Position numbers and translations under genes: made by a program. Source: a phage. Taken from it: a stretch of DNA of 64,000 nt. The DNA is taken from sequence record PZ386969.1; one strand, written 5' to 3'. How positions within the stretch are numbered: position 1 is the first letter of the stretch; each line of letters opens with the position of its first letter. This document shows positions 1 through 64,000 of this stretch, piece by piece. The notes beneath the pieces were generated by a model. It saw only the letters and a program-made list of their open reading frames with translations. It was not told where the DNA came from and did not search any database.

Positions 1-588
1 GGCGTCTTCGATGGTCTTCAGTAGATCACGGGAAGACCTGGCCTGTTTACCGACGTTGACCGTGGTTGTGCCATCAGGGGACGTGGTGACCTCGACGGTT
101 GTTTCATCTCCAGGAGGTGGCTCTCTGTCGCCCGTGACTGCCTTGATAGTTTTCTGGTTCTCCATCAGGTCTTTGTTCAGACCGCGCATGAGTTCACCCA
201 ACTCTTTAAAGACTGTGAAGGCACGGGGTGCTTCAGTCGTCGTCGCAAGTTTGGCTGCCTGTCCCATCATGAACATCGTGGCTTCCTGCATGGCATAAGT
301 CGTGTCACGGATGCGTTTGTAGTCGGTGGTGGCATCAGTGTCTTCGAAGTCTGGAACCTTAGACTCCTTGGGCTTCAGCTCTTCTGGGTCCAATGAAGGA
401 GGAAACACCACAGGCTCATACCCCGCAGACTCATACCCCGCAGGCTTTTCACCCAACCATTCACCTGTATCCGGATCGTAATCTTTTCCAGCCACAGGCG
501 AGGTCTTCTCCATGACTTCTTGAGCGACCTCATCTCGCGCTTGGATAGCACTGAGGGTGGATAATAGGCGTTCTGACATAGCACTCAT
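1..588 (-). CDS. virion structural protein, N-terminal part (gene runs off the window start)
   Basis: ATG at 586-588 on minus strand with GGAG 8 nt upstream; frame hand-translated open to position 1 (MSAMSERLLSTLSAIQ...); absent from ORF track because no in-window stop. Confidence 0.5.
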   Translation of the reverse strand, partial: MSAMSERLLSTLSAIQARDEVAQEVMEKTSPVAGKDYDPDTGEWLGEKPAGYESAGYEPVVFPPSLDPEELKPKESKVPDFEDTDATTDYKRIRDTTYAMQEATMFMMGQAAKLATTTEAPRAFTVFKELGELMRGLNKDLMENQKTIKAVTGDREPPPGDETTVEVTTSPDGTTTVNVGKQARSSRDLLKTIEDA

Positions 589-590
589 AA

Positions 591-1286
591 TCAATCTCCA
601 GGATGATGTACACCGTCTTTGTCAACACGGAACCACTCTGGCAGTTCCGTCCACGGTGTTTTCAAATCATTAGACATTTCGATAATTATCTCTTTGATCC
701 CGTTAGGATCCCCACCTCCACCGTTGTCCACCCAATAGTCATACCCGTAGATGAAGCCACTCAGCTGGAACATGAAGGAGCAGTCGACGTGTGGTGAATC
801 AGAAGCATCCCCTTCCCAGTTATCGGACATCTGGTGGCTAACCAGTTGGATCTTGATCTTCTGGTCTTGCTGTAGTGTATCGTTGTCCTTGATACCACAG
901 TCTAGAGAGGGAGTGAATACCGAATAAACCTGCTCTAGCACCTGTAACATCTCAACCAATTTCTTGGTTCGGATATTGTACTCAAAATCGATAATCAGGG
1001 GGATTCGCTGCTTCGCCCCTGCTGTTGGTGTCGATTGTCGATTGTGGTACGTCTTCGTCACCTGTTTGTTGATCTCAAACTGACCAAAAGAGAAAGTCGC
1101 AAATGGAAGCATGTTGGACGGCACGTTCCTGTTGAGGTCATTGCGTCTCCCGATGGCCATGTGTAATGGGACTTCCATAAGTCCACGCTCTGTGTTCACC
1201 TTCAGGTCAGACATAATGGTGGCAAACAGATTGATGTATTTCATCAATGAATCATGGTAGAAGTAATTTTCAAATGGTCTGGCCAT
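591..1286 (-). CDS. hypothetical virion/baseplate-associated protein (231 aa)
   Basis: ORF track; tightly packed in minus-strand structural operon; GGGGDPNG glycine-rich loop; no family recognised. Confidence 0.45.
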   Translation of the reverse strand: MARPFENYFYHDSLMKYINLFATIMSDLKVNTERGLMEVPLHMAIGRRNDLNRNVPSNMLPFATFSFGQFEINKQVTKTYHNRQSTPTAGAKQRIPLIIDFEYNIRTKKLVEMLQVLEQVYSVFTPSLDCGIKDNDTLQQDQKIKIQLVSHQMSDNWEGDASDSPHVDCSFMFQLSGFIYGYDYWVDNGGGGDPNGIKEIIIEMSNDLKTPWTELPEWFRVDKDGVHHPGD

Positions 1287-1288
1287 GA

Positions 1289-1939
1289 TTATTCTCCAAA
1301 GTCGATCTTCATCTTGTCTGTTGCAAGTCCCTTCTCAAGAACATCTGCTAAAGCATTGTCGGTCTGTAGAGAAGAATCCTTGTACACGTCCGGTTCGTTC
1401 TCTTCGTCCAAGATGGACAGACGTTTGTCGATATCGTCGATCTCCGGAACGCCCGTATCGAAGTTTTCGTTGCCGTACTGGAACAACGTGCACGGTAGAG
1501 AGAACGTATACCATTTGCCAAATTGCATGAAGTCTTCATCGTTGTTCGGGTTGTTGACCTTGAAGATCTTGTTCGCCAGTGGTAGATAGATCAGGTCACC
1601 TTCCTGAGGTTGTTGTTCAAACCCAACACCGTTGCCTATCACCTCAGCAAATCGGCGGCGCGAGATAGAGAACGTCACTTCGTCTTGCAATTGGATACCC
1701 CCAAACTTCTCCCACATCTGGGTGTTGAAGCCCTGGTAATCCTGCATGTATGCTTCGATGTCGAACGCCTGGTCGAATCTGTGGTTAGCATCGTTGGTGA
1801 TAGGAAATTTTTCAACGATGGAACGGGGTATATACTTGATGTCTATCCCGCGCAACTCAATCATTTCCTGTACCAAATCTTCAATCAGCTTCTGTGTGCC
1901 TTGGTGATTGGTGGCGTTGAAATATTTAGAAGTGGCCAT
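1289..1939 (-). CDS. hypothetical structural protein (216 aa)
   Basis: ORF track; ATG start confirmed; late-promoter-like motif and ribosome-site hairpin directly upstream. Confidence 0.5.
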   Translation of the reverse strand: MATSKYFNATNHQGTQKLIEDLVQEMIELRGIDIKYIPRSIVEKFPITNDANHRFDQAFDIEAYMQDYQGFNTQMWEKFGGIQLQDEVTFSISRRRFAEVIGNGVGFEQQPQEGDLIYLPLANKIFKVNNPNNDEDFMQFGKWYTFSLPCTLFQYGNENFDTGVPEIDDIDKRLSILDEENEPDVYKDSSLQTDNALADVLEKGLATDKMKIDFGE

Positions 1940-1972
1940 ATCGATACCCTCAATTTTGAAGGTATTTAGTCG
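1940..1972 (-). promoter_or_regulatory. late-promoter-like CTAAATACC plus inverted copy overlapping the ribosome site (GAGGGTAT) of gene 1289..1939
   Basis: minus-strand reading CTAAATACCTTCAAAATTGAGGGTATCGAT-ATG; resembles T4 late promoter TATAAATA. Confidence 0.45.
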
Positions 1973-1998
1973 AAGTTTATTCTTTTGAGGAATAGCTC

Positions 1999-2211
1999 AT
2001 GCAAGTGGAAGACATCAAAGAAGTTCGCAGCGGTCGTCGCGTCCGAATCATCTGTGTAGACGCCAAGATTGGAGGTGGTGATTACGACATCGTCGGTCTG
2101 GTGAAAGAAGTAGATGGCACAGACTTCATTGAGTGGTGGAACTCCAAAGACAAGACAGAAGACGGTCTGCTGCGTGGTAGTGGCAACGGAAACCTGGATT
2201 TGAAAATCTAA
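1999..2211 (+). CDS. small hypothetical protein (70 aa) on opposite strand inside the structural operon
   Basis: ORF track; GAGGA 10 nt upstream of ATG; followed by GC-rich hairpin. Confidence 0.3.
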   Translation: MQVEDIKEVRSGRRVRIICVDAKIGGGDYDIVGLVKEVDGTDFIEWWNSKDKTEDGLLRGSGNGNLDLKI

Positions 2212-2212
2212 A

Positions 2213-2240
2213 AGAAGGGCGGGTAATCCCGCCTTTCCTT
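2213..2240. terminator. bidirectional rho-independent terminator-like hairpin
   Basis: AAGGGCGGG-TAAT-CCCGCCTTT flanked by A-run and T-rich tail. Confidence 0.5.
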
Positions 2241-2997
2241 ATCCCATGTAGAAGTCGATAGGGTACTGCTGACCAGTACGCAATTCTTCCTCTAAACGCT
2301 CGATCTCCGCTTCAGCCTCACTGAACATACTATCGCCATCCAGCTCGATACCGCCAGGGAGACGGATGCCTCTTGCCTTCTTGAGCACTTCTGCCCAGCG
2401 GCGCTTGACCAACGCAGTTGCATATGCCTTCAGCCACATATCATTCCATGCTTCTTCATTACCCTCAACCTCTGGGTCGATGTTCTGGAAGCATTTGAAC
2501 GCCAACACCTCGTCCTTTATCAGGGCGAATTGTGGGTAGAGTTTGCGCTGGAATTTCTTGTAAACGAAGGTGCGCTTCACGTTCAGCACACTGGTTATGT
2601 CAGACAAACGCTGTTGCATTGAAACATAGTCGACCAAGCGGATGGAAACGAGGGCGGCCTTTGGTACCAACATGGCTTGGGCCATCTGCCATTGAGGGGT
2701 TGCCCAGTTACCGATCGATTCAATCGGAGGGCCAACGATGACTTCAACCACGTCGTCGATGTCTTTGGGGAATTCGATGTAACCGTTGGTGATAGTTTCT
2801 TCAGTCACCTGGTGAACAAAGAATGCGTCCTGACTGCCATCACGATGATACTCCCAAAACTTCTGTAGAGCATCGTCTACAGCATCCGAAACTTGCGTTG
2901 GGTCAAGGTTGATCTGAATTACAGGTGCCCCCAATTTCTTGAGAATGTAATTCATAAATCCTTTACGATCAACAATAGAATTAACGGCCATTGCCAT
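2239..2997 (-). CDS. hypothetical structural protein (252 aa)
   Basis: ORF track; ATG start; 17-nt overlap with next gene suggests translational coupling. Confidence 0.5.
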   Translation of the reverse strand: MAMAVNSIVDRKGFMNYILKKLGAPVIQINLDPTQVSDAVDDALQKFWEYHRDGSQDAFFVHQVTEETITNGYIEFPKDIDDVVEVIVGPPIESIGNWATPQWQMAQAMLVPKAALVSIRLVDYVSMQQRLSDITSVLNVKRTFVYKKFQRKLYPQFALIKDEVLAFKCFQNIDPEVEGNEEAWNDMWLKAYATALVKRRWAEVLKKARGIRLPGGIELDGDSMFSEAEAEIERLEEELRTGQQYPIDFYMG

Positions 2998-3319
2998 TCC
3001 CCTTGTTGCTCTGGATATCAGCGACGGTGATACGTAAAGTGCGAACGTCGTCAGATAGACTGTTGCTATTGAGTTTCAACTCAGCAACGTTCTGCTTAAC
3101 GTAGTTGACGTCTGTGTTTAACACAGCAATCTTCTCATTCATATCGTTCACCTTGGTGAGGATTAGGTCGACCTTGTTGGAGTCACGCTCAACCACATCA
3201 AGGCGATTCTCAAATTTACCCATCATCCAAACAACCGAGCCAACAGAGACTATCGTCGCCGTCAGCACCCCGGTGAGGATCGCTTTCACATCGATCACAG
3301 TGTCAGTTTGGGTTGCCAT
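2981..3319 (-). CDS. membrane-anchored coiled-coil protein (112 aa from ATG at 3319)
   Basis: track start replaced by ATG preceded by CAGGAGG; hydrophobic N-terminal segment then heptad-like region. Confidence 0.45.
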   Translation of the reverse strand: MATQTDTVIDVKAILTGVLTATIVSVGSVVWMMGKFENRLDVVERDSNKVDLILTKVNDMNEKIAVLNTDVNYVKQNVAELKLNSNSLSDDVRTLRITVADIQSNKGNGNGR

Positions 3320-3551
3320 CTTGGCCTCCTGACGGGAGTTCAATCCCGAGGTGTTCTGCCATGAGTTGTACCATCGCTGTCAGTTGATCTATTTGCGCTG
3401 CCTGCGCTGCAATAGTTCTGTCCTTTTCTTCCTGATTTCGACGAGCGTTCAATGCTGCCAAACCGGCAGCATTGTCTGTGCAGATGATAGCCCCAGGGCA
3501 AGAGCTACTTCTCATCATCGATGCATGCCCTTGTACTTTTACACCACGCAT
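3303..3551 (-). CDS. small hypothetical protein (82 aa)
   Basis: ORF track; ATG with GAGGA upstream. Confidence 0.45.
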   Translation of the reverse strand: MRGVKVQGHASMMRSSSCPGAIICTDNAAGLAALNARRNQEEKDRTIAAQAAQIDQLTAMVQLMAEHLGIELPSGGQDGNPN

Positions 3552-3600
3552 GATAATATCCTCTGTTAATGGCGGGGCAACCCCGCCTTGTTAATACTAC

Positions 3601-6600
3601 TTATGCCAGAGCAATCAAACGGAAATCTTTGAATGACGGCGGTGCTATGCGGTTGCCTCTGACCAGCAGGCGGATCTTCAGGCCAACGAAAGGATTGGTG
3701 CTGTCTACAGTCTTGTCATACTCATATTCGAAGAATGTAGAACCGTCATTGACCAGAGGGGATGTCGGTGCCACAGTTTCCCATGCCACATTATCCATCT
3801 CCTGGCCTGCGCGCAGCAGTTTAACCTGCACAGTCATTGAAGACTGAGAAGGTAGCATCGCGCCGAAGTATTGCTTCAGAGTGGTGCAAGGGTTATCGAA
3901 TCCGATATCCTTGGTCACATAGCTGAACACATCTTCAAACGGATCCACACCGTAGGTGTTGAAGATGATAGTGAAATCATCACCGTCGATCATTGGAGCC
4001 GTGTAGACATTACTCTCGTTGCGAGTCATGGTTGCACGAACCTGGAAGTCGCCCACCTGACGATAGATACCTTCTGTCTCCAGAGACACGTCCGTGTCGG
4101 ATTCGAACTCAACCCAATCAGAGAATGAGTTGGAGGTCGCATCGCGATAGCGGTATTCCAGTTTCAATACAGATCCTTCTAGGGCTGAATTGGTGACGCT
4201 TGCGTAGAACATGTCTACCAAGTAGTTGCCTAGGAAAGAAGCCGCTTCACCACCAATCTGACCGTCGGAGTCGGCGTTGGAACTCAGAACGAATTTGAAC
4301 GTCGTGAACGTCGCATCAGTCACAGTGTGTTGAGCGTTCAGTTGCTCAGGAGTGAAACCGCAACCACCCGTCAACCCAGACAGAGTAACACTTTCACCCG
4401 CAGTCAGGCCATGCCCCGGAGCGTACACAGTAACAGTTGAAGAACCGTTGACACATTTCACGGTGTTCAGACCCAGAGGGCGGATCTTCGGACCGACTTT
4501 AGCATCGAAGGTCACGATGTTTGAACCAGCGGAGAAGTTACAGCGATACACACGGAACTTCATATCGGCAGTCTGGTTTGGAGTCCAGGTCGTACCATTT
4601 GAAGATGTGAAGAACACGCCAGTGTACGGCTGTTTGGCAATGAACTCGTTGGTCAGCAAGTTCTTCTTACCCATCTCTGCGATGTATGCGTTGTAGTCCT
4701 GAGTGTTGGCCAAGAGAACAATCGCGAACTCAGTCTGCGCCTGCAGATACACAGGATAATCAAACTTGAACATCGTCGGCACAGAAGAGTCTGTGGAGAT
4801 GGAAACTTCTGATGGATTCAGAGTCTTACGAGTGACGACAGTCGTCGCTGGCAGACCATTGCTCATCTCACGGATTTCCAGAGTGATCGGGATATCACGG
4901 GACTTGGTAGAGAAGAACACTTCAATACCTTCGATGTATTCGCCGCCGATATTGGTGGCAACCATGAAGGACTGGGCGATAGGATCTTTCCACTTCGCGA
5001 CTTCAACCGTCTCTGTTTTGTTTTCCGTAGACTTGGTCGCAGTGTATCCCAGGACGCGAGTGTTGACATAAGTCTTCTGGATGCCCTGTTTCTTGCCGAA
5101 GGACTTATGAACAGCCTCGGCATTGGTCAGGGTATCATCAGCAGACTTGCTATCCACAGGACTGTCAGTCAGACGGAAGACGTTGTCGCCCGTGTTAAAC
5201 TTGATAGTCTCGTTCTGAGGAACCGCAAACACACCTTTGATGTTGCCGTTGGCATCAGTGTTCAACGCACCACCCAGTACACCACCGTTTGGGGTACAGT
5301 ACGCGCTCACATCACGTCCAGAGAAGAACGGATACACACGAGTGAACGGACGTAGACCTGTGGCTTCGAAGTTGATATTCGTTTTGCGCATGTATGGGAT
5401 TACCTGCGTTTCAACGATCTGCTCGCCAGTCAGGGTAGTGGTCGTCTTGTCGGTGTACGTGTACGTGGTGACGTCACGGGTAGACACAGTCGTGCGGTAG
5501 CGATAGCCCCACCATACACCACCTGCACCATGCGGTTCCCACACACGCTCAGACACAGACACAGTACGCCATGTGCCATACACAGAACCTTCTTTGATCG
5601 CACCACGGGTGTTGATCGTTTCGTTGATCACACGTGGGGTGACATAGTAGTTCTCAAACCAGTAATCAGTAGTCGGGTTCAGCTTCAAGAAGCCTTCCCA
5701 GTTGAACACCGCATACGGGTTCACGTTGATGGTCGTGGTTGCATAGTCCTGGCGGACAGAGATCTCACGGGTGTAGTTGCATACAACCATGCCATCCTGA
5801 ACGTTGTTCCAACCGACTGGCGTCAGGTCAATCGCGTTCTGCTGAACAAACGGGCGTAGGCGACCATTGTCAGTGTCGATTGAACCCACCCAGTCTGCAG
5901 ACAAATCGTCGATCAGACGGAAGTCTTTGAACGGGTCTGCTGCGATACCGTTCTTGAAGCGCGGGTTACCAGTAATTGGATCGAACACCTGTTGTGACAT
6001 CGCCGAGGATTCCAGCTGAGACAGTGAGGTGTAATATTCGACATTGGAGATACGGGTCTCCAGTTTACCGATATCGCGCATCGTGTAGCGGCGGTTGTCG
6101 ATAGTACGAATCTGGATGTCGTCAATGTTGGCCGTGTATGGTGGGATCATCAATTCATACAGGCGCATGCCGTTGTCTGGGATCGCAGGGGAAGCCAGGT
6201 TGTTGGAACTCACACCACGAGCAACGTTGAACACGCCGTTGTCTGCCAGATACACAGCATCAATACGAGGCAGATAGTACTCTGCATCTAGGATGATCGC
6301 GGTGTTCGGACGAACCATGTCCGTGTCAGACGCTCCGCTGGTGATCTTGGGACGGAAATCCAGACTGTCGGCCAATCCATACACAGTACCAGAACTGGAT
6401 GAAACATAGTTCGGGATGTCTGGGTAGTTGATGGACGAATAGGAGTCCGCTGTGAAGAAATCACCAGAGCTGTGAGCGAAATACTGATACACCACCGTGA
6501 ACGTCCCTGAAATGGCTCCTGTGGACGATATGAGGTTAGAAAGGTAGTATGCCGCATCGCGTTGACCACCGTCCAGAGTGAAGTTCGAGGTGACGTCAGC

Positions 6601-8439
6601 GCCATTTGCGTTCTTCACGCTGATCAGCTTGTAACCATCATGGTTCCCAAGTTGTGCGCTGGCCGCCGCAGTAAACGTCACAGTCTCGGTGGCTTCGGTA
6701 ACAGTCTTGGTCTTGATCGTCGCTGTGGTGCGGACCATCAATGCCAACAGGTTGATAGACTGGTTGGCATACCCCGCACCCAGGGAAATCTGCAGTGCTG
6801 AACCAACCGGAGTACCAGCCAGGGACAGTCCCGAAGAGATATCAAACTGAGCTGCAGTGCCATCTGCCTTCGCTGCGGAGTACAGTGAAAACTCAGGGCT
6901 GAAGCTGTAACCCAGAGGAGCAGAGATTGAGCCTGCACCAGCGGCGTTCAACGTGATCTTGTTTGACCGCAGGACGGTGTAGTTGATGTCGATGGTGCCT
7001 GTAGGTGCTAGAGTCTTCACACCAAATACAGGCAGAGGGAAGATCAGGTCAATTGCTGAACTCTGGCTGAACTGATTGGACTCCAGTTCGCAGGAGAACA
7101 TGGTTGTGCCGCTTTCTTCGTATGCAACTTTGGTAACAGTACCCATGTCCCCAGTCACAACCAGGTCGCGCATATACAGACGGAATTCAGTACCGGAGCG
7201 CTCTGCCGAAATCAGCAGGGCGGTGGCCTGCACATCGCTGGATGCGTTCAGGAACTTGTAGCGGATTGTGCGGGAGACAACCGGAACCCCTTTGGAGTTC
7301 TTGGACACCAGATAGTTGCCAGTCGAAACAGCCACAGGGTTGTTGTTCAGGATATCAGTGTCACGGGCTTTGTCAATTATGACCAGCTCTTCGCCGAGGT
7401 TTTCGATACGACGACCACGAACGTAGGAAATGCCTGGCTTCATAACAGCCACGAATTTGCTTTCATCACCACCTTCAGCCGGAGTGTATACGCCACCGTT
7501 GTTGTTCTGTTTCAGATGTTCGCGTAGGTCGATCTGGTGAGTAGAGACGTTGTAGTCACCATTGGTCTCATAGGTACGCTGAGCCATGGCGTCTTCGAGG
7601 ATGTTGTATGTTGACTGGGTGACCATGGACTGAATGCGACCGTCTTTCACCTTCGCCAGTTCGACGAAGTCGGCCACTTCTTCATCATAACCGTAGCGAG
7701 ACAACACGAGGTCGACGCGCAGGCGATGCGCACCAGGGGCTTTAGAGTTCGGAGTACCCTGAGCATTGGAGAACAGACTTTCATCTTCTGCTTCAGTCAC
7801 GATTGTTTCTGTAACTTTGAAGCCAATGCGGTGAGATGTAGAGTTCGATGCGTTGTCTACGATCAAAGTGGTTGGTTCAACATCCAGGAACATACCACGA
7901 ACGAAATAAACACCCTTTGTCATGCGAGCGACAATCGAACCGCCAACAGTATCGGCCACACCATAGCCGACACGGATGAAGTTATCGTTCACGTCATAGG
8001 TGTTGAAGTATAGATTGTCACCAGCTTCGAAACCGTCTGAACTACCACTCTCAGTCATCTCTAAGATGGCATACATTGTATCCGGCTCAGCTGGATAACG
8101 TTCCAAGGACAGGACGCGTGCTTTCGCATTGTTGTCCTTGCCCAGAACATAGAGTTCGGAGATACCTTCCAGATCAGTGAACTCACTACCGCCAGCCAGA
8201 GTGAACTTCATGGACACAGCAGTGTTGGTGATCGTTAGGCCGCCGGGGATAACCATTGAACCGTCTTTGAACAGATGGTTGCCAAGTTTCTCCAGTTGAT
8301 CCTGGAAGATGGTCTGCATCTGGTTCAGTTCACGCGTCTGAACTTTGATAGGTGCCGGACGGAATAGGATGCGCGAAAAACGCTTCTCTGGATTCCAGTC
8401 ATCCCAATATGGGCGGCGGTTGAGGTTCATTTCTTGCAT
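3601..8439 (-). CDS. very large virion structural protein (~1612 aa), Thr/Ser/Gly-rich, likely baseplate or fibre component
   Basis: track start 8487 is TTG; first ATG at 8439 has GGAG 7 nt upstream; composition and position in structural operon. Confidence 0.6.
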   Translation of the reverse strand: MQEMNLNRRPYWDDWNPEKRFSRILFRPAPIKVQTRELNQMQTIFQDQLEKLGNHLFKDGSMVIPGGLTITNTAVSMKFTLAGGSEFTDLEGISELYVLGKDNNAKARVLSLERYPAEPDTMYAILEMTESGSSDGFEAGDNLYFNTYDVNDNFIRVGYGVADTVGGSIVARMTKGVYFVRGMFLDVEPTTLIVDNASNSTSHRIGFKVTETIVTEAEDESLFSNAQGTPNSKAPGAHRLRVDLVLSRYGYDEEVADFVELAKVKDGRIQSMVTQSTYNILEDAMAQRTYETNGDYNVSTHQIDLREHLKQNNNGGVYTPAEGGDESKFVAVMKPGISYVRGRRIENLGEELVIIDKARDTDILNNNPVAVSTGNYLVSKNSKGVPVVSRTIRYKFLNASSDVQATALLISAERSGTEFRLYMRDLVVTGDMGTVTKVAYEESGTTMFSCELESNQFSQSSAIDLIFPLPVFGVKTLAPTGTIDINYTVLRSNKITLNAAGAGSISAPLGYSFSPEFSLYSAAKADGTAAQFDISSGLSLAGTPVGSALQISLGAGYANQSINLLALMVRTTATIKTKTVTEATETVTFTAAASAQLGNHDGYKLISVKNANGADVTSNFTLDGGQRDAAYYLSNLISSTGAISGTFTVVYQYFAHSSGDFFTADSYSSINYPDIPNYVSSSSGTVYGLADSLDFRPKITSGASDTDMVRPNTAIILDAEYYLPRIDAVYLADNGVFNVARGVSSNNLASPAIPDNGMRLYELMIPPYTANIDDIQIRTIDNRRYTMRDIGKLETRISNVEYYTSLSQLESSAMSQQVFDPITGNPRFKNGIAADPFKDFRLIDDLSADWVGSIDTDNGRLRPFVQQNAIDLTPVGWNNVQDGMVVCNYTREISVRQDYATTTINVNPYAVFNWEGFLKLNPTTDYWFENYYVTPRVINETINTRGAIKEGSVYGTWRTVSVSERVWEPHGAGGVWWGYRYRTTVSTRDVTTYTYTDKTTTTLTGEQIVETQVIPYMRKTNINFEATGLRPFTRVYPFFSGRDVSAYCTPNGGVLGGALNTDANGNIKGVFAVPQNETIKFNTGDNVFRLTDSPVDSKSADDTLTNAEAVHKSFGKKQGIQKTYVNTRVLGYTATKSTENKTETVEVAKWKDPIAQSFMVATNIGGEYIEGIEVFFSTKSRDIPITLEIREMSNGLPATTVVTRKTLNPSEVSISTDSSVPTMFKFDYPVYLQAQTEFAIVLLANTQDYNAYIAEMGKKNLLTNEFIAKQPYTGVFFTSSNGTTWTPNQTADMKFRVYRCNFSAGSNIVTFDAKVGPKIRPLGLNTVKCVNGSSTVTVYAPGHGLTAGESVTLSGLTGGCGFTPEQLNAQHTVTDATFTTFKFVLSSNADSDGQIGGEAASFLGNYLVDMFYASVTNSALEGSVLKLEYRYRDATSNSFSDWVEFESDTDVSLETEGIYRQVGDFQVRATMTRNESNVYTAPMIDGDDFTIIFNTYGVDPFEDVFSYVTKDIGFDNPCTTLKQYFGAMLPSQSSMTVQVKLLRAGQEMDNVAWETVAPTSPLVNDGSTFFEYEYDKTVDSTNPFVGLKIRLLVRGNRIAPPSFKDFRLIALA

Positions 8440-8469
8440 TTTGATGCTCCATCGATAGGTGCCATTATA

Positions 8470-8482
8470 GAGATATTTAGTA
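8470..8482 (-). promoter_or_regulatory. late-promoter-like CTAAATATCT upstream of the large structural gene
   Basis: minus-strand CTAAATATCTCTATAATGG about 35 nt before the ATG. Confidence 0.4.
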
Positions 8483-8647
8483 TACAACCAACCGAGGAAT
8501 AGAAAGAAATAAGCCCGAAGGGGCTTTGATTATCTTTCTGTGGTTATGGTCATGGATTCGAGACCTCTGCCATTCATGGTAGATGGTATTCAATTAGGTA
8601 TGTTTAATATATCAGGTCAGACTATTACCTTAACTGCTGTATCGATT

Positions 8648-8680
8648 AGGGTAATGCAAACAGTAAACTCTATATAAAAA
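8648..8680. repeat. ~35-nt conserved element downstream of a tailspike gene (copy 1; copy 2 at 13505..13540)
   Basis: AGGGTAATG(C/A)AAACAGTAAACTCTATATAA shared at both loci, each just 3-prime of a tailspike stop. Confidence 0.6.
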
Positions 8681-8695
8681 GTATTATTAATAAGT

Positions 8696-8728
8696 AAAAA
8701 CAACCCCATAGAAGTGGGGTTGTTTTTA
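8696..8728. terminator. bidirectional rho-independent terminator
   Basis: AAAAACAACCCCAT-AGAA-GTGGGGTTGTTTTT. Confidence 0.6.
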
Positions 8729-8740
8729 AGTGATTATTAC

Positions 8741-10657
8741 TTACATAACAACTGCGGCAGATATGTATCCTGAATCTTGATACGATCCAGAAAGGTCAAA
8801 AACTTCTAAGTTAAAAGAGTCAGGGGATGTACTTACGACATTAATTACTAATTTCCCTCCGCTAGTGGTATTGCCAACACTGCATAAAACAGCATAAGCA
8901 GAGGAGGGCATAGTATTAGATAGGTTGACGGTATATTTACCGGTCCCGGTTTTAGTTACAGTTGCTCCATCCGCATACACTGACGACCCCGAAATTCCAT
9001 TAAAATTGATCATTGCCCGTGTACATGCACTCGACCTTTTTGCGACGGTAGACCCAATAAATGCGTATTCTTGGGCCTTGTTAATATAAATCTTATTAAC
9101 AGAAGTGTCAGGTACTTGTAAGACGTTATCTATAACAACATTACAGGCTGTTGCTCCAGATACGGTAGAGCATCTATCTATCTCATAATTGTCGATATTA
9201 ATAGCCCTTACAAAACCTATACCCCCAAATGCTGACCAGTTTTGTTTAACAAGAACACCGGAAATACCGGACAGGAAAATAAGATCGCCTGTCGTATCTT
9301 TGCTAAACGTGTTGTTGGTTATTGAAACAGAAGAAGAACGCGGTGAGTGACTATCATCTGCAACATATACCCTGGCTAAAGAAGAAGCAGTATTCTCTTC
9401 AAAGTAGTTACCATCTACCAGTAACTGCTGTGCACCCCCGGCGACAACACCTACGTCATAGCCCGTGTTTGCTTCAAATAGAGAGTCTCTGACTATGAAA
9501 TTTCGTACACTACTTGCAGTACCTGAGTCTCCGATAAGAACACCGTTAACACCATCAAAGAAAGTACAATTATCAACTTTAACTACGTTGATATCTACTT
9601 TTGACGTTTTTACACCATTTGCACATTTAGCGAAATAGCATGAAGTTAGCTCAGCCACCCCGGAAAAATAGTCTGGGGCGTCGTAATGTAAATAAACACC
9701 GTACCGGGCGTTTCTGACAACGCAATCTTGAAGTTTTAGGTACCAAGCCCCTCCGAAATCAAAACCATCAGACGATGAGTCCTGAATATCCAAGAAAAGT
9801 CCAGAAATCTTAGCTCCTATCGCACCACCTTGAACCCGAATGGCGGGTGACGCTAACCCGGTAAACTTAATTACTGAACCTGTTGTTTGGTCATTAACAT
9901 GTCCAAAACTATTACCAACAATACATAGACTATCAGTGGCAGTTATGATTAAAGTAGAGCTTATAAGATAAATACCATCCGGTATGTATAAACTCTTTTT
10001 CGAATCTATTGCTGCCTGAAACGCGGCGGTATCATCGGTCACACCGTCGCCAACAGCCCCGAAGTCCTTGACTGACACCAGGTCTTTATTTTTATCATGT
10101 AGTGTTCGCTTAATGGAGTTGGCCAGAGGTGACTTAAATCCGACCAGACCAGCGCCATCATCAGATGCAAGATTGATTCTCAAGGCTGCATCACCAACAC
10201 TAACCCACTTGTCTAACCCAGTACCTCCAGCACTTTCAGGAGTTGAGCCAGAAGAAACGGTTTTAGGTAACTCACCATCCCAGCGATACTTACCTGTTGT
10301 ATGGGTAAGCAATTCATTTTTAACATTAAGTGTAGCACCATTGTCAAACGACCCAGACAATGTAACGTATTCTTCACGAGATACGGCTAATTCCCCAAGA
10401 TCTACGGAACCAGCTGAATGTACAAGTACGGCATTAGTACCAAGACTTACAGCAGTCACCCCCGAACCAATGTCAGCAGGCAAGGAATAGGCACGCTGAG
10501 TAGCCTTATCATAAATTACTTTGTAACCACCTAAGTCTACACCTACAGCAAAGTAGACTACCTCATTCTGTTTAACACCAAACTTACGGGCAATGGCTTG
10601 CTTATTGGTAAGAATACCAGTAGAGCCTTTACCACCTTGTGAGAACATTTCGTTCAT
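8741..10657 (-). CDS. tailspike protein (638 aa), conserved N-terminal region plus beta-helix-like body
   Basis: N-terminal block VVYFAVG..GYKVIYDK..VLVHSAGSVDLG..REEYVTL..RWDG shared with the two neighbouring genes; repetitive C-terminal body; AAGAGG ribosome site. Confidence 0.75.
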   Translation of the reverse strand: MNEMFSQGGKGSTGILTNKQAIARKFGVKQNEVVYFAVGVDLGGYKVIYDKATQRAYSLPADIGSGVTAVSLGTNAVLVHSAGSVDLGELAVSREEYVTLSGSFDNGATLNVKNELLTHTTGKYRWDGELPKTVSSGSTPESAGGTGLDKWVSVGDAALRINLASDDGAGLVGFKSPLANSIKRTLHDKNKDLVSVKDFGAVGDGVTDDTAAFQAAIDSKKSLYIPDGIYLISSTLIITATDSLCIVGNSFGHVNDQTTGSVIKFTGLASPAIRVQGGAIGAKISGLFLDIQDSSSDGFDFGGAWYLKLQDCVVRNARYGVYLHYDAPDYFSGVAELTSCYFAKCANGVKTSKVDINVVKVDNCTFFDGVNGVLIGDSGTASSVRNFIVRDSLFEANTGYDVGVVAGGAQQLLVDGNYFEENTASSLARVYVADDSHSPRSSSVSITNNTFSKDTTGDLIFLSGISGVLVKQNWSAFGGIGFVRAINIDNYEIDRCSTVSGATACNVVIDNVLQVPDTSVNKIYINKAQEYAFIGSTVAKRSSACTRAMINFNGISGSSVYADGATVTKTGTGKYTVNLSNTMPSSAYAVLCSVGNTTSGGKLVINVVSTSPDSFNLEVFDLSGSYQDSGYISAAVVM

Positions 10658-10678
10658 AACGACCTCTTTGTTTTTCTA

Positions 10679-10701
10679 AGAAACCCCGCCGAAGCGGGGT
10701 T
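10679..10701 (-). terminator. GC hairpin with CTTCGG-type loop between tailspike genes
   Basis: AACCCCGC-TTCG-GCGGGGTT on minus strand after stop of gene 10706..13210. Confidence 0.5.
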
Positions 10702-10705
10702 AGTT

Positions 10706-13210
10706 TTACGAGTAAGCACTCTCGAACTTACAAAACCAGGTTGCTCCTTCATCAGTTGTTGACAACCTAAAAACTTGTGTTCCAGCTGCTGTCAAAGATG
10801 GGGTATTGCTTGCTAATTTAACATTTGCACCAAATGTTATTGTTTTAGATGTTGTTGAACAGACAGCCAAAAGAACCTCAACATAACCAATTAGTGTATT
10901 TGTTAATACTGCTGGAGTTATTGTTACATCTCCTGTAACTGTAGCTGCGATGTAAGATGCGTCTGAAAAGTCAGGCGCATAACTTGCTGTTGGCGTCTCG
11001 AACTTTGGATTTCTTACCAATACAGGAACTCCAACATTTTTCCTGAAAATTGTACTATTGCAAACCATATCATACTCTATACCAACAAAATTCTTAGCTG
11101 CAAGTATGTTAGTAAATGTCTGGTCCGCAGAGTAAATATGAGTTATCAGCCTTGCCACCCATGCTGGTGAGTTTGAGTTTTCACACTCAATGAATGAACA
11201 GTTGATACTACCAACGGCGAATGGCATTAGTGATGCCGTATATGAAGATAGCCCTGCGTCATTAAACGCATTCATATTCACAAACGTCTGGCATTGAGAG
11301 AACGTATTACCGGTGGCTCCACCATCAATAAAAAAGCCAATCCCGCCGTTAATATAACCATCTACAGGATCTAAATTAGCTTTCGCGTAGTCCCATTTTG
11401 ATGGAGAATCTGCAAAACATTGATTGAAGGAATTGTTTATTGAGTTCTGTACAACAAAGCAGCATTTCATCCTTGAGTTCTGGTCAGTGACTGTATCGTC
11501 ATACATGCCCCAGTTGTGCACCTTACTAATTCTGTTATTGCCACCACCACGAACCCAGGTACCAAATCGGAAATAACGACCTTCACCCATACTAACCTGA
11601 TGATCGCTACCTTCAACAATGTGGGCTGTGCTGAGTGGATTAGTTGGTTTTAATACACCAACAGCATAAAACTTCAATAGGTGCACACCCATACCGCCAG
11701 CAATATGGATGCCATGACCATCAATATTGGCTACGTAAATGCCATCTAACTTGTTGGCATAACCATCAGATATTTTAAATCCATTAACAGTTTTTGCACG
11801 GGCATCAATTAAAAGATTGCTAATGTGCCCAGCGTATTGATTACCTGTACCTTTATCACACTTTACAGCATAACCAGATGAGTCTGCTATGAAGTCATCT
11901 GTCAGGTATACCCCACCGAAACCAGCATCAATGCTAACATCTCCGTGAATGTGTAGTGTCGTACTGATAGGATATTTCTTCCCATTCAGCCTGATAACTT
12001 TGCTTACAGTGTTAGGTTGTAGCCAGTCAGGATGGTTAGCAGCACTACTTGGTGCATGTTCTAAACCTGTTAAAGCTGCCGCAGCATCAATCGCATCCTG
12101 TAATGATGGATACATATCCGGGTTGACATTTATAATTTTCTTAAGCGCATTGCCAACAGTACCAGTTTCGTAATCAATTGACTTATCAAAACCTGAAAAA
12201 CCTGCTCCTGTAGGTTTAGCCAATTCTGACTTCAATGAAGCATCACCAACACTAACCCATGCACCTGTTCCAACACCACCGGTTGATGTAGTGGTTGAGT
12301 CAGCGGGGACAACTTTAGGTAGTGCACCCTCCCACGTATAGCACTGACCACCAGCGATGTGCCAAACAGCATCCGTTTCACTATTAACTGTTGCACCTTC
12401 TTCAAAGCTACCAGCAACGAGAGATAAACCTGCTTCTGCAAGTAAACGTCTCCACAATTCTCTGGTATTCGACTCTTGATGAGTAGGTAACAAAGTAACA
12501 GTAATATTACCTGGATTGTACGTTAACTGCCCATTACTAACGGATGAGATGTATATGTTAGAGGGTAATGAAGGTAACCCATATGACTTCTGCTCACTAA
12601 CAGAGTAGACAATCTTTTTACCATTCAATAATTGCGTAGTGTCAGTGCTAAGAATTACTTCACTGTCCTTAACGTTAGTTGCACGAGCGATTTCTTGAAT
12701 ACTTCGGTCAAACAACGGACTGATATTCGGTTGTTTAACAGACATTTCAGCGACTACCCAAACGCCTGCAGTCAGCGCAGTTTGTAAAGACACTTTCCCT
12801 GTCGTGCTGTCATAGGAATATTCAATTTCGGGTGTTTTGTACTCACCACCGATATAAAGAGATTGGACTCCATAATATGTGTAATCAGGAGTGAACTCGG
12901 TTTCACCTCCTATAGCCTGAAACTTATAGATTCGAACCCCGGTTTTATAATCTTCTGGAGACAGAATCTTATCAAACAGACAGAACACAACGTCACCTTT
13001 GGATAATGCGCGTCCGAGATTCAACGTATTTCCATCGATTTCAAAGTTGTCTAACGGAACTTGCATGCCACCGTTGATTGTGACTATACCAGTGACAGGG
13101 TAGAAAGGGAGGGAGATAAACTTCTCTCCACCCGTTGCTGTGTAAGTGTATGGAATCTGGTGCGGAGCTGTTACGACCGCTCCAAAGATGCTCTCGACGT
13201 TTCTGGTCAT
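10706..13210 (-). CDS. tailspike protein (~834 aa from second ATG)
   Basis: shares N-terminal conserved block with neighbours; second ATG at 13210 has GGGG ribosome site while ATG at 13225 lies inside the hairpin. Confidence 0.75.
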   Translation of the reverse strand: MTRNVESIFGAVVTAPHQIPYTYTATGGEKFISLPFYPVTGIVTINGGMQVPLDNFEIDGNTLNLGRALSKGDVVFCLFDKILSPEDYKTGVRIYKFQAIGGETEFTPDYTYYGVQSLYIGGEYKTPEIEYSYDSTTGKVSLQTALTAGVWVVAEMSVKQPNISPLFDRSIQEIARATNVKDSEVILSTDTTQLLNGKKIVYSVSEQKSYGLPSLPSNIYISSVSNGQLTYNPGNITVTLLPTHQESNTRELWRRLLAEAGLSLVAGSFEEGATVNSETDAVWHIAGGQCYTWEGALPKVVPADSTTTSTGGVGTGAWVSVGDASLKSELAKPTGAGFSGFDKSIDYETGTVGNALKKIINVNPDMYPSLQDAIDAAAALTGLEHAPSSAANHPDWLQPNTVSKVIRLNGKKYPISTTLHIHGDVSIDAGFGGVYLTDDFIADSSGYAVKCDKGTGNQYAGHISNLLIDARAKTVNGFKISDGYANKLDGIYVANIDGHGIHIAGGMGVHLLKFYAVGVLKPTNPLSTAHIVEGSDHQVSMGEGRYFRFGTWVRGGGNNRISKVHNWGMYDDTVTDQNSRMKCCFVVQNSINNSFNQCFADSPSKWDYAKANLDPVDGYINGGIGFFIDGGATGNTFSQCQTFVNMNAFNDAGLSSYTASLMPFAVGSINCSFIECENSNSPAWVARLITHIYSADQTFTNILAAKNFVGIEYDMVCNSTIFRKNVGVPVLVRNPKFETPTASYAPDFSDASYIAATVTGDVTITPAVLTNTLIGYVEVLLAVCSTTSKTITFGANVKLASNTPSLTAAGTQVFRLSTTDEGATWFCKFESAYS

Positions 13211-13215
13211 TTGAA

Positions 13216-13255
13216 GATACCCCATAGAGGATTTGCCAATATGGGGTATTTAGTC
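13216..13255 (-). promoter_or_regulatory. late-promoter-like CTAAATACCCC with inverted copy GGGGTAT covering the translation start
   Basis: perfect 10-bp inverted repeat ATACCCCATA/TATGGGGTAT. Confidence 0.5.
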
Positions 13256-13290
13256 TGAACTAATAAATTTATGAACAAAGGTATAACAAG

Positions 13291-13310
13291 AACCCCGCCA
13301 AAGCGGGGTT
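13291..13310. terminator. GC-rich hairpin
   Basis: AACCCCGC-CAAA-GCGGGGTT. Confidence 0.4.
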
Positions 13311-13318
13311 TGACACTC

Positions 13319-13492
13319 CTATTCCAGACACATTTCAAAATGTATACCAACATCACCCCACCCATCATAAACAGACGACCCCGATATTCTTGATCCATCT
13401 ATGTTGGCGAAATAAAAATACGCTGACCCATCATTGATATCACCTATAAAGTTCTTATACCCGTTTGATGACAACCCGAGAGAGAGCCAACA
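13319..13492 (-). pseudogene. possible relic of a tailspike C-terminal segment (no start codon)
   Basis: minus-strand frame gives ...ANIDGSRISGSSVYDGWG...; the heptapeptide ISGSSVY also occurs near the C-terminus of tailspike 8741..10657 (NFNGISGSSVYADG). Confidence 0.3.
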
Positions 13493-13504
13493 GCATTATC
13501 AATC

Positions 13505-13540
13505 AGGGTAATGAAAACAGTAAACTCTATATAATAAAAG
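13505..13540. repeat. conserved element downstream of tailspike gene (copy 2)
   Basis: see 8648..8680. Confidence 0.6.
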
Positions 13541-13562
13541 CCCCCAAAATTGGGGGCTTTTT
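13537..13562. terminator. bidirectional rho-independent terminator
   Basis: AAAGCCCCC-AAAATT-GGGGGCTTTTT. Confidence 0.6.
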
Positions 13563-13568
13563 ATTATA

Positions 13569-16500
13569 CTACCAGTAATACCAATCACCTTTTTTACTTC
13601 TGACTAGAATAGAACAATCGGTAACAGCTACTGTAGACACCCCACCAATCCTTATCTCATACAGTTTACTAGGCAATCTTTTCTTAGTTAGAGAGACTTT
13701 AAAATCTGTACCAGTTACAGTGATATATTCCGTCCCATCCTCACTATCTATCTGTAAATCTAGGCCGCTGGGACTTGCTGGGAGCTTAACATAAAGCTGT
13801 TGTTCTGCTGTACTACCAGCAAAATGACCGATAACTGTAGATGTCCACTCACTTAAAGTCAACCCTGAACGCACAAAGTCTACATTGAGCGGTTCCTTAA
13901 TAAGTGCAGCAGGTGCATTGTAATTATGCCCGTTAAGTACATAGTAGTTGCTGCTACCAACCTCTACTGTGTCTGCTGTGCAGTAAGAGTGGAAGGTTTT
14001 TGCGTTATCAAAGCGATATAGACTTCTGATTAGCACACGCTCTTGATTGCTTCTGGTTAAAATGCCACAACCTGCGGAAAGGTGGAGTGTGGAGATGGTA
14101 AGCGTATGACTTTCACTGTTGGCCTTGGATGACAGCAATGACACCTTGGGTTCACCCTCTTGAGTAAAGTCTTTACTATTACCCTCACAGTACATGACCC
14201 CAATGTCCCACGCAGCAGGGTCCATTGTTACTACCCCAGCACCTGCCGTATTCTCAGAGCAAATCACACCAACACTGGTAGACAAACCACGACCTAAGAT
14301 AATACCAGCACCTATTGTATATTTACTCGCATCATCCGTGATTGGGTCATAACCTAGTCCCGTAGACTTATCAGTACCCCATGCACTAATGTGAGGGAAG
14401 TGTGTAGCATTCACATAGGTATCCCCTTGCTCACCTTCTGTTGAATAACCTAATGCCATACCCCTTGCACAGTTGTTTGCATGGAGAGTGCCCATTTGAA
14501 AATACCAGCAAGCAAACATTACAATGCCATATCTATTAGCATTATATGCATAGATGCTACCCATCTCAGATTCTGCACACAGAAGACGTGCATAAAAACC
14601 ATATGATGCAATATCTGCACAGTCTACGTTTAAGCTACCGATTAAGCGTAATCCTCGCACTTGATTCTCTGTATTAGCCACATCCACTGTTGCTGTACCG
14701 ACAGGAAATTTACTAACGCGTACAACAGCTTTTAACGTAGGCCATACGGAGCCAATTGCTTTAATTGTTGCCCCGTTTAGATTCCCACGTAAGTAAGAAG
14801 GTATAACAACCTCATCCGTTACGTGGTAGGTAGAATTCCCATTCAGATTTAATGTACCTGTGGCTATAGCTAGTTTTATAGCAGGTAAACAGTCAAAACT
14901 AGGGTCATTGGGGATTGCACCAAAATTCTCAGGTGAGTGTTCATTAAACCCTGTTAGCTTACCAACGTTAGTCCAAGAAGAGTCTGGGGCAGCACCATAA
15001 CTAACAGGTAGTGTCCCATTGTACTTGTACCAGAACCCATCTGAATGTAGAACAACCTGATATTTATCGGATACATTCCCACCATCACCGAATACACCGC
15101 TCTTTTTGTAAAGAGACAGACTACCGGAATCAATAAGAGAAGAACCTTTCCAGGAGGCTAAACGTTGCTCTAATCCAACAACACCAACTACAAGCCATGC
15201 CCCTGGACCAACACCTCCTGTACCCAATGGGGTAGATTCTGGAGGGACTACTTTGGGTACAGAACCATCCCAACGATATTTAATATCGTTACTCACAACC
15301 AACTCATTCTTGGTATTAACAGTTACACCTGTATCGAATGAACCAGGTAAGGTCACATACTCCTCACGAGATACGGCTAATGCGCCCAGATCAACACTAC
15401 CAGCAGAATGCACAAGTACAGCCGAAGAACTAAGGCTGACTGCCGTGGTTCCAGTCGGTAGCTCTGGAATAAAATATGATCTCTGTGTTACTTTATCATA
15501 GATAACTTTATACCCGCTTAGCACAGCACCAACACTAAAATAAACGACCTCTGTATCTTTAACATTGGTTACACGAGCCACTTCCCGCAAAGTATGATCA
15601 ATTTGATTATAGATGTTTGGTGTTCCATTGATAATTACAACAACTTCATCTTCTGGTTCCAGTTCTTGCGCCAGAGTGATTTTACTGGTTAATGGATCGA
15701 ATGTGAATCCCAGATTTTTATACTGACGACTTCCGTTTATATCAATGGCCGGAACATCATCAACAACGACGTCCAACGTGATTTCGGTTTCACCGCCAAT
15801 CGCTGAACCCCCATTATAGACCCAAGTAATCGTAGAAGAACTAGAACCACCGCCATTACCCAATTGAATAGGAGTATATTCAATCACCTGAAGTTCTGTG
15901 CTGGCTGGCAAAGAAGGACTGAAAGTGATTACATTCCCATCTAGTGAATATTTGGATTCCGCAAGGCGTTTTCCGTCAGCATACACGTCCACGATTGTTG
16001 GTGGAGTATTGAGAGTGACAGTACTTGTTTCAGACGCCAAAATTTTTGTAAAGATTTCACGACTGTAGACACGGCCTTGGCCAAGACCGACGCCGGATGT
16101 AATAATCCAACCTTGTTCAGGTCCAGACCAAGTGAACGTTGCTGATACGTTATCAGTTGTTATAGCCATGTCTTCAGTGGAGCCATACAAATTATTTCCA
16201 GAAGGAGACACGGTCAATGGGTAAGTGGCAAATTTCCCATAAGCATCACAAATAGTAACGGAATCCCCAATACGCGTAGGGGAAGGGAGAACCACTGTAG
16301 ATGCCCCTGTGGTATTATTAATGAGATAGCCTCGCCCTTCAGTGAGCGTTGCCGTAGAGGCATGCGGAAGGACTTCCCAGCGGATGCCACCGCCACCCAG
16401 CGGCAACCAACCACCATTTTCGTAATAACCTTCGAATTCGTCGGAGTCGGCATTGTAGCGAACGGAAGACGGGAGTCCTGCGCTGGCATTACCCTCGGGT

Positions 16501-16622
16501 AAAGTCAGGACAGCATCTGGTCCATGCTCAATCGTACCCGTGTTGAGGACACCAGCCAAAGTAGACTGCTCTTCAGCCGCCAGACCGAGAGGGAAAACAG
16601 GCTGTGTTGGTTTATTAGCCAT
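13569..16622 (-). CDS. tailspike protein (~1017 aa from second ATG)
   Basis: N-terminal conserved block (VVYFSVG..GYKVIYDK..VLVHSAGSVDLG..); long repetitive body; start chosen at ATG 16622 after GGGGTATTTGAA. Confidence 0.75.
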   Translation of the reverse strand: MANKPTQPVFPLGLAAEEQSTLAGVLNTGTIEHGPDAVLTLPEGNASAGLPSSVRYNADSDEFEGYYENGGWLPLGGGGIRWEVLPHASTATLTEGRGYLINNTTGASTVVLPSPTRIGDSVTICDAYGKFATYPLTVSPSGNNLYGSTEDMAITTDNVSATFTWSGPEQGWIITSGVGLGQGRVYSREIFTKILASETSTVTLNTPPTIVDVYADGKRLAESKYSLDGNVITFSPSLPASTELQVIEYTPIQLGNGGGSSSSTITWVYNGGSAIGGETEITLDVVVDDVPAIDINGSRQYKNLGFTFDPLTSKITLAQELEPEDEVVVIINGTPNIYNQIDHTLREVARVTNVKDTEVVYFSVGAVLSGYKVIYDKVTQRSYFIPELPTGTTAVSLSSSAVLVHSAGSVDLGALAVSREEYVTLPGSFDTGVTVNTKNELVVSNDIKYRWDGSVPKVVPPESTPLGTGGVGPGAWLVVGVVGLEQRLASWKGSSLIDSGSLSLYKKSGVFGDGGNVSDKYQVVLHSDGFWYKYNGTLPVSYGAAPDSSWTNVGKLTGFNEHSPENFGAIPNDPSFDCLPAIKLAIATGTLNLNGNSTYHVTDEVVIPSYLRGNLNGATIKAIGSVWPTLKAVVRVSKFPVGTATVDVANTENQVRGLRLIGSLNVDCADIASYGFYARLLCAESEMGSIYAYNANRYGIVMFACWYFQMGTLHANNCARGMALGYSTEGEQGDTYVNATHFPHISAWGTDKSTGLGYDPITDDASKYTIGAGIILGRGLSTSVGVICSENTAGAGVVTMDPAAWDIGVMYCEGNSKDFTQEGEPKVSLLSSKANSESHTLTISTLHLSAGCGILTRSNQERVLIRSLYRFDNAKTFHSYCTADTVEVGSSNYYVLNGHNYNAPAALIKEPLNVDFVRSGLTLSEWTSTVIGHFAGSTAEQQLYVKLPASPSGLDLQIDSEDGTEYITVTGTDFKVSLTKKRLPSKLYEIRIGGVSTVAVTDCSILVRSKKGDWYYW

Positions 16623-16624
16623 TT

Positions 16625-16666
16625 CAAATACCCCTAAATGTGTTCGTTTCATCTAGGGGTATTTAG
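16625..16666 (-). promoter_or_regulatory. late-promoter-like CTAAATACCCC with inverted copy immediately before the ATG
   Basis: perfect 11-bp inverted repeat AAATACCCCTA/TAGGGGTATTT. Confidence 0.5.
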
Positions 16667-16668
16667 TT

Positions 16669-17859
16669 TTAGAAAGAAGCTACAATAGAATAATCGACCG
16701 AACAAGCAGTTGTTGTATTCGCATTAACAACGGAAACTCTCAATTTACCACCCACCACAGCCCCTGTGAACGTCACTGTACCGCTCGTACTTTTCTGAAC
16801 CAACAACTCCGACTTGATAGTTCCGTCGCGAGTTATGGTTACTCGATATGTATCAACAACGTTACCTGTTCCCCATTGCGCGGTCACCAGTATTTGACAA
16901 AGGTTCACCAAATCAAAATCTGGAAGAGCCGTCGTCCCAGAAGCCGAAACCGTGTAAGAAGACAAATTCGTTTTGGTACGATAAACGGCGTTCCCTAAAC
17001 TATTGTCGACAGAGGTCATCTTGGCATTATACGTTGATACGCTAACTTTATCACTGGAAAGAGAACTGATGCTGTTATCCAGAGATGACATCTTCGTGTT
17101 GTACGTGCTAACCTCGACTTTATTACCCAGAGACGTATTGATATTGGAGATACTCAAATCCAATGACGCCATCTTCGTGTTGTAAGTCGAGGTGTTAACT
17201 TTCCCGTTTAACGATGTGTTGATGTTATTGATTCGGGACTCTAGACTCAGCATATCTGCGTCATACGCTGTCGTTGTCACATATCCATTAAATCGGTTAT
17301 CTGCAAACAACGCATCAAAAAATGCAGTCATTGTCCAATAACGCGCTCCAGAATCTGTTTGTACTGGAATTGAAGTTGGCATCGTTGATCCGGTATACGC
17401 AGACAATCTGGTGAAATCCAAATTGAATTTGTAATATCCGGATGTCAACAACTCCCCAGCCAAACCAGAACCAGGTGGGGTAGTGTCTTCACTGACACCA
17501 TGCTTTCTCAACATGCTCAGGTTAACACCATCTGTCGCTATCGTAGGCTCATCCACGATAGACAGTTTCTTCCCAGCCGGAACAGTCAGGCCGCCGTTGG
17601 CGGTCAACAACGCAACAAAAGTCTTGCTCCCATTGATCGTTTGTTCACCACCGTCGGTGCGGATCACTTTGTTTTTCAGTGTGTCGTAGATATTATCCAC
17701 AGAACGCTTCAGCTCGTATGTCAGATGAGCTGAAGGAGGGAACAACGGATCATCAACAGCGAAATCGTTGACAACATCAGTCTTGCTTATTTTATCGTCA
17801 ACAGAAGAAAGGATTGCATCAATCTGCTGACCTGTGTATCGACTCAGAAAATCGGCCAT
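16669..17859 (-). CDS. tail fibre protein with three tandem ~21-aa repeats (396 aa)
   Basis: repeat units INNINTSLNGKVNTSTYNTKMASLD / ISNINTSLGNKVEVSTYNTKMSSLD / SDKVSVSTYNAKMTSVD; sits between baseplate and tailspike genes. Confidence 0.6.
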   Translation of the reverse strand: MADFLSRYTGQQIDAILSSVDDKISKTDVVNDFAVDDPLFPPSAHLTYELKRSVDNIYDTLKNKVIRTDGGEQTINGSKTFVALLTANGGLTVPAGKKLSIVDEPTIATDGVNLSMLRKHGVSEDTTPPGSGLAGELLTSGYYKFNLDFTRLSAYTGSTMPTSIPVQTDSGARYWTMTAFFDALFADNRFNGYVTTTAYDADMLSLESRINNINTSLNGKVNTSTYNTKMASLDLSISNINTSLGNKVEVSTYNTKMSSLDNSISSLSSDKVSVSTYNAKMTSVDNSLGNAVYRTKTNLSSYTVSASGTTALPDFDLVNLCQILVTAQWGTGNVVDTYRVTITRDGTIKSELLVQKSTSGTVTFTGAVVGGKLRVSVVNANTTTACSVDYSIVASF

Positions 17860-17860
17860 T

Positions 17861-18715
17861 TTAACTCCTTGAACTTTCTAGGAATACAGTAAACCCAGCA
17901 GGATGGAAATGCTGACGGAAGACGCGATCAAACACACCTTCAAAATCAGATACGTTGCCAGGAACTCTTATCACATACGTGAATTCATCATAGTAGTAAT
18001 CGTCACGCATTCCTGTCGCGCCGTCACATTCAAAGTTGTCATCCAGGCCACCAATTTCTTCCTTGGGATAATACACACTCACTGGGCAACCAAAGTAAAT
18101 CCAGAAGAACAATTCAATCGCTTTCTTCGTCCCGCGAATGCGATAAATGTGTTTAAGTAACTTCAACCAGCGTACATGGTCCAGTGTCCGGCGTTCAGTT
18201 CCCTCGACATACACAGAGAGAGTGTCTCCGTCTGAAGTCACCAAACTGTCCGAACCAACTGGCACAAACTTCCCGAACTCCAGGAAGGACTTATCAACCG
18301 TTCTCTGGAATCCAAAATCAGCATACCAATCGTCGATGCGTTCGTTCTTGTCTTCCATTGAGATTAATGGCCGACCGTCCACGTCCAGCAAATCTTCGAA
18401 GTCTAGCGCCATCATGTTCTCAAACGTGCGCGTCAGGAACTTGTCTTCCAAGAAGTCTTTGGCCTCAGTACCTGGCGTCTTGCGCTTCTTGATGTCAATC
18501 AACTGCTCAATAGGAGACTGATCCGTATTTGGGTTCACCCAGCCACCAGTGTCTGCCAGATACGCCAAGATCTCCTCTTCGGTGAATCCCTGCTGGCGGT
18601 ACAACCAGTTGAAGAACGTATCCATAAACTCGATGAATACTGGGAATTCATTCTGGTAAAACAATGGGGTTTCATATTTCACCCCATTGTGTCCGTTATT
18701 AAGATCTTTGGACAT
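17861..18715 (-). CDS. baseplate protein, putative (284 aa)
   Basis: position between a large J-like gene and the fibre gene matches the common myovirus J-I-fibre order; no motif confirmation. Confidence 0.35.
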   Translation of the reverse strand: MSKDLNNGHNGVKYETPLFYQNEFPVFIEFMDTFFNWLYRQQGFTEEEILAYLADTGGWVNPNTDQSPIEQLIDIKKRKTPGTEAKDFLEDKFLTRTFENMMALDFEDLLDVDGRPLISMEDKNERIDDWYADFGFQRTVDKSFLEFGKFVPVGSDSLVTSDGDTLSVYVEGTERRTLDHVRWLKLLKHIYRIRGTKKAIELFFWIYFGCPVSVYYPKEEIGGLDDNFECDGATGMRDDYYYDEFTYVIRVPGNVSDFEGVFDRVFRQHFHPAGFTVFLESSRS

Positions 18716-27744: not shown

Positions 27745-28305
27745 TTAAAGGCGGGAATCCAGCCAGGCGTTCTTTTCGTTCTGCCACTCCCAAGCGGCCT
27801 GACCGCCTGCCATGATCACTTCCAGGGAAGGAGTATTGTCATCCTCGCCACCGTGAAGGTCAGGGTCGAAGCCGTCATCTTCAGGATCGTCTTCGCATTC
27901 ATTCTGATAAGCGGAATATTCGATGTAATGGGCTTCAGCATCGCAATCCATGTCACCCAGAGCAGCCTCAAGAGTCATTTTACCTTCGGCAATCAGCTCG
28001 GCAGTCGCATCGTCCAGGCCTGCGTCTTTCGCTTCAACGAACAGTTCGTGACGTTTCTGGAAAAGGAAGAAGTTCATGGCTTCAATGCGTGAGTCGAAGT
28101 ACTCTTTGCGGGGAATCATGATTTCACGACCATCGACTTTGCTTACCATCAGCAGGCATGAACCGTATTCAACCAGGTAGCGACCGCCTTTCACTGGGTT
28201 GGAACCGTCAATTGTTCCCAGAGTGGTGATTGCGCGGCCTTCTTCAGTTCCGTACATTACAGTTTTACCAGATTTGGATTGAGTGATAATTTCGATTGCC
28301 ATGAT
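27745..28305 (-). CDS. hypothetical protein (186 aa from ATG at 28305), acidic C-terminal half
   Basis: track start moved to ATG with AGAAGGAAA upstream. Confidence 0.45.
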   Translation of the reverse strand: MMAIEIITQSKSGKTVMYGTEEGRAITTLGTIDGSNPVKGGRYLVEYGSCLLMVSKVDGREIMIPRKEYFDSRIEAMNFFLFQKRHELFVEAKDAGLDDATAELIAEGKMTLEAALGDMDCDAEAHYIEYSAYQNECEDDPEDDGFDPDLHGGEDDNTPSLEVIMAGGQAAWEWQNEKNAWLDSRL

Positions 28306-28397
28306 GTATTTCCTTCTCTTCAGATTGTTGTTTGTTCGTACTACAATTAGAAGTATACGCCAGTTATTGAAGAAGTAAACTTTATTCAATAAATATT

Positions 28398-28610
28398 TTA
28401 ATAAATTTTGAACTCTGCTCCCCTGTACGTCGCCTTCCCTCGTTCTATGAGGCCGTCAGGGACAATTACCTTTGTCGGCCAACCACCATCTGGAGCCTTA
28501 ACAGTCAGGCGCGTCTTGTGATCGCCTAGCTGTGTTTGTTCATAAATCCTTCCGCGCACTATCGTCGCCCCGCCTTGGGTGACAAGCAATCTCTTGTTTA
28601 CCACATTCAT
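28398..28610 (-). CDS. small hypothetical protein (70 aa)
   Basis: ORF track. Confidence 0.35.
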   Translation of the reverse strand: MNVVNKRLLVTQGGATIVRGRIYEQTQLGDHKTRLTVKAPDGGWPTKVIVPDGLIERGKATYRGAEFKIY

Positions 28611-28630
28611 TCCCTAAACACCAAAAGAAA

Positions 28631-28646
28631 GGGGAGTTTCCTCCCC
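28631..28646. repeat. palindromic hairpin GGGGAGTTTCCTCCCC (identical copy at 48255..48270)
   Basis: exact 16-mer at two loci, both just downstream of a stop codon. Confidence 0.6.
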
Positions 28647-28652
28647 TTGAAC

Positions 28653-29225
28653 TTATTTCTTCAGATCAGGCCACGCACCAGAGGTCGCAGTAGACCCAGC
28701 TGGGGGAGCAGACTCAAGATCGGGAGCACCCGACTGAGTAACAACAGTGGGATCTTTCTGTACGACCCGAACCCCAAATTGCTTGAGAGCATCCATAGCT
28801 TGGGCTTTTCGCCTGTTGCTTTTGTAGTGGTTGTAGCCTTTGATACCGAATGATGCACTAATTGCTGTCAATAACGAATAGGTATACCATTCAGGTGCGG
28901 TATCTAGTGCCTGAAGGCCACCGATTACTGCTTTGATGAAATCCCCTTTATGATACTCACCAGGGAACAGAAACAGTTCCACAACCGGAGCAGTCATGAC
29001 GAGGATGGCGGGTATGGCCAACACGATAGTCCAGAATTCGTCTTTCCAAGACCCGCCGACTTCGGTAATCTTAGACAGCTCCCAATCTGAGGAGGACTTG
29101 ATGGCCTCCAGCTTGACGTCGTGTTTGGCCTGTACAACTTCCCGCTTATATTGGATCAAATCAGTCCCGAGGTTCCAGAGTTGCTTGAGCGCCCCTGGGA
29201 TCATACCAACGAGGGGGATTGCCAT
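28653..29225 (-). CDS. membrane protein (190 aa from ATG at 29225)
   Basis: track start 29243 is TTG; ATG 29225 has AAGGAG upstream; two hydrophobic segments. Confidence 0.5.
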   Translation of the reverse strand: MAIPLVGMIPGALKQLWNLGTDLIQYKREVVQAKHDVKLEAIKSSSDWELSKITEVGGSWKDEFWTIVLAIPAILVMTAPVVELFLFPGEYHKGDFIKAVIGGLQALDTAPEWYTYSLLTAISASFGIKGYNHYKSNRRKAQAMDALKQFGVRVVQKDPTVVTQSGAPDLESAPPAGSTATSGAWPDLKK

Positions 29226-29304
29226 AATAAACTCCTTGGTCAATGAATGGCTCTATGGTTAAATATGCCCACGTGCTAACGGCACGGATAACCTGGAGAA
29301 TTAC

Positions 29305-32304
29305 ATGACCGTTTTCTATACGAACGTTGCCCGCAGGGGCAATGACCTGTTGATTCGAATTGCAGATGACATGGGTAATCGCCGTCTGTTGAAAAAGAAA
29401 TTCGAACCCACTCTCTATTTACCCACGGCTGACTATTCAAATGTTGAAAAGGTCGGCCTTCTCAATGAACCCCTGGTAGCCAAGCAGTTCCCTTCCATGC
29501 GTGACGCTGATAACTATCTTGAAGAGTACAAGGAAGTCCAGGGTGCTGCCATTTACGGGCAGACCGATTATGCATACCAGTTCATCGCCCATAGCTTTCC
29601 TGGAAAGATTGAGCCGGATTATTCCAACATCCATATTGCTAACCTCGATATCGAAGTGTTCTCCGCCGGGTGGAAAGATGGAAAGATGACCAAAGGTCCA
29701 TTCCCTCACCCAACCATTGAGCAGCAGACGTTCAAAGGGAATGAGGCGCGCATTCGCCGCTTCCATCAGCAGGTACTGGCCAACCATGACTTCATCCGTG
29801 AGCACTTTCCCAGTTCCTTTATCAGCAACAACGTCACTGATAAGTTCCCTATCATTGACAGCAACGGCAAGATCACCCAAGACATGAATGCGGCGTTCCC
29901 CATTACCCTGATCCAGCTTCAGGACATGGCGACCAATAAGTTCATGGTGTGGGGTATGCCGTGCGCGAAGGATCGTGCGAAGTTCAGATACGATCCAGAA
30001 GACGCGGAGATCGGTGGACTTGAGGTGGAGTACAAGGAGTTTGTCACCGAGCAGGATCTGCTGCGATCTTTCCTTGACTTCTGGTCACAGCGTCAGTTCG
30101 ACGGCTGGACAGGTTGGAACATTGAGACGTTTGATAGTCCTTATCTTGTTGAGCGCATGAATCAGGTTCTGGGTGAGGCTGAAACGTCGCGCCTCAGTCC
30201 TTGGGGCATCATTAAGAAGCGCATCATCCGTGATAAGAAGGGTGACATCACGACGTATCAGTTCGTGGGTTGCCCTATGCTCGATTATATGCAGATCTAC
30301 AAGAAGCACACGTACACCACCCGTGAACGCTACTCTCTTGACTGGATTGCTTACTGTGAGCTGGGTGAGAAGAAGATGGACTACAGTGAGAGCAAGTCGC
30401 TCTTTGATCTGTACTTCAACGACTACTGCAAACACACCCGATATGGTATCAAAGACGTTAAGCTGGTATGGCGACTTGAACAGAAGCTGCGCCTGCTCCA
30501 GCTGATGTTCGTCCTGGCCTACCGCACCAAGTCCAACTATGAAGACGGTCTGGGCACTGTGGCTCCGTGGCTGGCCATGTGCTACTATCGCCTGTACGAG
30601 AAGGGGATAGTGCCTAAGATCCAGCGTGTATACGATGGTCCGACCGAATTTGAGGGTGCATACGTCATGGATGTGACACCAGGAATCTACTTCTGGGTCT
30701 TCTCGGAAGATTTGAACTCCCTGTATCCTCACATCATTCAGCAGTACAACCTCGGTCCTGAGACTATCGTTGGCGACAAACACCAGCGCCGTGAGATCAT
30801 TGAGGCTATGTGTGAAGAGCTTGCTGCTCAGATGAATAACATGGCAACGCCGATGCACAAACGTCGGTTGATGAAAGCCCTTCACGACAAGCTGTTGCGT
30901 GCGGTTGACGAACGCCTGCAGGTTGTTGATGAGTTGGTTGCCCTGGGTGAGTTCCACTTTGAAACCCTGCGCCGCTACAACGTGTCGTTCACGCCGAACG
31001 TTCAATTCTTCAGCAACGAGAAGATGTCGTTCCTGTCTGAAATCATGCGTGGTATCTACAGCGACCGTAAAGTAGAGAAAGCCAAGGGTCTGAAGTATGA
31101 GCAGTGGGCTGGTTGGTGTAAAGAGATGTCGAAGGGCGACTTCCATCTTGAGTCTGCCATGAAGTCTCGCTACTATGACCCAGAGTGGTATGAAGAGCAC
31201 AAGAACATTGATCTTGATGCCCTGACCGAAGTGATGAAGAAGTGGGAAGATCTGGGTGTTGCTCAAGATACCCTTCAGCAAGGTCTGAAGATCTTGATGA
31301 ACGCAGGTTATGGCGCGATCTCAAACGTCTGGTTCAAAGAGTACTTCAACCTCAACATTGCCGAAGCCATCACCACATCCGGTCAGCTGATCAACAAGTG
31401 GAACAAGCGTTACACTGATGACTATCTGAACAAGCTGTGTGGTACAACAGGCCAGGACTTCGTCATCGCAGGGGATACCGACTCCAACTACATCTGTATT
31501 GAGCGTCTTGTCAAGCAGTTGTGGCCTGATGTTACTGACCATCATGCTATGGTTGATAATATCGACCAATGGATCAAAGACAACTACCAGCCGAAGACCA
31601 ATGAGTGGGCACAGCTTCTGTGTAACACCATGAACGGATTTGAACAGCGTATGGTATGGGAGCGTGAGGTCATTGCGTCAGCCGCTGTCTGGCGAGCCAA
31701 GAAGATGTATGCCATGGCCGTGTACGACAGTGAGGGTATCAAGTATGAGAAGCCGAAGATCAAGTTCAAAGGTCTGGAAGCCCGCAAGTCCACCACGCCG
31801 GAATGGTGTCGTGAGCGCCTTGTCAAGTGCTATGAGAAGATCCTACTCGGCACCGAAGAGGAAGTACAGACGCTCATCTCCCAGTACAAAGAGGAGTATA
31901 TGAAACTCTCTGTAGACGATATCGCCAAGGCGTCAGGCGTGTCCGACATAGAGAAGTGTGTGGCTGCTGACGGATCGTTTATATCTGGTGCTCATTTTGC
32001 CGCCAAGGCGTGTGTGGGCTACAACCGTCTGGTTGAGAAGAACGAAGATCTGGGTCTACCGATGATCGAGTCGGGTGATAAGGTACAGATGGTGTTGTTG
32101 AAGCCGGGCAACCCGTTTGGGCAGAACTACTTTGCATATCCTGAGTTCTTCCCTGAGGAGCTTGGTCTGGGCAAATGGGTGGATTATCAGGCGGCCTTTG
32201 AGAAGTCCTTCATTGATCCGATTCAGTCTATCCTCGACGTGGTCGGCTGGTCACACAAGCGCCGTGTGAACCTTCTTGCCATGATGCAAAAGAAGAAAGG
32301 TTGA
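29305..32304 (+). CDS. DNA polymerase, family B (T4 gp43-like)
   Basis: exonuclease motif LDIEVF, polymerase motif A DLNSLYP, motif B KILMNAGYG, motif C AGDTDS; 999 aa. Confidence 0.9.
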   Translation: MTVFYTNVARRGNDLLIRIADDMGNRRLLKKKFEPTLYLPTADYSNVEKVGLLNEPLVAKQFPSMRDADNYLEEYKEVQGAAIYGQTDYAYQFIAHSFPGKIEPDYSNIHIANLDIEVFSAGWKDGKMTKGPFPHPTIEQQTFKGNEARIRRFHQQVLANHDFIREHFPSSFISNNVTDKFPIIDSNGKITQDMNAAFPITLIQLQDMATNKFMVWGMPCAKDRAKFRYDPEDAEIGGLEVEYKEFVTEQDLLRSFLDFWSQRQFDGWTGWNIETFDSPYLVERMNQVLGEAETSRLSPWGIIKKRIIRDKKGDITTYQFVGCPMLDYMQIYKKHTYTTRERYSLDWIAYCELGEKKMDYSESKSLFDLYFNDYCKHTRYGIKDVKLVWRLEQKLRLLQLMFVLAYRTKSNYEDGLGTVAPWLAMCYYRLYEKGIVPKIQRVYDGPTEFEGAYVMDVTPGIYFWVFSEDLNSLYPHIIQQYNLGPETIVGDKHQRREIIEAMCEELAAQMNNMATPMHKRRLMKALHDKLLRAVDERLQVVDELVALGEFHFETLRRYNVSFTPNVQFFSNEKMSFLSEIMRGIYSDRKVEKAKGLKYEQWAGWCKEMSKGDFHLESAMKSRYYDPEWYEEHKNIDLDALTEVMKKWEDLGVAQDTLQQGLKILMNAGYGAISNVWFKEYFNLNIAEAITTSGQLINKWNKRYTDDYLNKLCGTTGQDFVIAGDTDSNYICIERLVKQLWPDVTDHHAMVDNIDQWIKDNYQPKTNEWAQLLCNTMNGFEQRMVWEREVIASAAVWRAKKMYAMAVYDSEGIKYEKPKIKFKGLEARKSTTPEWCRERLVKCYEKILLGTEEEVQTLISQYKEEYMKLSVDDIAKASGVSDIEKCVAADGSFISGAHFAAKACVGYNRLVEKNEDLGLPMIESGDKVQMVLLKPGNPFGQNYFAYPEFFPEELGLGKWVDYQAAFEKSFIDPIQSILDVVGWSHKRRVNLLAMMQKKKG

Positions 32305-32315
32305 TTCAATAAACC

Positions 32316-32340
32316 AAAGGGGGATATAATTCCCCCTGTT
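32316..32340 (+). terminator. hairpin after polymerase gene, preceded by TTGATTCAATAAA
   Basis: AAAGGGGGA-TATAAT-TCCCCCTGTT. Confidence 0.5.
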
Positions 32341-32366
32341 AACCCTTTGACAAACAGGTGATTGAA

Positions 32367-32708
32367 ATGAAACTCAATAAGATTCTTCTGGTGTGCGCTC
32401 TGGCTTTCTCTACCACTGCGTGTTCCACCCTTCTGGACGTTGCGTCTACTGTAGACCTTGACGCGCCGACGTTCACCAATGAGCAGGCTGTGTCCAAGAT
32501 GGAAGACACCATTAAGGCGCATGCGGCGTTGGATAACGCCACCCCAGGTCCGCTCCAAACTGTCTGCAACTATGACGATTCCATCCAGGAAGACGAAACT
32601 TACCACTGCATCACCTACGTGAAGCAGGCCTCCGTCGTTCTGTATGCAGATTGTACCGAAGAACAGTGTGTTGCTACAGGCTACGATAAAGTTGAGGAAG
32701 ACAAATGA
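32367..32708 (+). CDS. putative secreted or lipoprotein (113 aa from ATG)
   Basis: track start is GTG; ATG 32367 with AGGTG upstream; N-terminal KLNKILLVCALAFSTTAC signal-like sequence with Cys. Confidence 0.45.
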   Translation: MKLNKILLVCALAFSTTACSTLLDVASTVDLDAPTFTNEQAVSKMEDTIKAHAALDNATPGPLQTVCNYDDSIQEDETYHCITYVKQASVVLYADCTEEQCVATGYDKVEEDK

Positions 32709-33484
32709 ACAACCTGGTTTGTATCTATGATATGAAATCAAAGGTCGGTGGCCTGTATCGCGTCCTCGTGGATGTTGACCTGACGTTGGTCGACAGCCTC
32801 TCCCCTTGGGTGCAGTGGTTTAACGAAGAGAACATCGCCGCCGCTGCTATCGCTACGGGGGAACATAAGTCATACCAGTTCCAGCCGATTACCAAAGAGT
32901 GTTATATGTCCCATGCTGGCGACCTGGCTATTCTGATGCGTGAACGTGCGCATCCGGCGTGGCTATACCATGAAGTCCAATTGGGGATGCACAAACAACG
33001 TGTGCCAAGCGGTAACGATCCTATGGACTGGTGGCGTCGCCCTGACTTGTACGCCAAGATGAACCCGCTCCCCGGCGCTTACGAGTTCCTGGTAAATCTG
33101 AAGGATATCTTGCTTGAAGATTTCGACAATGTTGAATTCATCGCAGTGTCCAAGTGCGAGCCGGAACACGAGCGCAGCAAGCGTCAGTTTGTCTATGACA
33201 AGTTCCCTGGTATCTTCAACGGGTTTGTCAGCACCGACGAAAAGCATCTGCTGGCTGGCGATGTCCTGATTGATGACAATCCGAAGTATGTCGAGCCGTG
33301 CGGCCTGAACAACATCTTTGTCATCTTTGTTCCTCAGGGCAATTATGAAAAACTGGATCTTTCGAATTCGGAAGACATGCTTTATATTAAACCAGTAGAA
33401 GGCCAGAATCACTTCGACTTCCTGAATTACAATATTGTTGAAGTGGTTAACCGCCTGATTAGTCATTATCAATACGTCCGATAG
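32705..33484 (+). CDS. HAD-superfamily hydrolase, possibly a nucleotidase
   Basis: HAD motif I VLVDVDLTLVD near N-terminus; overlaps previous stop. Confidence 0.45.
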   Translation: MNNLVCIYDMKSKVGGLYRVLVDVDLTLVDSLSPWVQWFNEENIAAAAIATGEHKSYQFQPITKECYMSHAGDLAILMRERAHPAWLYHEVQLGMHKQRVPSGNDPMDWWRRPDLYAKMNPLPGAYEFLVNLKDILLEDFDNVEFIAVSKCEPEHERSKRQFVYDKFPGIFNGFVSTDEKHLLAGDVLIDDNPKYVEPCGLNNIFVIFVPQGNYEKLDLSNSEDMLYIKPVEGQNHFDFLNYNIVEVVNRLISHYQYVR

Positions 33485-33493
33485 GAGGACATC

Positions 33494-33799
33494 GTGCAAG
33501 AACAATCCAAGTTTGGGGAAACCCCAGACAAGCGTTCCGGTGATAGCGACATGGATAGCGTGATTAACCATGTGAACAACTTCATTCGCCAGCAGGAGAC
33601 TCCAACTCCTATCGGTGCAGCCAAGGCTCTTCATGATGTACTGGTGAAGATCGGCCAGCGCTCTGAAGCGGATGAAATCTTCTATAACTTTGACGACCAG
33701 TATAAAGTTAAGTTTGAAGAGAATGGCCGCCCACAGGTTGCTGTGTTCTGGGCACCTTGGTTGGGCGGCGTGAGCTGGCGTATTGAGGATGCTGTGTAA
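33494..33799 (+). CDS. hypothetical protein (101 aa), probable GTG start
   Basis: AGGAGG 5 nt upstream of GTG; abuts next gene. Confidence 0.4.
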   Translation: MQEQSKFGETPDKRSGDSDMDSVINHVNNFIRQQETPTPIGAAKALHDVLVKIGQRSEADEIFYNFDDQYKVKFEENGRPQVAVFWAPWLGGVSWRIEDAV

Positions 33800-34704
33800 T
33801 GGCAAAAATTATCGTAGTGAAAGGAACCAGCGGTACGGGTAAGGGCACCCGTGTTGTCCAGTTCATCGAATGGCTGCGCACTAAGCTGGAGCCTACCGAA
33901 CTGACCTACACCGTTGGTGACAAGACTCGCCCGTTTGGCCTGAAGTTCGGAGAGCTGAAGTTAATCTTCGTTGGGCAGTACACCGTGTCTAACAAATCCG
34001 GTCTGGCTTCTTGGACGTCGATGGACGCCATTCATGCTGCTACAGGCTCAGGCGATATTGCTCGTGATCTAATCAAGTGCTGGTTGGTTCAGGGATACAC
34101 TCTGGTGTGTGAGGGCGAACCTCTCATGCTATCGGACAAATGGCGTCCTGAATGGATGTTCAAGAACTATCCGATTGAATCATTGGCGCTGCTGTACTTT
34201 GCGTACCCCGACCGCTATCAGTACGATGCTCGTATCCGTGGTCGATCTGGTAAAGAAGCAGGGAACTCCGGCTGGTCGCGCAACGAATCTTACTACAAGG
34301 AGTTTGAGAAGTCGAAGGCCGAAATGCTGGCACTGGGGTGGAACGTTTTGGCAGATGTGTACAGCGGACAGGATGTTGAGTACATGAAACCTTCTCCAAA
34401 TGAGTGGGAAATGGACCCACGCAGCGAGCTGGCAGTCATGCCGTTTGATGCCCCTCTTTGGGTTGTTGGGGATGCTATCGCTTATCAGATGGATATCGGT
34501 GTGGTCGACCTTGACATCAAAGACTTCTATGCTTTCTGTGAAACCAATCCGATGACTCGTGAAATCGGCGGCCAAGATCCTTTGGCGCACAGAGTCCCTG
34601 AGAAGCCGCAGAAGGCATCCAAAACTAAAACCAAGGCGAGCGCCCAGCCAGAAGCAACGAAGGCAGCGTCGCGCTCTCTCCTTGACCTGATGAAGAAGGG
34701 GTGA
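33799..34704 (+). CDS. P-loop kinase-like protein; candidate nucleotide or DNA-base kinase
   Basis: Walker A GTSGTGKGT at residues 9-17; start overlaps previous stop (TAATG). Confidence 0.45.
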   Translation: MAKIIVVKGTSGTGKGTRVVQFIEWLRTKLEPTELTYTVGDKTRPFGLKFGELKLIFVGQYTVSNKSGLASWTSMDAIHAATGSGDIARDLIKCWLVQGYTLVCEGEPLMLSDKWRPEWMFKNYPIESLALLYFAYPDRYQYDARIRGRSGKEAGNSGWSRNESYYKEFEKSKAEMLALGWNVLADVYSGQDVEYMKPSPNEWEMDPRSELAVMPFDAPLWVVGDAIAYQMDIGVVDLDIKDFYAFCETNPMTREIGGQDPLAHRVPEKPQKASKTKTKASAQPEATKAASRSLLDLMKKG

Positions 34705-34904
34705 TCATGAAACGGTTGTCTAATTATCTGTTGTTCATTGGTCTGGTTATGGCAGCCGTTTCAATGTGTACTGCCCTAGCCTATCATTTCACCCCTCTGG
34801 ACTTAACAACCTCAGAGAAGTTGAACGTGACTGTGATGTACTGTATTGGCGCGGTGATGTCTATCGGCGCTGCTGGTTACAAAATATTCAAGGAACCAAA
34901 ATGA
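34701..34904 (+). CDS. small membrane protein (67 aa)
   Basis: ORF track; hydrophobic helices; ATGA overlap with next gene. Confidence 0.4.
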   Translation: MIMKRLSNYLLFIGLVMAAVSMCTALAYHFTPLDLTTSEKLNVTVMYCIGAVMSIGAAGYKIFKEPK

Positions 34905-35278
34905 AAATTCAAATCCCTCGCGATGCTGTGGCTGTTGCGATTGACTACACCGGAAACGCCAAGCACATTACTGCCGTGCGCCTGATTCCTGAAAAGAACT
35001 GCGTCATCCCTCAGTTCCAGCTGAATGCCAATCCGTCGTCCAAAGACTTCGGTAAGTGGTTGCAGGCTGCTCCGTTCCGTACCCAGACGAATGCCCAGAT
35101 GTTCATCTCGGGTAAGACCCACACTGTAGCCCGTCTTTGGTTTGTGACCGCCGACCGCCGCTTCATCGATATGTGGGAACGTCCGATGGGGTTCGTGAAG
35201 CCGGAAGATATTCAGCTGGCTCCTGAGCCTGAAGCTGTGGCTCCTGAAGAGGAAGCGAAAGATGCATCATTTATCTAA
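34901..35278 (+). CDS. hypothetical protein (125 aa)
   Basis: ATG 34901 with AGGAACC upstream; track ORF 34766 trimmed. Confidence 0.45.
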   Translation: MKIQIPRDAVAVAIDYTGNAKHITAVRLIPEKNCVIPQFQLNANPSSKDFGKWLQAAPFRTQTNAQMFISGKTHTVARLWFVTADRRFIDMWERPMGFVKPEDIQLAPEPEAVAPEEEAKDASFI

Positions 35279-36500
35279 AATGCCGACGGGTTATACGCCT
35301 CCGGCTGAATGGAAGTACCCGATTGACCTGGCTGTTGATTATCGCAAGCCTGAGAATCGCATGTACCTGCTCAAGGCTTGGGTGGAGGCGCTGTCCTACA
35401 CAGAAGAGCACAACCAGCAGATGCGTCTGATGGACTATGCGATCGAAGTCACTGAAGGCATCAGCCTCGAACAGAAAGTCGAGCGCAAGATCTGGATGGC
35501 ATTCCTGTGGGGTTGTTGCTATAACGCCGTCGGACCGTGGACGATCTACAGTGAGTTCCCTGTGCCGCCTCAGTCTAAGGAAGAGATGCAGCGCTTCTCT
35601 GATTGGTATAATCTGAACTTTGAACGCATGCGATTCGATACCGACTGTCGCTACCGCAAGTCCAAGATGATTCCGTGTGTTCAGTCCTATATTGACTGGC
35701 TGGCTGGCCGTACTCAATATGACGCTTTCCGTGGGATGTTGGTGTGCATCGATAAGACAGAACAATTCACCCAGCTGTGGGACACGGCGATGTCCTGGAA
35801 ATACTTCGGTCGCCTGAGCGCCTGGAACTTCCTGGAAGCCCTGAACATGGTCTTCGGGAACGAATACACCATTGACGTCCCTGGCTTCATGCTGCGTGAT
35901 CGTGATGGAAGCGAGTCCAACCGTAATGGCGCGGCGTTCTTGTCCAACCGTGACGATTGGGTGACTAAACACGGGAAGAAAAAGATCAACGGTTGTCCTA
36001 TCACGGATGAAGAGTGTGACATCCTTGAGGCCGACCTTGAGCAGGCGTTCCAGGATTGTGTGGCTGAGTTCGGGCACCTGACGTTCATCAACCGCCTGAA
36101 CTTTGAAACCTCCGGTGCTTGTTGGCTGAAGAAATTCTTCCGACTGAAGAATACCCGTTACATCGGGTGGGACGCAGAGCGTACCTGGGATGAGATAGAC
36201 TACATGGAACGCGTCTGGCCTGAATACTCCTGCGCAGCGCTCTGGGAAGCCCGTTCGCTCTGGCTGCCAGATACCCTGTTATGTGAAAAGGCTCCTGCAG
36301 GGCACGTTCCAGGCGTCCAGAAGTGGAAGATGCCTGTATTCTTTGAGACTGGTGTTCCTCTGCATATCTGGCACCTGCAAAAGGGTACGCGCTGGGAACC
36401 ATCCGAGGTATGTACGAACCTGAAGATGCCTGTGCGCAAGGTTGAGGACAAGCAGCCGCGCAAACATAGCGTCAACCTCATGACACTCTTGAAACGCTGA
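35262..36500 (+). CDS. hypothetical protein (412 aa); possible DNA-modification enzyme by context
   Basis: ORF track; GAGGAAG ribosome site; sits with kinase, HAD and PLP genes beside the polymerase; no motif confirmed. Confidence 0.3.
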   Translation: MHHLSKMPTGYTPPAEWKYPIDLAVDYRKPENRMYLLKAWVEALSYTEEHNQQMRLMDYAIEVTEGISLEQKVERKIWMAFLWGCCYNAVGPWTIYSEFPVPPQSKEEMQRFSDWYNLNFERMRFDTDCRYRKSKMIPCVQSYIDWLAGRTQYDAFRGMLVCIDKTEQFTQLWDTAMSWKYFGRLSAWNFLEALNMVFGNEYTIDVPGFMLRDRDGSESNRNGAAFLSNRDDWVTKHGKKKINGCPITDEECDILEADLEQAFQDCVAEFGHLTFINRLNFETSGACWLKKFFRLKNTRYIGWDAERTWDEIDYMERVWPEYSCAALWEARSLWLPDTLLCEKAPAGHVPGVQKWKMPVFFETGVPLHIWHLQKGTRWEPSEVCTNLKMPVRKVEDKQPRKHSVNLMTLLKR

Positions 36501-36536
36501 TATAAATATCCTCGCCTATAAAGTGAGGATATTATC

Positions 36537-36704
36537 ATGTTACAAGATCTGTTGGTGTACGCGCTTCCTGGCGTTGTTGTCGGTTTCGTAGCTGGTGCTC
36601 TGGTCTTCCGTAAACACGCGCAAGACGGTGAAGTGATTGTTCAGAAGGGTAAGGACATCCTGGAACAAATCGAAGCCAAGCTGGAAGAGCTGAAGAAAAA
36701 GTAA
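36537..36704 (+). CDS. small membrane protein (55 aa), not in ORF track
   Basis: ATG with GAGGA upstream; hydrophobic core LVYALPGVVVGFVAGALVF. Confidence 0.4.
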   Translation: MLQDLLVYALPGVVVGFVAGALVFRKHAQDGEVIVQKGKDILEQIEAKLEELKKK

Positions 36705-36721
36705 TCTGACTGCGGATTGCG

Positions 36722-36772
36722 TTCTTCAATAAAGGGGAATGGGTTAATATTAGCCCGTTCCCCTTTCTTTTT
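36722..36772 (+). terminator. terminator hairpin preceded by TTCTTCAATAAA
   Basis: AAAGGGGAATGGG-TTAATATTAG-CCCGTTCCCCTTT followed by CTTTTT. Confidence 0.55.
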
Positions 36773-36786
36773 GCAAGGATTGATTT

Positions 36787-36978
36787 ATGACACCTCAATA
36801 CAAAATATTGGTCACCAGCCGTTGTTATGCTTATGGACAGGGTGAAGCAATATCAGTACACACAGTTGTAGTTGATTTTGAAAACAAAGAACAAGCAGAT
36901 TTGGCATTCTATAATATGCAGCAGAGCACAGCTCCTGCCGATATTGGCGTTAAACAAGTTTATACGAAATTATACTGA
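36787..36978 (+). CDS. small hypothetical protein (63 aa)
   Basis: ORF track; AAGGA upstream. Confidence 0.35.
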   Translation: MTPQYKILVTSRCYAYGQGEAISVHTVVVDFENKEQADLAFYNMQQSTAPADIGVKQVYTKLY

Positions 36979-36989
36979 GGTCCTATATC

Positions 36990-37202
36990 ATGGCAATGCA
37001 ACGAATTGAAGACATGTCTGCGCTCGATATGGAAGCGACTTTTGGTGATTACTTTGAGTCCACCCCAAAACAAAAAGAACCTCTGGTTGGTCGTTTGGTT
37101 GTTTCTGAAGCGTTCGCCCAGAAGGTTCGCGAAGGTCTTCCTGCAGAATATAGTTGTTTCCGTAATGGCGCTCCTGTTATCGTCATGGGAGAATCTAAAT
37201 GA
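36990..37202 (+). CDS. small hypothetical protein (70 aa)
   Basis: ORF track. Confidence 0.35.
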   Translation: MAMQRIEDMSALDMEATFGDYFESTPKQKEPLVGRLVVSEAFAQKVREGLPAEYSCFRNGAPVIVMGESK

Positions 37203-37585
37203 CACAGTCCGAATACAAACAGTACCTGTACGATCTGTTCATGAAAGAAACGGATGGTACACTCCACCCTAAGAAAGCCACTATCGTCGCGTTGCATTCT
37301 GAAGGTAATTTGTCTATAGCATATATCCGAAAAGAACTCGATTTGTTGGGAATCGAATACGAAGACCACATCACGGATACACGTGCTTTAAAAAGAGCAA
37401 CAGCAATCGTTCTTCACACCGTTGCAACAATTATGCATCGCCACCATGTTTCTTTTGACGATGCAATAACTCCACAGTACCATGAAGAGCGTTGGGATTT
37501 GTTGTTAAAGAACGGTGCTAATCCTGAGCATAAAGATCAACTCCTTGGTATGACCAAGGCGCAGCTCGTCGGTGAATCCAAATGA
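37199..37585 (+). CDS. hypothetical protein (128 aa)
   Basis: ORF track; ATGA overlap with neighbours. Confidence 0.45.
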   Translation: MTQSEYKQYLYDLFMKETDGTLHPKKATIVALHSEGNLSIAYIRKELDLLGIEYEDHITDTRALKRATAIVLHTVATIMHRHHVSFDDAITPQYHEERWDLLLKNGANPEHKDQLLGMTKAQLVGESK

Positions 37586-38697
37586 TCTACCTCCTGTTTG
37601 GTGTGCCATTGGTACTGGCTATCCTCTTTGTGACCTACCACCGCAAGACCCATGAGCCGAAAGAGACTCTGATTGCGACGGCGATTGTGGTGGTGCTGTC
37701 CTGTCTGATTCAGGTCGGGGCTTATGCTGCGTTCTCCCTCGGCAGTTCAGGGGACGTTGAGATCCTGAACGGGTACGTCACTGCAAAGGAGCGGAATAAG
37801 GTGAGCTGTGAGCATTCATATGAATGTATGTGCTATTACACAACATCTTGTACAGGTTCAGGAAATAACCGATCTTGTACACAAACGCGTCATTGCAGCA
37901 CATGCTATGAGCACTCTTATGACGTTGATTGGGATGTATTAACAACCGTCGGCGATCTGAGCATTGACCGTATTGATCGTCAGGGTACTACAGAGCCTCC
38001 GCGTTGGACACAAGTTAAAATCGGGGAACCTGTGGCACGTGAACATTCATATATGAATTATGTGCTGGGTAACAAAGACTCTCTGTTCTCTCGTTCAGAC
38101 CAGCAGTTTGCTGAGCGCTTCAAAGACAAGATTCCGAAGTATCCCGAAGTCTATGACTACTATCGCGTCACTCGTGTACTGAATGTGTCTGGTCTGGCGT
38201 TACCGACCACATACTGGAACGATTATCTGAATGATGCCCTGAAGAAGCTGGGCGCAGCCAAGCAGGTGAACATCGTCTGGGTTGTGACTTCCGGGCAGCC
38301 AGTTGAATACTTCCAGGGCTTGGTCTATGCTTGGGATGGTGGTAAAAAGAACGACGTTATCGTCGTGACCGACATCAACAAAGACCTGAAGATCAACTGG
38401 GGTAAGAGCACTTCGTTCGCTGATGGTATGCACAACCGTGAACTCCATTCTCGCAATGGCATGGCTCTCACAGGCCACGACATGGGTGTCGGTGTCATGG
38501 CTGATGTTGTCACTAACATCACCAAAGGCTACAACCGCGTTGAGATGAAGGAAATGGAGTACCTGAAGTGGCGGGAACTCAAGACCTGGGAAGTTGTGGT
38601 TGTTGTTCTGCTGGGCTGCTTACCATTCACCGCAATTTTCATATTACAGCGAATGGAGTACAATGGTGGCCGTCGTCGTTATCCGTTTAATTTTTAA
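37582..38697 (+). CDS. membrane protein with N- and C-terminal hydrophobic helices and Cys-rich ectodomain (371 aa)
   Basis: hydrophobic segments at both ends; cysteine cluster CEHSYECMCYYTTSCTGSGNNRSCTQTRHCSTCYEHSY. Confidence 0.5.
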   Translation: MIYLLFGVPLVLAILFVTYHRKTHEPKETLIATAIVVVLSCLIQVGAYAAFSLGSSGDVEILNGYVTAKERNKVSCEHSYECMCYYTTSCTGSGNNRSCTQTRHCSTCYEHSYDVDWDVLTTVGDLSIDRIDRQGTTEPPRWTQVKIGEPVAREHSYMNYVLGNKDSLFSRSDQQFAERFKDKIPKYPEVYDYYRVTRVLNVSGLALPTTYWNDYLNDALKKLGAAKQVNIVWVVTSGQPVEYFQGLVYAWDGGKKNDVIVVTDINKDLKINWGKSTSFADGMHNRELHSRNGMALTGHDMGVGVMADVVTNITKGYNRVEMKEMEYLKWRELKTWEVVVVVLLGCLPFTAIFILQRMEYNGGRRRYPFNF

Positions 38698-38715
38698 TCA
38701 AAAGAGGAAGTAAGA

Positions 38716-39285
38716 ATGTCTCAATCTAAGGGTATCGCAACAGGTTGGATAGTTGGTTTGGCTTTGCTGGGTATAGTGATTCTCGGCATCAGTACAGTCA
38801 TCAGCTACTTCAACGACTTCAACCGCACTGAGCAGCAGGTCAAGAAGTTCAACAAAGACTCCGAGAACTACCTGAGCAACTACACGCTCAAAGTTCAGGA
38901 GACGGCGCAGATTCCTGACATGTATAAAGACGGCCTGAAGGAAGTGATCAAAGGCACGTTCGAAGGGCGTTATGGTGCTGATGGTTCCAAGGCCGTCATG
39001 CAGTGGATCCAGGAGCAGAATATTCAGTTCGATTCCAGCCTGTACAAAGAGATCCAGGTGGTGATCAGTTCTGGGCGTGATGAATTCCGCATCAGCCAGA
39101 CCAAGAAGCTGGATATCTGCACAATATACGAAACCAAGCTGGCTCAGTTCCCTGGTTCGTTGATTGCTGGCATGTTCGGCTACCCGCGCATCGACCTTGA
39201 CAAGACCTGCCAGGTGGTGAGTGATACCCGTACCCAGGCCGCGTTCGACGCTGGTATTCAGAAACCGATTAACTTCAAAGGCTGA
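38716..39285 (+). CDS. membrane-anchored protein, possibly LemA-like
   Basis: single N-terminal hydrophobic helix then soluble domain; weak resemblance to LemA-type proteins. Confidence 0.35.
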   Translation: MSQSKGIATGWIVGLALLGIVILGISTVISYFNDFNRTEQQVKKFNKDSENYLSNYTLKVQETAQIPDMYKDGLKEVIKGTFEGRYGADGSKAVMQWIQEQNIQFDSSLYKEIQVVISSGRDEFRISQTKKLDICTIYETKLAQFPGSLIAGMFGYPRIDLDKTCQVVSDTRTQAAFDAGIQKPINFKG

Positions 39286-39289
39286 TGTC

Positions 39290-39703
39290 ATGAGCGTGAA
39301 ACTCACTGAATCCCTGACACTGGACCAACAGCAGGCTCTGTTGGATGAAGTGGTGATCTCTGCTATCAAGCAAGGGATTATCAAAGACGACATGTTGATT
39401 GACCGCCCCGAGATGATCCATCATCTGGTGGTGTGCCTGGGTGAGGCCAGCAACCCTCGCAAGAAGATCGTGCTGTTTACTGATGGTGTGATCCTTCCGA
39501 GCGGGAAATGTGCGTTCTTGGATGTGGTTGAACATCCGAACACGAAAGGCAAAGAGGTCAAGACTTCTGTTCCGGTGACCCCATACACCGAGGGTGTTGA
39601 CCAGCTGTCTTGGTTTGAGACAATCAACACCATTTATGTGATGGCACCGGACGGTAAACCAGTTCGGGATCTACGAGGCGGCAAAGTAGAATCTGAAGAC
39701 TAA
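39290..39703 (+). CDS. hypothetical protein (137 aa from ATG 39290)
   Basis: in-frame ATG inside track ORF 39221..39703. Confidence 0.4.
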   Translation: MSVKLTESLTLDQQQALLDEVVISAIKQGIIKDDMLIDRPEMIHHLVVCLGEASNPRKKIVLFTDGVILPSGKCAFLDVVEHPNTKGKEVKTSVPVTPYTEGVDQLSWFETINTIYVMAPDGKPVRDLRGGKVESED

Positions 39704-39705
39704 TC

Positions 39706-39752
39706 GTTCTTCAATAAAAGGGGATAGGGTATTATTGCTCTATCCCTTTTTC
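39706..39752 (+). terminator. terminator hairpin preceded by TTCTTCAATAAA
   Basis: AAAAGGGGATAGGG-TATTATTGCT-CTATCCCTTTTT. Confidence 0.55.
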
Positions 39753-39814
39753 GTGGACAGGAACATGACAGACAAGCCAAGAAAGATGAAGAACAAACGC
39801 CGGAGCAAACGCTG

Positions 39815-40282
39815 ATGACTACCAAACCAACTTATGAAGAACTGGCGCAGACCGTTCTGACCTTCGACAGCACCCTGAAGAATCTGTACAAGGTGCTGGG
39901 AAAGAACCCGACTTCAGAGTCAGGAGAAACAGTTAATCTTCTGTTACTGCTGAACCCTCTGTGGGATATTGATGCCACTGTTGCTGCCACTGTTGCTGCC
40001 CTGAAAGATCCTGGGGAACAGGAACCGGAGCCAACCCCTGTATCCACTGGGATTCAGAAATACCTGGAGAACTTTGACGAGTACTCCTTCACCGATCTGC
40101 TCCTGCGTGATATGATCAACACAGAACGCCGTCGCCAGGGGAAGAACTGTCCTGTGGTCCAGTCTGATGAAGAAATCGAGCAGAGTGTTCGAGAAGATCT
40201 GAACAGCACCTACTCGCCGATCGATCTGGCTGTAATGATTGTTCAGGCACTGTCCTATGCTGCCAAGGGGGAAACGAAATGA
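39815..40282 (+). CDS. hypothetical protein (155 aa)
   Basis: ORF track. Confidence 0.45.
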   Translation: MTTKPTYEELAQTVLTFDSTLKNLYKVLGKNPTSESGETVNLLLLLNPLWDIDATVAATVAALKDPGEQEPEPTPVSTGIQKYLENFDEYSFTDLLLRDMINTERRRQGKNCPVVQSDEEIEQSVREDLNSTYSPIDLAVMIVQALSYAAKGETK

Positions 40283-40479
40283 AGAAATCATCTGCGGCTG
40301 TTGCTGCTATGCTAGCGCTGTCAGAAATGGAAATCGTCGCCGCGCATCGTGGTGATGATATGTGGGGGCGTCGTTACACTCAGGGTGGCACACCCGGCGA
40401 ACCGGGACATGGTCGTCCATCTGTAACCCGCAAGAAGAAGGCGAAGACCTATGGAAAGAACAAGCGCAAACGTAAGTGA
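40279..40479 (+). CDS. small basic protein (66 aa)
   Basis: ORF track; Lys/Arg-rich C-terminus. Confidence 0.35.
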   Translation: MKKSSAAVAAMLALSEMEIVAAHRGDDMWGRRYTQGGTPGEPGHGRPSVTRKKKAKTYGKNKRKRK

Positions 40480-40620
40480 GGAGCGCCTGAAGGATCTTTC
40501 TGTAGGCAATCCAAAGTTGGCCAGATCATGGGTGATGTTTGATGACCGACGAGATAATCTTCCTTCGAGCAGAGGTCGCTCGATTAAGTAAAACCGAACC
40601 CAAAAAGTAGAGGATATGTT

Positions 40621-40968
40621 ATGAGTTCTATTGAACAGCTGATCACCCCACAGTATGTGTACTCCAACATTGTTGAGCACCTGCGCTCACAGTTGAACGT
40701 GGGAACCCTGAGCAGCACTGAACTGAAAGATCTCCAGATCACCAAAGTGGAAGTGGCAGCGTTCGGTAGCCGTTATCATTTCAACGTGGATTATACCCGC
40801 ATTGAAGAAGAGAAGGCATCTATCATCGCACTGGCTACTCCAGTCAACCCACGCAAAGAGCCTGTGTCGGTCACTCGCACCATCATCGGCTATCTGGAAG
40901 AGAAGTTGGAACCTGGTGCCCAGCGCCCAACATTCGACTTCCAGGCGCGATTTGCCACCGAAGATTGA
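40621..40968 (+). CDS. hypothetical protein (115 aa)
   Basis: ORF track. Confidence 0.45.
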   Translation: MSSIEQLITPQYVYSNIVEHLRSQLNVGTLSSTELKDLQITKVEVAAFGSRYHFNVDYTRIEEEKASIIALATPVNPRKEPVSVTRTIIGYLEEKLEPGAQRPTFDFQARFATED

Positions 40969-40973
40969 TCTGA

Positions 40974-40997
40974 ACAAAGCCCTCAGCCGAGGGCTTT
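40974..40997 (+). terminator. rho-independent terminator
   Basis: AAAGCCCTC-AGCC-GAGGGCTTTTT. Confidence 0.65.
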
Positions 40998-41074
40998 TTC
41001 AATTGAAGACACCCACCGTATTATACCCACTCAACCAATATGTTCCCCTTTGACATTGATAGGATTTCTATACT

Positions 41075-43831
41075 ATGAAAATGCGCAAGTCCGAGCACTT
41101 TATCCGCTCGTCGTCTTCCATTCAGGGGCAGGCGTTCAACGTGAAGATGAACGATAAGATGTTTGAGACTCTGTTCTCATCATTGTATCGTTACAAAGAG
41201 GCTGCAGCCCTGCGCGAAACCGTCTGTAACGCCATCGACTCCCATGGCATGCGTGATCGTATGCACCGTGTGATGGCATCCCACTACGCGCCTCTCACTC
41301 CGCCTCCTGCCCGCCATAGCAAATACCTTGCACCGAAGGGTAAGCAGGTTGTTGTGCATCTACCTGATGACTTTGAACCATGGCTGGAAATACGTGATTA
41401 CGGCATCGGTCTGCCACTTGAGAAGATCATTGGCGAGCCTATCCCAGCGCAGGAAGATGAGGTGCTGCTGGAAGGCAACATGGTGGTTAAGGAAGATGAG
41501 ATCCCTGACTCAGCTGAGGTCATCGGCGTGCCTGCGTTCTATAATGGTGGTCTAGTGTTCCGTCGCGAAGATGGTGAAATCATTCGTACGCCTGGGTTGT
41601 ATACCACTCTCTTCCACAGTACGAAGGAAGAAGATGATGATCAGATTGGGGCATTCGGTCTTGGCTCCAAATCACCATTTGCGGTATCGGATTCGTTCAC
41701 AGTGGAAAGCCGCATGGACGGTAAACTCCATCGCTTCCTGATGTACCTGAATGCCAAGCGCATCCCGACTGTTGATCTGATCACCAAAGATCTTGAAACC
41801 CGTGATCCTAAGCCGGAAGACACCGATGAGTTCAACGGCATGACGGTGAAGATCCCGGTGAAGAACGCTCGCTTCTCCGCATTCTCTGATGAACTGGTCC
41901 GTCTTGGTCGTGTTATGCGCCCTGAACAACGTCCAATTGTTGAGAACGCTTCATACCGCTTCAGCTGGGAAGATATCAGTTATGATTTCAAGGTCAACAA
42001 CACGTACATCCAGCCGAAAGGCCAGGGGAACACCCACTACGCTGTGATGGGCGGCGTGTCATACCCGATTGACCTGGACCAGCTGGACCCGGACACTGCT
42101 TCCATCATGAGCAAGTTCCCGTCGTCTTATACATTCTTTGAACTCGGTTCCCTGAACGTACCGCCGTCGCGTGAAGACCTGTCGTATGACGAATTCACCC
42201 GTGAGACGCTCTCTGAGGAGTTTAAGGGCACCGCCAATGCAATCTTGACAGAAAAGATGCGTGACCTGGAGCTGGCGTGTAAGCGCGGTCCTCTTGCCCT
42301 GTATATGGAGAAGGTAAAACTGAGTGAAATGTTCGGCAGTGGGTTCCGCAAGATGGTTGAAAAGGAATACCCGGCAGACAAGCGCTTTCATGATTCATAT
42401 TACCGTTACCCGCTGCCTGTTGAGATCGACCGTGACTATGACCACACCGCGCCGTTCAATGAATTGTCGTCGCCGTTCTCTATGGAGATCTTCTATGACT
42501 GGGGTGAGTCCAGTAATTTGACCATTTCAGAAATCCAGAAGTGGATTGATCGCGGCCAGCATGTTACTGTGGTGATCGAAGATAGTGTTCGTGCACGTAA
42601 TCTGAAGATCAAGCAGCTGAAAGATACAGGGACGATAGTCATCGTGGCCAAGCCGAACACATCCTATGTCACCAAGCGCAACCAATCTAAGGACAACCCT
42701 GCGTTCAAGAATTCTCAGGCTCTCTATGATTTCTTTGAAACTTGGATTGGTAAAGAAGAAACGACGGTTGATTATCTGTGCTTCGCTGACAAGTTCGTCG
42801 ATTGGCTGAGTGCGGTGCTGGAGCCTGCTGAAGTTAAGTTCATGAACGAACTGACGTATGTCACGCCCCCGGTCACCAAAGACCCTGGCCTGTTTCCGTT
42901 CACGCGCAGCAACTTCGACATATACCAGTATGAAGAACTGACGGGCGACCAGATCTCAGATATCATCAACAAGGGCGAGCGCATCGTCTATATTGAGGTG
43001 TCTGGCCATGCGTGTATCCATCAGGTGATGGACAGAACGTTGACGACTGCGGCGGCGCGGGGTATTCGTAAATCTCTGTATGAGCACGCAGTCAGTGTCG
43101 ACGATGAAGGCAAGCCAGTGTACATCAGCGATATGTTGAACGTTCACAACCGAATCTTCTTGGCTCGTCGTAAATCCGTGCCAATGATGAAGAAGTTCCC
43201 AGAGGTCTTCATACCGATCGATGAAATCCTGAAGATCATGTTGGAAAACGTGAAGCCTATGATGGAGCGCGATAGCGCCAGGCGCATACTGGAATCATAC
43301 CGCCGCATGCGCCTTGGGGCGGATCGATTAAAATACGGGAGTCATCTGGTTCATCAGGCGTTTGGTGATGTTGAAGACGATCGTTATGGCAAATTGGTCA
43401 GCCGTTACAACAAGTTAATGAAAGTTGTGGACGATATCTTGGATGAGCAGACTGTACGTCATTACCAAAGCCTGGCGAAAGCCCCGGTTTCAATCAATGA
43501 CAAGCGTCGATTTAGCCATTTCCAGGACACAATACATTCTCTTAACGTGAATTTGTACGCCAACGAGCGTGACGAAAAGATCTTCCGTTCAGAACATCAG
43601 ATGCTACAGATCTTTGAATACGCTTCGGATGTGTTGCTGTCTCATGGATTTACACCGTTTGATATATCGAGGACTCCGTCATTGAAAGCAAGGCGGGAAA
43701 ACCGATTGACCATCGAGCGTCATCGTGTTGTCCGGTTCTTGAAAGAGAATTACAAACCAAGCGCCCTGAACCCGATTGAAAAATCTTCGGATTACTTGGA
43801 CGTTATTTCAAATTCCATTATCAGGGCATAA
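41075..43831 (+). CDS. rIIA: rIIA-like protein with N-terminal GHKL-type ATPase motif (918 aa)
   Basis: N-terminal AALRETVCNAIDSH resembles the N-box of the GHKL ATPase fold found in rIIA; size and early-region position. Confidence 0.5.
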   Translation: MKMRKSEHFIRSSSSIQGQAFNVKMNDKMFETLFSSLYRYKEAAALRETVCNAIDSHGMRDRMHRVMASHYAPLTPPPARHSKYLAPKGKQVVVHLPDDFEPWLEIRDYGIGLPLEKIIGEPIPAQEDEVLLEGNMVVKEDEIPDSAEVIGVPAFYNGGLVFRREDGEIIRTPGLYTTLFHSTKEEDDDQIGAFGLGSKSPFAVSDSFTVESRMDGKLHRFLMYLNAKRIPTVDLITKDLETRDPKPEDTDEFNGMTVKIPVKNARFSAFSDELVRLGRVMRPEQRPIVENASYRFSWEDISYDFKVNNTYIQPKGQGNTHYAVMGGVSYPIDLDQLDPDTASIMSKFPSSYTFFELGSLNVPPSREDLSYDEFTRETLSEEFKGTANAILTEKMRDLELACKRGPLALYMEKVKLSEMFGSGFRKMVEKEYPADKRFHDSYYRYPLPVEIDRDYDHTAPFNELSSPFSMEIFYDWGESSNLTISEIQKWIDRGQHVTVVIEDSVRARNLKIKQLKDTGTIVIVAKPNTSYVTKRNQSKDNPAFKNSQALYDFFETWIGKEETTVDYLCFADKFVDWLSAVLEPAEVKFMNELTYVTPPVTKDPGLFPFTRSNFDIYQYEELTGDQISDIINKGERIVYIEVSGHACIHQVMDRTLTTAAARGIRKSLYEHAVSVDDEGKPVYISDMLNVHNRIFLARRKSVPMMKKFPEVFIPIDEILKIMLENVKPMMERDSARRILESYRRMRLGADRLKYGSHLVHQAFGDVEDDRYGKLVSRYNKLMKVVDDILDEQTVRHYQSLAKAPVSINDKRRFSHFQDTIHSLNVNLYANERDEKIFRSEHQMLQIFEYASDVLLSHGFTPFDISRTPSLKARRENRLTIERHRVVRFLKENYKPSALNPIEKSSDYLDVISNSIIRA

Positions 43832-43862
43832 TAGTCCTGTTAACCAACGTGGGAACTACAAG

Positions 43863-45428
43863 ATGAACAAGATTGACGAAAAGATCCTGAAGTATTTGAA
43901 GGAAGGCAAAAGCCAGAGCGCAATTGCTACTCTGTTGGGCATACCCCGCTCGACTGTACAACGTGTTTCCGACACGGAAATTGGTGTTGACCCTACTTCG
44001 CTGAAATCCCTGACAACAGATCAGATCGCCAATATCCAAAGGGATTCGGCGGCAGGTAATGTCAGCAATGCATTCTTGGCCAAGGTGTACGGTGTGTCCG
44101 CCAAGACCATTGCTCGCGCTCTGTTGGTCCGGATTACCGAGGAGAAAAACAAGGTAACTGTGATCTCTCCTATCAAGCCGGAAGAACAAGAAGTATTCGA
44201 GGTCCAACCGGGCGGCACGGCCAAAGACAAAGATGGCACAGAATGGTATGTTGGGGCATATCTGCCGAACCACAACAAGTATCTGTGTCTCACTAACGAC
44301 GGCAATTTCAAAGGGGCTTTCTTTGAAAAGTCTGAATTGACTCCTGTGGAAGGTGATAGTTGCGCTTTCGATGTTGAAGCTATCGGCGAGATGGCAGAAA
44401 TTTCTGTGGCACTGTCAGAAGGTGCGGACAAAGTTCCGAGCAACGTTGAAATCAGCGTTGTGGTTGACGGGGAAACCTATCCTATCCGTGGATCCTTGGA
44501 TGCCCGTCGCCGTGTTGGTTACTTTGATGGCATCCTCGGTCGCACCCTGCGTCTGGCTCTGTCTTCTGTAGAATTCGCCGTCGCTGTCAAAGACGTTGAA
44601 GAAGTGGCTGATGATAAGAAGACCAAGCAGGACTTCGGCGCGAAAGACCTGGACGTGTTCCTGAACGAACACCAGATCCTGATTCTGCCTGACAGCGTTG
44701 TTATCGCGATTGACGGCAAGCCGGAAACGATCACCACTTCACACCCGGCCTATGACCGCATCGTACAGGCGATCAAAGACAAAGACGTGAAGCTGGCATA
44801 CTCGCTGATGCGTCCTCGTGAAGCCATCGCGAAGTACGCTGCTGGTCTGGTAGACGTGTCTGACAACCGTGTCCGCTGGTCCGGTCATGACATCACAGGC
44901 ACATCCATCGCCAAGCGTGTACTGGCGCTGATGCTGAAGGGTGACTTCCACAACCTGGACCGCATGGCGAAGTTTATGGACAAAATGTTCCAGAACCCGT
45001 CAGCTTCTCTGGTTCAGTCTGGGCGCATCTATGAGTTCATGGCGTACTCTGACATCGAAATTGACGACGATGGTGACATCATCCTCTACAAATCGGTGCG
45101 CGGCAACTACATGGACAAGCACAGCAACACGATCAGCAACGCCCCAGGCACTATCGTGCGGATGGCTCGCTCATTCGTGAACGACAACAACTCTGATCTG
45201 TGTTCATACGGTCTGCACGTTTGCTCCCTGGCCTATCTGAAACAGTGCTTCGGTTCTGTTGGCCAGCGCGTTGTTCGTTGTAAGCTGAACCCGCGCGACA
45301 TCGTGTCTATCACCAACGATTACGGCTCCAGCAAGATCCGCTGCTGTGAATATCTGGTGTTGGATGATTACACGGCTGAGTACAATCGCCAGCACAAGTC
45401 TATTGACGTCACTGGTCTGTACAAGTAA
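43863..45428 (+). CDS. rIIB-like protein, putative (N-terminal helix-turn-helix-like segment)
   Basis: immediately follows the rIIA-like gene; track start is TTG, ATG at 43863; KSQSAIATLLGIPRSTVQRV helix-turn-helix-like. Confidence 0.3.
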   Translation: MNKIDEKILKYLKEGKSQSAIATLLGIPRSTVQRVSDTEIGVDPTSLKSLTTDQIANIQRDSAAGNVSNAFLAKVYGVSAKTIARALLVRITEEKNKVTVISPIKPEEQEVFEVQPGGTAKDKDGTEWYVGAYLPNHNKYLCLTNDGNFKGAFFEKSELTPVEGDSCAFDVEAIGEMAEISVALSEGADKVPSNVEISVVVDGETYPIRGSLDARRRVGYFDGILGRTLRLALSSVEFAVAVKDVEEVADDKKTKQDFGAKDLDVFLNEHQILILPDSVVIAIDGKPETITTSHPAYDRIVQAIKDKDVKLAYSLMRPREAIAKYAAGLVDVSDNRVRWSGHDITGTSIAKRVLALMLKGDFHNLDRMAKFMDKMFQNPSASLVQSGRIYEFMAYSDIEIDDDGDIILYKSVRGNYMDKHSNTISNAPGTIVRMARSFVNDNNSDLCSYGLHVCSLAYLKQCFGSVGQRVVRCKLNPRDIVSITNDYGSSKIRCCEYLVLDDYTAEYNRQHKSIDVTGLYK

Positions 45429-45444
45429 CCAAACCCCATCCACC

Positions 45445-45470
45445 AAGGAGGCCGGAGCCTCCTTTCTTTT
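45445..45470 (+). terminator. rho-independent terminator
   Basis: AAGGAGGC-CGGA-GCCTCCTTTCTTTT. Confidence 0.6.
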
Positions 45471-45479
45471 GAGGTCGAT

Positions 45480-45785
45480 ATGTTAACCAACGACGTCTAC
45501 TTCAAATATGCAAGGCAGACATACGGCTCGCACCGCGTGACAGACAAGTTCCTGATTGACTCCTTCCAGTTTGAAGGGGAGATGAGGGAATACTCACACA
45601 AACAATTCCCACCCCGTGAAGTGCATGGTGACCAGTTCGTGAAATTGTTCTGTCGCTGTGGTGGATGTGATTTCACGGATGATGGTTACGCAATGCACGT
45701 GTACTGCTGTAATTGCTGTGGTAAATACGTAACAGTCTATAGGAGAACCGAACATGGCCAAGAAACCAGAAGTCAAGAAAGTTGA
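45480..45785 (+). CDS. Cys-rich zinc-ribbon-like protein (101 aa)
   Basis: CRCGGCDF...CCNCCGKY cysteine pairs. Confidence 0.4.
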   Translation: MLTNDVYFKYARQTYGSHRVTDKFLIDSFQFEGEMREYSHKQFPPREVHGDQFVKLFCRCGGCDFTDDGYAMHVYCCNCCGKYVTVYRRTEHGQETRSQES

Positions 45786-46179
45786 AATTAAAACCGAAGC
45801 CCCAGTCGATGACATCCAGGCGAAGGAGGAAGGTGTGTTGCCTACCTACCTACAACGCGCCATCGATAACATCCCTCCAGGGGGAGACGGAGGCGTCGTC
45901 TACGCTGGCGGGTACGGTTGGGTGTGCGAATACCAAGACGGCACGAAGGAACTCCTCCAGGAGCTTCCAGGGCTGGCTGCGACCCTCAAGCGTTATGGTC
46001 GCGACAAGTTCGGCAAGCCGTTTGAAACCGGGGCTGTGATTGAAACCAACATCACAGTCGAGACTCTGAACCTGCTGGGTGAAGATGATCTCAAGTTGTT
46101 GGCTGCGCCGCTGGGTATCACAGAAGAAGATCGCATTCAGCTGATTGCGAAGCTGATCGAAAAATTGCAGATTAAATAA
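45754..46179 (+). CDS. hypothetical protein (141 aa)
   Basis: ATG with AGGAG upstream. Confidence 0.45.
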   Translation: MAKKPEVKKVEIKTEAPVDDIQAKEEGVLPTYLQRAIDNIPPGGDGGVVYAGGYGWVCEYQDGTKELLQELPGLAATLKRYGRDKFGKPFETGAVIETNITVETLNLLGEDDLKLLAAPLGITEEDRIQLIAKLIEKLQIK

Positions 46180-46209
46180 GCCGGTGTACAACAGCTGAAC
46201 TTATTCAAT

Positions 46210-46602
46210 ATGCCTATCGTTGACGAAAGCAACTTGATGGATTATGCACTGAGGCATTATATTGTAGATTCTGTCTCGTGGGATGAACTGCTGGTAGACA
46301 TTCAGCGGATTTCGCTAATTAATCAATCATTGAAGAGATTTGTCCCTGGTAAGAGTCCTCGGTTGATTCTCAATCAATTGATTACTGTCTTCAATACGTT
46401 CGAAACAGAGGCTGCTTGTCGCATGCTCGTTTTGAAGGTGGATAAGCCCCAGTTGCCACGCCTCAAGGCTGCTTTGTTGACATTAGGCGTATGGCGCGAT
46501 GATTTATGTTCCGGTTCATACGAACCAGATAATGAGCTGATGATGGCTCTGAACAACGATTTGGATGAGTGGAGGAAACCATGCCAACGATCACTGTATT
46601 AG
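46210..46602 (+). CDS. hypothetical protein (130 aa)
   Basis: ORF track. Confidence 0.4.
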   Translation: MPIVDESNLMDYALRHYIVDSVSWDELLVDIQRISLINQSLKRFVPGKSPRLILNQLITVFNTFETEAACRMLVLKVDKPQLPRLKAALLTLGVWRDDLCSGSYEPDNELMMALNNDLDEWRKPCQRSLY

Positions 46603-47390
46603 TAGCACCGGAAGTTGTTCGCAACAAACCGGAAACTGAGCGTCTTCACACTGTAACAGGTACTGCTCGTGGTTGGGAAAAGACCAGTCTTAACCAAGAC
46701 CCAGACGAGATCCTGACTGAGTGTAAAGGTCTGGATGCACTGCTGACCAAGAGCAATTTGCAGGCCGATGGCGTCACCAAAGTGGATCCAACCAAGCCCG
46801 TTGGCTTCCAGCTGTCTTATGAAATCCACGACCCAAGCGCTGTGCTGACCACTGGCCTGACCATCACCCCTGAAACTGCTAATGGTGAAGTCGGTCAGGT
46901 TGTTGAACTGAAGGCGGTCGTCGCTCCGGAGAACGCGACCTACCAGGGTGTCAACTGGTACTCTGGCGATCTGACCAAAGCTGTGCACATCGGTGGTGGT
47001 AAATTCAAGCTGCTGGCACCGGGTTCAGTGACTGTTTACGGTGTAACCATCGAAGGTGACCACACCGACTCTACCGTCATCACAGTGGCTGGCGCTCTGT
47101 CTCTGTCTACCGATCTGGCCGCTTCTCAGGATGTAACAACAGGTGAATCCGCAACCTTCACCATCGCTGCTACAGGCGGCACTACCCCATACACACATAC
47201 TTGGTACTTCTCTGATGTCCCTGGTGGTGAAGGTGAGGTGATCGATGCTGGCACTAACCCCACTGCTGCAACTGCGAGCCTGGTTATCACTACAGTTGCT
47301 GCCGAAAACGAGGGTGAGTACTGGTGTGTTGTTGAAGACGCTGACGGCCACTCTGTGACCTCTACTCGTTGCGAAATGGCTGCGGTCTAA
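46581..47390 (+). CDS. Ig-like domain protein
   Basis: ATG 46581 with GGAGGAAACC upstream; two Ig-like segments, second ending EGEYWCVVEDADGHSVTSTRCEM. Confidence 0.45.
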   Translation: MPTITVLVAPEVVRNKPETERLHTVTGTARGWEKTSLNQDPDEILTECKGLDALLTKSNLQADGVTKVDPTKPVGFQLSYEIHDPSAVLTTGLTITPETANGEVGQVVELKAVVAPENATYQGVNWYSGDLTKAVHIGGGKFKLLAPGSVTVYGVTIEGDHTDSTVITVAGALSLSTDLAASQDVTTGESATFTIAATGGTTPYTHTWYFSDVPGGEGEVIDAGTNPTAATASLVITTVAAENEGEYWCVVEDADGHSVTSTRCEMAAV

Positions 47391-47626
47391 TCATGAAAGG
47401 CTTCCAGGACTTCCTTGAAGACTCAGCAGCCCCTGGAACCACGACCGCCGATGTGGGGAAACCCGAAGGCGGTATGGTGAAAGAGCCTGTCAAGAAGCCC
47501 AAGGATCTTGAGGAAGAACAAGAGCAGACCTCCTTCCAAAAGATCTTTGGAAACATCTTCAAAGACCTCGACCTGAAGAATGCGCGAAAGTGGAACTTCA
47601 GGACAGGCAAATATGAAGAGGAATGA
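47369..47626 (+). CDS. small hypothetical protein (85 aa)
   Basis: ORF track. Confidence 0.35.
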   Translation: MRNGCGLIMKGFQDFLEDSAAPGTTTADVGKPEGGMVKEPVKKPKDLEEEQEQTSFQKIFGNIFKDLDLKNARKWNFRTGKYEEE

Positions 47627-47654
47627 GCCATGAACGCGATGATCATGGGTTAAC

Positions 47655-47677
47655 AAAAGAGGCTCCGGCCTCTTTTT
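47655..47677 (+). terminator. rho-independent terminator
   Basis: AAAAGAGGC-TCCG-GCCTCTTTTT. Confidence 0.6.
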
Positions 47678-47744
47678 CATTTCCAGCATTTGGTGTATAA
47701 TGGAACCGTTCCCCATGAGCGGAACCTATCTGAGGATACACCAA

Positions 47745-48245
47745 ATGAAATCCATGGTCAAACGTAAAGTCGAAATCTCCCTGACTGCCCATATTGAAAT
47801 GGTCCAACAACTTATCCTGGATGCGTATGAAATCCAGAAAGATCGCCAATCGAGGGGAGGTGTGACGGACCCCACCTGTCCTGGAAACATACTGTACTAT
47901 CGCATGCTGCGCCAGACTGGGCACACCGCCGCGCTGAAGAAGATTCTGTCCTATGATTTCCAGACAGAGAACAACCTCAACATCATGGGTGTCTTCCATA
48001 GCGTTAGTGAACGCGATTCTTTCTTCCGCTCCCGAGCAGGCGCGGATGTATCATTGCCCGATGTAGACAAGAAACAGCACACGACAACCATCTCCCATTA
48101 CATGGGCACGGGCATCGATAAAGCAAATATCATCGTGTTCTCTGATACGTTGCATGACCCCAAGCGCCTTGCATCTGCGCATGAAATGCTGCGGGAAGGT
48201 CGCAGCGCCCTCACTAATTTGACTTTAGTAGTGTTTCTGGGCTAG
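47745..48245 (+). CDS. hypothetical protein (166 aa from ATG 47745)
   Basis: GAGGA 9 nt upstream of ATG 47745; TATAAT at 47692 lies too close to track start 47700. Confidence 0.45.
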   Translation: MKSMVKRKVEISLTAHIEMVQQLILDAYEIQKDRQSRGGVTDPTCPGNILYYRMLRQTGHTAALKKILSYDFQTENNLNIMGVFHSVSERDSFFRSRAGADVSLPDVDKKQHTTTISHYMGTGIDKANIIVFSDTLHDPKRLASAHEMLREGRSALTNLTLVVFLG

Positions 48246-48254
48246 ATAGTTACA

Positions 48255-48270
48255 GGGGAGTTTCCTCCCC
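48255..48270. repeat. palindromic hairpin GGGGAGTTTCCTCCCC (copy 2)
   Basis: identical to 28631..28646. Confidence 0.6.
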
Positions 48271-48294
48271 TATTTCCCTAACAGGAGGTGCGCA

Positions 48295-48492
48295 ATGTAT
48301 AAGTTCAGAATTAACAGAGAACGTAATTCGTTCAAATTCGGTGTAATCGCTGGGGTGTGTTTGTTCCTGGCGCTCGAAAGCGTTATCGGCCTGCTTACAA
48401 CACCACAAATGCAGGTGACTCGTTACCTTCTTGCCATTATATTTTCTGTTGTCGGTTTACTCTGCTCCTATTTGGGGTGTGTGAAGAAATAA
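48295..48492 (+). CDS. small membrane protein (65 aa)
   Basis: AGGAGG upstream; two hydrophobic segments. Confidence 0.45.
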   Translation: MYKFRINRERNSFKFGVIAGVCLFLALESVIGLLTTPQMQVTRYLLAIIFSVVGLLCSYLGCVKK

Positions 48493-48534
48493 ACTGGCTA
48501 CACACAGCAATACTTTGATTTGAGAAACTACATC

Positions 48535-49023
48535 ATGATGCTGTTAATGAGCGTTCCACAGAACAAGATGACCCCTGCAACAGAGGGTAAGAATCACTTC
48601 AACATCTATAGCCGGAGCCAGACGGAACTCGGGCGCTTCCTCTCGCATTTTACCCATCATCCAATGACTACCCATGAACATGGTGTGTTTAACTCCATGG
48701 AGGGGTACTGGTATTGGCTGAAGTATAGGGATGACAACCTGCGCCTGCTCGACGGTTATGAGGCCAAGCAATATGGACAGGGATTGGCGGCTTCCCGCGT
48801 GATTGTCCTGGACCCGTCTACCGAAGAATTCAAGCGCGATATCCTATTTGCAACTAGTATGAAACTCCAGACAATGCCTGAACGTCTGAAGATCAGATTG
48901 GCGTACAGTCGCCTACCCCTGATCCATGCATATGTTCAGAACGGGAAATACAGTTTTCAAAACTCTATGGACTATATCATTGCCCACATTAATCGTCTCC
49001 GCATACAAGGAACTTTGAAATGA
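48535..49023 (+). CDS. hypothetical protein (162 aa from ATG)
   Basis: track start is TTG; first ATG 48535. Confidence 0.4.
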   Translation: MMLLMSVPQNKMTPATEGKNHFNIYSRSQTELGRFLSHFTHHPMTTHEHGVFNSMEGYWYWLKYRDDNLRLLDGYEAKQYGQGLAASRVIVLDPSTEEFKRDILFATSMKLQTMPERLKIRLAYSRLPLIHAYVQNGKYSFQNSMDYIIAHINRLRIQGTLK

Positions 49024-49601
49024 AATTTCTACACACTATCGTCGACACTTCTTATGACTGCACTGCTCATACCCCAGACCGTTCGCCTGTGTTTGTTCTG
49101 AACAAACTAGGTGAAGAGATCTGTGAACTGTCTGATGTGTTTCATGGCATAGTATCTTCCGAGCCGTTGAATGGCGAAGTTGCTGATGTCATTATCTCTG
49201 CTATTGACCTTCTGTACGTCATGGATTATGACGACGTCCAAATGCGCGGCTCTCTGAACAAGGCCGAAATGATCGACTCTGTCATCAACCACATGGCGAC
49301 AGTGAACGATATTTCTTCTAATCTGTTGGAAGAAGACTGGTTCCGTCTGATTGATCGTGATCCTCAAAAGCATCTGAATCTTATCCATCATTATCATGGC
49401 CGGATTATCCGGTTGTGCAACCAGCCTTATCGCAGTCAAGACAGATTGGATCATCTTGTCAATGACCTAATCAAGCATGTTGCGCGCATGGGGTGTGGGG
49501 AAGGGGCGATCCGTGGATCCTCTTTGACGGCCACTCGCATTAAAGTGGAGCACGCTATTGAACACAAGGTTGAAAAGTGGCGTAGCAAATTTGGTCTATA
49601 A
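49020..49601 (+). CDS. MazG-like nucleotide pyrophosphohydrolase, putative
   Basis: paired acidic helices EEICELSDV ... EVADVIISAIDL typical of the all-alpha pyrophosphohydrolase fold; AAGGAA ribosome site. Confidence 0.4.
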   Translation: MKFLHTIVDTSYDCTAHTPDRSPVFVLNKLGEEICELSDVFHGIVSSEPLNGEVADVIISAIDLLYVMDYDDVQMRGSLNKAEMIDSVINHMATVNDISSNLLEEDWFRLIDRDPQKHLNLIHHYHGRIIRLCNQPYRSQDRLDHLVNDLIKHVARMGCGEGAIRGSSLTATRIKVEHAIEHKVEKWRSKFGL

Positions 49602-49650
49602 GCCGACCCCATACATAATCTTGTGTGTTTACCATTGACGGGATAGGCCG

Positions 49651-51561
49651 ATGTCCAACAAAATTGATATTGAACGCAAGTACAAGAAGCTCACTCACGT
49701 TGAGCATATCCTACTCCGCCCAGAGCGTCATCTGGGCAGTATTCGTTCGTCTGTGGGGACGGTGTGGGTGTATGACCCAACTAAGGACAAAGTCATCTTC
49801 CGTGACAACTTTGAGTACTCCCCCGCGCTGATCAAACAGTTTGATGAAATCATCACCAACTGTGTTGACCACAGCAAGACCCCTGAGGGCAAATCCCTGA
49901 CGGAAATCACCGTCACAGTTTCCCCTATGAACGGTCAAATCATCGTTGCTGACAACGGGGGTATCCCTGTGGTCAAGCATGGCGTCACCAACGAGTGGCT
50001 TCCTGAAATGTTGTTCGGCTCTCTATATGCGGGATCGAACTTCAACGACGAAGACGAAGAGTACAACAACCAGAAGTCCGGTGGTCAGAATGGCGAAGGG
50101 GCGTCCCTCGTCAACGTGTTCTCCAAATGGTTCCGCGTCACGACTAATGACGGCAAGAAGTCTTATACTCAGACGTTTGAAGACAACATGAGCAAGAAAT
50201 CTAACCCAGTCATCAGCAACGTGAACAGTCCTGGCACATCCATCGCCTGGATCCCTGACTATGCTCGTCTGGGCGTCAAAGGACTTGACCAGAACAACCT
50301 GCTGATGATCTATCGCCGCGCGTTTGAAGTGGCTGCGTGTAACCCGCGCCTGAAGATTGTTCTCAACGGGAAGCAAATCCGGATTGACCGCTTTGGCCAC
50401 TTCGTTGATTACTTCCATGCTGGCTCGGCTGTTGACGAAACCGGGGATTGGTCTGTTGCTGTAGCCCCTTCATCCGGTACGTTCATGCACGCATCATACG
50501 TGAACTCTATTGCCACCCACATCGGTGGTCCTCACGTTGATTATGTTGCTGACCAGATCGTGGCAGCGATTCGTCCCCAGCTGGTGAAGAAGTTCAAGAC
50601 CGAACTGAAGCCAGCAATGATCAAGAACCACATGTCCTTGTTCATCGCTGCCGACATCAACAACCCGCGCTTTGACAGCCAGACCAAGGAGCGCATGACC
50701 ACTCCTGTCAGCCAGTTCGGTACGTCGTACAAGCCCAGTGATAAACTGATCCGCAAGGCGCTTGAGTTCGTTACGGCTGGTCTGAGCAAAGAACTGGCTT
50801 CCCTGCGCAATGAGCAGGATGATGCTGAGTTTGAAAAGGCCAAGAAGGACATCAGCAAGCGGGATTATCGTGAGATTGAGAAGTATTACCCGGCGACCGC
50901 CCGTGGTGACCGCAGCGGATGCTCCCTGTTGCTGACAGAGGGTGATAGTGCCTCCAATCCTATCCTGAACGCCCGCGACACCAAGAAGATCGGGTTGTTC
51001 CCGCTTCGTGGTAAGTTCATCAACTGCCTGAACGCCCCGCGCTCAAAGGTGATGAACAATGAAGAGTTCAAGAACCTGTGTACGATCCATGGCGGCGCAG
51101 TGCCAGGCCAGCCCCTTGATATCACCCGTTACCCACAGACTGTTGTGGCTACCGATGCGGACGATGACGGCATCCACATCCGTGGGTTGTTGATCACCCT
51201 GTATTGCACCTACTGGCCGGAGTATGTCCGTCAGGGCAGGCTGAAGCTCCTGCGCACCCCTTACATGCGTGTGTGGTGTGGTAAGGTGATGCATGAGTTC
51301 ATGAACAACGCCGAGTATGAGGAGTTCCTGAAGACGCCTGATGCCAAGAAGATCACGAAGAAGAAATATCTGAAAGGTCTTGGTGGTAACAGCACTGAAG
51401 ACTTCAAACGTATTCTAAACAACCTAGATGCGTATACTACGACGGTCACGCTGGACGATGGCTACCAACAGTCACTGAAGAATGGCTTCGGTGATGAGGC
51501 TGCCGATTACCGTAAAACCTGGTTTAGCGATGTTTGCCTGTTTGAAACTGAGGATGAATAA
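49651..51561 (+). CDS. DNA topoisomerase II large subunit (GyrB-like ATPase, T4 gp39 plus gp60 equivalent fused)
   Basis: GHKL N-box EIITNCVDH, G1 box ADNGGIP; 636 aa. Confidence 0.8.
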   Translation: MSNKIDIERKYKKLTHVEHILLRPERHLGSIRSSVGTVWVYDPTKDKVIFRDNFEYSPALIKQFDEIITNCVDHSKTPEGKSLTEITVTVSPMNGQIIVADNGGIPVVKHGVTNEWLPEMLFGSLYAGSNFNDEDEEYNNQKSGGQNGEGASLVNVFSKWFRVTTNDGKKSYTQTFEDNMSKKSNPVISNVNSPGTSIAWIPDYARLGVKGLDQNNLLMIYRRAFEVAACNPRLKIVLNGKQIRIDRFGHFVDYFHAGSAVDETGDWSVAVAPSSGTFMHASYVNSIATHIGGPHVDYVADQIVAAIRPQLVKKFKTELKPAMIKNHMSLFIAADINNPRFDSQTKERMTTPVSQFGTSYKPSDKLIRKALEFVTAGLSKELASLRNEQDDAEFEKAKKDISKRDYREIEKYYPATARGDRSGCSLLLTEGDSASNPILNARDTKKIGLFPLRGKFINCLNAPRSKVMNNEEFKNLCTIHGGAVPGQPLDITRYPQTVVATDADDDGIHIRGLLITLYCTYWPEYVRQGRLKLLRTPYMRVWCGKVMHEFMNNAEYEEFLKTPDAKKITKKKYLKGLGGNSTEDFKRILNNLDAYTTTVTLDDGYQQSLKNGFGDEAADYRKTWFSDVCLFETEDE

Positions 51562-51562
51562 G

Positions 51563-52894
51563 ATGGTTGCTAAGAGCATTACTGTAACGGACTTTGTCAA
51601 CACTGACCATAAGCAGTTTTCTGTGGTCAACAGCATCCGTCAAATCCCTCAGCTGATCGACAGCCTCAAGCCAAGCCAGCGCAAGATCCTTTTCGCTGCT
51701 CTTGAGTACAACAAGGAGGAGATTGTTGACCGCCTTGGTATGTTCGCCGCCGCTCGCACCAACTACAAGTCTGGTGGTGAGAACATGAGCGGCACTATCG
51801 TGAACATGGCTCAGGGGTTCCCAGGCACGAACAACATCCCGTACTTTGACCGCGATGGCCAGTTTGGTTCTATCATGGGGCGTGATGCTTCATCTGCCCG
51901 ATACATATCCGTCGCTGTATCTGACGTTATCCGCAAGATCTTCCGCAAGGAGGATGAGGGTATTTTGGAATACAACTACCTTGGTGAAGAAAGACTGGAG
52001 CCGAAGTTCTTTCTGCCCATCCTACCCATGTTCCTGGTGAATGGGATCAATGGTATCGGCACCGGATATTCCACCGACACCCCGTGTCATTGCGTTAAGT
52101 CCGTGCTGAATGCCCTGAGAGCGCTTCTCCGTGGCGAAGACCCGAAAGACTTAAAACCGTACTGGAACGGCTTCAAAGGAGAGACAGGCTATACTGAGGA
52201 AGGAAGAGCATACAGTCGCGGCATCTTCCGTCGCGTCAATGCCACGACCCTGCATATCACCGAAGTCCCAGTGGGTTGGTTTGCCAAGACCTATGAGACC
52301 AAGGTGTTGCTGCCTCTGTACAAGGCAGGTATCCTCACCGAGTACGCCAACGACACGACGGAAGATGGCTGGGATATCACGGTTGTGTTTAAGCGCGGCG
52401 AACTGTCCAAGCTGGATGATAATCAGGTTGAGCAGATGTTCAAGTTGTATTCAGCCAACAAGCCTGTTTGGACGGCCTGGGATGAAGACGGGGTCATTCA
52501 TCGTTATTCTGGTTGGCGGGATATGCTGCTGCCGTTCTTCAATTATCGCCTGTCACGGTATGAAGACCGTCGCCAGTATCTGTTGAAGGACATGGCAGAC
52601 AGGATCCGCAAGCTGGGTGACCGGGCGGTGTTCATTGAATGGGCGACGCGTGTTGATCTCCGCCAAAAGATTGACGTGCTGAAGTCTCTGTTCATGCAGG
52701 ACTACCCGGACTTTGGTGGTGATCTTGACGAGTTGTTCAAGATGCCTCTGTCGTCTATTACTCTGGATGCCCGTGAGCGCCTACTCAAGCAGATTGAGAA
52801 CCTTGAAGCACAGCACAAGGAATTAAGTAAGAAAGAGGACATCGATCTTTACACTGAAGACCTTGATGACCTTGAAAAGGCTCTTGGCCTATAA
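51563..52894 (+). CDS. DNA topoisomerase II medium subunit (GyrA-like, T4 gp52 equivalent)
   Basis: N-terminal IRQIPQLIDSLKPSQRKILFA matches the GyrA-type motif; ATG 51563 with GAGGA upstream. Confidence 0.75.
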   Translation: MVAKSITVTDFVNTDHKQFSVVNSIRQIPQLIDSLKPSQRKILFAALEYNKEEIVDRLGMFAAARTNYKSGGENMSGTIVNMAQGFPGTNNIPYFDRDGQFGSIMGRDASSARYISVAVSDVIRKIFRKEDEGILEYNYLGEERLEPKFFLPILPMFLVNGINGIGTGYSTDTPCHCVKSVLNALRALLRGEDPKDLKPYWNGFKGETGYTEEGRAYSRGIFRRVNATTLHITEVPVGWFAKTYETKVLLPLYKAGILTEYANDTTEDGWDITVVFKRGELSKLDDNQVEQMFKLYSANKPVWTAWDEDGVIHRYSGWRDMLLPFFNYRLSRYEDRRQYLLKDMADRIRKLGDRAVFIEWATRVDLRQKIDVLKSLFMQDYPDFGGDLDELFKMPLSSITLDARERLLKQIENLEAQHKELSKKEDIDLYTEDLDDLEKALGL

Positions 52895-52935
52895 CATCGG
52901 AGGGGTTCGCCCCTCCTCACCTGGAGGGTTGTGCT

Positions 52936-53223
52936 ATGTTCTATCTCCGTTCTGCAGCACCTGTGGTATTCATCATTATCCTATTTGATTTCTTGGTTCC
53001 TCGCTTTATCAAAGAAGAGGTAGCGTTTGGTCTCTATGGTGAGACGGAAGACCCAGAGGTCGATGAATATTACCCAATGTGCGCCCTGAAAGATATCGAG
53101 GAAGGGGAAGATGTTGCAATGGTCGGCACTATGCGTTCTTTCAACCTGTTCGGGCTTGCACTCTTTCCGAAACTGGTTGGTGAACTGCGCCCCTACGATC
53201 CTGAAGCCACTGTAGATGGTTGA
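52936..53223 (+). CDS. hypothetical protein (95 aa)
   Basis: GGAGGG ribosome site; preceded by hairpin GGAGGGGTTCGCCCCTCC. Confidence 0.45.
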   Translation: MFYLRSAAPVVFIIILFDFLVPRFIKEEVAFGLYGETEDPEVDEYYPMCALKDIEEGEDVAMVGTMRSFNLFGLALFPKLVGELRPYDPEATVDG

Positions 53224-53258
53224 TCATAACATAGCTTCTGAGCCCTAAACTTCTGTCT

Positions 53259-53480
53259 ATGGATGATTCCTTGTATTTTCATTGTCCTAGGTGTGATATG
53301 CTTCATCTATATCACATTAAGGGCGAAACCCAAGGTCCGATGTGGTCGTGGAACAACAATGTTATTGAGCCTACGTTCACACCGAGCCTGCTGGTGAATG
53401 CATCTGATCCAGCATCACGTTGCCATCTGTTCCTGACCGACGGCAAATACAATTCCTCGGCGACTGTTTCCACGATCTGA
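53259..53480 (+). CDS. small Cys-containing protein (73 aa)
   Basis: ORF track; CPRC motif. Confidence 0.3.
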   Translation: MDDSLYFHCPRCDMLHLYHIKGETQGPMWSWNNNVIEPTFTPSLLVNASDPASRCHLFLTDGKYNSSATVSTI

Positions 53481-53539
53481 AGAACCAGACAGTGGGTATG
53501 GTCGACATCCATGAACCTGAAATTTGGATTGAATAGATT

Positions 53540-53950
53540 ATGAAATTACTGGGATATTTTCGTGAACTCCCAACGGGAACTGAAGGCAAGTTGTTCTCAC
53601 AGGTGAAGGGGGATGACATCGGCGATACGATGATTCCATTGTACACTCGTGAACTTCCTGCCGAAGGTGCCTGGGAGCGCCGTGTGGTCGCTGCCGCCAA
53701 CAAATATGGTGACGTGATTGTCGTTGCTGACCGTCACCACAGCCGATTCATGAACAGCCAGCTCAAGATCCTGAAAGAAGCAGGCGTCATTAAATCCACC
53801 CATACCCGCGAACAGGGCTTCATCGACAACCAGGGCAACTTCCTCACTCGTGAAGAGGCGTGCATCGTAGCCCGTGAAGCTGGACAGATTAATCAGGTGC
53901 GCCTGAAGACAACCCCTTTCCGAGAACTCTTTTCCGAAGACCTCTATTGA
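53540..53950 (+). CDS. hypothetical protein (136 aa)
   Basis: ORF track; followed by hairpin AAGGCGGTATTATTACCGCCT. Confidence 0.45.
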   Translation: MKLLGYFRELPTGTEGKLFSQVKGDDIGDTMIPLYTRELPAEGAWERRVVAAANKYGDVIVVADRHHSRFMNSQLKILKEAGVIKSTHTREQGFIDNQGNFLTREEACIVAREAGQINQVRLKTTPFRELFSEDLY

Positions 53951-54000
53951 AGAAAAAGGCGGTATTATTACCGCCTCGACCTCTTGTTTGGTAACATCAA

Positions 54001-54243
54001 ATGAGCCCAGAATTTGAAAACCTGTTCGAGCGATGCTTCGAACCAGGTTCTGTGTCCGGTTACATGGACCGCCTTTGCACTGCCATTGTAATACGCCTTG
54101 CTGCCAAGGGTATCGTTGTCAACACCATTATCCGCAATGGGAACAACTTTATCATGCAGATGACTGATTATCACCACCGCACAGGCATCATCCAGGTGTC
54201 ATGTGTTGACAACAGCATTATTGAATGGAGACAGTACGCATGA
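54001..54243 (+). CDS. small hypothetical protein (80 aa)
   Basis: ORF track. Confidence 0.35.
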   Translation: MSPEFENLFERCFEPGSVSGYMDRLCTAIVIRLAAKGIVVNTIIRNGNNFIMQMTDYHHRTGIIQVSCVDNSIIEWRQYA

Positions 54244-54839
54244 CAACTTATGTAATCAATGGCGGCGATCTACTGAAAGCCGCCTGTAGCTTCAATCTGA
54301 TCGACATCTTTGCCCACGGTGCCAACTGTTGGTCTACCATGGGCGCGGGTATTGCCCTGCACATCGGCAACAACTTCCCAGCGCTGCGCGAAGTCGATGC
54401 GAACGACCCTCGTGGTCCAGAGCAACGCCTGGGTGGCATGTCCTATGCATTTGACCACAGCACTGGTGTCTGGGGTGCGAACCTCTACACTCAGTTTTAT
54501 CCAGGTCCGAACGCTCGCATGCCGTCTGTCATCAGTTCTGTTCAGATGTTATTCGAGCAGGTTCACGAAATTGTGGAAGCAACTAAAGACGAAACTGTCT
54601 ATGTCGGCCTGCCTGCTATCGGCTGTGGTATTGGTGGCCTGAACCTCTACAGTGTAGTGCGCCATATCAATCGAATCTCTGAAAGCGTGTATGAAGAGAC
54701 CCGCCGTCGTGTCGTCCCAGTCTTCTATATCAGGGAAGGAGACGGATTCGATGATGATCTGATGGAACTTTCTCATCTGGGCACAGAAGGTATCATGATT
54801 GTCGAAGATGAGCAAGAAATCATCGACGAGGAGGGGTGA
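54240..54839 (+). CDS. macro-domain protein (ADP-ribose binding/processing), putative
   Basis: HGANCWSTMGAGIALHI and LPAIGCGIGG resemble the two glycine-rich macro-domain motifs; ATG 54240 with GGAG 9 nt upstream. Confidence 0.45.
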   Translation: MTTYVINGGDLLKAACSFNLIDIFAHGANCWSTMGAGIALHIGNNFPALREVDANDPRGPEQRLGGMSYAFDHSTGVWGANLYTQFYPGPNARMPSVISSVQMLFEQVHEIVEATKDETVYVGLPAIGCGIGGLNLYSVVRHINRISESVYEETRRRVVPVFYIREGDGFDDDLMELSHLGTEGIMIVEDEQEIIDEEG

Positions 54840-54842
54840 ATA

Positions 54843-55094
54843 ATGATATGTGCGTTTGATCAAGAATTTTATAAAAAGGTCAATATTCTAAAACTTGTCA
54901 TGTCTGGAACTAGTTCGAAAGAAGTATCAGAAATTTATTGTATTTCACAGGCCAGGGTGAGCCAGATTTTGAGGGAAACTATAGGGTTACTTTGCCCAGA
55001 GATAGAAATTAAGCGCGTCAACAAAAAGTTCATTGATGAAAATTATTATACAGTAAAAGCCAAAATAAAGTGTTGGGAGAATAAACATGTATAA
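54843..55094 (+). CDS. small helix-turn-helix protein in a low-GC island
   Basis: KEVSEIYCISQARVSQILRE resembles sigma region-4/LuxR-type helix-turn-helix; local GC visibly lower than flanks. Confidence 0.4.
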   Translation: MICAFDQEFYKKVNILKLVMSGTSSKEVSEIYCISQARVSQILRETIGLLCPEIEIKRVNKKFIDENYYTVKAKIKCWENKHV

Positions 55095-55719
55095 ATCAAA
55101 TTTTTTGGCTGTGGCCGACAGTGAAACCTTGGGGCGCTGGGATGATGCAGTCATGCTGTCTTGGGCGCACACCATCGCCGACCTGACCAAGCGTTATACT
55201 CTTCAGCAGCTGGTTGAGGAGCGCACGACGTTCATTAAGCTGAATGTCAAAGAGCAGCTCGAACTTGGTCGCGTGAAGGACACTGGGACAGTTGAATGGT
55301 GGCTGGGCACGGGCAAGCGCAACCCGTGTGATGCGGCTCGCGCCGTCAGTCTGTACCCGACCGAGCAGGACATCTCTATCTTCCAGCTGGCCGATGAAAT
55401 CCGCAAAGGTTGTCATCGTCTTGGGGTAGACCCGCGCTCGGTTGACTGGTGTGACCGTAACTTGTTCGATCTGCGCAAGGCTCAGCACATCATTGAGGTG
55501 ACATGTAAGCAGGACTCCAACGAGCCTTGGGACTACCACCACACCTTCGACATCGTGAGTTGGCTGAAGGGTGTTGGACAGCAGGATCGGTATGCTGGTA
55601 TCAAGGCGTGGGAACTGGAAGGTATGGTCTATCATGACCCTCGTTATGACGCTGCGCTTGACTGGCTGCGTATTCAGAAGACCATGGAAGATCTGATGGG
55701 TCTGGAGGTTGTGGGATGA
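55087..55719 (+). CDS. DnaQ-like 3-prime to 5-prime exonuclease (DEDDh), T4 DexA-like
   Basis: Exo I motif LAVADSETLG and downstream YHHTFD motif; 210 aa. Confidence 0.45.
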   Translation: MYKSNFLAVADSETLGRWDDAVMLSWAHTIADLTKRYTLQQLVEERTTFIKLNVKEQLELGRVKDTGTVEWWLGTGKRNPCDAARAVSLYPTEQDISIFQLADEIRKGCHRLGVDPRSVDWCDRNLFDLRKAQHIIEVTCKQDSNEPWDYHHTFDIVSWLKGVGQQDRYAGIKAWELEGMVYHDPRYDAALDWLRIQKTMEDLMGLEVVG

Positions 55720-56018
55720 TTGTATTCACTGTCATCGGTGTGATCGTAACAGCTGGGGTATTCACAGCCATATTGGGCTACCTGTACTTCATGTTCCTTC
55801 ATCCGTTATTTCAGGCGTTCAGTCTCACGAATTGGTACTTGGCCTGCCTAAAGGCCGACGGCGGCGTGAACACGGCCTCTCTTCCTTACTGGCGGCTGGT
55901 GGCGCATTACTACTCGGTCGGTGGCTGGCCTGGGGAAAGGACATGGAACTCTATCGGTGAGTGGTATGGAATAGGTCGATGGCGTATATTCCCTGATGAA
56001 GACGATCAAGCCCCGTGA
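55716..56018 (+). CDS. small membrane protein (100 aa)
   Basis: GGAGG ribosome site; two hydrophobic helices. Confidence 0.45.
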   Translation: MIVFTVIGVIVTAGVFTAILGYLYFMFLHPLFQAFSLTNWYLACLKADGGVNTASLPYWRLVAHYYSVGGWPGERTWNSIGEWYGIGRWRIFPDEDDQAP

Positions 56019-56082
56019 GGGGCTTTTCTATATCCGGGATAGAGTATCATTGGTTCACCAACGAATCCTCGGGAGAGGCGAT

Positions 56083-56424
56083 ATGAAACGTTCGGTTGTT
56101 GTAAATGACATCACGAGATTGATAAACCTTGTCAAAGATGTGTTTCCACAACAGGTGGATGTCGAGTACGTGGGGAAGAACGGGAAGTGTTACCAGGTCG
56201 CTCTGTTGTTGAAGCACGTGTACCCTCAAGCAGAGATCCATTACAGTCAGACCGAAGGTCATGTGTATACTCTGATTGATGGGCATTACTACGACATCGA
56301 AGGCATCCACTTCAGTGTCCCACCGGATACGTGTTTGCTCGAACACAACAGAGGCCATAAACCCCATCGCTGGCATAAAGGGTTTGTGAACGTACCGATT
56401 TTAGAATGGTTGAGGAGACCATAA
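56083..56424 (+). CDS. hypothetical protein (113 aa from ATG 56083)
   Basis: GGGAGAGG upstream of ATG. Confidence 0.4.
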
Positions 56425-56984
56425 TGGCAGGAATTGTAAAGTATCTGGGCGACACTCACCTCGGACACAAGAAGATCTTCAAGCCCCGTGGGTTCGACAC
56501 GCAGGAAGCCCACGACGCTGTGGTCATCGACAGTATCTTTCAGGGGCTGAAGTCTCGAGACGTCCTTGAACTTGCAGGCGACATCTGCTTCATCGGGGCT
56601 GAGGGGTTCATTCGCCTGATGCGCGAGGGTGCCAAGCGGAATATTGATGAGTTCAAGCGCCGCCCCGTCCCTGATGACTGGCGTCCGAACTTTATCATCA
56701 GGGTGGCGCAAGGCAACCATGACAGATTCAAGATGTTGATTCAGCTGTATCAAGAGGGATGGATTAGCTCCTTTGGTGCGATGTATGAGCGTGATACTCC
56801 GGTTGGTCGTGTACTGACCACTCACGTTCCTTATCAATTAGACCGCTGGGCGTATAATATCCATGGCCATCTTCACGAAAATATTCGCGAAGAGCGCGAA
56901 TACCTGAACTGCAGCTGGGAACAATTCAAGCGTCCTGTAACCCTGTCTGAGTTGTTATACACCAATCTGGGGATTGAAATATGA
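56424..56984 (+). CDS. metallophosphoesterase (calcineurin-like phosphatase fold)
   Basis: GDTHLGH, LAGDICF and GNHD motifs; GAGGAG ribosome site. Confidence 0.55.
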
Positions 56985-57298
56985 AAATTTATTTTCCTGG
57001 CCAAAAAGTGCCTTCTGAAGTGCAGAAGGTCACAATCACAGGCTACCGGAAAGGGGATCCGTATCTGCGCTTCTCCTCTCCATGTATCGTGAAGCGAACT
57101 AAAACGGGTTATTATATCAGGCCGATTGTGTTGATGGGCTGTGTAACGACGTTCAGAGCTTCCTGTGAACACGTTCTTATACAAGGAAGTCCGAACATCG
57201 AAGGTGGAGAAACCCACATGAACTGCAAGCCGATTATCCCGACATGGTTGATTATTGGTGTGCTTTCCGTTTTAGCTCTGAAAGGAGTATTTTCATGA
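56981..57298 (+). CDS. hypothetical protein (105 aa)
   Basis: ORF track; overlapping stops and starts with neighbours. Confidence 0.4.
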
Positions 57299-57624
57299 AA
57301 AAGCCGCGCATCACAGGACATCAACTCTGCGTCCTTTTAGGAATGTTGAACTTTGAGAAAGGTCATTGCCGTTATGGTGAATGGTACTTTCATCCCAAAT
57401 CCTGGACCAATGACAAGGGCAACACCGTCTGGACGTTCCAGGTATGCCCGAACGCTGGTGGTTTCACCTCCGTCAAAGGCAACCCCCGCACTGGGGCTTC
57501 CCTGCTCGCCAAGGGGTTGATCGAACCAGCTGGCTCAATGGTTCATGACGGTTCTTACGTGAACTGGCCGAACGCTGAGGTGACGTTCTATCGCCTGACC
57601 GAACTCGGTAAATCTTACCTCTGA
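57295..57624 (+). CDS. hypothetical protein (109 aa)
   Basis: ATG 57295 with GGAG upstream. Confidence 0.4.
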   Translation: MKKPRITGHQLCVLLGMLNFEKGHCRYGEWYFHPKSWTNDKGNTVWTFQVCPNAGGFTSVKGNPRTGASLLAKGLIEPAGSMVHDGSYVNWPNAEVTFYRLTELGKSYL

Positions 57625-57693
57625 ATAAAGATTCAGCGGTTATTGAAGAAGGGGGAGTATATACTTCCCTTCGTTTATTAAGAGGAACCGGAA

Positions 57694-64000: not shown

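Follow-up and report, generated by a model that had tools for sequence, protein, structure and literature searches.

The stretch of DNA analysed here (64,000 nucleotides, hereafter the window) comes from a large phage of the Salmonella/E. coli type, a ViI-like member of the Ackermannviridae (Aglimvirinae) with 93.6% identity to Escherichia phage RPN242, and is not, in the strict sense, a T4-type phage. The interval 36537-39285 encodes six genes on the plus strand, g55, g63, g70, g128, g371 and g189 (Table 1), all of which are real, conserved genes: PHROG matches range from E 2e-32 to E 2e-163, and 233 phage records align to the interval. By performing a Kyte-Doolittle scan of the interval proteins, we called transmembrane (TM) segments in three of the six, g55 (one), g371 (three) and g189 (one); between g55 and g371, the same scan gave no hydrophobic segment in g63, g70 or g128. 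The original prediction, which named topology prediction as a check, was thus right about the presence of membrane segments, yet its four consecutive membrane products are in fact three, separated by a soluble block.

Table 1 Features of the g55-g137 region, in window coordinates.
Feature	Position	Strand	Basis or remarks
TATAAATA motif, matching the T4 late-promoter consensus	36501..36508	+	29 nt 5' of the g55 start codon; putative promoter
g55, 55 aa, N-terminal TM helix and charged C-terminal helix	36537..36704	+	hydropathy peak at residues 5-23; phrog_3879, E 2.4e-32
Intrinsic-terminator-like hairpin, 16-bp stem and T run	36731..36766	+	between g55 and g63
g63, small soluble protein	36787-36978	+	PHROG family without assigned function
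g70, small soluble protein	36990-37202	+	PHROG family without assigned function
g128, small soluble protein	37199-37585	+	PHROG family without assigned function
g371, predicted inner-membrane protein with large periplasmic region (Cys-rich beta-stalk and TPM-like domain)	37582..38697	+	phrog_2087, E 1.9e-163
g371 N-terminal TM hairpin, helices at residues 2-20 and 26-56, short basic cytoplasmic loop	37585..37749	+	hydropathy, AF2
g371 long beta-hairpin stalk, residues 57-160	37750..38061	+	AF2 strands 57-74, 79-91, 98-109, 114-121
g371 TPM-like alpha/beta domain, residues ~195-320, core motif KQVNI...W.GGKKNDV	38164..38541	+	PF04536 sub-threshold in homologues, Foldseek, BFVD, hhalign
g371 C-terminal TM helix, residues 335-357, then basic tail RRRYPFNF	38584..38652	+	hydropathy, AF2
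g189, divergent LemA-family protein	38716..39285	+	N-terminal TM helix ~7-30 into long first helix, then helical bundle 32-160
g137, soluble protein	39290..39703	+	4 nt 3' of g189; PHROG and hydropathy

The single hydrophobic segment of g55 agrees with its earlier description as a 55-aa helix peptide, and the TM helix carries a glycine zipper (G12xxxG16xxxG20). It gave weak matches only, to DUF883_C and ZapG, of which the latter (NCBIfam, E 0.018) was dismissed as noise. The TATAAATA motif ahead of g55 has a single exact occurrence within the window and is kept in RPN242 and in Kuttervirus Marshall; a sigma-70 promoter scan revealed no enrichment compared to shuffled sequence and no site ahead of the operon. 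Downstream of g55, the hairpin is kept in two of the compared loci (L001 and L002) and is an annotated terminator in phage Marshall. Because this conserved, strong terminator sets g55 apart from the five genes that follow, the interval is not one unit, and the notion of a single run of membrane genes has to be abandoned: g55 is a separate small membrane cistron, outside the g371/g189 pair. The g63/g70/g128 block (36787..37585) is tightly packed 5' of g371, stop codons overlapping the start codons that follow. These genes and g137 are soluble and probably lineage-specific neighbours; in a homologue search across the loci examined, which covered g128 and g137, both were confined to those of Ackermannviridae.

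The AF2 model of g371 (pLDDT 90.5, pTM 0.79) and its three hydrophobic segments (residues 1-19, 29-47 and 337-355, Kyte-Doolittle) outline a protein with TM helices at both ends, as had been predicted, although there are three of these (two N-terminal, one C-terminal) and not two. The cysteine-dense ectodomain was likewise borne out, with 7 of the 9 cysteines falling within residues 76-108: the stalk holds C76, C82, C84, C90, C99, C105 and C108, alongside conserved H78, H111, D114 and D116. No Pfam match was obtained for the stalk, nor any match when the stalk alone was searched against PDB sequences, and this predicted disulfide-stapled element with its invariant free cysteine constitutes a previously undescribed domain.

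For the region beyond the stalk, several searches converge on the TPM domain. The window g371 itself scores below the curated cut-off of PF04536, which is not among its matches at E <= 0.1, and two unrelated families appear at E <= 1. Sub-threshold matches to PF04536 are present in 12 of 55 homologues (best E 1.8e-4) and in 4 of a set of 123, and TPM is the sole Pfam family to recur among g371 homologues. Foldseek matched the model to the TPM protein 9h70 (LMTP1, PF04536) at probability 0.97, with a TM-score of 0.44 normalised to the target, and the BFVD match is a 'TPM domain-containing protein' (E 8.7e-22). By hhalign, the g371 family aligned residues 225-267 with the core motif of a Thermotoga TPM protein, correctly placed if weak (probability 39%); two further single TPM proteins each gave a probability of 1%, and the family profile retrieved no TPM entry from PDB sequences. 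Foldseek, BFVD and hhalign thus find in g371 the TPM fold and its core motif, a hydrophobic strand followed by W.xGxxxxN/DG and a further hydrophobic strand. The elements of the AF2 model follow one another as E199-H209-E230-H242-E258-E270-H286-H303, an order that we take to fit TPM topology. A deep representative search recovered g371 relatives in 2138 clusters at 50% identity; its best 150 matches are all full-length relatives, and the point at which they merge with cellular TPM proteins is not visible there. Other candidates were discarded: a LolA match of the full-length family profile (PDB sequences, E 0.51) was ascribed to chance, and whole-chain Foldseek matches to the FliF collar and to pore-toxin stems were drawn by long hairpins and not read as homology.

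The second membrane protein of the pair, g189, had been called single-helix and LemA-like. The single helix stands (hydrophobic segment at residues 12-30, Kyte-Doolittle), and the likeness holds at superfamily level, but not at the Pfam threshold: g189 scores 13.7 bits against PF04011 (E 0.055), under the curated cut-off of 26.2 bits, and the 10 of 44 homologues that match this family all do so sub-threshold (best E 2.4e-4). The g189 family profile nonetheless matches the LemA structure 2ETD over residues 32-160 (E 8.7e-4), and hhalign of the family against LemA (E 6.8e-5, probability 63%) aligns the C-terminal Y..l..FP....a..fGyP signature; Foldseek against 2ETD was weak (rank 3, probability 0.51, TM-score 0.40). 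In the AF2 model (pLDDT 81.9), helices span residues 7-64, 68-82, 87-100 and 108-143, such that one N-terminal TM helix continues into the long first helix of a bundle in a protein of ~190 aa, which is the architecture described for LemA (bioRxiv 10.64898/2026.07.15.738315). An adjacent TPM-domain partner is also in place, since g371 ends 18 nt 5' of g189, in reversed order as compared to the canonical pair. A LeoBC match of g189 over its TM segment and coiled coil (PADLOC/NCBIfam scan, E 4e-4) was regarded as noise.

The distribution of charges and cysteines bears on the orientation of both proteins. In the g371 family, the N-tail averages 0.08 K+R, the 9-residue loop 1.79 and the 15-residue stretch behind TM2 0.62, and g189 homologues have a net positive N-tail and a net negative C-flank. 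Cysteines vary in pairs: within g371, family members lose 84/105, 90/99 and 82/108 as pairs whilst C76 is invariant, the ectodomain having 7 cysteines in 40 of 55 sequences and 5 in 9; in g189, 26 sequences have both C135 and C165, 18 have neither and none has just one. Pairs 84/105 and 90/99 face each other in the AF2 hairpin 79-91/98-109, a facing that, like the cluster at the stalk tip, is read from strand register only. As the three pairs take up the other six ectodomain cysteines, C76 is left unpaired. Across 123-142 diverse g371 members, H78, H111, D114, D116, W117, R141 and N159 are nearly invariant. A natural 553-aa protein is a fusion of g371 and g189 homologues. On the strength of the K/R bias, the lockstep loss of cysteine pairs and this fusion, both large domains are probably periplasmic, and we strongly infer this topology together with the disulfides. 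Hydropathy bears out the membrane association originally noted, and charge bias and cysteine covariation predict an extracytoplasmic Cys-rich domain, as had been expected. A zinc-ribbon reading of the cluster was rejected in favour of disulfides, given that cross-strand pairs are lost in lockstep and a periplasmic location is predicted.

The two genes travel together. RPN242, Marshall, ICP1, phi 3, PX29 and metagenomic contigs (L003-L005 and L009-L011) have them side by side in one and the same order, as do all MAG loci with room for both; in a single metagenomic phage (L006-L008) the order is kept and three small ORFs intervene. Homologues of g371 and g189 are found in 488 and 502 phage records, respectively, with near-identical host counts. 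The pair is present in ~1% of sequenced phage genomes, mainly of large virulent phages of Proteobacteria, and spans at least five unrelated groups (Ackermannviridae, Demerecviridae, Straboviridae, ICP1 and jumbo phages) at ~35-45% identity. It is also found in some proteobacterial MAGs, in ordinary chromosomal (non-prophage) contexts, where it adjoins ion transporters, including a CDF-type cation-efflux gene, and housekeeping genes. The reality of the genes, their domain composition, their strict pairing and their wide distribution are established by these data.

In Thermotoga and Neobacillus, a LemA (PF04011) gene is followed directly by a TPM_phosphatase (PF04536) gene, which confirmed the canonical pairing (loci L022 and L023); in Thermincola, the genes next to LemA on its downstream side encode an unannotated 263-aa protein, NfeD and FloA. 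The LemA search itself returned at least 8000 candidates, with E <= 1e-10 for each one scored. We conclude that g371 and g189 are very probably a divergent phage counterpart of this bacterial gene pair. TPM domains have been proposed to be assembly chaperones of membrane-linked complexes, with their claimed phosphatase activity disputed (PMC11237479; bioRxiv 10.1101/2025.01.14.632903), and work on MamQ has implicated its LemA family in the remodelling of membranes (PMC3905215; bioRxiv 10.64898/2026.07.15.738315). Envelope stress in Flavobacterium induces lemA and a TPM gene (PMC13236525). Our literature searches found no described function for a phage LemA/TPM protein, and a review of the Ackermannviridae makes no mention of membrane, exclusion or lysis proteins.

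In line with these proposed roles of TPM domains and LemA/MamQ, we posit the following function for the pair. The g371 protein would insert with its N-terminus out, cross the membrane three times and expose ~280 residues to the periplasm, comprising a TPM-like alpha/beta domain and a long disulfide-stapled beta-hairpin stalk with a conserved Cys/His/Asp cluster at its tip. Its partner g189 would be a type-II (N-in) membrane protein with the LemA-like helical bundle facing the periplasm. The two may form a complex, which we only infer, that would act as a membrane-proximal scaffold or assembly chaperone, helping to build or stabilise membrane protein complexes and keeping the inner membrane functional whilst a large virulent phage replicates. 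As an overall explanation, a phage LemA-TPM inner-membrane module acting as a scaffold or assembly complex has, in our estimation, an even chance of being correct; the scaffold or chaperone function taken by itself is a tentative proposal drawn by analogy. To say that the pair works like LemA-TPM explains little, since the bacterial pair is itself still unexplained.

Superinfection exclusion or lysis timing had been put forward originally, and neither received positive support: among Pfam, NCBIfam and PADLOC models, no exclusion, lysis-inhibition or holin family, Imm, Sp and antiholins included, matched any of the seven proteins, and the pair is kept across phage families and in MAG chromosomes. 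In the former case, a periplasm-facing pair would block genome entry or cell-wall penetration by later phages, by analogy with T4 Imm/Sp; this would suit two predicted inner-membrane proteins with periplasmic domains, encoded in several phages in non-structural, early-type regions among small accessory genes and, here, ~1.8 kb 5' of a 918-aa ORF syntenic with the gene annotated rIIA in phage Marshall. We nevertheless consider exclusion unlikely, as the pair does not resemble typical exclusion proteins: it retains its identity and many invariant residues across unrelated phage families with different entry routes, has non-prophage copies in MAG chromosomes and is homologous to a housekeeping-type LemA-TPM operon, and it resembles none of the exclusion families in Pfam or PADLOC. 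Lysis timing, whereby the pair would sense periplasmic signals or modulate the holin or spanin to set or delay lysis, could draw on the same predicted location, on rII-type genes close by in Ackermannviridae and on weak holin-model matches in the TM region of a few g371 homologues (Phage_holin_3_2 in 3 of 55, best E 0.017; Phage_holin_3_3 in one, E 0.0073). These matches are limited to hydrophobic helices and absent for the window g371, the pair is not beside lysis genes in ICP1, phi 3 or PX29, and it occurs in cellular chromosomes, all of which makes a lysis role very unlikely.

Together with H78 and H111, the unpaired, conserved C76 gives a hint that the module catalyses a reaction or binds a metal and is not simply a passive scaffold. 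Under such a scheme, C76, H78, H111, D114 and D116 at the distal stalk tip would form a catalytic or metal-binding centre and the module would modify an envelope component, with LemA as its membrane partner. The degree of conservation around C76, which extends to W117, R141 and N159, would be typical of active sites; set against this, g371 matches no enzyme family or fold, the spatial clustering comes from secondary-structure register and phosphatase activity is contested for TPM domains, and we hold an enzymatic or metal-binding centre to be improbable. Slimmer still is the chance of a bolder scenario, an envelope-remodelling machine specific to large virulent phages, in which the stalk would place a Cys-His-His-Asp centre ~50-60 Å into the periplasm for metal binding or catalysis on an envelope component, and its LemA partner, much as is thought for MamQ, would give curvature or order to the inner membrane. 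Between them, the two would remodel the host envelope or disarm an abortive-infection trigger based in the membrane. Finally, g189 might be a virion or ejected protein, given that its homologues are labelled 'virion structural protein' or 'major capsid protein' in many records, among them phrog_1383 (g189, E 5.8e-86) and RefSeq entries carrying the former label. The labels are inconsistent between records, and the GenBank originals mostly read 'hypothetical'. Moreover, g189 lies outside structural modules, always has a 3-TM membrane protein as its partner and is homologous to cellular LemA. The LIMEstone1 virion mass-spectrometry table of 39 proteins has none beyond ORF 174, whereas the gene in question follows DNA polymerase (ORF178-182); we regard a virion role as highly improbable.

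LemA-TPM is among the most widespread bacterial membrane gene pairs still lacking a known function, and a sharply conserved viral version now appears in at least five unrelated phage groups, including the genetically tractable ICP1 and Kutterviruses. Recurrence at this frequency across unrelated phages implies that lytic infection benefits from the pair, whose LemA-TPM role could be sought in such phages with a clean loss-of-function system. Our analysis also corrects the widespread mislabelling of these genes, under names such as virion structural protein and major capsid protein. If the envelope-remodelling machine with its Cys-His-His-Asp centre proved true, it would give a first functional handle on the whole LemA-TPM superfamily.

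Among known systems, T4 Imm, Sp and RI resemble the pair in being phage inner-membrane proteins with periplasmic parts encoded outside structural modules. They are small and lineage-restricted, exclusion proteins being fast-evolving and phage-specific, whereas the pair is large, conserved across families and endowed with cellular homologues, and there is no sequence or fold similarity between them. The B. subtilis YdjG/YdjH proteins of the PspA-YdjI envelope-stress operon likewise combine a TPM protein with a Cys-rich membrane-anchored domain in envelope maintenance (PMC11237479). The YdjG Zn-ribbon is a separate partner, whilst g371 has its Cys-rich part and TPM domain in one chain; this part is predicted to be periplasmic, with disulfides in place of zinc binding, and has no detectable similarity to the Zn-ribbon. 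No PspA or band-7 gene adjoins g371/g189. MamQ, which acts in magnetosome membrane biogenesis, is by family and description akin to g189, with an N-terminal TM helix and a helical domain facing the periplasm-equivalent lumen. It adjoins MamB and MamM, as the phage-type pair in MAG chromosomes adjoins a CDF-type cation-efflux gene, but no magnetosome genes lie beside g371/g189. We know of no TPM partner of MamQ.

The closest relative is the bacterial LemA-TPM operon (e.g. Thermotoga TM0961, PDB 2ETD, with its downstream TPM gene). Both are two-gene membrane pairs, and the neighbouring genes show translational coupling or come close to it; both have a LemA partner of ~190 aa with one N-terminal TM helix, a helical bundle and a C-terminal Y..FP..fGf signature, and a TPM partner with a TPM alpha/beta domain and a C-terminal TM anchor. 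The phage version differs in its reversed order, with the TPM-like gene first, in that both proteins fall under Pfam thresholds, and in the extra N-terminal TM hairpin and ~100-140-residue Cys-rich beta-stalk, without known relative, of its TPM partner. Given the reversed order and this stalk, the phage pair may have diverged in function. Taken together, the phage pair is a divergent form of a known, uncharacterised kind, and what is new is the variant.

The interval 36537-39285 carries six tightly packed genes on the plus strand, named here by product length in amino acids (g55, g63, g70, g128, g371 and g189), every one with a strong PHROG match; consecutive genes from g63 to g137 overlap or are separated by gaps of ≤18 nt. 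A hydropathy scan of this interval identified hydrophobic helices in three of the six, g55, g371 and g189 (see table), and none in g63, g70 and g128, which are located between g55 and g371. The original prediction of four membrane products in a row is thus incorrect. Its single g55 helix was recovered by the scan, as was the dense cysteine cluster of g371, with seven Cys within residues 76-108. Hydrophobic helices are indeed found at both ends of g371, but they number three rather than the two proposed, two being N-terminal and one C-terminal.

Matches to interval 36400-39400 were found in 233 phage records, nearly all Ackermannviridae, the closest being Escherichia phage vB_EcoM-RPN242 (Aglimvirinae; 93.6% identity). 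DNA polymerase and thymidine-hypermodification genes lie upstream. Given the Ackermannviridae matches and the flanking genes, the phage is ViI-like and not, as had been supposed, T4-type in the strict sense. Elsewhere, window positions 8001-16000 have a GC content of ~0.42 (~0.50 in the remainder) and contain large minus-strand ORFs of 638-1027 aa, which, judged by position, are probably tail-spike genes.

Features of the window, of the g371 and g189 products and of compared loci
Feature	Coordinates or residues	Description	Basis
tRNA gene cluster	23445-24418	four genes (Met, Asn, Tyr, Ser)
412-aa ORF	35262-36500	amino acid:DNA transferase	PF18724, E 4.5e-60
Late-promoter motif	36501..36508	T4 consensus
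Terminator	36731-36766	16-bp stem, between g55 and remaining genes	kept in RPN242 and Kuttervirus Marshall
918-aa ORF, downstream of interval	41075-43831	counterpart of gene annotated rIIA in phage Marshall	synteny
g55		one hydrophobic helix	hydropathy scan
g371	1-19, 29-47, 337-355	three hydrophobic helices	hydropathy scan
g189	12-30	one hydrophobic helix	hydropathy scan
g371	2-20, 26-56	N-terminal helices	AF2 model
g371	57-74, 79-91, 98-109, 114-121	very long antiparallel strands	AF2 model
g371	about 195-320	alpha/beta domain	AF2 model
g371	335-357	last helix	AF2 model
Insertion between the pair, metagenomic phage	L006:7135-8057	196-aa membrane protein and two tiny ORFs with N_methyl (prepilin-type) motif
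Pair in proteobacterial MAGs	L013:2323-6685; L014:1438-6706	Na+/H+ exchanger, CDF-type cation-efflux protein, pair, then leuD/leuB or RNase T and MsrB	gene order
Thermincola LemA locus	L024:3001-6573	LemA, unannotated 263-aa protein, NfeD, FloA (flotillin-like)	gene order

From sequence features, g55 looks like a separate small cistron, an apparently self-contained unit at 36501-36766, since a conserved terminator follows it and the T4 late-promoter consensus TATAAATA stands 29 nt before its ATG. This motif occurs nowhere else in the 64-kb window and is kept both in RPN242 and in Kuttervirus Marshall, which is more distant; late expression of g55 is predicted. The g55 transmembrane (TM) helix contains a G12xxxG16xxxG20 glycine zipper, such as typically occurs in helices that oligomerise or form channels.

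We found no family match for g371 in Pfam, NCBIfam or PADLOC. Its family comprises 486 clusters at 90% identity (E ≤ 0.001) and 2138 at 50% identity in an exhaustive search, nearly all of 340-390 aa, and an AF2 model built from 55 diverse homologues was of high confidence (pLDDT 90.5, pTM 0.79). TPM_phosphatase (PF04536) was the only Pfam family to recur among homologues, with matches, all below threshold, in 12 of 55 (best E 1.8e-4) and in 4 of 123 from another set. Foldseek of the model against the PDB returned 9h70 (probability 0.97), which is LMTP1, a TPM-domain protein; a BFVD search returned full-length relatives from viruses, including a protein named 'TPM domain-containing protein' (E 8.7e-22), and hhalign, in a weak match, aligned residues 225-267 with the TPM core motif in a Thermotoga protein. 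Two further hhalign comparisons of the family with single TPM sequences were negative. We conclude that the C-terminal, predicted periplasmic domain of g371 is a divergent TPM fold. Profile searches against PDB sequences detected no relative of the N-terminal beta-stalk; FliF collars and pore-toxin stems, suggested by Foldseek, were rejected because these matches reflect long hairpins and not homology.

The adjacent g189 matches Pfam LemA weakly (E 0.055), and PF04011 matches 10 of its 44 homologues. Its family profile aligns with the LemA crystal structure 2ETD over residues 32-160 (E 8.7e-4), and hhalign to LemA (E 6.8e-5) aligned the C-terminal Y..FP....fGyP signature. In the AF2 model (pLDDT 81.9) the TM helix is continuous with a first helix of 58 residues, and a bundle comes next, an arrangement that fits LemA domains as published (bioRxiv 10.64898/2026.07.15.738315); Foldseek support was weak. 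We file g189 as a divergent member of the LemA superfamily, so that its description as a single-helix, LemA-like protein stands for the helix and at superfamily level, but not at the Pfam threshold.

Exactly three hydrophobic segments are present in 53/55 g371-family sequences. Averaged over the family, K+R counts are 0.08 for the N-tail, 1.79 for the TM1-TM2 loop of 9 residues and 0.62 for the 15 residues that follow TM2. On this basis the protein is predicted to be N-out, with the loop and the basic tail in the cytoplasm and the large domain in the periplasm. Across the g189 family, net charge is positive in the N-tail and negative in the flank that follows the TM helix, predicting an N-in, C-out orientation. 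Cysteine covariation in both families agrees with this charge-based topology: C135 and C165 of g189 occur together in 26 sequences and are jointly missing from 18, with no sequence carrying just one of them, while g371 loses C84 with C105 in seven sequences, C90 with C99 in two and C82 with C108 in one. In the hairpin 79-91/98-109 of the g371 model, 84/105 and 90/99 are directly opposed in register. Joint loss and facing positions argue for structural disulfides, and so for a periplasmic location; the same observations disfavour zinc binding by the cluster. Left over after pairing is the invariant C76, which, from the modelled strand register, should lie with H78, H111, D114 and D116 at the membrane-distal turns. 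One 553-aa database protein, P0223, joins a g371-like part (residues 1-355) to a g189-like part (residues 374-541, 41% identity), and the predicted topologies of the two parts remain compatible; either the fusion is natural or it is an artefact of gene calling.

A g189 homologue comes directly after the g371 homologue in almost all related loci that extend far enough downstream: RPN242, Marshall, metagenomic contigs L003-L005 and L009-L011, six loci from metagenome-assembled genomes (MAGs), ICP1, T5-like Vibrio phage phi 3 and T4-like Aeromonas phage PX29. The exception is one metagenomic phage (L006-L008), with three small ORFs between the two genes. By tblastn of 50,697 phage records, g371 was found in 488 and g189 in 502, with almost identical host-genus counts, and the listed coordinates place the pair adjacent in pVp-1, RaK2, Serratia BF, KissB and EC22.5-2. 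Among the loci examined, g128 and g137, the only other operon genes searched, have homologues in Ackermannviridae loci only. LemA-like homologues also occur in 15 Prevotella Lak megaphage records and Tenacibaculum phage pT24, where no g371-like protein was found at the same sensitivity; in these phages LemA may have a more canonical TPM protein as its partner, or none. NAD-salvage genes (nicotinamide/nicotinate phosphoribosyltransferase, PRPP synthetase and an NMN adenylyltransferase-like gene) map no more than a few kb from the pair in three unrelated phages (phi 3, PX29 and L009).

The module was found in 7 of 185,579 species-representative genomes, all seven being MAGs. At least two copies (L013, L014) are in ordinary chromosomal contexts, whilst L015 and L018 are phage-like judging by ORF content. 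A third copy that looks cellular is present in a Magnetococcales MAG (L016).

Homologues of the pair carry conflicting GenBank/RefSeq labels: 'virion structural protein', 'major capsid protein', '4-alpha-glucanotransferase', 'putative RIIA protector', 'Lipoprotein' and 'LemA'. The first is frequent and stems from PHROG and RefSeq propagation; no protein from this region is listed in the published virion proteome of LIMEstone1. Names such as 'LemA' and 'TPM domain-containing' have occasionally been given to the two genes by automated annotation, and in the literature we found neither the stalk domain nor a LemA-TPM module of phages described.

To our knowledge, neither bacterial LemA nor its TPM partner has an established function. 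A case has been made that TPM domains act as chaperone-like assembly factors of membrane-linked complexes, not as phosphatases (PMC11237479; bioRxiv 10.1101/2025.01.14.632903), MamQ ties the LemA family to membrane remodelling (PMC3905215; bioRxiv 10.64898/2026.07.15.738315), and in Flavobacterium lemA and a TPM gene are both up under envelope stress (PMC13236525). On these analogies we tentatively propose that the pair might be a periplasm-facing scaffold or chaperone module, which would help to assemble or stabilise membrane complexes and would keep the inner membrane functional while large virulent phages infect. The invariant free Cys/His cluster of g371 hints at another, less likely role, in which the pair would be enzymatic or metal-binding. 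Superinfection exclusion or lysis timing had originally been supposed, and Pfam and PADLOC searches gave no positive evidence for either. We consider exclusion unlikely: strong conservation across unrelated phage families, together with cellular chromosomal copies, is better fitted by a conserved host-side target or chemistry than by a phage-specific exclusion device. Control of lysis timing by the pair seems more improbable still.

In L013 and L014 the pair adjoins a CDF-type efflux protein. In magnetosome operons MamQ, of the LemA family, is likewise a neighbour of CDF proteins (MamB and MamM), a likeness that may be coincidence. Using the 2ETD sequence as query for canonical LemA genes, we found a PF04536 gene directly after LemA in Thermotoga and Neobacillus. 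The unannotated protein after LemA in Thermincola is possibly a divergent TPM; gene order there ties LemA to SPFH-type membrane-microdomain genes. With a TPM gene directly after LemA in Thermotoga and Neobacillus, the phage pair mirrors the bacterial LemA-TPM operon, but its gene order is reversed, both proteins are divergent, and the TPM partner has an additional TM hairpin and a Cys-rich stalk.

What the first reader, a model, noticed from the sequence alone, without database searches (positions are those of the whole stretch)
54240..54839. Macro-domain gene in the same genome as the PARP-like gene: possible writer/eraser pair or anti-defence function
Two glycine-rich motifs (ANCWSTMGAGIALHI and PAIGCGIGG) resemble the ADP-ribose-binding loops of macro domains. 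Together with the candidate transferase at 26748 this could form an ADP-ribosylation control pair, or the macro domain could reverse host ADP-ribosylation defences such as DarT-type toxins. The two genes lie about 27 kb apart and appear to be in different temporal classes.
Basis: partly seen in the sequence, partly recalled or inferred. Interest (0 to 1): 0.7.

Follow-up and report, generated by a model that had tools for sequence, protein, structure and literature searches.

The report
Phage macrodomain, likely anti-DarT eraser
This gene of a ViI-like (Ackermannviridae) phage encodes a small enzyme of the macrodomain type, related to phage T4's Tk.4/AdfM, that most likely strips ADP-ribose from phage DNA modified by the bacterial DarT2 defence toxin; it is a further member of a known family, not a partner of the phage's own ADP-ribosyltransferase.

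Summary

It belongs to PHROG 335, the same family as phage T4 Tk.4 (33% identity). A 2025 preprint renamed Tk.4 AdfM after showing T4 needs it to resist DarTG2. Homologues occur in 2,665 phage records.

The active site keeps the Asn of DarG (N29). The catalytic Lys of DarG and TARG1 is replaced by an invariant Gln (Q85). Streptomyces SCO6735 has the same arrangement and still cleaves thymidine-linked ADP-ribose from DNA.

The writer/eraser reading is disfavoured:
- The ART-PolyVal gene at 26748 is a late, virion-associated gene found in only 226 records.
- It is internally deleted in close relatives (ZQ1, ChubbyThor) whose macro gene is intact; ZQ1's is 99% identical.

The unstudied parts are an Ackermannviridae-specific acidic C-terminal module and a translationally coupled DUF7234 gene upstream.

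Verdict: new member of a known kind, moderate-to-low interest.

The parts
54240..54839 (+). Macrodomain gene (199 aa plus stop), a Tk.4/AdfM-family ADP-ribosylglycohydrolase candidate
54227..54230 (+). Shine-Dalgarno GGAG, 9 nt before ATG 54240. The ATG overlaps the TGA of the upstream gene (ATGA at 54240-54243), which implies translational coupling.
   Evidence: Read directly from the sequence. The upstream ORF ends at 54243.
54315..54365 (+). HGANCWSTMGAGIALHI (residues 26-42): the first ADP-ribose-binding loop. It contains N29, the equivalent of DarG N22 and SCO6735 N27.
   Evidence: H26, G27, N29, C30 and G37 are invariant in A1. Alignments to DarG, TARG1 and BT1257.
54480..54494 (+). NLYTQ (residues 81-85). 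Q85 occupies the position of the catalytic Lys of DarG (K80) and TARG1 (K84), and of the Gln of BT1257/SCO6735.
   Evidence: N81, T84 and Q85 are invariant. Profile alignment pairs NLYTQ with NFPTK and LITK. MAFFT alignment A3. SCO6735 Gln85 literature.
54612..54638 (+). PAIGCGIGG (residues 125-133): the second, diphosphate-binding glycine-rich loop. There is no equivalent of TARG1 D125.
   Evidence: P125 invariant; I127, G128, G130, I131 and G133 at 90% or more. Alignment A3.
54732..54836 (+). Lineage-specific acidic C-terminal module (residues 165-199; 14 Asp/Glu against 1 Lys/Arg). It is predicted as helix-strand-helix at high confidence and is absent from T4 Tk.4.
   Evidence: AF2 secondary structure and pLDDT of about 96. 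Composition. Full-length fold matches occur only in Ackermannviridae proteins. Only 307 of 2,665 records cover at least 80% of the protein.
54001..54243 (+). Upstream 80-aa DUF7234 gene, translationally coupled to the macro gene. Function unknown.
   Evidence: Pfam DUF7234 at E 7.7e-41. Found in 246 phage records, and in every annotated row shown it overlaps the gene labelled Tk.4 or phosphatase.
26748..27212 (+). ART-PolyVal-type ADP-ribosyltransferase candidate, the proposed 'writer'. Listed as context only; the evidence says it is not an obligate partner of the macro gene.
   Evidence: Pfam PF18760 at 41.6 bits, above the cut-off of 31.2. CTAAATACCC motif at 26714. LIMEstone1 orthologue is a 'confirmed structural protein'. 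Deleted in ZQ1 and ChubbyThor.

Best explanation
The gene encodes a stand-alone macrodomain of the ALC1-like class (DarG, TARG1, SCO6735, Poa1p). It is the Ackermannviridae counterpart of phage T4 Tk.4/AdfM. It lies in the block of replication and nucleotide-metabolism genes, so it is probably made early. Its most likely role is as an orphan antitoxin: when the host DarTG2 system releases DarT2, which ADP-ribosylates thymidines in single-stranded DNA and blocks replication, the enzyme binds the ADP-ribose through its two glycine-rich loops and hydrolyses the thymine-ribose bond, restoring the phage DNA. Catalysis probably follows the Gln-type mechanism described for SCO6735. In that mechanism Gln (here Q85), held by Asn (here N29), positions the distal ribose for attack by water, instead of the Lys used by DarG and TARG1. 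Shown here: the fold, family membership, the active-site residue pattern and purifying selection. Inferred: hydrolase activity, DNA-thymidine specificity, the anti-DarTG2 role in this phage, and early timing.
Against: No experiment exists for any Ackermannviridae member. The T4 evidence is genetic and comes from a preprint, and no biochemistry on a Tk.4-type (Gln) phage enzyme was found in the library searched. The protein is only about 20% identical to DarG and far below the DarG equivalog cut-off (32.8 against 250 bits). It lacks the longer lysine-bearing mobile loop that SCO6735 is proposed to use for DNA binding. ALC1-like macrodomains also act on Glu/Asp-linked protein ADP-ribose, RNA ADP-ribose and ADP-ribose-1''-phosphate, so substrate cannot be read from the fold. 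Phages of this family replace part of their thymidine with 5-NeOmdU (PMC8989533), and it is unknown how that affects DarT2 targeting. No promoter was identified for the operon; the sigma-70 scan found no more sites than shuffled sequence.
Confidence: 0.6

Rival explanations
1. Writer/eraser pair. The macrodomain reverses or limits ADP-ribosylation made by the phage's own ART-PolyVal-type transferase (26748), which is delivered with the virion. An example would be protecting phage components from it or timing its effect.
For: The 26748 product passes Pfam's ART-PolyVal threshold. That clade has an H-Y-D active site and is grouped with PARP-like protein ARTs (PMC5512222), whose acidic-residue products are chemically plausible substrates for ALC1-like macrodomains. 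The ART looks late and virion-packaged while the macro looks early, so the order of action would make sense.
Against: The genes are 27 kb apart in different transcription units. The macro family is in 2,665 phage records against 226 for the ART. In ZQ1 and ChubbyThor the ART is reduced to its first ~25 nt and last ~60 nt, while the macro gene is intact (99% and about 95% identical). The complete ZQ1 genome has no other ART homologue. T4 Tk.4 has a demonstrated phenotype against a host system.
Confidence: 0.07
2. A broader or different eraser role. The enzyme removes ADP-ribose from RNA or protein targets of other host ADP-ribosylating defences or toxins. Alternatively it processes small ADP-ribose derivatives (ADP-ribose-1''-phosphate, O-acetyl-ADP-ribose), as the database label 'phosphatase' implies.
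Against: These labels are inherited annotations, not tests. The only phenotype reported for a family member is against DarTG2. DarG and TARG1 score better than Poa1p with the family profile (8e-18 and 2.5e-14 against 1.3e-10). The N/Q pair matches the enzyme shown to act on thymidine-ADP-ribose DNA.
Confidence: 0.2
3. Neutralisation without catalysis. Lacking the catalytic Lys, the protein acts mainly by binding, either sequestering ADP-ribosylated DNA or inhibiting DarT2 directly, possibly through the acidic C-terminal module.
For: Q85 replaces the Lys that DarG and TARG1 need. Catalytically dead SCO6735, DarG and TARG1 still inhibit DarT in vitro by interaction. ICP1 AdfB neutralises DarT by direct interaction. 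The C-terminal 35 residues are very acidic, 14 against 1, as expected of a DNA-mimicking surface.
Against: SCO6735 shows that the Gln-type site is catalytically competent and that the Gln is essential. N29 and Q85 are invariant across the family, including members with no C-terminal module such as T4 Tk.4, which still protects T4. The C-terminal module shows no similarity to DarG's DarT-binding domain; the DarG models match only the macro part.
Confidence: 0.1

Closest known systems
Phage T4 Tk.4 = AdfM (anti-DarT factor, macrodomain); PHROG 335
   Same: Both have PHROG 335 as best match. They are 33% identical over the macro core and share the invariant HGxNC, NLYTQ and PxIGxGIG motifs, including Gln at the catalytic-Lys position. 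Both are stand-alone proteins encoded among nucleotide and DNA metabolism genes of a large lytic myovirus of enterobacteria.
   Different: The window protein is 199 aa against 155. It carries an acidic helix-strand-helix C-terminal module found only in Ackermannviridae and is coupled to a DUF7234 gene that was found only in Ackermannviridae-type records. The anti-DarTG2 phenotype has been shown only for T4.
Streptomyces coelicolor SCO6735 and Bacteroides BT1257 (Gln-type ALC1-like macrodomains)
   Different: These are cellular proteins. They have a mobile loop about 5-6 residues longer, which in SCO6735 carries Lys residues implicated in DNA binding; the window protein lacks that insertion. 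SCO6735 was not aligned residue by residue here. Its equivalence is inferred through the DarG, TARG1 and BT1257 alignments.
DarG2 antitoxin macrodomain (M. tuberculosis, T. aquaticus) and PhiKZ gp104 AdfM
   Different: The catalytic Lys (DarG K80, PhiKZ K78) is replaced by Gln. There is no DarT-binding C-terminal domain and no adjacent darT gene. The score is far below the DarG equivalog cut-off.
Human TARG1 (C6orf130) and yeast Poa1p
   Same: Same ALC1-like fold. Top Foldseek hits, with TM 0.81 on TARG1. The H-x-x-N-C plus G-x-G-I-A motif resembles that of Poa1p.
   Different: TARG1's Lys84/Asp125 dyad is absent, replaced by Q85 and G132/G133. Poa1p is a phosphatase for ADP-ribose-1''-phosphate, and there is no evidence for that activity here.

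Membership tests
Macrodomain superfamily (Pfam PF01661 clan) | Three-layer alpha/beta/alpha macro fold | tested here: met
Macrodomain superfamily (Pfam PF01661 clan) | Score above Pfam's curated gathering threshold | tested here: not met
   16.2 bits against a cut-off of 22, covering only residues 103-141. Many homologues do carry a precomputed PF01661 hit, and the family profile matches solved macrodomains at 8e-18.
Macrodomain superfamily (Pfam PF01661 clan) | Two glycine-rich ADP-ribose/diphosphate-binding loops | tested here: met
   MGAGIA (residues 34-39) and IGCGIGG (127-133) align with the corresponding loops of DarG and TARG1 and are nearly invariant.
T4 Tk.4 / AdfM family (PHROG 335) | Sequence membership in the same profile family as T4 Tk.4 | tested here: met
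   PHROG 335 at E 5.6e-63 for the window protein and 1.3e-65 for T4 Tk.4. Pairwise E 2e-15.
T4 Tk.4 / AdfM family (PHROG 335) | Required for phage resistance to DarTG2 | not testable with these tools
   Shown only for T4. Needs a knockout and plaque assay.
DarG2 antitoxin (NCBIfam NF048014 equivalog) | Catalytic Lys (K80) in the NFPTK motif | tested here: not met
   Q85 aligns with K80.
DarG2 antitoxin (NCBIfam NF048014 equivalog) | C-terminal DarT-binding domain, and a score above the equivalog cut-off | tested here: not met
   The match covers model positions 6-135 of 338 only, at 32.8 bits against a cut-off of 250.
DarG2 antitoxin (NCBIfam NF048014 equivalog) | Encoded next to a darT toxin gene | tested here: not met
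   The neighbours are DUF7234, an HTH-like ORF and a DexA-like exonuclease. No neighbouring ORF that was scanned matched a toxin family.
Gln-type ALC1-like macrodomains (SCO6735/BT1257) | Gln at the catalytic-Lys position, held by a conserved Asn | tested here: met
   Q85 and N29 are invariant. BT1257 NMIGQ aligns with NLYTQ. SCO6735 Gln85/Asn27 are described in PMC9411070.
Gln-type ALC1-like macrodomains (SCO6735/BT1257) | Extended mobile loop after the Gln, with Lys residues | tested here: not met
   BT1257 has an extra 'IYKDSKGL' segment that the window protein and T4 Tk.4 lack.
Gln-type ALC1-like macrodomains (SCO6735/BT1257) | Hydrolysis of thymidine-linked ADP-ribose on ssDNA | not testable with these tools
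   Requires an enzyme assay.
ART-macrodomain writer/eraser pair | Co-inheritance or genomic linkage of the two genes | tested here: not met
   The genes are 27 kb apart. Records: 226 for the ART against 2,665 for the macro. The ART is deleted in ZQ1 and ChubbyThor with the macro intact.

The most novel reading that the evidence does not exclude
In Ackermannviridae the macrodomain may have become a two-part counter-defence protein. The conserved, strongly acidic C-terminal helix-strand-helix module, perhaps acting with the translationally coupled DUF7234 protein, would add a second activity. Candidates are DNA-mimic binding of DarT2 (a convergent analogue of DarG's toxin-binding domain) or recruitment to the replication fork or ssDNA-binding protein. 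A related possibility is that the enzyme also erases modifications made by the virion-delivered ART in those phages that keep it.
Probability: 0.12. Interest if true: 0.55.

Novelty: new member of a known kind. Interest (0 to 1): 0.3.

Why it matters
Ackermannviridae (ViI, CBA120 and relatives) are being developed against Salmonella, E. coli O157 and Klebsiella. Knowing that they carry a probable anti-DarTG2 factor helps predict host range against strains armed with DarTG.

The result also extends the recently described phage orphan-antitoxin strategy (AdfN, AdfM) to another large phage family. It shows that the T4-type phage macrodomains use the Gln-type active site known from SCO6735, not the Lys of DarG, which is a concrete point for enzymology. 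Finally, it removes an attractive but unsupported idea, that the phage runs its own ADP-ribosylation writer/eraser circuit.

Tried and rejected
- **Single-sequence Pfam and PDB searches.** Both were weak (Macro E 0.01; 5m3i E 0.026). An alignment-based profile was needed.
- **Pfam hit to PM2 spike protein P1.** E 0.035 over residues 134-184. Treated as noise: it is below the cut-off and the fold search did not reproduce it.
- **PADLOC hit to the ThsA macro model.** E 0.013. Judged generic macro similarity, not evidence for a Thoeris link.
- **Sigma-70 promoter and terminator scans around both genes.** No more sites than in shuffled sequence for 49-58 kb, so they give no timing evidence. The T4 late motif TATAAATA occurs once, as chance predicts. 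The family-specific CTAAATACCC motif was informative instead.
- **Residue-level alignment to SCO6735 (5e3b).** Could not be printed because it ranked below the five alignments shown. BT1257 and the paper's own equivalences were used.
- **AFDB fold search.** Unavailable.
- **ART protein against PDB by sequence.** Found nothing meaningful.
- **Literature on Ackermannviridae.** The review PMC11721090 has no mention of macro, ADP-ribose or DarT. A search for a Kuttervirus transcriptome found nothing relevant. A preprint that mentions tk.4 in T2 treats it only as an sRNA target.
- **The longer start at ATG 54225.** Rejected. It has no Shine-Dalgarno sequence, and homologues start at MTTY.

Full report
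**1. What is there**

Window 54240-54839 (+) is an open reading frame of 199 codons. I take ATG 54240 as the start, not the in-frame ATG at 54225, for four reasons:
- GGAG at 54227-54230 lies 9 nt upstream.
- The ATG overlaps the TGA of the preceding gene (ATGA), a typical translational coupling.
- Homologues from databases are 198-206 aa and begin MTTY.

The gene is under purifying selection, with dN/dS 0.09 against the orthologue in Shigella phage ChubbyThor.

The window comes from an Ackermannviridae (ViI-like) phage. This stretch is 98.9% identical to Escherichia phage vB_EcoA_4HA11 and 98.1% to AV101.

**2. It is a macrodomain**

The single sequence is below Pfam's Macro threshold (16.2 against 22 bits) and only weakly hits the DarG macrodomain in the PDB (E 0.026). 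Stronger tests settle the matter:
- **Profile search.** A profile of 52 homologues (A1) matches M. tuberculosis DarG at 8.4e-18, T. aquaticus DarG at 7.4e-17, human TARG1 at 2.5e-14, SCO6735 at 1.9e-12, BT1257 at about 2-5e-12 and yeast Poa1p at 1.3e-10.
- **Structure prediction.** AlphaFold2 on that alignment gives pLDDT 96.7 and pTM 0.92, with 194 of 199 residues at pLDDT 90 or above.
- **Foldseek against the PDB.** TARG1, Poa1p and DarG come first (E 4e-9 to 1e-7; TM 0.81 on TARG1).

All of these are members of the ALC1-like macrodomain class. The NCBIfam and PADLOC DarG models also match, but only over the macro part and far below the DarG equivalog cut-off.

**3. Which family**

The best PHROG match is phrog_335, labelled 'phosphatase', at E 5.6e-63. 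T4 Tk.4 (NP_049723, fetched) has the same best match at E 1.3e-65. It aligns with the window protein at 33% identity over 115 residues, E 2e-15.

tblastn finds relatives in 2,665 phage records. These include T4-like phages and records labelled as rV5 relatives, and phages of Escherichia, Klebsiella, Salmonella, Pseudomonas, Vibrio, Acinetobacter and Listeria. Their annotations vary: Tk.4, phosphatase, macro domain protein, Poa1p-like, ADP-ribose binding protein.

Three papers in the library bear on function:
- A 2025 preprint found tk.4 as the single T4 gene depleted on a DarTG2 host. It showed that a clean knockout sensitises T4 to DarTG2 and renamed the gene adfM (10.1101/2025.11.20.689424).
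- Earlier work had shown that T4 lacking AdfA and AdfN is still DarTG2-resistant, which predicted such a factor (PMC11825919).

**4. Active site**

In the family alignment H26, G27, N29, C30, G37, N81, T84, Q85, G89 and P125 are invariant. Profile-to-PDB alignments and a MAFFT alignment with DarG, TARG1 and BT1257 (A3) give these equivalences:

| Window protein | DarG | TARG1 | BT1257 |
|---|---|---|---|
| N29 | N22 | Ser | Asn (HICN) |
| Q85 (NLYTQ) | K80 (NFPTK) | K84 (LITK) | Gln (NMIGQ) |
| G132/G133 | Gly-Gly (GNGGL) | D125 | Gly-Gly (GLAGG) |

So the catalytic Lys of DarG and TARG1 is replaced by an invariant Gln, in T4 Tk.4 as well, and TARG1's Asp125 is absent.

This is not a sign of inactivity. 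SCO6735 has Gln85 at that position and efficiently cleaves thymidine-linked ADP-ribose from DNA. Its Q85A mutant is dead and N27S nearly dead, and a water-mediated mechanism has been proposed (PMC9411070). The window protein therefore has the Gln-type site.

It differs from SCO6735 and BT1257 in lacking their longer mobile loop. I could not print a direct residue alignment to SCO6735, so that equivalence is transitive.

**5. What is specific to this lineage**

Residues 165-199 form a confidently predicted helix-strand-helix module with 14 acidic and 1 basic residue. T4 Tk.4 ends before it. Only 307 of the 2,665 records cover at least 80% of the protein. In BFVD, near-full-length structural matches occur only in Ackermannviridae proteins: Serratia phiMAM1 at TMq 0.85 and Erwinia phiEa2809 at 0.78. 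Other phage Tk.4-type proteins carry different additions.

The upstream 80-aa gene is DUF7234. It was found in 246 records, which look like Ackermannviridae by organism name and genome size, and in the annotated rows it overlaps the Tk.4 gene. The function of both is unknown.

**6. The proposed partner**

The 26748 ORF (154 aa) passes the Pfam ART-PolyVal threshold (41.6 against 31.2 bits). That clade has an H-Y-D active site. Its members are predicted to modify host proteins after delivery with the DNA (PMC5512222).

Several observations mark it as a late, virion-associated gene:
- Its LIMEstone1 orthologue (72% identical) is annotated 'confirmed structural protein' and follows a 'putative late promoter'.
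- The same motif, CTAAATACCC, lies 34 nt upstream of the ATG here. It recurs before the next gene (27209).
- With one mismatch allowed, that motif has 10 matches in the window against 2.07 expected, and no shuffle out of 100 reached 10.
- No such motif precedes the macro gene, which sits among topoisomerase II, DexA-like exonuclease and dCMP deaminase genes, downstream of rIIA/rIIB in ZQ1.

A functional pair is not supported:
- The ART is found in 226 records against 2,665 for the macro.
- Several close relatives match both flanks but not the ART.
- In ZQ1 and ChubbyThor only the first ~25 nt and last ~60 nt of the ART gene remain between the PLP gene and the next structural gene.
- A search of the complete 149-kb ZQ1 genome finds a 99% identical full-length macro gene. 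No ART homologue appears other than that remnant.

An eraser whose only job was to undo this ART would not be expected to stay intact and conserved after the ART was lost.

**7. Most likely mechanism**

The protein is probably made with the replication genes. It most likely removes ADP-ribose that host DarT2 places on thymidines of single-stranded phage DNA, using the N29/Q85 Gln-type site.

I put about 0.98 on the macro fold, about 0.8 on ADP-ribose hydrolase activity and about 0.6 on DarTG2 being the main biological target. The rivals are a broader or different substrate (0.2), neutralisation mainly by binding (0.1), and erasing the phage's own ART marks (0.07).

One point of context is worth testing. 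The gene next to the ART is 92% identical to ViI gp226, the PLP-dependent decarboxylase that completes 5-NeOmdU synthesis (PMC8989533). This phage therefore probably replaces part of its thymidine, the base DarT2 targets.

**8. Verdict**

The Gln-type active site and the acidic C-terminal module are the only points of real curiosity. Interest 0.3.

Noticed in passing
window 54843-55094 (+): An 83-aa ORF with weak helix-turn-helix hits (Sigma70_r4, GerE, HTH_28; all below cut-off) sits between the macro gene and the DexA-like exonuclease. Only 4 of 36 related phage records (4HA11, AV101, KE31, SilasIsHot) cover this stretch. In the others the match ends at the macro stop codon, and in ZQ1 and ChubbyThor the exonuclease gene follows directly. 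It has no PHROG match, so it looks like a small inserted gene.
   Followed up: partly
window 26714-26723 and 27209-27218 (+); also 13244, 16657 (-): The motif CTAAATACCC has 10 matches with up to one mismatch, against 2.07 expected; no shuffle out of 100 reached 10. It lies just upstream of the ART gene and of the next gene. The same sequence is annotated 'putative late promoter' in Dickeya phage LIMEstone1.
   Followed up: partly
window 26748-27212 versus L007 (ZQ1) 1495-1640 and L006 (ChubbyThor) 1447-1591: The ART-PolyVal gene is an internal-deletion remnant in several close relatives, with only its start and its last ~60 nt retained. The candidate transferase is therefore dispensable and has been lost in some lineages.
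   Followed up: yes
window 25514-26707 (+): A 397-aa PLP-dependent enzyme, 92% identical to ViI gp226 (YP_004327553). That protein is the decarboxylase that finishes the thymidine hypermodification 5-NeOmdU. The phage therefore probably carries hypermodified thymidine.
   Followed up: partly
window 54001-54243 (+): A DUF7234 gene (80 aa) is translationally coupled to the macro gene through an ATGA overlap. It was found in 246 phage records, which look like Ackermannviridae, and in every annotated row shown it overlaps the Tk.4-type gene. Function unknown.
   Followed up: partly
window 53956-53977: A GC-rich hairpin (AAGGCGGTATTATTACCGCCT) lies in the 50-nt gap between the 53540-53950 gene and the DUF7234 gene. 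It was scored as terminator-like on the minus strand only. It may be a transcript boundary or a processing site just before the DUF7234-macro pair.
   Followed up: no
BFVD entry A0A6G9LAL9 (Salmonella phage bering), seen: A 103-aa protein, 75% identical to the window macro protein over 100 aligned columns, is deposited for a Kuttervirus. In some relatives the macro gene may be split, truncated or mis-annotated.
   Followed up: no
window 53259-53480 and 55996-56424 (+): Other small conserved genes lie in the same operon: DUF6527 (E 4e-11) and a phage YunG-like protein (E 8.5e-43). Both have unknown function.
   Followed up: no
window 26748-27209 (+), PADLOC search: The phage ART-like protein matches candidate bacterial defence-system models: PDC-M13A at E 4e-10, plus PDC-M13B and PDC-M10A. 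The same ART clade therefore appears to be used on both sides of the phage-host conflict.
   Followed up: no
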